Part shown: positions 1 through 32,000 of the stretch, piece after piece
Layout of the letters: each line of letters begins with the position of its first letter
How positions within the stretch are numbered: position 1 is the first letter of the stretch
NCBI RefSeq assembly: GCF_008065095.1
Contig: NZ_CP042911.1
Location: forward strand, 2,700,001 to 2,732,000
Origin: Gemmata obscuriglobus
Lineage (GTDB): Bacteria; Planctomycetota; Planctomycetia; Gemmatales; Gemmataceae
DNA: 32,000 bases
Reading direction: 5' to 3'
Position numbers and translations under genes: made by a program
The notes under the pieces: generated by a model
Database searches by the model: none
The model's input: the letters and a program-made list of their open reading frames with translations, nothing else
Told to the model about the DNA's origin: nothing

Positions 1-2195
<2,195 letters not shown>

Positions 2196-2953
2196 GACTG
2201 GGACCCGCGGGCAGGAGTGAGTGAGCGCTGATCTGGGTATTGTTGGAGATGGAGTGGGCAGTGGGTAGTGGGGGCGGAACGATCAGACAGAGAAGAGGGA
2301 CGGCCACAAAAAGCACCAAAGAAGAGGCAGCAGGCCGAGGCCCGAGAAATCGCCGCCCCGCTCCTGGTCTTCGACTGAAGCGAGAGGATCTTTCCGTGTT
2401 CCCTCACGCGCCACGGGCCGGGCAATCGGTCCCTCAGGTACTTCGCGTGGTAGCTCTGGGGTTCGCGCCGCGCCGGGTGGGCCGCCGGCCCGAGCCGCCT
2501 TCCGGAACGCCGTGCCGGCCGCACGCCGCCGCCACGGCACAAGTGGCATAATCAAAAAAGATTGCGCCGAACTCATTAGCAGCAATCGGAATCGACTTCG
2601 GTTACTCTCTGTGAGCCAGATCGTGCGCAAAGCACGCGCGTCGCGGGTCGCTCCGTACCAGCGAACCGAGATCGCCGCTAGCAGATGTCCGAACCCCGGA
2701 GATCCGCGCGACGGTGATCGGGGCCACGGTTGAATGAAAGGGGAAGGCAATTGAGGTGCGGCCGAGCGCGGCGCTCGGGGCCGTACTCCCGTTCGGGGTG
2801 AACGACGGGTTCGGCAAGGCAGCCCCAGGGGGGGGCCGGAGGTACGAGTTCACCCCACGTCTCGCACAAGTTTTTTTAGAAGCGTGCGAATTAGGCGCAG
2901 AACGGACGGCACTTTGCGGCTATGATGAAACTTCGCCCGTAAGCGGAGACCCG

Positions 2954-3217
2954 ATGCGCGTTCAAGAAGTTTGTCACGCCTGGGTGGTGTACCGGATGTC
3001 CCTGAACAAGGGCAAGGACACCGCGAATGTGGTGTGCGAGCAGCGGGAATGGTTAGCGATCGAGGCGGCCCAACCGGGCCTGCACACGCTCCTGCACTCG
3101 GGACTGAAGACCGAGCAAGAAGCCGAGCGGCTGGCGCGTGGCACGTCCGGCGACAACTACGCCAACCGGGGCGGCAAGAAGCCGGCCTACTCACCCGTTC
3201 GGAAGATGCCGCAGTAA
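2954..3217 (+). CDS. Small hypothetical protein (87 aa)
   Basis: ATG at 2954 is preceded by GGAG at 2944-2947. G/C-rich third codon positions match the neighbouring genes. The sequence MRVQEVCHAWVVYRMSLNKGKDTANVVCEQREWLAIEAAQPGLHTLLHSGLKTEQEAERLARG... looks protein-like. A hairpin plus T6 follows the stop. The upstream part of the listed 2756..3217 ORF (GAVLPFGVNDGFGKAAPGGGRR) looks non-coding. Confidence 0.55.
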   Translation: MRVQEVCHAWVVYRMSLNKGKDTANVVCEQREWLAIEAAQPGLHTLLHSGLKTEQEAERLARGTSGDNYANRGGKKPAYSPVRKMPQ

Positions 3218-3242
3218 GTCGTTCGTAACTGGCGCTACTTTC

Positions 3243-3290
3243 AACCCGTTGCTGTCGTGGCTCAAAGCTACTCGCAACGGGTCATTTTTT
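3243..3290 (+). terminator. Rho-independent terminator candidate after the small ORF
   Basis: A 9-bp stem, ACCCGTTGC (3244-3252) pairing with GCAACGGGT (3274-3282), is followed by CATTTTTT (T6 at 3285-3290). It lies 26 nt after the stop at 3217. The loop is long (21 nt). Confidence 0.5.
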
Positions 3291-3600
3291 CGTCCACTTC
3301 CTCGCAATCTGGCTTGAGCTGACTCCGACACGGGCGGATGAACCGGATCAAGACGATCGGCCTTCATTCCCGTTCATCCTGTCGATCCTGTCAAAACCTC
3401 CTTCGGCAAACGCAAGGCACGTGTGGGCCGGAACGAAGCTCTACCCGTTCGTCCATTCCGACACCAGTGCGGGCGAAAAGCCGCGCTTACCACCTGAACC
3501 AGACCCAAATTGGAAACAACAGCTTAATAATCAGTCCATTCGAAAAAAAAAACCATCCCACGCCCGTTCCCGAAGTGATTGTTCCACCTCTTGCTCGTGC

Positions 3601-3627
3601 GGCTGTGCGGCCCGCGGCCCCACAGCC
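3601..3627 (-). terminator. GC-rich hairpin downstream of the sigma-fusion gene (weak terminator candidate)
   Basis: GGCTGTG (3601-3607) pairs with CACAGCC (3621-3627), with an inner GGCC/GGCC pairing. It lies ~70-100 nt past the stop at 3699 on the minus strand and has no adjacent U-tract. A T10 run (A10 on the + strand, 3543-3552) lies further downstream. Confidence 0.3.
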
Positions 3628-3698
3628 GTTTGCCGCGCCGACCGCGTGACGATACCGCCAGGACGGCTCCCCCGCCCTGGCGCTTCGGAAAGCGCGAC

Positions 3699-6600
3699 TC
3701 ACGGTGCCTTCTTGAGCGCCTGCCCGAGTTTCTCTCGCTCGTCGGCCGCCAGTTTGGGGGCCGTGTCGGCTAGCACCCTGAGGAAATGCTCGGCCGACCT
3801 GGGTTCGGTCGGGAAGCCGATGTTGCCGTCCGGTCCGTTCCAGTTCGCGAGCATCTTGCCGTCCGCGTCGAGGACGGCGCACCACGGGATGCCGCCGCCC
3901 TCCTTGCCGCGGTAACGCTCCATCACTTCACGGCCGTGGGCGTACCGCCCGCTGTCGATGTCTACGAACACGAAGTGCGGTTCCAGAACGGCCCGGTGCT
4001 GCTCCAGGAAGCGGGACAGCAGCCGGCAAGGGCCGCACCACGACGCCCCCTCTTTCAGGAACACCCGTTTCCCCTCCGCTCGGGCCTGCGCTTGAGCCGC
4101 GGTGAGCAGCGCCTTCGCGTCCGGGCGCGTCCGGGTGTGTGCCGCCAGGAACGCCTGAATGTCCGCCGCCGCGGTCTTCGGGTCGTCCAGGGACGGGCAC
4201 TTCGCGGCGAGCACCTTTCCGTCGTCGCCCAGAACGATGAGCGCCGGCCACCGGGCGAGCTTCCGGTCGCGGTCGTACCCATCCCGGAACGCGGCGATCC
4301 CCGTGTTGTCCTCCACCGACACGACCACCCGCTCGAAATCGCCCAGCGCCGCCGAGACGGTCCGCTGCTTCTCGATCAGTTCGACCAGCGCCCGGGTCGG
4401 CGCCTCGCGGGGATCGCCGGCGACGAGCAGCACCCGTTGGTGATAGCGGTCGGCTTCGGTCCGGGCGGAAGCCACGCGCTTGGCCAGGTCGCCCCGCGGG
4501 GCGAAGAACCGGGCGACCTTCTCTTCCGGAGTCGGCGGGCGGTACGGCTTGGCGAGTTTCGTGTCGCCGACCGAGATCGTTTCCGCCTTCGTCGGCGTCA
4601 GAGTCGTCAGCCCCATCCAGGGGCCGCGGTCCGGGGTCTCCTCGTGGCTGAGGTGGTACTCCTCCCCGACCAGCATTCCAGTGCAGGTGTACCACCCGTC
4701 GCCGTCCGAGATTGCGACCCCGCCGTAAGCGACGTAGTACGGGGCGTTCGGTTGCTCGCTGGCTGGGATATGGACGCCGTACTTCACCCGCCCCCCGGCC
4801 ACGGGCTTGCCCTCGTGGTCGAGTAGACGCCCGCGGGCGGCGGCCAGTGGCCCGACGCGGACCGTGACCTTTTGCTGGTCGGCCGTGATCCGCACCAGGC
4901 CGGCCTGGGACTTGTCGGCCGACCGGGCGTACACGGCCGCCGGGACCGCGACCCGCTCGCCCGAGAACGACCCGTCGGCGGCCGTTGTCGCCTCGAACGG
5001 AATGCGGTCGGTGTGCCCCATGTCGGTAGAGTAGACCGCCGCCCCCGCGACCGGCCGCCCCCCGGCGTCCACCACCGTCCCGGCGAGGCGAGCCAGGTTC
5101 GGCCGGGTGAGGTGGAGGTCGGTCACCACTTCACGCTCGCGGCCCACGGTGATCTTGGTCGTCTTCACGACATGCGACTGCATGAGGTTGTAATTGCCCG
5201 GCCCGACGCAGAACCGGTAGTTGCCGTCGGCGTCTGTCTTCGCCGATCGGTGGAGGTACAGAAAATGGTGCTTCGTGTCGCCCGGCGCCCGCAACTCCTC
5301 GGGAAACTCCCCGCCCAACTCCTGGAGCGACAGATGCTCCCCGGCCGCGGGCTTCTTCCCGTCACCGACGGTCATCCGGCCGCGGAGGATCGTGCCCTGC
5401 GCGAGCCGGAAGTCGAGCCCGCCGACCGTGGCGCCCGCCCGTGCCACCACGCACGGGCGGCACGCCGCGGCCCACGTGTCGTTGACAACGCCCACCACGT
5501 ACGCCTCTTCCCCGTTGACGGTCATCTCATACGTGCCGTCGGGTCGGGTGGTCGTAGACTCGTGCCCGTTGTGGAACGCGGCCCCGGCTCCGCTCGCTTT
5601 TATCGCGATCCCGACCGCCGGCTGGCCGTCGGCCCCGATCACCCGCCCCGTCAGCCGTGCCTTGCGGATCATTCGCATCGTCCCGTCTGCGGCCGCCGCA
5701 CCCGGTTTCAGGCTGAACAGCTCAAAGTAGCTGTAATCGGGCGAGTAGGACATAAAGGGTATCCCCTGGTCCGTGTCGCCCACCGGTATCCAGTCGAACG
5801 TGGCCACCCCGGCCGCGTCCGTGACAGACTGCACGACTCCGTTGCCGCCGATGTTGGCGTGCTCCGTCTTGCCAGGCAATTGGATGTACCACGGTAGGAT
5901 CGTCACCCCCGCCACCGGTTTGCCGGCCCCGTCGACGGCCTTCACGCGGACCGTCCGCGCCCCCGACAGCGTCAGGGCGACCTCGTCCGGCAGTGGCTCG
6001 CGGTCCCGCCCGCGCTTCGTCTTCAGCGTGGTGACGTAGTCGAACCCGGCACCGTCTTTGAGCGCGAACACGAACGCGACATCGGCCCCTTCAGTGCCCG
6101 CGGGGTAGCGAACGGTTGCCGAGCCGTCGCCGATCGTTGTCGCCGTTGCCAGTGGTCCTAACCCGGCGGACACCAGGACGACCCGGGCGCCGGCGACGGG
6201 TTGCTTGGCCGCGTTCGTCACCCGGACCGTTGAGGCCCGGGCGGGCAGCAGGGTCACGCGCACGTCCCGGGCGTCTTTGAGGGCGTCGACGTGTTTTAAC
6301 CCCAACCGCCGGCCGTCCGGCGTTGCAGCAACCACGGTCGGCATGCTCCAGCGTGCAGAGTCCCGATCGGGCGGCAGCGGCAGGCGGAAGGCGCCGGTGC
6401 GGTCGGTAACGACAACCGGGTCGCTCGGTTCGGAGGAGATGAACCGGACCTCCGCCCCCTCCGCGCCGGCACCGGCCTCGTCCACCACCCGGCCGGTAAT
6501 CGCGAGCGGGCCGTCCGCCGCAACCGGCGCGAGCGGCTCGGCCTCCCGGGCCGATTCTGGCGCCGGCTCAGGAGCGTTCGCCGTGACCGGCGGGTTCATG

Positions 6601-7451
6601 TCGGGCCTCCACGCAGCCATGACGACCACGCCGGCAGAGACGAGGCAGACGGCCGCAACGGCCGCGACGGCCAGTCGCGTCTTGGTCAGGATCATGGATA
6701 CGGCCTTGAGACGGAGGGTGTGAACGGCACGGTCGCTTGTGGCAACGGCGCTCGCGACGACGGCACTGACGAGGGATTCGGGGACTGCGACCGCCGTCGA
6801 GCCCACCGCCGCCGCCAGGAGGCCGGTCGGGAGCGAGACGCCCCGTCGCAGGAGCTTGGCGTGGAGCCGGCTGCGGCCGCGCTCCAGACGGCCGCGGAGC
6901 ACATCGACGCCGACGCCGAGTTCCCGTGCGGCCTCGTCCCGGGTCATGCCGTCGAAGTAGCACAGCAAGAGGGGGAGCCGGAGGGCGTCCGGCAGCCGGT
7001 TCAGCTCCTCGTGCAGAACGTCGGCGACCTCCCGCACGGCCAGGTCGGGCGGTTCGGCCGCGGCGGGGCCGGTCCACTGACCCTCGATCCGTTCGCGCCG
7101 CGCGGCGTCCGCGCGGGTCCGCAGGGCCAGGCGGTGGGCGACGCTGTACAGCCACCCGCCCAGAGCCGGTTGCCGACGGATTCGATCGACCTCCCGGACG
7201 AGGGCCAAGAAGGCCGCCTGGAACACGTCCTCGGCGTCGGGCGACGCGCCGAGGACGTGCCGCGCGGCGGACAAGACCCGCGGCCCATGTTTGCGGACGA
7301 TCGCCTCGAATGCGGCCGGGTCGCGGCCCCGGCAGAAGCGGTCGAGCAGTTCCGCGTCGGGCCGCTCGTCGTCCGCACGGCGCAGTCCGTGGAAGAGTCT
7401 ACTGAGGGTGCGACGGGACATCGGGGCTCTCAGTTCGGTTCGAACGCTCAC
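3699..7451 (-). CDS. Giant fusion protein: ECF (sigma-70 family) sigma factor, TM helix, seven CarboxypepD_reg-like beta-sandwich repeats and two thioredoxin-like folds (the last with WCGPC)
   Basis: The ORF is 1250 aa with a GTG at 7451; an alternative ATG at 7421 gives MSRRTLSRLF.
- Sigma region 2: FEAIVRKHGPRVLSAARHVLG..DAEDVFQAAFLALV...WLYSVAHRLA.
- Sigma region 4: LPDALRLPLLLCYFDGMTRDEAARELGVGVDVLRGRLERGRSRL.
- One hydrophobic helix: LAVAAVAAVCLVSAGVVVMAAW (aa 259-281, nt 6609-6677).
- Seven repeats of the pattern 'GRVVDxxGxPVAGAxV....TDxxGxY/F', e.g. ITGRVVDEAGAGAEGAEV, LTGRVIGADGQPAVGIAI, LAGTVVDAGGRPVAGAAV, ARGRLLDHEGKPVAGGRV.
- C-terminal FLKEGASWCGPCRLL, with WCGPC encoded by the rc of 4026-4040. 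Confidence 0.85.
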   Translation of the reverse strand: MSVRTELRAPMSRRTLSRLFHGLRRADDERPDAELLDRFCRGRDPAAFEAIVRKHGPRVLSAARHVLGASPDAEDVFQAAFLALVREVDRIRRQPALGGWLYSVAHRLALRTRADAARRERIEGQWTGPAAAEPPDLAVREVADVLHEELNRLPDALRLPLLLCYFDGMTRDEAARELGVGVDVLRGRLERGRSRLHAKLLRRGVSLPTGLLAAAVGSTAVAVPESLVSAVVASAVATSDRAVHTLRLKAVSMILTKTRLAVAAVAAVCLVSAGVVVMAAWRPDMNPPVTANAPEPAPESAREAEPLAPVAADGPLAITGRVVDEAGAGAEGAEVRFISSEPSDPVVVTDRTGAFRLPLPPDRDSARWSMPTVVAATPDGRRLGLKHVDALKDARDVRVTLLPARASTVRVTNAAKQPVAGARVVLVSAGLGPLATATTIGDGSATVRYPAGTEGADVAFVFALKDGAGFDYVTTLKTKRGRDREPLPDEVALTLSGARTVRVKAVDGAGKPVAGVTILPWYIQLPGKTEHANIGGNGVVQSVTDAAGVATFDWIPVGDTDQGIPFMSYSPDYSYFELFSLKPGAAAADGTMRMIRKARLTGRVIGADGQPAVGIAIKASGAGAAFHNGHESTTTRPDGTYEMTVNGEEAYVVGVVNDTWAAACRPCVVARAGATVGGLDFRLAQGTILRGRMTVGDGKKPAAGEHLSLQELGGEFPEELRAPGDTKHHFLYLHRSAKTDADGNYRFCVGPGNYNLMQSHVVKTTKITVGREREVVTDLHLTRPNLARLAGTVVDAGGRPVAGAAVYSTDMGHTDRIPFEATTAADGSFSGERVAVPAAVYARSADKSQAGLVRITADQQKVTVRVGPLAAARGRLLDHEGKPVAGGRVKYGVHIPASEQPNAPYYVAYGGVAISDGDGWYTCTGMLVGEEYHLSHEETPDRGPWMGLTTLTPTKAETISVGDTKLAKPYRPPTPEEKVARFFAPRGDLAKRVASARTEADRYHQRVLLVAGDPREAPTRALVELIEKQRTVSAALGDFERVVVSVEDNTGIAAFRDGYDRDRKLARWPALIVLGDDGKVLAAKCPSLDDPKTAAADIQAFLAAHTRTRPDAKALLTAAQAQARAEGKRVFLKEGASWCGPCRLLSRFLEQHRAVLEPHFVFVDIDSGRYAHGREVMERYRGKEGGGIPWCAVLDADGKMLANWNGPDGNIGFPTEPRSAEHFLRVLADTAPKLAADEREKLGQALKKAP

Positions 7452-7815
7452 CTAACTAGAGCAACGAGCCCCGCGGGACGACATGACAATTTCGGTGCCC
7501 CACGACATTTTGTTTCGCCCGGGCGGGCGCGCTCACGACCGAGTGACTTGAAACCCCGTAGATCCGGTCAACCTTTTCTGGAGCGATCCATTGAGCCCCC
7601 GTACCGCACGGCCCTATCTCGAGGTTTTTTGGCGGACAGCAAGACTGGAGGTCGCGCACGGGGATAACATCCGCACGGGCGTAAAATCAAACAAACAATC
7701 AGTCGATTTAAAGCCTAGTGCTCCGTCTACGCTAAGCTGTCGGGTTGCTGAGGCGGTAGTCACTGATACATGAACCCACCCGCGGTGTCGCTTTCTTGAC
7801 GAGCCGCGACCGCCA

Positions 7816-9082
7816 CAGTAGTTTCAAGGGGCTGGATATGCCGCATGGGAGTTCCTAAGTTCAAGGTTCTCAGGCACTTGAACGGGAAGCTCCCATGCGA
7901 CGCGGTTACTCTACGATCACCCCGGCGGTGGTCCATGCGTTGTCCCGGCGAACGTTGGCTCGGGCACTCGGTTGGACCGACTACAAGCAGTCGGTGACGC
8001 GCACCCAGTTGTTGGACCTGGTGCTGTTGGTCGCGGGCACCACCCGCACCCGGTTCGCGGTGGTCACCCGGTACTTCGGGTTCTCCCACCAGACCGCGCG
8101 ACCGGCGGTGCGCGCGAACCTGGGCTCCCGGGACCAGCTGACGGCCCGGCTGGTGGATGCGCTCCGCGGCGTGGCACGGTTCACCCGCCGGGACCGGACC
8201 CGCCGGTGGACGTGCGCCATCGACGTGCATTACGTGCCCTTTTACGGGGACCGCAGCACCCCGGGCATCATCGGCGGACCCAAGAAGGCCGGCACCTCAT
8301 TCTTCCATCTTCCATGCGTACGCCGCCCACGTTCTGATTAATAAGCGGCGGCGGCGGTACACCGTCGGGCTGATGAGCGTAACGAAGGGCGCCAAGCCAC
8401 ACCAGCAGGTGCAAACCCTTCTGGATCAAGTAGTTGCCCGCGGGCTCACGGTCCGCGGGGTGGTGCTCGACGCCGGGTTCGACAGCGGGGAAACGCTGCT
8501 GTTGCTGCAAGCACGGGATCTGAACGACACGGTGCCGATCCGCAAGAAGGGCAAAGGCACCAACCGCCGCAACGAGTGCGACACCCAACCGTCGGGCACC
8601 ATCACCACGATGGAATGGGTGACCGAGAAGACCCGTCAGGCGGTGTCCACCCGGGTGTTGGTGTGGGAGCGCACGGGCGAAGGGGCGGCCCGGGTGTACG
8701 CGTTCCGCGGGTGGGGCGATGCGACCGCCGTGTCCGAGGCGAACCGGGCTCGGCTGGGCCGCCGCCGGTACCGCGAGCGGTTCGGGATCGAGACCAGCTA
8801 TCGACAAAAGAATCAAGCCCGCGGGTGGACCACCCGCACCGACCCCGAGTACCGACTGCTGCTCGAAGGGGTGGCGTTGTTGTTGCGACAAGTATGGGTG
8901 TGCCTGACCCTCCGGATCGCACGCGCCCAGAACCGGAACCCGAACGCATGGGTGACCGAACTGCCGTTAGCCCAGATGCTCGACTGGCTCACACAACGGA
9001 TCCGCTCACGGTACCCACGCACGCGATGTATCACATTACCGCACAAAACACTTACAACCAGCGCAACCACTTGAAACTACTG
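7816..9082 (+). mobile_element. IS element (IS4-superfamily DDE; IS701/ISH3-like by size and short TSD), copy A, transposase inactivated
   Basis: The termini are CAGTAGTTTCAAG (7816-7828) and its complement CTTGAAACTACTG (9070-9082). It is flanked by the direct repeat GCCA (7812-7815 and 9083-9086) and is 1267 bp long. The transposase stop TGA (9072-9074) lies inside the right IR. Confidence 0.8.
7895..9074 (+). pseudogene. DDE transposase (IS4 superfamily) disrupted by a +1 frameshift
   Basis: Two overlapping ORFs (7895..8341 and 8157..9074) together align along the intact paralogue at 17163..18320. Shared catalytic landmarks are CAIDVHYVPFYG (D), VVLDAGFDSGE (D) and YRERFGIETSYRQKNQ (the Y-R-E-K signature). 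The frame changes at the tandem duplication CTTCCAT-CTTCCAT (8302-8315). Deleting one copy gives ...GTSFFHAYAAHVL, which is collinear with GTHTFHTYATACL in copy B. Confidence 0.85.
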
Positions 9083-9161
9083 GCCAGGGAGCGGCTCGTC
9101 AACAAAAGCGGCCGTATTACCGGGTACGCGTATTAGTCGTGCCTGCGCCGCGGGCGCGGCG

Positions 9162-10592
9162 CTACGGGGTGCCCGCCAACCGCTGTGCGGCTTCGTCGCA
9201 ACGTTCGAGTAGGGCCTGCTTGCGCTTGGGATTGGCGAACCGACCGAGCGTCTCGACCCAGTCGCGGGTCTGCTCGATCAGCGCGACCAGCGCCGAAACG
9301 GCCTCGGACTTCCGCGCCGGGCTCCCGAACGCGATGGGCGAGGTGTGAGCGAACCCGCTGGCGCCCGTGACGCGAGCCGCGACCCAGCCGGGCTCACCCA
9401 GAGTAGCGGCCGCCGAGCCGTCCCCCGCCGCGATCACGGCTCCGTTCGCGACCAGTTCAACCCGGGGAGCACTCGGGTGTGCCCGCGCGGTTACGGTCGC
9501 ACATGAATCGTCAAGAACGAGATCGAGCAGCGGCCCGGCGGTAACGAACGTGCGCCCGCGGCGAACCGCCTCCAGCCAAGAAGAAGCCTTCTCCCCTTCT
9601 CGCTCTTGCTGGCTCACGGAAGGGGCGTCGTCAGAGGGCTGTACGCCACTCACGCGCGCGTACGTTCGCGTCACGCCGAGCCGAACCGCGTTCGAGTCTT
9701 TCGCGCTGGCGCCCACGAGCGGCACCCGCACCCCGGCGTCCCACAGCCGGTACACCCACGGCAGGAGCGGCGACCGGCCGGGCTTCTGAACCACCTCGAT
9801 CGCGTCCACCTTCCCGAGCACCGCCGCGACCAGCGCCTCCCCCCCGCTGACACCGCCCGCGGTTTCGAACGCGTCCGCCCACACCACCAGCCCGCCCTTT
9901 CGGTGGCACTGGTCCGCCCAGTCGCACACGCCCCAGTCGTCGGACTCCTCGCCCCCGAAGGTCAGCGGCAGCACCGGGCGGTGCGAGTTCAGCAGCGCCA
10001 CCTTCCCCAGCACCGGGTGCGTGTTGAACGTGTTCACGTACACCGCGCAACCGTCTCCCACCAGCGCCGGCGATTGCCCGCTGAACGCCAGCATGTTGGG
10101 GGCGGTGGCGTAGGTGTTCGCGTCGAGCGCCAGCAGCGGGAACGGGACCGCGAGGAGGTTCGCAACGTCGAGGTCCTCGGCCCGGGCTTCGAGCAGCGCG
10201 GCGTGCGGCGGCAGGAAGTGGCACCGGGTGTCGACGGTCGCCCACCCGTCGGGGCGCGTGTCCGCCCAGCGCGACAGCGCGAACCGCAACGAGATCTGCC
10301 CCGCCCCGAGCGTCACCGTCTCGTCGAGCGGCACCCACTCCGGGCCTTTCGCCGCCTGAATTTGGAGTGGTACGCCCGCCGGGAGCGGCACTTCGCACGC
10401 GCCGCCGACGTAGAACCACCGCTCGCGGCCCACACGCAACTGGCCGCCGACCGCCTCGTTGCGCCCCCCCGGGAACTGGGGCGAGAACCCGAGCGGCGCG
10501 TACTGAGCCCCGTCCGGCCCGGACACGCGGACCCGTACCGGGAGGGGGCGCGTCGTCGCCGCGTCGGTGACGCGCAAATGAACCGTCAGCAT
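9162..10592 (-). CDS. Hypothetical protein, 476 aa (N-terminal beta-sandwich-like segment plus a possible metal-dependent hydrolase-like core)
   Basis: The ATG (rc of 10590-10592) lies 14 nt after the stop of the upstream isomerase-like gene. The protein reads MLTVHLRVTDAATTRPLPVRVRVSGPDGAQYAPLG...WATVDTRCHFLPPHAALLEARAEDLDVANLL... The listed 743-aa ORF (9162..11393) extends through the neighbouring gene in another frame with R/G/P-rich junk, so I rejected that N-terminal extension. The functional call is from memory of similar 'D-x-H-x-H-F ... NLL' hydrolase-fold proteins and is weak. Confidence 0.65.
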   Translation of the reverse strand: MLTVHLRVTDAATTRPLPVRVRVSGPDGAQYAPLGFSPQFPGGRNEAVGGQLRVGRERWFYVGGACEVPLPAGVPLQIQAAKGPEWVPLDETVTLGAGQISLRFALSRWADTRPDGWATVDTRCHFLPPHAALLEARAEDLDVANLLAVPFPLLALDANTYATAPNMLAFSGQSPALVGDGCAVYVNTFNTHPVLGKVALLNSHRPVLPLTFGGEESDDWGVCDWADQCHRKGGLVVWADAFETAGGVSGGEALVAAVLGKVDAIEVVQKPGRSPLLPWVYRLWDAGVRVPLVGASAKDSNAVRLGVTRTYARVSGVQPSDDAPSVSQQEREGEKASSWLEAVRRGRTFVTAGPLLDLVLDDSCATVTARAHPSAPRVELVANGAVIAAGDGSAAATLGEPGWVAARVTGASGFAHTSPIAFGSPARKSEAVSALVALIEQTRDWVETLGRFANPKRKQALLERCDEAAQRLAGTP

Positions 10593-10606
10593 GATGCGAT
10601 TCCGGG

Positions 10607-11464
10607 TCAGTCGTACTTCGCCCAGGCCTCGTCGAGAATGGTCCGGAACGCCTGAACGGCGTACGGGAACAGGTCCGGGCCGGTGATGCCGCCGGTCGGG
10701 CCGCCGCCCCGCAGGTGGGGCTCCATCACGGCGAACCCCTTGTACCCCCGCGCCGCCGCGTCGCGGACGCTGTGCGCGATCTGCCCGTCGCCGGTGCCCG
10801 GGATCACCCCGTAGTCGTGCCCGGCCGCGTGCCCGCCCATCTTCCAGTCCTTGATGTGCAGGTGGGCCGTCCACGCCTTCGTCTTCTCCCACCCCTCCAC
10901 CGGATCGAAGTTGCCGTAGGCGTAGTTGGCCGCGTCGTAGGCGCCGCGCAGCGCCGGGTGGTTGACCGTCGAGAGGATGTCCGCGACGCGGTCCGGGGAG
11001 TCGCCGAAAATGCGGTGCTCGTTCTCGTGGTACAGCACCACCCCGCCCTTGGCCGCCAGTTCGGCCTTGACGCCCATGCGGCGGATCACCTCGTCCCGGT
11101 GGGCGGGCCAGTTGGCCGGATCGAACTTGGGGTCGTTGCCCGGCGGGTAGTAGCTGAACACCCGGATGCCGGGCGTGCCGAACACGTGGCACAACTCGAT
11201 GGCACGCTTGAGCCTGTCGAGGTGCGGCTCGAAGGGTGCGTCGATCGCCACCTTGCCGACCGGCGAGCCGATCGCGGACAGGCCCATGCCCTCGCCGTCG
11301 AGGAGCTTCTTGAACTCCTTGATCTGGTCGTCGGTGAGCCCCAGGACGTTCGTCTTGTAGATGGACCGGAACTCGATGAACCGGATGCGGCACGCCTTCA
11401 GCACCGCGATCTGCTCGCGCGGGTCGTGGGAGATCTCGTCGGCGAACGCGGACAGAGTGAACAT
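10607..11464 (-). CDS. Sugar phosphate isomerase/epimerase (xylose isomerase-like TIM barrel, AP_endonuc_2 family)
   Basis: MFTLSAFADEISHDPREQIAVLKACRIRFIEFRSI...GIRVFSYY...VVLYHENEHRIFGDSP...AYDAANY...HLHIKDW...GFAVMEPHL follows the typical pattern of this TIM-barrel family. I chose the start at MFTLSAF (rc of 11462-11464). The ORF track start at 11524 adds 20 aa. Confidence 0.85.
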   Translation of the reverse strand: MFTLSAFADEISHDPREQIAVLKACRIRFIEFRSIYKTNVLGLTDDQIKEFKKLLDGEGMGLSAIGSPVGKVAIDAPFEPHLDRLKRAIELCHVFGTPGIRVFSYYPPGNDPKFDPANWPAHRDEVIRRMGVKAELAAKGGVVLYHENEHRIFGDSPDRVADILSTVNHPALRGAYDAANYAYGNFDPVEGWEKTKAWTAHLHIKDWKMGGHAAGHDYGVIPGTGDGQIAHSVRDAAARGYKGFAVMEPHLRGGGPTGGITGPDLFPYAVQAFRTILDEAWAKYD

Positions 11465-11669
11465 GACGTCTGTACCGAAAGGGTGCGTGTGTGCAGTGCC
11501 GGTAATGTATGGAGAACCGTTCACCGGAGTACCGCGTGCGGCGAGCCCGCTACCCCCGCCACGCGGGTGACGGCCCCCGACTGTCCGCCAGAGCCCTCTC
11601 CCCGGCTGTCACGGCTCGTCAAGAAATGCGGCACGGCTCTCGGGCGGGTGTATCCGTTGCAACAGTGCA

Positions 11670-11698
11670 TTGACCGCTCCTTGTGTTGCATATACAAT
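11670..11698 (+). promoter_or_regulatory. Sigma-70-like promoter of the MarR-family gene: TTGACC-N17-TACAAT
   Basis: TTGACC lies at 11670-11675 and TACAAT at 11693-11698, with a 17-nt spacer. The ATG at 11705 is only 7 nt after the -10 box, which implies a leaderless or near-leaderless mRNA. No SD motif is present. Confidence 0.5.
11685..11697 (+). promoter_or_regulatory. Candidate MarR operator, copy 1 (GTTGCATATACAA)
   Basis: This 13-mer overlaps the -10 region of the marR-like gene. It sits in the imperfect palindrome TGCaTATAcaaTATAaGCA (11687-11705). Its exact reverse complement occurs at 12541-12553, upstream of the efflux operon. Confidence 0.5.
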
Positions 11699-11704
11699 AT
11701 AAGC

Positions 11705-12163
11705 ATGTCACAAGTCCCAAACCCTGCGAACCGGGTGGCGGCCGAGTGCCTGGCCGGCCGGTTCCGCATTCTCAACCGGGTCATCACCGGGATCTACGAC
11801 GACGCGTTCCGCCCGCACGGGGTGCGGATCAGCCAGATGAACGTCATGGTCGTTATTGCGGACCGGGGACCGGTTCGCGCCTCGGACGTGTGCCGGCTGT
11901 TACAACTCGACAAATCGACTCTCAGCCGCGACCTCGACCGGTTGCTCGACCGGGGGTGGGTTCGTTCCACGCCCGCTGAGGGGCGCGCGCAAGACCTGGA
12001 GGTCACGCCCGCCGGGCGAGCGCTGATCGAGAAATTGATGCCCGCCTGGGAAGAGGCCCAGAAGCGTGTTCACGAGTTGATCGGCCCGGAACTCGCGCAA
12101 GGGCTGTTCGCGGCGGTAGGCAAGATCCGGCAAGCGAACAGCGGGAGCGCTGCTTCCGGGTGA
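11705..12163 (+). CDS. MarR-family transcriptional regulator (152 aa)
   Basis: The winged-HTH pattern is ...GVRISQMNVMVVIADRGPVRASDVCRLLQLDKSTLSRDLDRLLDRGWVRSTPAEGRAQDLEVTPAGRALIEKL. The long listed ORF 10715..12163 is an artefactual upstream extension (antisense of the isomerase gene). Confidence 0.9.
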   Translation: MSQVPNPANRVAAECLAGRFRILNRVITGIYDDAFRPHGVRISQMNVMVVIADRGPVRASDVCRLLQLDKSTLSRDLDRLLDRGWVRSTPAEGRAQDLEVTPAGRALIEKLMPAWEEAQKRVHELIGPELAQGLFAAVGKIRQANSGSAASG

Positions 12164-12327
12164 TCGCGCCGGGTCGGTTTGGATGCGCGCTGGCGGTGGG
12201 CGCCCGGACCATCCGGAACGGCACGATTGACCCAACCACCAACTACGAAACGCCGGGTCCGTGCGATCTCGATTGCGCACCCAACCCGGCGCTCAGCCCC
12301 GCTCCCGCCCTGCGCTACGTTCGGCCA

Positions 12328-12438
12328 CCCCTCCGGGGTGCAAGACCAAGGCAAAAGAGCAAAGTCAAAAGGCAAAAAGGATGCAACACTTTTGCCTTTA
12401 CACTTTTGCCTTTTAACTTGTTCCCCGCCCCGGAGGGG
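12328..12438. repeat. 111-nt composite imperfect palindrome (AT-rich core in a GC clamp) between marR and the efflux operon
   Basis: The outer clamp is CCCCTCCGGGG (12328-12338) pairing with CCCCGGAGGGG (12428-12438). The inner arms are AAGGCAAAAG (12348-12357) and AAAAGGCAAAAAGG (12367-12380), facing CTTTTGCCTTT (12389-12399) and CTTTTGCCTTTT (12403-12414). All are centred near 12383. It could act as the marR terminator, a structured RNA or a REP/MITE-like element. Confidence 0.6.
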
Positions 12439-12540
12439 CCGGCGGCCGTAGCACAGGGCGGGAGCCCTATGCCACTCACTAACTTCGCGCACAATCCATG
12501 TAAGGGGGCAGGAGTGCCCGGGTACTTTACCGACATAAAG

Positions 12541-12553
12541 TTGTATATGCAAC
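12541..12553 (-). promoter_or_regulatory. Candidate MarR operator, copy 2 (reverse complement of GTTGCATATACAA)
   Basis: TTGTATATGCAAC lies at 12541-12553, 45 nt upstream of the adaptor-gene ATG (12598). It overlaps a second small palindrome, GCAACttGTTGC (12549-12560). Confidence 0.5.
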
Positions 12554-12597
12554 TTGTTGCGGTTCGCCCCGCCGGGGCTGATTCATGTGGAGTACGC

Positions 12598-13725
12598 ATG
12601 AGCAATCGAATTCGCTTTCTCGCGGTGGCCGGAACCCTGGCGCTCGCGGGCGTCGGGGCCGGCGTCGCGCACACGGCCGGCGGTAAATCTCCGACCGAGG
12701 CGCCGGTTCCGCCACCGGTGACCGCTCCCGAGTCGCGTGTGGTGCGGGTGACGGAGGTGCGGGCCGGGGCGGACGGCGGCGGCCAGACCTACACCGGGGT
12801 GGTCCGCGCCCGGTACGAAACCGACCTCGCCTTCCGGGTGGGGGCCAAGATCGTCTCGCGGCACGTCGAGGTCGGGCAGCGTGTCGCGGCCGGGGCCGTT
12901 CTGTTCCGGCTCGACCCGACGGACTACCGGCTCACGCTGAAGGCGGCGGAGGCGGACCTGGCGGCGGCCGAGGCCGAAGTCGTCCAGGCGACCGCGGAGT
13001 ACGACCGGCTCCAGCGCACGTACAACACCGGCGCCGGCAGCTCGTCGGACCTCGATAAGGGGCGCTCGGCGCTGTACGGGGCCGGGGGGCGGCGCGACCG
13101 CGCGAAGGAGCTTCTCACCCTCGCTCGTAACCGCCTCGCGTACTGCGAACTCACCGCCGATTCGGACGGCGTAATCACCGCGCTCCCGGCCGAGGCCGGG
13201 CAGGTGGTGGCCGAGGGGCAGGTCGTCGCCCGGTTCGCTCGGGACGGTGAGCGGGAAGCGGTGGTGAGCTTGCCCGAGAACCGGGTACACGCCGCACGGA
13301 CCGCGCGGGCCACGATCACCCTCTGGGCCGCCCCGGGCCAACCGTACCCGGCCACGCTCCGCGAGCTGTCCCCGATCGCGGACCCGGTCACCCGAACGTA
13401 CCAAGCGCGGTTCACCATCGACCGGACCGGGCCGCAAATCGCGCTCGGCATGACCGCGACCGTTCACCTCACCCCGGGCGACGCGGCCCCCGGATATGTG
13501 CTGCCGCTTTCGTCGCTGCTACGAACCGGCGACCGGCCGGCGGTCTGGGTCGTGGATCGCGCGACCGGCGCGCTCGCACTCACGCCGGTCGAGGTTCGGG
13601 AGTATCGGCATGAAACGGTGGTGCTGTCCGGCGGGGTGAAACCGGGGCAACTGGTCGTCACCGCCGGGGTACAAAAGCTCGATGTGGGGCTGACCGTGCG
13701 GCCCTGGGAAGCGGGGAACCCGTGA
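12598..13725 (+). CDS. Efflux RND transporter periplasmic adaptor subunit (MFP/HlyD family)
   Basis: The protein starts MSNRIRFLAVAGTLALAGVGAGVA (signal or lipoprotein-like N-terminus). It continues with the MFP barrel/hairpin pattern ...VGAKIVSRHVEVGQRVAAGAVLFRLDPTDYRLTLKAAEADLAAAEAEV...LAYCELTADSDGVITAL. The listed ORF start (12160) is an upstream over-extension. Confidence 0.9.
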   Translation: MSNRIRFLAVAGTLALAGVGAGVAHTAGGKSPTEAPVPPPVTAPESRVVRVTEVRAGADGGGQTYTGVVRARYETDLAFRVGAKIVSRHVEVGQRVAAGAVLFRLDPTDYRLTLKAAEADLAAAEAEVVQATAEYDRLQRTYNTGAGSSSDLDKGRSALYGAGGRRDRAKELLTLARNRLAYCELTADSDGVITALPAEAGQVVAEGQVVARFARDGEREAVVSLPENRVHAARTARATITLWAAPGQPYPATLRELSPIADPVTRTYQARFTIDRTGPQIALGMTATVHLTPGDAAPGYVLPLSSLLRTGDRPAVWVVDRATGALALTPVEVREYRHETVVLSGGVKPGQLVVTAGVQKLDVGLTVRPWEAGNP

Positions 13726-16700
13726 GCGCGTTCAACCTGTCCCGCTGGGCGGTCCAGCACCCGGCGGTCGTTCTTTACCTGATCCTCGCGGCCGGGGCGG
13801 CCGGGCTGTACGCCTACCTTAGCATGGGCCGGGCCGAGGACCCGTCGTTCACCATCAAGACGATGGTCGTCACCGCCGCGTGGCCGGGGGCGACCAGCGA
13901 CGAGGTGCAGCGCCAGGTGGCCGACAAGATCGAGGAGAAGCTTCAGGAGACGCCGTACCTGGACTACCTCCGCACGTACTCGCTGCCCGGCCGGGCGGTG
14001 GTCACCGTGCAGCTCCGTAACGACACCCCGCCCAAGGCCGTGCCCGACATCTGGTATCAGGTGCGGAAGAAGGTCGGGGACATCCGGCACACGTTCCCCG
14101 AGGGCGTGGTGGGGCCGTTCCTGGACGACGAGTACGGGGACGTGTACGTGGCGGTGTACGCGCTCACCGGGGCCGACTACACCCCGGCCGAGTTGAAGCG
14201 GCTCGCCGAGGACGCACGCCGCCGGCTCCTGCGGGTGAAGGACGTGTCCAAGGTGGTCCTCGTCGGCGAGCGGCCCGAGAAGGTGTTCGTCGAGTTCTCG
14301 CACAAGAAGCTCGCCACCCTCGGCGTCCCGCCGCAGCAGGTGTTCGACAGCCTCCGGCGGCAGAACGCGGTCGCCCCGGCGGGGAGCGTGGAGACCCCGA
14401 CGGACCGGGTGTACGTTCGGGTGGAGGGGCCGTTCGCTGCGGTCGAGAAGGTGCAGGCGGTGCCGGTTCACGCGGGCGGCAAGGTTTTTCGCCTGGGGGA
14501 CATTGCGGAGGTGCGCCGCGGGTACGAGGACCCGCCGACGTTCACCGTGCGGCACAACGGGAAGCCGGCCGTGGAGGTGGCGGTCGCGATGCGGGCCGGG
14601 GGCAACGTGCTCACCCTGGGGCGGGCGCTGGACGCGGAACTGGCGGGCGTTGGGGCCGACCTGCCGGCGGGCGCGGCGGTCGAGCGGGTGGCGTTCCAGC
14701 CGCACGTCGTGGAGGAGTCGGTCGGCGAGTTCACGCGGTCGTTCGTCGAGGCGCTGGTCATCGTCCTGGTGGTCAGCTTCCTGTCGCTCGGCTGGCGGAG
14801 CGGGGTGGTGGTGGCATTGAGCGTGCCCCTGGTGTTGGCCGGCGCGCTGGTGGTCATGAACGCGGTCGGGATGGCGCTGGACCGGATCAGCCTGGGGGCG
14901 CTCATTCTGGCGCTGGGGCTGCTCGTGGACGATGCCATCATCGCGGTCGAGATGATGGTGGTGAAGATGGAGGAGGGGCACGACCGGGTGGCGGCGGCCA
15001 CGTTCGCGTGGAGCAACACTGCGTTCCCGATGCTCACCGGCACACTGGTCACGGTGGTCGGGTTCCTGCCGGTCGGGTTCGCCAGGTCCGCGGCCGGGGA
15101 GTACGCCGGCGGCATCTTCTGGGTGGTGGGGATCGCGCTCGTCGCCTCGTGGCTCGTGGCAGTCGTGTTCACCCCGTACCTCGGCGTGCGGCTGCTCCCG
15201 GACTACGCGGGGCGCGCGCGCCACGACCCGTACCACACCCGGATGTACCGGCTCCTGCGGCGGGCGGTCACGCTCTGCGTGCGTCACCCGCGGCTTGTTG
15301 TCGCGGTGACGGCCGTGCTGTTCGTGACGGCGGGGTACGGGATGACGTTCGTGCCCAAACAGTTCTTCCCGCAGTCGTCCCGGGCGGAGCTGCTGGTCGA
15401 GTTCCGGCTCCCGGGCGGGTCGTCGTTCACCGCCACCGAGGCCGAGGTGGTGAAGATGGAGCAGGTGCTGGCCGGCGATCCGGACATCGACCACTTTACC
15501 GCGTATGTCGGGGCCGGGCCGCCGCGGTTTTACATGGCCCTGAACCCGGACCTGCCGGACCCGAGTTTCGCCAAGTTCGTGATCCAGACGAAGGACCCGG
15601 CGGCGCGCGAGCGGCTTCGCACCCGCCTCCTGGAGCGGGTCGCGGCGGACGACACGTTCGCGCTGCCGCGGGTGCGGGTGGTGCGGCTGGAGTTCGGCCC
15701 GCCGGTCGGGTTCCCGGTACAGTTCCGGGTGGTCGGCCCGGACCCGGCGCGGGTCCGCGAGATCGCCCACCGGGTGCGCGATGTGATGCGCCAGAACCCG
15801 CACGCGCGGGACGCCCAGCTCGAATGGGACGAGCCGTCGAAGGTGGTACGGCTCCGGGTGGACCAGGACCGGGCGCGGGCGCTGGGGCTCACCCCGCAGG
15901 ACGTGTCGGCGACCCTTCAGACGCTCCTCACGGGGGCGCCCGTGTCGCAGTACCGCGAAGGTATCGAACTGATTGACGTGGTGGCACGGGCGGTGCCGGA
16001 GGAGCGGTTGAAGCTCGACGCGCTGCCCGACCTGACGATCATCACTCCGGCCGGTAGCGCGGTGCCACTTTCGCAAGTCGCCACGGCGGCCTACGAGCAG
16101 GAGGAGCCGATCCTGTGGCGGCGCGACCGGGAGACGGTGCTGACGGTGCGGGCGGACGTGGCCGACGGGGTGCAGGCGCCGGACGTGACCGCCGCGATCC
16201 TGACCCAGCTCCGGACGCTCAAGGATGGGCTCCCGCCGGGCTACCGGATCGACACCGGCGGCGCGGTGGAGGAGAGCCAGAAGGCGAACGAGGCGCTGTT
16301 CGCCGTGTTCCCGGTCATGATCGCGGTGATGCTGACGCTCCTGATGGTCCAGGTGCAGAGCTTCAAGAAGCTGTTCCTGGTGTTCGTGATCTCGCCGCTG
16401 GGGCTGATCGGCGCGGTGTCGGCACTGCTGCTGTTCCACGCCCCCTTCGGGTTCAACGCTCTCCTTGGGGTGATCGCGCTGGCCGGGATGGACATGCGGA
16501 ACTCGGTGATCCTGATCGACCAGATTGAGCACGACGTGGAACACGGGATGTCGCTGTGGGACGCGGTGATCGAGTCGGCGGTGCGGCGCGCCCGCCCGGT
16601 GGTGCTGACGGCGGCGACCGCGATCCTGGCCATGATCCCGCTCACCCGGAGCGTGTTCTGGGGGCCGCTGGCGGTGGCCATCATGGGCGGGCTGTCGGTC

Positions 16701-16850
16701 GCCACGTTCCTCACGTTGGGCAACCTGCCGGCCCTGTACGTCCTGCTGTTCCGGGTGAAGCGTCCGACCGGACCGTTGCCGCCGACACCCGTGGAACACA
16801 CGGCGCCGCCGGCCGCCGCGCGGTCCGGTGCGGCTCCCGACCCTGGATAG
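13722..16850 (+). CDS. Efflux RND transporter permease (AcrB/HAE1-like), 1042 aa
   Basis: The GTG start (13722-13724) overlaps the adaptor stop TGA (13723-13725), giving a GTGA coupling. MSAFNLSRWAVQHPAVVLYLIL...EDPSFTIKTMVV... together with two 6-TM bundles and large periplasmic loops is typical of RND pumps. The 1175-aa minus-strand ORF 13464..16991 is its antisense shadow. Confidence 0.93.
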   Translation: MSAFNLSRWAVQHPAVVLYLILAAGAAGLYAYLSMGRAEDPSFTIKTMVVTAAWPGATSDEVQRQVADKIEEKLQETPYLDYLRTYSLPGRAVVTVQLRNDTPPKAVPDIWYQVRKKVGDIRHTFPEGVVGPFLDDEYGDVYVAVYALTGADYTPAELKRLAEDARRRLLRVKDVSKVVLVGERPEKVFVEFSHKKLATLGVPPQQVFDSLRRQNAVAPAGSVETPTDRVYVRVEGPFAAVEKVQAVPVHAGGKVFRLGDIAEVRRGYEDPPTFTVRHNGKPAVEVAVAMRAGGNVLTLGRALDAELAGVGADLPAGAAVERVAFQPHVVEESVGEFTRSFVEALVIVLVVSFLSLGWRSGVVVALSVPLVLAGALVVMNAVGMALDRISLGALILALGLLVDDAIIAVEMMVVKMEEGHDRVAAATFAWSNTAFPMLTGTLVTVVGFLPVGFARSAAGEYAGGIFWVVGIALVASWLVAVVFTPYLGVRLLPDYAGRARHDPYHTRMYRLLRRAVTLCVRHPRLVVAVTAVLFVTAGYGMTFVPKQFFPQSSRAELLVEFRLPGGSSFTATEAEVVKMEQVLAGDPDIDHFTAYVGAGPPRFYMALNPDLPDPSFAKFVIQTKDPAARERLRTRLLERVAADDTFALPRVRVVRLEFGPPVGFPVQFRVVGPDPARVREIAHRVRDVMRQNPHARDAQLEWDEPSKVVRLRVDQDRARALGLTPQDVSATLQTLLTGAPVSQYREGIELIDVVARAVPEERLKLDALPDLTIITPAGSAVPLSQVATAAYEQEEPILWRRDRETVLTVRADVADGVQAPDVTAAILTQLRTLKDGLPPGYRIDTGGAVEESQKANEALFAVFPVMIAVMLTLLMVQVQSFKKLFLVFVISPLGLIGAVSALLLFHAPFGFNALLGVIALAGMDMRNSVILIDQIEHDVEHGMSLWDAVIESAVRRARPVVLTAATAILAMIPLTRSVFWGPLAVAIMGGLSVATFLTLGNLPALYVLLFRVKRPTGPLPPTPVEHTAPPAAARSGAAPDPG

Positions 16851-16981
16851 TGGCTCGCTCCGGGGCGCGGTGCCATCAGGTTGGTAGGGGAGGGTGCGCC
16901 ACCGACACCGCGCGAGTGACGTGACCAAGGCCTTGACCCAGGTGAGCCCGAATCCGGTTGAAGATCCCGTGCTTTCTGTAG

Positions 16982-17000
16982 CCGGCCTCACAGAGGCCGG
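16982..17000 (+). terminator. Hairpin downstream of the RND gene (weak terminator candidate)
   Basis: CCGGCCTC-ACA-GAGGCCGG is an 8-bp stem with a 3-nt loop. It lies ~130 nt after the stop and has no U-tract. Confidence 0.25.
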
Positions 17001-17071
17001 TGCGACAACTACGGTGGCACACGTGGACTGGACGGGTAACGGGTCGCGAGCTGCCGTCCCGCGGGCGATTC

Positions 17072-18328
17072 CAGTAGTTTCAAGTTGGGCGATTTATGAG
17101 TAGCGGGCCGCATGGGTTTACCGGTCAATGGTGGTTACCACGCCTCCACTGTCGGAGCCCCCATGCGACCCAAACGTCAGTCTATCCGAGCCACCCCGGC
17201 CCACGCCACCCGGCACCTCCGTCCGGTCCTGACCGACTGGCTCGGCCGTGCGGTCCAACTGCCCAAGCGTCGCCGCACCTGTACACCCGAGGTGGTGTGG
17301 CGGGTGGTGCTGTTCGCCGCGGCGTTCGCCCGCTCGGTGGCCGCGGCCTGTGCCGCGATCGCCGACGCCCCGTCCGGGCAGGCCATCTGGGATTGCTTGT
17401 ACCTCACGCTGCCCAAGCGGCGCCGCACCCTCGAGCGGCGGTTGCGGCCGGCCCTCCACGCCCCGCTCGGCAAGCGGAAGCGGGCGGCTCGGGTCGCGAT
17501 CGACTACCACCGGATCGGGTACTTCGGGACGCCGAACCGGGACACCACCCGGTCCAAGGGGGCCGGCGGCACCCACACGTTCCACACGTACGCCACCGCG
17601 TGCCTCGTCGGGGGACCGGACCGGTACACGCTCGGGTTGACGGCCGTGGGCGAGAAGGAGCCGATGACCGCGGTGCTCACCCGGCTGTTGGATCAGGTGA
17701 CGGCGGCACGGGTTACGGTCCGGGTCGCGCTGCTGGACAAGGCGTTCTTCTCGATCGCGGTGATGCGGTTGCTCCAGGCGCGGGGTGTGCCGTTCGTGAT
17801 CCCGGCCGTGGTCCGGGGCCGCAAGCCCCGGCCCGGGGTGAAGGGGGTCGGGTTGCGGGCCGTGCGGCGGCGGGGCGCGGGTCGATATGCGTACACCCAC
17901 GCGGATCGGGGCACCTCGGTGCGGGTGCACGTGGTGATCGCTCACAAGAGCTACCGGTACCGGCGGACCGGGGGCCGGCGGAGCAAGAAGTTACTGTACG
18001 CGGCGTGGCGGGTGAGCGGGAGCCCGGTGGCGATTCGGGACCTGTACCGGACCCGATTCGGGATCGAGAGCAGCTACCGCCAGTTGGGGCAGGTTCGGCC
18101 CCGGACCTCGACCACCGATGGGGTCGTGCGACTCCTGTGGGTGGCCGTCGGGCTGATCCTGCGTAACGCCTGGTTGTGGTCCCGCTCAGCCCGCGGCCTC
18201 GGGTGGACACTGGCGGCGGTATGCCTGATACTGTTGGCCGATGGGCTGGCACCTACAGATGGCGAAAATAAGTCCATTACTACTGCACGATCGGCCAACA
18301 AAACCAAGCCGCCAACTTGAAACTACTG
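17072..18328 (+). mobile_element. IS element (IS4-superfamily DDE; same terminal sequence as copy A), copy B, apparently intact
   Basis: There is a perfect 18-bp IR if the flanking C/G pair is included: CCAGTAGTTTCAAGTTGG (17071-17088) and CCAACTTGAAACTACTGG (18312-18329). It is flanked by GATTC (17067-17071) and GATTC (18329-18333). The TSD is therefore 5 bp with ends at CAGTAG...CTACTG, or 3 bp (ATT) if the C/G pair belongs to the IR. The transposase stop TGA (18318-18320) lies inside the right IR, as in copy A. Confidence 0.85.
17163..18320 (+). CDS. DDE transposase (IS4 superfamily), intact
   Basis: Catalytic landmarks are VAIDYHRIGYFG (D), ALLDKAFFS (D) and YRTRFGIESSYRQLGQ (Y-R-E signature). 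I prefer the start at MRPKRQS (ATG 17163) because 'cccATGCGAC' matches the start context of copy A (7895). The track start at 17112 is the alternative. Confidence 0.85.
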   Translation: MRPKRQSIRATPAHATRHLRPVLTDWLGRAVQLPKRRRTCTPEVVWRVVLFAAAFARSVAAACAAIADAPSGQAIWDCLYLTLPKRRRTLERRLRPALHAPLGKRKRAARVAIDYHRIGYFGTPNRDTTRSKGAGGTHTFHTYATACLVGGPDRYTLGLTAVGEKEPMTAVLTRLLDQVTAARVTVRVALLDKAFFSIAVMRLLQARGVPFVIPAVVRGRKPRPGVKGVGLRAVRRRGAGRYAYTHADRGTSVRVHVVIAHKSYRYRRTGGRRSKKLLYAAWRVSGSPVAIRDLYRTRFGIESSYRQLGQVRPRTSTTDGVVRLLWVAVGLILRNAWLWSRSARGLGWTLAAVCLILLADGLAPTDGENKSITTARSANKTKPPT

Positions 18329-18579
18329 GATTCGCTCCCGATTCGCTGGTACGGGGCTACCACCGTGCCGTGCCCTCAAAACCCGGATAATGCTTCCGGG
18401 GTGAACGGGCCTTGGCTTCCGTTTGGCTCGGCGTGGTTTCTGTAATGCGTTGCTGATATTGCTGTTGTGGCGAATGAGCGCCGGTGACTGGCTTGCCATC
18501 CTCGGACGAAAACCGGCGCCGGTGGCTGTGCCCGAAGTTGATCGAACGGCCAGAACGACCACACGGGGAATCGGTGGTG

Positions 18580-20046
18580 ATGAAAGACGCGCATCAACCC
18601 GACTGGGCACGAATCCCGAACGGAGCGACCCGAAATATGGCTACTGCGACACAGGCGCCGCCGGCCGCACCCCACGAACCTGTTCGTTCGGACCGCACCC
18701 GCCTGTTGCTGGAAGGGCCGGTGTTGCCGACGTTGCTGAAGCTGGCCGCGCCGACGGTGGCCCTCATGACGTTCCAGGCGGTTGTGAACGCGGTTGAGGG
18801 ATACTACGTCGGGTTCCTCGGGTCGGACGCGCTGGCCGCGATCTCGCTCAGCTTCCCGCTGGTCATGCTCATGACCACGTTGTCGGCCGGGGCTTACGGC
18901 GGCGGGGTGGCGTCGGCGGTGGCGCGGGCACTCGGGGCCGGGCGGCGCGACGAGGCGGCGCGGCTTGCCGGTGCGGCGCTCTCGATCGCGGCCCTGATCG
19001 GGGTCGGGTTCACGGTCGTGCTGCTGGCGTTCGGGCGCGAGATCTACGCGACCCTCGGCGCGACCGGGCCGGTGCTGGACGCGGCCGTTCAGTTCTCGGG
19101 CGTGCTGTTCCTGGGGGCAGTGCCGGTCTGGGTGTTTCAGGCCGCCGCCAGTTGCCTCCGGGGGGCTGGTATCACCGGTTACCCGGCGGCGGTGGGGGCG
19201 GTCGGGGGCGTGCTCACGCTCGCCGTGTCGCCGCTCCTCATTTTCGGGGCGGGGCCGGTTCCGGGGTTCGGGCTGATCGGGGCGGCGTGGGCAGTGGTCG
19301 GGTACAACGTGGTGTCGGCGGCGGCACTCGTCCGGGCGCTGCGCGCGCCGGGTTCGCCGTTCCGAGAGTTCTTCTCGGCGCTCGGGCCGGACCGTCGCCG
19401 GACGGCGGCGATCTTTCGCGTCGCGGCTCCGAGTGCGATCAACACCCTTCAGTCGAACATGACGTTCCTGACGCTGACGGCCCTCGTCGCCCCGTTCGGA
19501 ACGGCGGCCATTGCCGGGTACGGCATGGGCGGGCGGCTCGAATTCCTCCTCATCCCGATCGTGTTCGGGGTCGGGTCGGCGCTGGTGCCGCTGGTGGGCG
19601 CGAACGCCGGGGCCGGGAACCACGCGCGGGTGCGACAGGCGACGCGAGCGGGGCTTTTGCTCGGCGCTAGCGCAGGGGCGGTCGTCGGGCTGACCGCCGC
19701 TGCGCTGCCCGGCGTCTGGATGGGCCTGTTCACAACCGACCCCGATGTGCTCGCGACCGGCGGGGCGTACCTGCGGACCGTCGGCCCGGCGTACATCGGG
19801 TTCGGGAGTGGGCTCGCGCTGTTCTTTGCGGCACAGGGAACGGGGCGTGTGGTTCAGTCACTGGCCGCCGCGTTCACGCGGTTGATCGTTGCGGCGGTGG
19901 GTGGGTATCTGGTGGTGCGGGTGTTCGGCCGCGGTCTCGACGCGCTCTATATCGCGATGGCCGCCGGGCTTGTCGGCCACGGGTTGATAATGATCGTCGT
20001 CGCGCGCCACGAACTCGGGCTCTTCTCGCGGGCGGACTGCAAATGA
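18580..20046 (+). CDS. MATE-family efflux transporter
   Basis: ...LLLEGPVLPTLLKLAAPTVALMTFQAVVNAVEGYYVGFLGSDALAAISLSFPLVMLMTTLSAGAYGGGVASAVARALGAGRRDEA... is the canonical MATE N-lobe, and the protein has 12 hydrophobic segments. The start is uncertain: ATG 18580 (MKDAHQ) or ATG 18637 (MATATQ). The track start at 18484 is unlikely. Confidence 0.85.
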   Translation: MKDAHQPDWARIPNGATRNMATATQAPPAAPHEPVRSDRTRLLLEGPVLPTLLKLAAPTVALMTFQAVVNAVEGYYVGFLGSDALAAISLSFPLVMLMTTLSAGAYGGGVASAVARALGAGRRDEAARLAGAALSIAALIGVGFTVVLLAFGREIYATLGATGPVLDAAVQFSGVLFLGAVPVWVFQAAASCLRGAGITGYPAAVGAVGGVLTLAVSPLLIFGAGPVPGFGLIGAAWAVVGYNVVSAAALVRALRAPGSPFREFFSALGPDRRRTAAIFRVAAPSAINTLQSNMTFLTLTALVAPFGTAAIAGYGMGGRLEFLLIPIVFGVGSALVPLVGANAGAGNHARVRQATRAGLLLGASAGAVVGLTAAALPGVWMGLFTTDPDVLATGGAYLRTVGPAYIGFGSGLALFFAAQGTGRVVQSLAAAFTRLIVAAVGGYLVVRVFGRGLDALYIAMAAGLVGHGLIMIVVARHELGLFSRADCK

Positions 20047-20081
20047 GCGGGTCTGTGGAAGCGGCCGCGGTGACCAACGCG

Positions 20082-20975
20082 TTACCGCAGCGGGTTCTTT
20101 TCGGGCTTTCCGTTCGCGCCCAGAATCTGGAAGTGGTGGATGCCGACCTTCCGGGCGTCGGTGTAGGTCCACACCACCTTCTTGTCGCGCGTCAGCTCGA
20201 ACAGCTTGGTCTGGTTCGCGGTCGTGCGGTAACTGGTCAGTACCGTGTTACCGTTCGCGAGCCGCTGAACCCCGCACGCGTCGCTGATGAGCTTGGTCGG
20301 CAGGTCGTCGTTGGTCACCCGCCACACCTCCTTGCCGTCCTTGTTCACCTCGATCACCAGGTCGCCGTGCGTGCAGCCGATGAGCGTGTTCCCGTCGGGG
20401 AGCCGGATGGCGGTGAAGGGCATGTGTGGCGTCTTCACCTCCCACACGATTTTGCCCTTGGGGTCGTACTCGCGCACCACGCGGTCCAGCAGTTGCGGCA
20501 CGAGATAGTTGCCGCTCGCGAGCTTCCGCGTCATCCGCGTTTGCAGGTGGTGGTCCTTCGTCTGCGCCTGAATCGGGACCTCGGCGACAACTTTGCCGTC
20601 GCGGTCGACTTCGAGGACGCGCGGCTTTTCCCCGGCCTCGGTGAGCAGCACCGTTCCGCCGTCCAGCGGTTGGGCCGTGTTGACCTCCGATTGGGTGCCC
20701 TTGAACTCGAACAGCGTTTTGCCGTCCCGGTTCACCTCGACCACCGCGCCGCCGGGGTACGTTTTGCTCTTCGAGAGGGCGAGGAGCACGTTCCCGTTGT
20801 CCAGCACCCAGCCGTCGCGCGTGGCGTGCGGGTACTTCCAGACGGTCTTGCCGGATTCGTCGGTGATGAACGTTTCCCCGCCGGTGGCGAGGAAGCCGTG
20901 CTTGATCGGATCGGCGGCCAGAACCGTTGTGCCGAACAGTGTGGCCCAGAGGGCAAGCGGAACCGAGCGGAGCAT
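20082..20975 (-). CDS. Secreted beta-propeller protein (PQQ/BamB-like repeat), 297 aa
   Basis: I start it at MLRSVPLALWATLFGTTVLAADP (signal peptide; rc of 20973-20975). It has repeated blades of the form 'DG/NGN-x-L....v.Ev..dGK.vW.', e.g. DNGNVLLAL, DGGTVLLTE, ASGNYLVPQ..KGKIVWEV, PDGNTLIGC..DGKEVWRV, ANGNTVLTS..KKVVWTY. Confidence 0.75.
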   Translation of the reverse strand: MLRSVPLALWATLFGTTVLAADPIKHGFLATGGETFITDESGKTVWKYPHATRDGWVLDNGNVLLALSKSKTYPGGAVVEVNRDGKTLFEFKGTQSEVNTAQPLDGGTVLLTEAGEKPRVLEVDRDGKVVAEVPIQAQTKDHHLQTRMTRKLASGNYLVPQLLDRVVREYDPKGKIVWEVKTPHMPFTAIRLPDGNTLIGCTHGDLVIEVNKDGKEVWRVTNDDLPTKLISDACGVQRLANGNTVLTSYRTTANQTKLFELTRDKKVVWTYTDARKVGIHHFQILGANGKPEKNPLR

Positions 20976-21190
20976 ACGTGTTCTCGGACAAGGTGGTGGG
21001 AGCGGTGCCGGATTGTCGCGACTGCGCCCGCCGGTAGCAACGGAATACTGCGCGGCCCTGGTTTGAAGCACCGTCCCGACGTGGCGTTCAGCGGGGCTTC
21101 ATTCCGATTGTGAGCGCGGCAGGGCTGAGCTAGGATTGCGGGCCGCTGTAAGGCGGGTACGGACGGTTCGGTTGCTGGAAGGGGGCTGGG

Positions 21191-22516
21191 GTGGGCGAAC
21201 TCGTGAGGCGGTTGCTGCGCTGCTGTGGGCCGGCGCTGCTCGTCGTGGCGGTCGGCGCGCTCGGGCTCGCGAAGGCCGACAGCTACTACGGCACGCTGCT
21301 CCGCGGGTTCGACGCCCAGTTTTACTACGCCGCCGCGCGTTCGGTGGTGGTCTCCGGCGACTGGGACGTGACCGACGACTTGCCTCTCGGGCCGGCACAA
21401 GGGCCGTTCCGGACCGACGCCGGCACTCCCCGGCGTGCGGACGGCGGCATCAAGAACGTGTTCCCGGTCGGGCTGTCGCTGCTGGAGGGGGCGTTCCTAC
21501 TACCGGCCCGCGCGCTGACCACAATCGCTGGGGGGGGAAGTGGGCCGGTCGGTTACACGCGACCGGAGGTTGGATTCGTCGCGCTCGGCTTGCTGCTCGC
21601 GGCCGGCCTCGGCGTGCAGATCACGTTTGCTCTGGTTCGTACCCTTGTTTCGACGCCGGTTGCGGCTGTGGCGACGATCGCGGCCTGGCTCGGCACCCCG
21701 CTGCTGTACTACACCGCATGGTTTCCGTTCAGCGTCCACCCGACCACGTTCTGCATCATGGTGTTGCTGCTGCTGCTCGCCGACCGGATACCGCACGCGC
21801 GGCGGTCGAACGTCGCGGTGTTCGTGTTCGCGGTGCTGGCGTCGGCGCTCTACCTGACTCGACCGCACCAGTCGCCGTACATTCTGGTGCTTGTGGCGTG
21901 GCGCGGGGCACCGCTCCTGCGCCGGGGCTGGCGCGCGTGGGGGCCGGGTGCGGGTGCCGGTCTCGTGGTCGGTGTCGCGGCCCTTGTGTTCCAGGCACAG
22001 GTTCACGCGGTGAACGTCGGGGCGCGCGCACTGATTGCTCATGGAACCCACGACCACCCCATGATCACTGGGCATTTCGTGAGTGCGCCGGATGTGTTTG
22101 CGGTGCTGCTGTCTCCGGCGCGCGGGCTGTTCTGGGTGACGCCGGTCGTGTTGCTCGCGCTGGTCGGTTACGTATGGCGGTGGCGGGATGTGCCGTGGTG
22201 GGGTTGGGCGAGTTTGGCCAACGCTGCGCTGCAAACGACGATTTTGGCGTTCTGGAGCGATCCGGGGCAGGGTGATTCGTTCGGCGTCCGGCTGTGGGTG
22301 GAGCACGTGCCGGTTGTGGCGTGCGGGTTGGCGGTACTGGCGGGTGGAGCGTTCGCGTGGGGACGGATCGCACGCGCCGTGCTGGCGGCGGTGCTACTCG
22401 CGTGCGTGAGTTGGACGCTGTTACTGTGCGCGTGCTATGTCTCCGGTCGCCTCCGGACGGACCAGACGCACCGGGAGGTCGTGTCGCAGGCCGTCTCGCT
22501 GGTGTTGCGCCGCTGA
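21191..22516 (+). CDS. Polytopic integral membrane protein, GT-C/ArnT-like (putative glycosyltransferase)
   Basis: The GTG start follows GGAAGGGGG. It has ~10-12 hydrophobic helices. The N-terminal loop, DSYYGTLLRGFDAQFYYAAARSVVVSGDWDVTDD, resembles the first periplasmic loop of PMT_2/ArnT-like enzymes; that assignment is from memory only. The overlapping ORF 21136..22275 is R/G/A-rich and I rejected it. Confidence 0.6.
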   Translation: MGELVRRLLRCCGPALLVVAVGALGLAKADSYYGTLLRGFDAQFYYAAARSVVVSGDWDVTDDLPLGPAQGPFRTDAGTPRRADGGIKNVFPVGLSLLEGAFLLPARALTTIAGGGSGPVGYTRPEVGFVALGLLLAAGLGVQITFALVRTLVSTPVAAVATIAAWLGTPLLYYTAWFPFSVHPTTFCIMVLLLLLADRIPHARRSNVAVFVFAVLASALYLTRPHQSPYILVLVAWRGAPLLRRGWRAWGPGAGAGLVVGVAALVFQAQVHAVNVGARALIAHGTHDHPMITGHFVSAPDVFAVLLSPARGLFWVTPVVLLALVGYVWRWRDVPWWGWASLANAALQTTILAFWSDPGQGDSFGVRLWVEHVPVVACGLAVLAGGAFAWGRIARAVLAAVLLACVSWTLLLCACYVSGRLRTDQTHREVVSQAVSLVLRR

Positions 22517-22588
22517 GCGCGCTGCTCCCGACATCGCACCGGCTTCGCAGGGCGGTATCCTCATCCGTTGGGCCAAGCGGAGAGGATC

Positions 22589-23152
22589 ATGCCCATCATC
22601 ATCGAGACCCGCCGGAAGAAGGCCGCAACCATTGCGCAACAATGGCCCGGAGCGACCGTCGCGGACGTGACCTCGAAAGGACCGGAACCGTGGGTGCGGT
22701 TCAGCCCCTTCTTTCCCCACGGTGGGATCCCAATTCCGAACACGCCCGACGAAACCGCCGCATCGGTCGAAGGGCTCTGGCAAGGTCTGAAGGTCTTTGA
22801 GAAGGAGGACATCGACCCGAAGAAGTGGGCGATCACGGACATGCGGAACATCAAACGCGCCGGGGCGAGTCGCGGTGCGGTCCGCGGGCACCGGTTCGGC
22901 GTGGGGAGCGGAACGCTTCTTGGCTACCGCGAGGCCCGGTTCCGCATCTACCTCCCGGCGTACGCGTGGGTTCTGGAGCGTTGCCTCGCGCGCGAAGTCG
23001 AACAGCTTCGGGGGATCGCGAGGGCCGGGACGGTCGTGCTGCTCGATTACGAAACGAACACGGATGCTGAGGACCTTTCACGCCCGCTGTCGCACGCCGC
23101 GCTGGTACGGCACTTTCTGGAAGAGACGTGGCCCGAACCGCCCGCGAACTGA
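22589..23152 (+). CDS. Conserved hypothetical protein (187 aa), function unknown
   Basis: The ATG at 22589 is preceded by GGAGAGGA (22579-22586). The sequence is MPIIIETRRKKAATIAQQWPGATVADVTSKGPEPWVRFSPFFPHGGIPIPNTPDETAASVEGLWQGLKVFEKEDID...LLDYETNTDAEDLSRPLSHAALVRHFL. It has a globular composition and I recognise no catalytic motif. Confidence 0.65.
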   Translation: MPIIIETRRKKAATIAQQWPGATVADVTSKGPEPWVRFSPFFPHGGIPIPNTPDETAASVEGLWQGLKVFEKEDIDPKKWAITDMRNIKRAGASRGAVRGHRFGVGSGTLLGYREARFRIYLPAYAWVLERCLAREVEQLRGIARAGTVVLLDYETNTDAEDLSRPLSHAALVRHFLEETWPEPPAN

Positions 23153-23216
23153 TGTGCGCTTCGGGGCGATCGGTATGGCCCGGCTCGTTCGGCTGAACAG
23201 AAAACTGGCAGCCCAA

Positions 23217-23252
23217 GGGCATTGGGCGGACATGCGTGTGCGCCCAATGCCC
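23217..23252. terminator. Hairpin between convergent genes (bidirectional terminator candidate)
   Basis: A perfect 12-bp stem, GGGCATTGGGCG (23217-23228) pairing with CGCCCAATGCCC (23241-23252), encloses a 12-nt loop. It lies between the stops at 23152 (+) and 23283 (-) and has no clean U-tract. Confidence 0.45.
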
Positions 23253-23282
23253 CTGTGAGGTGTTGTTGCATTCACCGCCGGC

Positions 23283-24446
23283 TTATGCGGCCCGCGATTC
23301 GGCGTGGGCCAGCCACCCCCGGACCCGCTCCAGTTCTTCCGCCCAGCCGGGGGACAGGCGCACCGTCAGGAAGTGGGCGTACAACAGGTCCAGCGTCTCG
23401 ACCAGTTCGCGCACCTGCGTCGCCCGCTCGTCCAGTTTGGCCCGGGCCTCGGTTACGTCCTCGGGGAGGTCGGGCATCTTGCACGAGCCCACCGCCAGCG
23501 TCTCGGCGTGCAGCGTCAGTTCGTACTGCAAGCCGTGCCGGACCATCGTCAGCCCCATCTTCCGGGGCAGCTTCCCGGCCTGCACGGCGCGGCGCGCTTC
23601 AGGCAACCGGGTCGGCCCGTCGCTGGCGATGGTCTCGCTCCCGGTGACGCCGCGCGGGCACTCCAGTGTGAGCGTCCGCGCGGGCATCAGGGTGATGTCG
23701 CTCCCGTCCGCCGCGGTCACCGTATCGGTCTCCCGGTCCGTCAGGAACCAGAGCCACAGGAGGTACTCGTTGCCCAGAAAGTCGGCCGCCCCGCCGCCCG
23801 GGACCCAGGCCACCTCGCCCTCGTTCCCGGGCACGAACTCCGACGGCATTTCCGCCGCCCCGGTGAGCCCCAGGGCGCTCGCGGCCCGCTCGGCCTGGCG
23901 GCCGGCGGTGAGCGGTTCGAGCGGGAGCCCGAAGGTGCGCTCGAACAGGTCCGAGAGCCGGTCCGCGTGGGTGGCCGAAGTGGCCCCGAACAGCACCTCG
24001 TTGGCCGCCCGGTCCCACAGCACCGGGGTGCATTTACGCCGCTTGAACCGCCCGTCCTTGGCTTCCGCCTCCAGGCGGTTCCGCGCGCCCTCCTTGGCCT
24101 CGCGCTTCTGCCGGGCCGACGCGAAGCCGCTCGGGTTTTCCTTGGCCAGTGCGGTCAGGTCGGTCTCGTAGTACGCTTTGAGCAGGTCGCCGGGGAGCCG
24201 GTCGGTGTCCACCCGCAGGTCGAAGTGGAGCGTGTCGTTGATCACGTTCTTGGCCAGATCGAACTCGGTGTCCAGGACCGACTTGCCGGCCGCCCACCCG
24301 GTCTCGATGCCGTCCGCGGCGGCGAGCGCCTGCCTCCCCGCGGCATGCTCCCGGAGCCGGTCCAGATGTTCGTCGTCGAAGAACCGCGGGGCCGGGCCGC
24401 CGACCGCGAACCGAAGAAACGTAACCCGCCCGGTAAAGAAGCCCAT
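23283..24446 (-). CDS. RdgC-like recombination-associated protein (387 aa)
   Basis: I start it at MGFFTGRVTFLRFAV (rc of 24444-24446). The overall pattern resembles the RdgC family: an N-terminal 'F...v.f.rf', ...GWAAGKSVLDTEFDLAKNVINDTLHFDLRVDTDRLPGDLLKAYY..., and a later FLGNEYLLWLWF. This is assigned from memory without an HMM. The upstream 76 aa of the listed ORF are R/P/A-rich and I rejected them. Confidence 0.6.
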   Translation of the reverse strand: MGFFTGRVTFLRFAVGGPAPRFFDDEHLDRLREHAAGRQALAAADGIETGWAAGKSVLDTEFDLAKNVINDTLHFDLRVDTDRLPGDLLKAYYETDLTALAKENPSGFASARQKREAKEGARNRLEAEAKDGRFKRRKCTPVLWDRAANEVLFGATSATHADRLSDLFERTFGLPLEPLTAGRQAERAASALGLTGAAEMPSEFVPGNEGEVAWVPGGGAADFLGNEYLLWLWFLTDRETDTVTAADGSDITLMPARTLTLECPRGVTGSETIASDGPTRLPEARRAVQAGKLPRKMGLTMVRHGLQYELTLHAETLAVGSCKMPDLPEDVTEARAKLDERATQVRELVETLDLLYAHFLTVRLSPGWAEELERVRGWLAHAESRAA

Positions 24447-24772
24447 GTCGGTGCCCCCGTTCGTAGTGCGAACACGCGTGTCGCGTAAGGTATTGCACTG
24501 TTGTGGAGCCCCAGAGTGAAGGCGGCGGGTGGCCGGTTCCGTGCCCGCCGGGCGTCCCGCCTCGCGCCGGCCGGTACGATCGTGCGCGCCGGAACGTGCC
24601 GGTGCCGACATTGCCGACCGGGCCGGTACGGCACGCACCACCGCGCGAACCGGTCCGAGCGGATGCGGTGCCATTTGGGAAGGTAGGGGCGTCGCGGCGG
24701 GGGGCCGGCGTGCGGGAGGTCGTGCCGCGACACCGCTTCGGTTCCGGTGCCCGGTGCGCTGTCATTCGTGAG

Positions 24773-26269
24773 GTGTATGTGGACCACCGTATCGTTTCGC
24801 GCGTGCTCGTTCCGCTCGCGTGTGTGAGCTTGCTGCTGCTGCTGACCGCCGCCGGGGCCGCGTGGTACGCCCGGCTCGCGCAGCAGCGGGTGTCGGCGAT
24901 GCTCAACAGCAACGTCGCCAGCGTTCGCGCCGCACGCGACCTTGAAAGCCGCGTGCGCGACGTGGACGCCGGGCTGGACCGGTTTCTCATCACCGGCGAC
25001 CGCCAGCACCTGGAAGCCGTCCGCCCGCTCCGGCAACTGACGCTGGACGCGCTGGCCGAGGCCGAGAGCGTCGCCTTCACGAAGGAAGAGCAGGCGCTCA
25101 TGCGGCGGGTTCGTGCCGGGTGTGAGCGACTGTTCGCGGAGTACGACCGGGTCTTTCACGGGCCGCCCGGCGCGGTGCCGCGGGCCGAACTGGCCGAGCT
25201 GGCCGCGATCCCCGAGAAAGAGATCCTTGAACCCGCCAAAGAGTACGCGCGGCTGAACGAGGAGGCGCTCGCGCAGTCCGGCCAGACGAGCGAGGAGATG
25301 ACCGGGCTCCTGACGGTCGTGTTCCTTGCGATCGGGGCGTGCGGGGCGGGCGGCGGGTTGCTCGGCGGGTGGCTGATCGCGACGGGGGTCCGCCGCGGCA
25401 TGCTGCGCACGGAGGAGCGGCTCCAGGGCACAGTTGTTCGGTTGAGCGCCGTGGTGCCGACCGGGGCGCATGCCGGGGACGCGGCGGAGCGGCTGGACGA
25501 GTCCGTCTCGGCCTTACTGGACCGCTTCCGCCAGGTGGAACGCGACGCGCTGCGGGCCGAACAACTGGCGTGGGTCGGGCAGATGGCCGCGGGCATTGCC
25601 CACGAGATCCGCAACCCGCTCATGGCCATCAAAATCCTCATCCAGACGGCGGCCGACCCGCTGGGCCTGTCGCCGTTCCGGGCGAAGGATCTGGCGGTCA
25701 TCGAGCGCGAAATCGGGCGCCTGGAGCACACCGTCACCGGGTTCCTGGACTTCGCCCGGCCGCCGCGCCCCGAGCGCCAGGCGACCGACCTCCGATCGCT
25801 CCTGGAGCAGGCGGTCGCGGGACTCCAGGCGCGCGCCGACCGTCAGAAGGTCGCGCTCGGGATCGAAGTGCCCGCCGAACCCGTCACCCTGTTGGTCGAC
25901 CCGAACCAGTTCGGCCAGGTGGTGTACAACTTGCTCTACAACGCCATTGACGCGCAGCCGGGCGGCGGGCGGGTCCGGATCTCGGTCGAAGCCGCAACGC
26001 GTGAAGGGGGGGGACCGGAACTGGTGCTACGAGTGGCGGACGAGGGCGCGGGCCTGCCGGCCGCCGTCGGCGAGCGGATCTTCGACCCGTTCGTCAGCAC
26101 CAAGGAGACCGGGCTGGGGTTGGGGCTGTCCATCTGCCGCCGGATCGTGGAGGCGCACGGGGGGACGATTCGGGCCGGTTCGCCGCCCGCGGGCGGGGCC
26201 GTTTTTACCGTGCGGCTGCCGCTGCTGGATGCACTCGAATCAGGCCCGGGAACCGGCACTCGCCCGTGA
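24773..26269 (+). CDS. Sensor histidine kinase (two TM helices, periplasmic helical sensor, HisKA plus HATPase_c)
   Basis: - H-box: QMAAGIAHEIRNPLMAIK.
- N-box: NLLYNAIDA.
- G-boxes: VADEGAGLP and TKETGLGLGLSICRRIVEAHGG.
- TM1: VLVPLACVSLLLLLTAAGAAWYA.
- TM2: LLTVVFLAIGACGAGGGLLGGWLIA.
I start it at GTG 24773 (or GTG 24779), just before TM1. The track start at 24503 runs through the divergent promoter region. Confidence 0.88.
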   Translation: MYVDHRIVSRVLVPLACVSLLLLLTAAGAAWYARLAQQRVSAMLNSNVASVRAARDLESRVRDVDAGLDRFLITGDRQHLEAVRPLRQLTLDALAEAESVAFTKEEQALMRRVRAGCERLFAEYDRVFHGPPGAVPRAELAELAAIPEKEILEPAKEYARLNEEALAQSGQTSEEMTGLLTVVFLAIGACGAGGGLLGGWLIATGVRRGMLRTEERLQGTVVRLSAVVPTGAHAGDAAERLDESVSALLDRFRQVERDALRAEQLAWVGQMAAGIAHEIRNPLMAIKILIQTAADPLGLSPFRAKDLAVIEREIGRLEHTVTGFLDFARPPRPERQATDLRSLLEQAVAGLQARADRQKVALGIEVPAEPVTLLVDPNQFGQVVYNLLYNAIDAQPGGGRVRISVEAATREGGGPELVLRVADEGAGLPAAVGERIFDPFVSTKETGLGLGLSICRRIVEAHGGTIRAGSPPAGGAVFTVRLPLLDALESGPGTGTRP

Positions 26270-26284
26270 TATGGAGACGAAGAC

Positions 26285-27712
26285 GTGGCCAATCTGCTCA
26301 TCGTCGACGACGAGGAGAGCCTGCTGTACTCGCTGGAGGCCGGGCTTTCGACCGACGACCTCGCGGTGAGCACCGCGACGACCGGGCGCGAGGGCGTCGC
26401 CGCCGTTCGCGCACAGACGCCGGACGCGGTCATTCTGGACGTGCGCCTGCCGGACATGACCGGCCTGGAGGTGTTCGATCAGATCCGGGCGCTGGACCCC
26501 CGGCTGCCGGTCGTGATGATCACCGCCTACGCGGCGGCCGATACGGCTATCGAAGCCGTCAAGCGCGGTGCCTTCGAGTACCTCCTCAAGCCGGTCGACT
26601 TGCACCGCCTGCGGGACACGGTCGCTCGCGCGATCGAGTTGCGGCGGATGCGGAGCGTGCCGGCGGTGATCGCCGGCGAGCCGGCGCCGCCGGACGCCGA
26701 CGAGGTGGTGGGCCGCAGCCCCGCCATGCAGGCGGTGTACAAGGCCATCGGCCTGCTCGCCCGGCAGGCCGTGCCCGTGTTGATTACGGGCGAGAGCGGG
26801 ACCGGAAAAGAGCTGATCGCCCGCACCCTGTACCAGCACTCGGAGCGGGCGGACCGGCCGCTGCTGGCGCTCGACTGCTCCGCCACTCCGGGGGCGGCGC
26901 TGGAAGAGGAGTTGTTCGGTCGCGAAACGAGTGCCGAGGGCGGCCGGGGTAAGATCGGGCGGTTCGAGCAGGCCGACGGCGGGACCGTTTACCTCGACGA
27001 GGTCGCCGACCTCAGCCCGTCCGCCCAGGCCAAGCTCCTCCGCGTCCTTCAGGAGCGGCGGTTCGACCGCGCGGGCGGTGGCGACGCGGTGGCGGCCGAC
27101 GTGCGCGTCATCGCGTCCACCGGCCAGAACCTGGCCGCTCTGGCGGCCGCTGGGCAGTTCCGGCACGATCTGCTCTATCGCCTCAACGGGTTCGTGATCG
27201 CGCTCCCGGCGCTCCGCGACCGCCCCGGCGACATCCCCCTACTCGCCGAGTACTTCTTACGGCAGTCGGCCCGGCGGTTGGGCAAGTCGTTCCACGCGGT
27301 CGCTCCAGAGGCGGTTCAGTTGCTCGAACAGCACCCCTGGGCCGGGAACGTCCGCGAATTGCAGAACGTGGTGCGGTTCGCGGCGATTCAGGCGACGGGC
27401 GAGGTCCTGACGCCGGACTGCCTACCGGCGGCCCTGCGCGGCGATCCCGGCGCGGGCAAACCGTCTGACGAGGTCGTGGACCTGGCCGGGGTCCGCCGTC
27501 TGGTCCGCGACCTCCTTGCGACCGGTTCGCTCGACATCTACCGCCGGGTCCTGTTAGAGGTCGAACGCGCGGTCATCGGCGACGTCCTGGATCACGTCGG
27601 TGGCAACCAGGTTCAGGCCAGCGAGCTGCTCGGCATCTCGCGGAACACGCTCCGATCGCGGCTCCAAGCGTTCGACCGCGCGGCCCGAAAGGCCGACCGG
27701 ACGGGGAGCTGA
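26285..27712 (+). CDS. NtrC-family response regulator (REC, AAA+ and Fis-type HTH domains) with a degenerate GAFTGA loop
   Basis: The GTG start lies 16 nt after the kinase stop.
- REC domain: MANLLIVDDEE...AVILDVRLPDMTG...KP.
- Walker A: GESGTGKE.
- Walker B: GGTVYLDEV.
- Other AAA+ motifs: RVIASTGQNL, FRHDLLYRLNG.
- C-terminal HTH: GNQVQASELLGISRNTLRSRL.
Where ELFGHEKGAFTGA is expected, the sequence reads ELFGRETSAEGGRGK. Confidence 0.9.
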   Translation: MANLLIVDDEESLLYSLEAGLSTDDLAVSTATTGREGVAAVRAQTPDAVILDVRLPDMTGLEVFDQIRALDPRLPVVMITAYAAADTAIEAVKRGAFEYLLKPVDLHRLRDTVARAIELRRMRSVPAVIAGEPAPPDADEVVGRSPAMQAVYKAIGLLARQAVPVLITGESGTGKELIARTLYQHSERADRPLLALDCSATPGAALEEELFGRETSAEGGRGKIGRFEQADGGTVYLDEVADLSPSAQAKLLRVLQERRFDRAGGGDAVAADVRVIASTGQNLAALAAAGQFRHDLLYRLNGFVIALPALRDRPGDIPLLAEYFLRQSARRLGKSFHAVAPEAVQLLEQHPWAGNVRELQNVVRFAAIQATGEVLTPDCLPAALRGDPGAGKPSDEVVDLAGVRRLVRDLLATGSLDIYRRVLLEVERAVIGDVLDHVGGNQVQASELLGISRNTLRSRLQAFDRAARKADRTGS

Positions 27713-28266
27713 TTTCCAGATCGGTTGCGCGCCCCGCTATACGAACGTGCGGCGCCAGGAGACGCGGAGCGCGAAGCACGTCAACGGAGCCGTTGCGCGG
27801 CGGATGACGTTCACACTGACCGACCAAGCAGGGCCGCATCGCCCCAACCGTTCATGTACGAGGCGTGGGGCTTCAGTATGCTGTGATGCCGGGCACCGTA
27901 ACAACCTCCCGGAACTGCCTCAAAACTGGAGACACCGATGTTCAGGGCGTTGGCTTTCGTTGTGGCCGTTTTGGTGTTGTGCCCGTGCCCGTCGGTCCGC
28001 GCGGACGAGGCCGAGGATAAGGCCGTTGCACTCGTCGAGAAGTTCCGCGGTAAGGTGACTCGTGACACGAGCAAAAGCGGTCAACCCGTTATCGGTGTTG
28101 TGTTGTCTCACCCGGAGGTGACGGACGCGACATTGAAGGACCTGGTCCCGCTCAAGAACCTCACCACGCTCGACCTGTTCTCCACGAAGGTAACGGATGC
28201 GGGTCTGAAGGATCTGGCTGGGCTCACGAACCTCACCAAGCTCGATCTGGGGTTCGCGCAGGTGAC

Positions 28267-29998
28267 GGAGGTCACGCCACGGTTTGCAGTAGGCCTTGCG
28301 GTCCTCGGGGCACGGGATAGGAAAAGCGCGGGGCGATTTCGCCGCAACTCTCGTGCGGGGCGAGTCATGAGCACACCGCGTTTCACGGCCGAGGAACTCG
28401 ACCGCCTTCGAGCACTGGCGGCGGAGTGGGGCAAAATCGTTTCCAAGCGGGCGTTCGGGGACGACGGGCCGGGATTGGACGTGGACTTCCGGACGATGGA
28501 GCAGATCGCCACCGCGGCGGCACAAGGGCTCACCGAAGGTGCCCTCCAGCAGATGCTCCACCAGCAGGCCCGGAAGGTGCCCGAACAGGTTCCGTGTCCG
28601 GTGTGTGGCGAGCCGTGCCCGACCCGACCACACACCCGCACCCTGGCGGCCCAAGGGGCCACGGTTCAACAGGCCGAACGGATCGCCCATTGTCCCGCCT
28701 GCCGGCGGGACTTTTTCCCCCCTGCGGCTGGCCCTCGGGCTGGATGAGCACGGGTACAGTTCCTCGGTCGTTCAACGCATCGTCACGGCCGCCGCCCGGT
28801 TCTCCTCGTTCCGGGATGCCGCCGAGGCGGTGCGGATGACCGGGGTCACGATCAGCGACAACCAGGTGCGCCGACTGGCTCACGAGGTCGGGCACGAGTT
28901 GATCGCGCGGCGCGATCGGAAGGCGGTCGAGCACCGGCGCCGCCAGTTAGAGCCGCGGACCGCGGTGGTGCCCGTGGCCGTGGTGGTCGAGGTCGATGGG
29001 GGGCGCATCCGCACCCGCGCCGCGGGCGCCGGCCCGGGTGTTCACGAGGCCCAGAACAAGGAGGACAAGGTGGCGTGCCTGGCCACCCTGAGTGGCCCCA
29101 CGTTCGCCACGGACCCGTGCCCCGAGCCGCCCGAGTCGTTCCGCTGCCCGCGCCGGGTGCGGCGCCTGGTGCAGCAGATGAAGGGCCCGGCGGGCGAGGT
29201 CGCGCCCCCGGAAACCGTGGACGAATCGACGCCCCCGGTGCCGGCCGGGGAACCCGAAGGGGCCGAGCGGTGGTCCCCGACGCGGTTGGTGCGGACGTGC
29301 GTGGCGAGCCTGGAGGGGAGTACCGCGTTCGGCCCGATGATGGCCGCCGAGGCCCAGGAGCGGCGCTTCTATGAGGCCCCGCGTCGGGCGTTCGTAGCCG
29401 ACGGTCAGGCGTACAACTGGACCATCTGGCGCGGGTACTTTGGTGCGTTCGAGCCGATCGTGGATTTCCTGCACGCGGTGTGTTACGTGTTCTCGTCGGC
29501 CGCGGCCGTGAGCCCCGATGAGGCGTCGGGTTGGTCCCAATACGTGGCCTGGATGCGCGCGTGCTGGCAGGGTCGCGTTGGAGAAGTGCTCACCGAACTG
29601 GATCAGTGGCAGGCGCGGCTGGGTGAGCCCCCACTGGGTGAGGCGGCGACGGCCGAGGAGCGCCGGGACCCGCGCCGGGTGGTGGCGCACGCGCGGACCT
29701 ACTTGGGGAACAATCGGGATCGCATGGCGTACCCGCGATACCGGCGCAACGGGCTACCGACGAGTAGCTTGGTCGAGTCACTGGTGGGCGAGATCAACGC
29801 CCGGGTGAAGAGCACACAGAAGCATTGGACCCGGCCCGACGGTGCCGAATCGATCCTGCAACTGCGGGCCGCCGTGCTGAGCCAAGACGACCGGCTCCCA
29901 CGGTTCTTCGCCGAACGGCCGGGCTCCTCGTTCCGCAAACGAGATACACTCTGCCACAAATCAGAGGGTGCCACAGCACAAACCGTGGCGTGACCTCC
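28267..29998 (+). mobile_element. ISKra4-family-like insertion sequence (1732 bp)
   Basis: It has perfect 20-bp terminal inverted repeats: GGAGGTCACGCCACGGTTTG (28267-28286) and CAAACCGTGGCGTGACCTCC (29979-29998). The target-site duplication is AGGTGAC (28260-28266 and 29999-30005), or 8 bp if the ambiguous C is included. The transposase stop (29991-29993) lies inside the right IR. Confidence 0.88.
28367..29993 (+). pseudogene. ISKra4-like transposase, split by a 1-nt frameshift in a T5C6 run
   Basis: The N-terminal part (frame of 28367) is MSTPRFTAEELDRL...CPVCGEPC...HCPACRRDFFP, a zinc-finger-like CxxC...CxxC. The continuation in the +1 frame is LRLALGLDEHGYSSSVVQRIV...VEVDGGRIRTR...AFVADGQAYNWTIW...DFLHAVCYV...YRRNGLPTSSLVESLVGEINARVKSTQKHWTRPDGAESILQLRAAVLS. 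This order of motifs is what I recall for ISKra4-family transposases. The frames switch at ctttttcccccct (28711-28723). Confidence 0.8.
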
Positions 29999-30803
29999 AG
30001 GTGACGGATGCGGGTCTGAAGGAACTGGCCGGGCTCACGAACCTCACCCAACTCATCCTGCTTGGTACGGCTGTAACGGACGTGGGGCTGGAGGAGTTGG
30101 CCCCGCTCAAGAACCTTAACACGCTCGACCTGGGCAAAACGAAGGTGACGGACGCGGGGCTGAAGGCGCTGGCCCCGCTTACGGGCCTCACCCGGCTCGC
30201 CCTGGGCGACACAGGCGTGACGGACGCGGGGCTGAAGGAGTTGGTGCCGTTCAAGAGCCTTAAGACCCTTTATCTGTTCTCTACCAAGGTGACGGACGCG
30301 GGGCTGAAGGAGCTGGGCCGGTTCAAGAATCTCACCGTCCTCGGCTTGGGCGGCACAGGTGTGACGGACGCAGGGCTGAGGGAGCTGGGCCGGTTCAAGA
30401 ACCTCACCGCCCTCGGCTTGAGCGGGACAGGTGTTACGGACGCGGGGCTGAAAGAGTTGGCCCCGCTCAAGAACCTCACCGAGCTCGGCCTGGGCGGCAC
30501 AGGTGTGGCGGACGTTGGGCTGAAGGAACTGGCCCCGTTCAAGAACCTCGCCAAGCTCGACCTGTACTCTACCAAGGTGACGGACGCGGGGCTAAAGGAG
30601 CTGGGTCTGCTCAAGAACCTCACCTTACTCGACCTCGGCCGTACGCAGGTGACGGACGACGGGTTGAGAGAACTGACCGGGCTCAAGGCCCTCACCACAC
30701 TCATTTTGATTGGCACGGGTGTAACGGACGCGGGGCTGAAAGAACTGGCCGGGCTCACGAACCTCACCCGGCTCAACCTGTACCGCACGAAGGTGACAGA
30801 CGC
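29999..30803 (+). repeat. 72-bp (24-codon) tandem LRR-coding repeat array, ~11 units
   Basis: The units recur as ...aaggtgacggacgcggggctgaaggagctggcc..ctcaagaacctcacc...ctc.. every 72 bp. They encode VTDAGLKELAxLKNLTxLxLxxTx. Two further units lie upstream of the IS (28118-28266). Confidence 0.9.
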
Positions 30804-31009
30804 AGGCTGGAAGGAACTGAAATCGGCGCTGCCAAAGTGCGAAATTAGCAAGTGACGAAGGGTACGCTCGCATCGAAGTCACGACGGCCCGCCGGACTTC
30901 TCCAGCGGACCGTTTGCGTTCATACGAACCCGCACTTCTGGTTCCCGGCACTCCGGTCCCGGGCGCCGTAAAACGCCCTTGAGGTCGTCACCTTCAGCGG
31001 GAGCAACCG

Positions 31010-32000
31010 ATGTTCAGGGCGTTGGCTTTTGCTTCGATCATTTCGGCTCTGTGCGTGTGCTCTTCGGTGCGTGCCGACGAGGCCGAAGACAAGGCCGTCG
31101 CCTTCGTCGAGAAGCTCGGGGGGAAGGTGCATCGCGGCGAAACGCCATCCGGCAAGCCGGTGGTGAGTGTCTTCCTGTACGCTTGCCCGCTTTCGGATGC
31201 AGGTGTGAAGGAGTTGGCTGGGCTCAAGGCCCTGACCACACTCAACCTGGGCGCAACGAAAGTGACGGACGTGGGGGTAAAGGAGCTGGCCGGGTTCAAG
31301 GCCCTCACCACACTCAACTTGAGTTTCACAACTTTGACGGACGTGGGGGTAAAGGAGTTGGCCGGGTTCAAGGCCCTCACCACACTCGAGCTGAATTACA
31401 CGGACGTGACGGACGCGGGTGTGAAGGAGCTGGCCGGGCTCAAAGCCCTCACCACGTTAGGCTTGGGTGGAACGAAGGTGACGGACGCGGGTGTGAAGGA
31501 GCTGGCCAGCCTCAAGGAACTCTCCGTACTCGGCCTTTTTGCGGCCAAGGCCGTGACGGACGCGGGGGTGAAGGAGTTGGCCGGGCTCAAGGCCCTCACC
31601 ACACTCGAACTGGGCCTCACGAAGGTGACGGACGCGGGGGTGAAGGAGCTGGCCGGACTCAAGGCCCTGACCACACTCGATCTACACTACACGGGGGTGA
31701 CGGACGCGGGGGTGAAGGAACTGGCCGGGCTCAAGGCCCTCTCCGTACTCGACCTGGGCAACACGGGGGTGACGGACGCGGGGGTGAAGGAGCTGGCCGG
31801 GCTCAAGGCCCTGACCACACTCAACCTGGGTGGAGCGAAGGTGACGGACGCGGGGGTGAAGGAGCTGGCCGGACTCAAGGCCCTCTCCACACTCAACCTG
31901 GGTGGAACGAAGGTGACGGACACGGGGTTGAAGGAGTTGGCCGGGTTCAAAGCCCTGACCACACTCGATCTGAGCTTCACGACTTTGACGGACGCGGGGG
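31010..32000 (+). CDS. Secreted leucine-rich-repeat protein, paralogue of the interrupted gene; 3' end runs off the window
   Basis: ATG at 31010 begins MFRALAFASIISALCVCSSVRADEAEDKAVAFVEKLGGKVHRGETPSGKPVVSVFLYACPLSDAGVKELAGLKALTTLNLGATKVTDVGVKELAGF... It is not in the ORF track because it has no stop in the window. Its N-terminal module (signal peptide plus VRADEAEDKAVAxVEK) and start context (ccgATGTTCAGGGCGTTGGCTTT) are shared with 27938. Confidence 0.92.
   Translation, partial: MFRALAFASIISALCVCSSVRADEAEDKAVAFVEKLGGKVHRGETPSGKPVVSVFLYACPLSDAGVKELAGLKALTTLNLGATKVTDVGVKELAGFKALTTLNLSFTTLTDVGVKELAGFKALTTLELNYTDVTDAGVKELAGLKALTTLGLGGTKVTDAGVKELASLKELSVLGLFAAKAVTDAGVKELAGLKALTTLELGLTKVTDAGVKELAGLKALTTLDLHYTGVTDAGVKELAGLKALSVLDLGNTGVTDAGVKELAGLKALTTLNLGGAKVTDAGVKELAGLKALSTLNLGGTKVTDTGLKELAGFKALTTLDLSFTTLTDAG
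31187..32000 (+). repeat. 72-bp tandem LRR-coding repeat array, at least 11 units, highly homogenised
   Basis: TGACGG recurs at 31263, 31335 and 31407, exactly 72 bp apart. Most units read (a/g)gtgacggacgcgggggtgaaggagctggccgggctcaaggccct(c/g)accacactc with only a few substitutions. Confidence 0.9.

Follow-up and report, generated by a model that had tools for sequence, protein, structure and literature searches.

The stretch of Gemmata obscuriglobus DNA that was analysed, 32,000 nucleotides in length and hereafter called the window, carries one long gene on its reverse strand. The mechanically called ORF, 3699–7451 (−), has 1250 codons and begins at a GTG at 7451, from which residues are numbered below. 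The true start is likely the ATG at 7421 (M11), which gives a product of 1240 aa; this ATG was preferred over the GTG because the orthologues begin at it. The protein consists, in order, of sigma2, sigma4, a 55-aa helical linker, a TM helix, a Pro/Ala linker, seven beta-sandwiches, a cysteine-less thioredoxin (Trx) fold and a Thioredoxin_7 domain with WCGPC. The features are as follows.

7456–7518 (−): conserved 5′ element, GCGAAACAAAATGTCG ... CCGAAATTGTCATGTCG-N12-CTCGTTGCTCTAG, 35–97 nt upstream of the ATG (conservation)
3699–7421 (−): complete CDS, 1240 aa, probable ATG start (M11) to stop (GC3, orthologue starts, exact protein match)
7098–7301 (−): ECF sigma region 2, aa 51–118, cytoplasmic (Pfam Sigma70_r2, E 3.4e-13; TIGR02937; AlphaFold2; dN/dS)
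6864–7019 (−): ECF sigma region 4.2, aa 145–196, containing C164 (Pfam Sigma70_r4_2, E 4e-8)
6678–6854 (−): post-sigma4 juxtamembrane linker, aa 200–258 (family alignment, AlphaFold2, Pfam)
6609–6674 (−): single TM helix, aa 260–281, N-in/C-out (hydropathy, flank charges, relatives)
6507–6602 (−): Pro/Ala-rich disordered periplasmic linker, aa 284–315 (AlphaFold2 pLDDT <50; dN/dS)
4557–6506 (−): seven CarboxypepD_reg/transthyretin-like beta-sandwiches, aa 316–965 (Pfam, own HMM, co-linear alignment)
Repeat units within this block (−): aa 317–404, 406–498, 500–595, 598–679, 688–784, 788–866 and 871–961 (delimited with own HMM)
4137–4529 (−): redox-inactive thioredoxin fold, aa ~975–1105 (AlphaFold2, tandem-Trx7 alignment, 3fk8 profile match)
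3702–4136 (−): Thioredoxin_7 domain with canonical CxxC, aa 1106–1250 (PF13899, AlphaFold2, Foldseek, dN/dS)
4026–4040 (−): WCGPC active-site motif, W1138–C1142, N-terminus of helix alpha1 (sequence, orthologues, model)
3879–3890 (−): IPWC, aa 1188–1191 (alignment, AlphaFold2)

The original prediction had placed all these modules in one uninterrupted ORF, and this was borne out. GC3 was 0.78–0.94 across 25 of 25 bins of 50 codons, which points to a single coding frame along the whole ORF, and the 1240-aa product was identical to proteins recorded for G. obscuriglobus (WP_010033925.1, AWM39384.1, QEG27542.1 and VTS04603.1; 7 contigs), thus ruling out a frameshift artefact. That separate sigma and periplasmic-protein genes were fused by a sequencing or assembly frameshift, a reading for which the split of the MAG orthologue L004 over three frames could be cited, has next to no probability: it conflicts with the uniform GC3, with the recurrence of the same protein and with the unbroken orthologues of two Gemmata algarum strains, of Fimbriiglobus ruber and of several metagenomes, and it is already refuted by the independent assemblies. 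The CxxC was invariant in all co-linear orthologues (92, 70, 67, 47 and ~45% identity), and dN/dS was below 1 in all modules, being lowest in sigma (0.12–0.22) and Trx7 (0.20–0.27), indicating that the gene is real and that all its parts are functional.

No anti-sigma gene was found next to the gene, as had been noted before, or anywhere else in the window, and there was no synteny or conserved neighbour around it in four genomes. The 5′ element (~60 nt) was kept upstream of six orthologues although their neighbours are unrelated, and the motif was found upstream of orthologues only. It does not fit the sigma70 consensus and matches no Rfam family; as judged from its conservation, it probably serves the gene as its promoter or leader. 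The lack of a nearby anti-sigma gene and of synteny, together with the 5′ sequence that travels with the gene, suggests that the gene is a self-contained unit.

Both sigma regions scored above the Pfam cut-offs (Sigma70_r2, 49.6 bits against 24; Sigma70_r4_2, 33.2 bits against 25.7), as did TIGR02937 (sigma70-ECF, 61.1 bits against 42.9), and the protein had no match to the sigma r3 and r1 domains. With sigma2 and sigma4 only, each above its model threshold, the N-terminal part is an ECF (group 4) sigma-70 factor and complete, in agreement with what had been predicted. AlphaFold2 modelled both regions as helical with pLDDT >90. The sigma domain was the most tightly constrained module, and a sigma function is predicted for it.

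The sigma core was 40–52% identical to 89 relatives, WD40-ended ones included (P0044, P0069 and P0070 with 45–50% identity over the N-terminal 310 aa comprising sigma, linker and TM), and appears from these alignments to belong to a large Gemmataceae sigma-TM-ectodomain family resembling ECF01-Gob/ECF57. The Gemmataceae origin, a C-terminal extension of 1045 aa and the lack of a cognate anti-sigma factor are those of ECF01-Gob/ECF57. The TM-extended Gemmataceae ECFs (ECF01-Gob, Jogler et al. 2012; largely ECF57) have the same sigma-core family, are likewise known from G. obscuriglobus, and share with the present protein the invariant sigma4 Cys, the post-sigma4 motif, a TM near aa 250 and the absence of a cognate anti-sigma gene (PMC8999054, PMC7826278, PMC7671368). 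There are two differences. WD40-like repeats are prevalent in the ECF01-Gob/ECF57 extensions (PMC8999054), whereas Pfam found none in the present extension, which has seven beta-sandwiches and a pseudoTrx-Trx7 pair instead. Moreover, two conserved cysteines of ECF01-Gob/ECF57-type ECFs could connect sigma2 with sigma4 (PMC8999054). Cys occurs in the family at position 63 in 81%, at position 143 in 69% and at position 164 in 100% (90/90) of the members, whereas the present protein has Ala63, Ala143 and Cys164 and thus not the two cysteines for such a link.

The protein is an uncharacterised variant of a known planctomycete type, a sigma factor with a transmembrane extension, and not a new type of system. 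The earlier view of the architecture as uncharacterised therefore stands for this variant, but the architecture is not singular: the plan of sigma, TM and large ectodomain was common to 102 of the 119 relatives retrieved, and the literature already describes ECFs with variable fused extensions from Gemmata and Planctomycetes (PMC7671368, PMC7826278, PMC8999054). Pinto et al. argue that such extensions were captured fortuitously (PMC7671368), which speaks against the reading preferred below.

The juxtamembrane linker opens with the near-invariant family motif RRGVxLSxGLLAA (near-invariant residues R203, G204, L207, S208, G210, L211 and L212). AlphaFold2 predicted here one short helix and then a long helix continuous with the TM (pLDDT 47–84), not a helical bundle, and the model (pTM 0.44) did not confidently place the linker against the sigma domains. 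Pfam and NCBIfam gave no zf-HC2, RskA or FecR match between sigma4 and TM, and the HxxxCxxC motif was absent from the ~55 residues that separate them. Having no recognisable FecR, zf-HC2/ZAS or RskA domain in this position, the protein does not conform to the IutY type of sigma/anti-sigma hybrid (ECF48/52/53). The proposal of a one-component sigma/anti-sigma/sensor device thus held in part: the one-component reading fits the field's view of fused ECFs, whereas no anti-sigma domain is recognisable.

There was only one hydrophobic peak in the protein (aa 260–281; KD 19-mer maximum 2.68), and a peak was present at the equivalent place in 102 of the 119 relatives. The net charge of the flanks was +4 on the N-side and −1 on the C-side, i.e. 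N-in/C-out, which upheld both the predicted single helix and the topology reasoned from it. The Pro/Ala linker that follows had the highest dN/dS of all modules (about 0.55) and is a candidate site-1 cleavage region.

Like ToxR, CadC or TcpP, the sigma factor might never be cleaved but recruit RNA polymerase to promoters while still fixed in the membrane, which in Gemmata is heavily invaginated; the ectodomain would then modulate it by allostery or oligomerisation. The absence of an anti-sigma domain and of an obvious cleavage motif would agree with this, as would the ~55-aa helical spacer between sigma4 and the membrane and the family-wide near-invariance of the RRGVxLSxGLLAA motif, which suggests a conserved structural role. 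We nevertheless regard it as unlikely: action while membrane-anchored is not known for any sigma factor, and a 55-residue tether limits the reach to the chromosome. In the related Tuwongella immobilis, ECF sigma factors turned up in the detergent-soluble (membrane) fractions (PMC8567305), which speaks for action at the membrane, whereas truncation or proteolysis is what activates IutY and SCO4117, the fused sigma/TM proteins that have been characterised (PMC8999054).

An HMM built from the present protein's own repeats delimited the seven beta-sandwiches that had been predicted, and it found the same 7 units in the orthologues; independent Pfam models matched repeats 1–4, 6 and 7. CarboxypepD_reg had five stretches above the gathering cut-off (E 1e-25), and the Pfam matches in the block also included Big_1, DUF7382, bMG3 and DUF6795.

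Two thioredoxin-like folds, the first of them cysteine-less, had also been predicted, and both are confirmed by the AlphaFold2 model (pLDDT 91.6) and by their secreted tandem-Trx7 homologues. In the inactive fold, RVLLVAGDPREAP stands where the ancestral RVLLV.GGNWCGWC was, and WCGWC is retained in the first domain of the secreted tandem-Trx7 homologues. This fold was modelled with a beta-alpha-beta Trx topology (pLDDT >90), aligned to the tandem-Trx7 proteins P0145, P0148 and P0157, and had a profile match to PDB 3fk8 (E 2e-20). The second fold matched Thioredoxin_7 (PF13899) over aa 1116–1196 with 34.8 bits against a cut-off of 27. Its WCGPC motif lies exactly at the nucleotides first given for it; C1139 and C1142 were invariant in 6 orthologues and 34 module homologues and are located at the strand-to-helix junction in the model, as expected. 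P1189 appears in the model to occupy the Trx cis-Pro position directly before strand beta3. With the CxxC at the N-terminus of helix alpha1 and this Pro before beta3, the modelled domain conforms to the Trx fold and is predicted to be an active thiol-disulfide oxidoreductase module. C1191 is an extra Cys, invariant among the six sigma-fused proteins aligned; the free-standing homologues that were inspected have Y, F or V there. Foldseek matched the Trx region to PDI b′-a′, QSOX1 and 3fk8. PDI b′-a′ and QSOX1 Trx1-Trx2, in which one of the pair is redox-inactive, were the best matches over both domains, and the TM-scores of 0.25–0.36 and identities of 11–15% denote an architectural analogy, not membership.

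As judged from the alignments, the 935-aa ectodomain is a pre-existing cassette, mostly found as ~980-aa secreted proteins; this origin, with the use of the cassette also by BlaR1-type sensors, is what is new here. Residues ~310–1250 aligned end-to-end with secreted proteins (P0191, for example, whose repeat block by itself gave E 3e-100), and the repeat block aligned as a single HMMER domain (aa ~310–950 against 26–659 of P0191 and 489–1112 of P0233). The complete cassette of seven repeats and two Trx folds aligned end-to-end both with the secreted proteins of ~980 aa and with Peptidase_M56 (BlaR1) fusions of ~1400 aa, so that the homology to the secreted family is co-linear over the seven repeats and both Trx folds. 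The secreted (CarboxypepD_reg)7-pseudoTrx-Trx7 proteins, of which P0122 has the same inactive and active Trx pair, begin with a cleavable Sec signal peptide, whereas the present protein has sigma, linker and TM anchor instead. The Sec signal peptides of the free homologues are in line with a periplasmic ectodomain. Further relatives of the Trx part are the free tandem Trx7 proteins (~315 aa), whose CxxC is likewise canonical and which also have Pro in the cis-Pro position, and the solved structures PDB 3fk8, 2kuc, 3ira and 2ju5 (DsbH). The C-terminal module matched 2246 proteins at E≤1e-3.

The cassette is carried by at least five different sigma-core lineages, and in each of the three M56 fusions examined the gene immediately upstream encodes a Penicillinase_R/BlaI repressor. 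Other family members end in a second, unrelated Trx type (AhpC-TSA/Redoxin). P0007–P0009, close relatives in the same sigma lineage, are without repeats 6–7 and the Trx pair; that sigma core can therefore do without Trx. Since most cassette carriers are plain secreted proteins, the primary role may be enzymatic and not sensory; the ectodomain would then be a periplasmic oxidoreductase anchored by the TM, and the sigma head a by-product, arisen when a sigma core was duplicated and fortuitously inserted ahead of a secreted-protein gene, with little or no signalling coupling between the halves. The canonical CxxC and the Pro at the cis-Pro position of a mostly stand-alone secreted protein are compatible with this, as are the discordant histories of sigma cores and ectodomains, a discordance also reported by Pinto et al. 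(PMC7671368). However, the strongest constraint is on the sigma module, the fusion is kept across genera down to about 45–46% identity, and recruitment of the cassette by so many sigma lineages and by BlaI-paired BlaR1-type sensors is hard to explain without coupling; we thus consider a primarily enzymatic protein improbable.

The reading that we prefer, and to which we give about an even chance, is that the protein is a one-component ECF sigma factor, tethered to the membrane until regulated proteolysis sets it free, and that it responds to the thiol-redox or substrate state of the periplasm. The data show the architecture, with a cytoplasmic sigma2-sigma4 head, an N-in/C-out helix and a periplasmic copy of a co-opted secreted protein, in which a PDI-like pair of inactive and active (CxxC) Trx folds comes after the seven beta-sandwiches; the release and the redox input are inferred. 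Tethering alone would withhold sigma from RNA polymerase and DNA and make an anti-sigma domain unnecessary. As no such domain is present, release is argued from the tethering only, and plain membrane sequestration is a simpler inference than a sigma/anti-sigma hybrid. Activation would begin with a cut on the periplasmic side, in the disordered Pro/Ala linker or in the ectodomain, and proceed through RseP-type intramembrane cleavage, which would free a ~28 kDa sigma fragment to drive its own conserved promoter and a further regulon. Against this, neither a protease site nor a degron or cleavage product could be derived from the sequence. As input, the Trx ectodomain could report its redox state, its engagement in a mixed disulfide with a substrate, or its unfolding. 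In the membrane-bound ToxR, TcpP and CadC, periplasmic disulfides control stability or activity.

There is precedent for release in IutY, which is freed by Prc and RseP, and a further case in SCO4117 (PMC8999054, PMC7593790). IutY (Pseudomonas putida, an ECF243 sigma/anti-sigma hybrid) and SCO4117 (Streptomyces coelicolor, ECF52) likewise have sigma, TM and periplasmic parts in a single polypeptide, SCO4117 also having a Pro-rich linker ahead of a beta-rich carbohydrate-binding domain (PMC8999054, PMC7593790), and both are activated by removal of the C-terminal part. They differ from the present protein in that a recognisable anti-sigma domain, FecR-like or ZAS, separates sigma4 from the TM; they also belong to different phyla and sigma groups and carry no Trx module. 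The sensing would, by analogy, parallel that of BlaR1, where an enzyme-like domain is the sensor. BlaR1/MecR1 (M56) also have an enzyme-like extracytoplasmic sensor, and planctomycete M56 proteins hold the same cassette beside blaI-like genes; as output head, BlaR1/MecR1 have a zinc protease that targets a repressor and the present protein has a sigma factor, and the cytoplasmic parts are unrelated in sequence.

The ORF at window 3699-7451 (minus strand) had been predicted to be uninterrupted, with no frameshift joining the sigma part to the rest, and the results showed that it is a single genuine ORF. GC3 was 0.78-0.94 in each 50-codon bin, and this uniformity indicates that one frame is coding throughout. 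The mechanical ORF starts with GTG; the starts of the orthologues align with an ATG ten codons further in, at nt 7421, and the product from that ATG is a 1240-aa protein identical to Gemmata obscuriglobus WP_010033925.1. Since GC3 is uniform and the deposited protein matches exactly, an artefactual fusion of two genes by frameshift was ruled out. The same sequence is deposited as AWM39384.1, QEG27542.1 and VTS04603.1, is found on seven contigs, and is annotated as 'sigma-70 family RNA polymerase sigma factor', 'SigE' or 'Thioredoxin domain-containing protein'. A literature search found no paper that mentions WP_010033925.

Features of the protein (gene on the minus strand; residues numbered along the 1250-codon ORF, probable start ATG at residue 11) and of its upstream side.
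Residues 51-118: Sigma70_r2 (Pfam, above gathering threshold)
Residues 145-196: Sigma70_r4_2 (Pfam, above gathering threshold)
Residues 260-281: transmembrane (TM) helix, one strong hydrophobic peak
Residues 284-315: disordered Pro/Ala linker
Residues 317-404, 406-498, 500-595, 598-679, 688-784, 788-866 and 871-961: seven beta-sandwich repeats
Five stretches (E 1e-25): CarboxypepD_reg (Pfam, above gathering threshold)
Residues 1116-1196: Thioredoxin_7 (Pfam, above gathering threshold)
Window 7792-9106: IS element, ~370 bp upstream of the sigma gene ATG

The sigma head also passed the NCBIfam generic ECF model TIGR02937, and AlphaFold2 (90-sequence alignment) modelled sigma2 and sigma4 with pLDDT >90. 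After sigma4 it gave, at low confidence, a short helix and one long helix (residues ~225-280) continuing into the membrane segment. The residues flanking this segment have a net charge of +4 N-terminally and -1 C-terminally, which by the positive-inside rule places the sigma head in the cytoplasm and everything beyond residue 282 in the periplasm; the signal peptides of homologues show the same N-in/C-out topology. HMMs support the predicted sigma and thioredoxin domains, and the hydrophobic peak and flank charges support one TM segment with the thioredoxin side outside the cytoplasm. The original prediction had interpreted this arrangement as a one-component sigma/anti-sigma/sensor device, which is partly supported, the anti-sigma part lacking support: Pfam, NCBIfam and the AlphaFold2 fold revealed no anti-sigma domain in the linker, and an anti-sigma domain or partner is absent.

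Seven repeats, a cysteine-less first thioredoxin fold and a second one with WCGPC had likewise been predicted, and were confirmed by Pfam and the structure model. Independent Pfam models matched six of the seven repeats. The C-terminal ~280 residues were modelled as two thioredoxin folds (pLDDT 91.6, pTM 0.87), the first with zero cysteines and the second with WCGPC (nt 4026-4040) where the strand passes into the helix; Pro1189 lies immediately N-terminal to strand beta3, the place of the thioredoxin cis-Pro. A canonical thioredoxin active site is present. The top two-domain Foldseek matches of the pair were PDI b'-a', QSOX1 Trx1-Trx2 and ERp72, and the top single-domain matches 3fk8 and DsbH-like proteins. 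A third cysteine, C1191 (window 3879-3881, motif IPWC), lies two residues past Pro1189; the 6/6 aligned sigma-fused proteins have Cys at this position, and the inspected free-standing homologues have Y, F or V. C1191 may act as a resolving or regulatory thiol specific to the clade. CRPC in repeat 4 (residues 664-667) was rejected as a second redox site, as orthologues do not conserve the motif.

Co-linear orthologues of the same architecture were found in Gemmata algarum (92% identity), in Fimbriiglobus ruber (70%) and, at 67, 47 and 45%, in metagenomes. C1139, C1142 and C1191 are invariant across them, and the active site reads WCGPC, WCAPC, YCGWC or YCSWC. dN/dS was <1 in every module, with minima in sigma (0.12 vs G. 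algarum, 0.22 vs F. ruber) and in Trx7, the active thioredoxin fold (0.27 and 0.20, respectively). Purifying selection acts on all parts of the sigma-TM-ectodomain protein. It is conceivable that the protein is essentially enzymatic and its sigma head uncoupled, a reading that we consider unlikely. A 66%-identical orthologue in the metagenome-assembled genome SCN18_30_10_14_R2_B_71_11 (locus L004, 5385-9096) lies in three frames through two frameshifts, one between residues 254 and 313 and the other at the CxxC region (residues ~1130-1142), and the retrieved protein P0004 (911 aa) is its middle piece; the locus is either a decaying pseudogene or the result of assembly indels or poor assembly.

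The Gemmataceae family of the sigma core is very large, with 267 matches retrieved, mostly of ~950 aa, in which CarboxypepD_reg repeats come after sigma; in a few members the C-terminal end consists of WD40 repeats. A scan of genome contigs gave mostly paralogues among the matches listed. A hydrophobic peak near residue 250 was seen in 102 of 119 relatives, and the motif RRGVxLSxGLLAA, directly after sigma4, is almost invariant across the family. The studied protein retains C164 alone of the family-common cysteine positions 63, 143 and 164, so it cannot form the cysteine link between sigma2 and sigma4 that has been proposed for ECF57. Two family proteins from metagenomes, P0014 (1254 aa) and P0021 (1251 aa), end in an unrelated AhpC-TSA/Redoxin/Thioredoxin_8, TlpA-like fold after the beta-sandwich repeats, which is a second, independent sigma-to-periplasmic-thioredoxin combination.

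Many ECF sigma factors of G. obscuriglobus are fused to transmembrane extensions, and to our knowledge none of these has been studied mechanistically. The present protein is an instance of this known 'ECF01-Gob' phenomenon, a group that we link to ECF57. G. obscuriglobus is reported to encode >115 ECF sigma factors (PMC4598750); Marcos-Torres et al. described a similar WD40-extended group as ECF57 (PMC8999054), counted at 5.3 copies per planctomycete genome by Casas-Pastor et al. (PMC7826278). As Pinto et al. showed, planctomycete sigma cores duplicate and gain unrelated C-terminal extensions by 'fortuitous insertion', and whether extensions are sensors or accidental captures is still debated (PMC7671368). 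A sigma-TM-extension protein in Gemmata would not surprise a specialist. The 1240-aa protein is a catalogued, uncharacterised member of a published class, distinctive and informative in its ectodomain. The new element is the origin of that ectodomain as a pre-existing cassette.

A search with the C-terminal module against 1.84 billion representatives gave 2246 matches. Among the best 150 of these, only five had a sigma domain, and ~60 were proteins of ~980 aa in which a Sec signal peptide precedes the repeats and thioredoxin pair. Other homologues were ~315-aa secreted tandem Trx7 proteins with WCGWC kept in both domains; one ~315-aa tandem protein has a dead-plus-live pair like that of the studied protein. 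Several matches of ~1400 aa had a multi-TM N-terminus, and both of those checked with Pfam (P0233, P0309) were fusions to Peptidase_M56 (M56), the BlaR1-type sensor protease; P0171 and P0179 (~1200 aa) are M56-LRR-diTrx proteins. The seven-repeat block aligned as one co-linear unit to the secreted proteins (E 3e-100) and to the M56 fusions. Because the alignment is co-linear from end to end, the whole 935-aa ectodomain is a pre-existing cassette, before which sigma, linker and TM helix stand in place of the signal peptide. For 3/3 M56 fusions with fetched loci, the gene directly upstream encodes a Penicillinase_R (BlaI) repressor, and the cassette therefore acts as sensor domain in bona fide BlaI/BlaR1-type pairs. 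It has thus been reused on a second type of signalling head.

The cassette occurs in at least five sigma-core lineages. Between these lineages the sigma domains share 36-50% identity, which is no more than they share with paralogues bearing other ectodomains, and their ectodomains are 49-51% (two other lineages) or 36-37% (the remaining two) identical to that of the studied protein. A single origin of the sigma-Trx7 fusion was rejected, as the sigma cores of Trx7-bearing proteins were not monophyletic in an NJ tree. P0007-P0009 (776-785 aa), close kin in the studied protein's own sigma lineage, end after repeat 5. Six giant proteins (P0177, P0180, P0186, P0208, P0250 and P0260; 2000-4100 aa) contain the seven-repeat cassette once or twice internally together with the diTrx module, and some have N-terminal TM segments. 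At L087-L089 (1077-3554, minus strand), a gene for an 825-aa long-extension ECF sigma factor adjoins a blaI/M56-cassette operon divergently; the adjacency may be accidental, or sigma and BlaR1 signalling may be linked at this locus.

For the mechanism we propose a composite model, to which we give an even chance: the tether itself would hold sigma inactive, site-1 and RseP-type site-2 proteolysis would activate it, and the thiol or substrate state of the ectodomain would be the input. The enzyme-like sensor of BlaR1 parallels a thioredoxin ectodomain in this role. Periplasmic disulfides control ToxR, TcpP and CadC. The single-polypeptide protein IutY is activated by site-1 and RseP-type site-2 proteolysis, and the same two steps have been proposed for ECF52 (PMC8999054, PMC7593790). 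That sigma is never cleaved and acts while tethered seems to us improbable.

More speculatively, and with rather low expectation, the cassette may be a dedicated periplasmic thiol/disulfide-stress (or substrate) sensor that planctomycetes have swapped among TM output heads (five or more lineages of ECF sigma core, and BlaR1-type proteases that pair with BlaI repressors), the CxxC redox state or a trapped mixed disulfide gating proteolytic release in the sigma version. The clade-specific C1191 may help this gating. If so, covalent chemistry would be signalled directly to a sigma factor without an anti-sigma factor. The protein is a good test case: the chemical centre of its ectodomain, the CxxC, is defined and can be mutated, it can be compared with free secreted homologues, and its cassette is also the sensor of BlaI/BlaR1-type pairs. 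This sharing and the mutable CxxC make the long-standing question 'sensor or accident' directly testable. Redox- or substrate-gated release, if shown, would explain how anti-sigma-less membrane-tethered sigma factors work and would extend the ECF repertoire by a periplasmic thiol sensor; absence of coupling would favour the 'fortuitous fusion' view.

The sigma gene is followed downstream by an aconitase gene, and the window also holds a sugar-phosphate-isomerase-like TIM-barrel gene and an RND pump. As a route to the regulon, no neighbour was common to the window, G. algarum JC717, F. ruber and the metagenome contig. The 1.4 kb between the sigma and aconitase genes (window 2283-3698) has lower GC (~63%), and none of its ORFs shows convincing coding statistics or a Pfam match. 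The IS element is bounded by 43-nt inverted repeats (7792-7834 and 9064-9106; 79% complementary), and its DDE transposase is divided between two overlapping ORFs (7895-8341, 8157-9074), through either a frameshift or programmed slippage. Another DDE transposase gene lies at 17112-18320. Window 24503-27712 and 29968-31999 contain a histidine kinase and sigma54-dependent response regulator (NtrC-type) pair, then two leucine-rich-repeat proteins, their LRR type like that of P0171 and P0179.

A 5' sequence of ~60 nt (window 7456-7518) travels with the gene and is also preserved in front of six orthologues; when metagenome contigs were scanned with its exact degenerate pattern, only two orthologue loci matched. 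The element does not match the sigma70 consensus, Rfam gave no match anywhere in the window including this element, no sigma70-type promoter was found, and terminators were at chance level only. The spacing of its GGAAT-like and CGTT/TCTA-like blocks is outside the usual ECF -35/-10 spacing. The element is probably the gene's own promoter or leader, of ECF type and autoregulated. Many of the ~111 family paralogues (loci L001-L083) share an arrangement resembling a promoter, 40-100 nt ahead of the start codon, namely CGGAAA(A/T), 1-4 nt, TGTA/TGTC, ~19-21 nt, and CTCTA or CA(G/C)TAT, which may be an ECF promoter common to the family, with cross-talk possible, or else the local housekeeping promoter.
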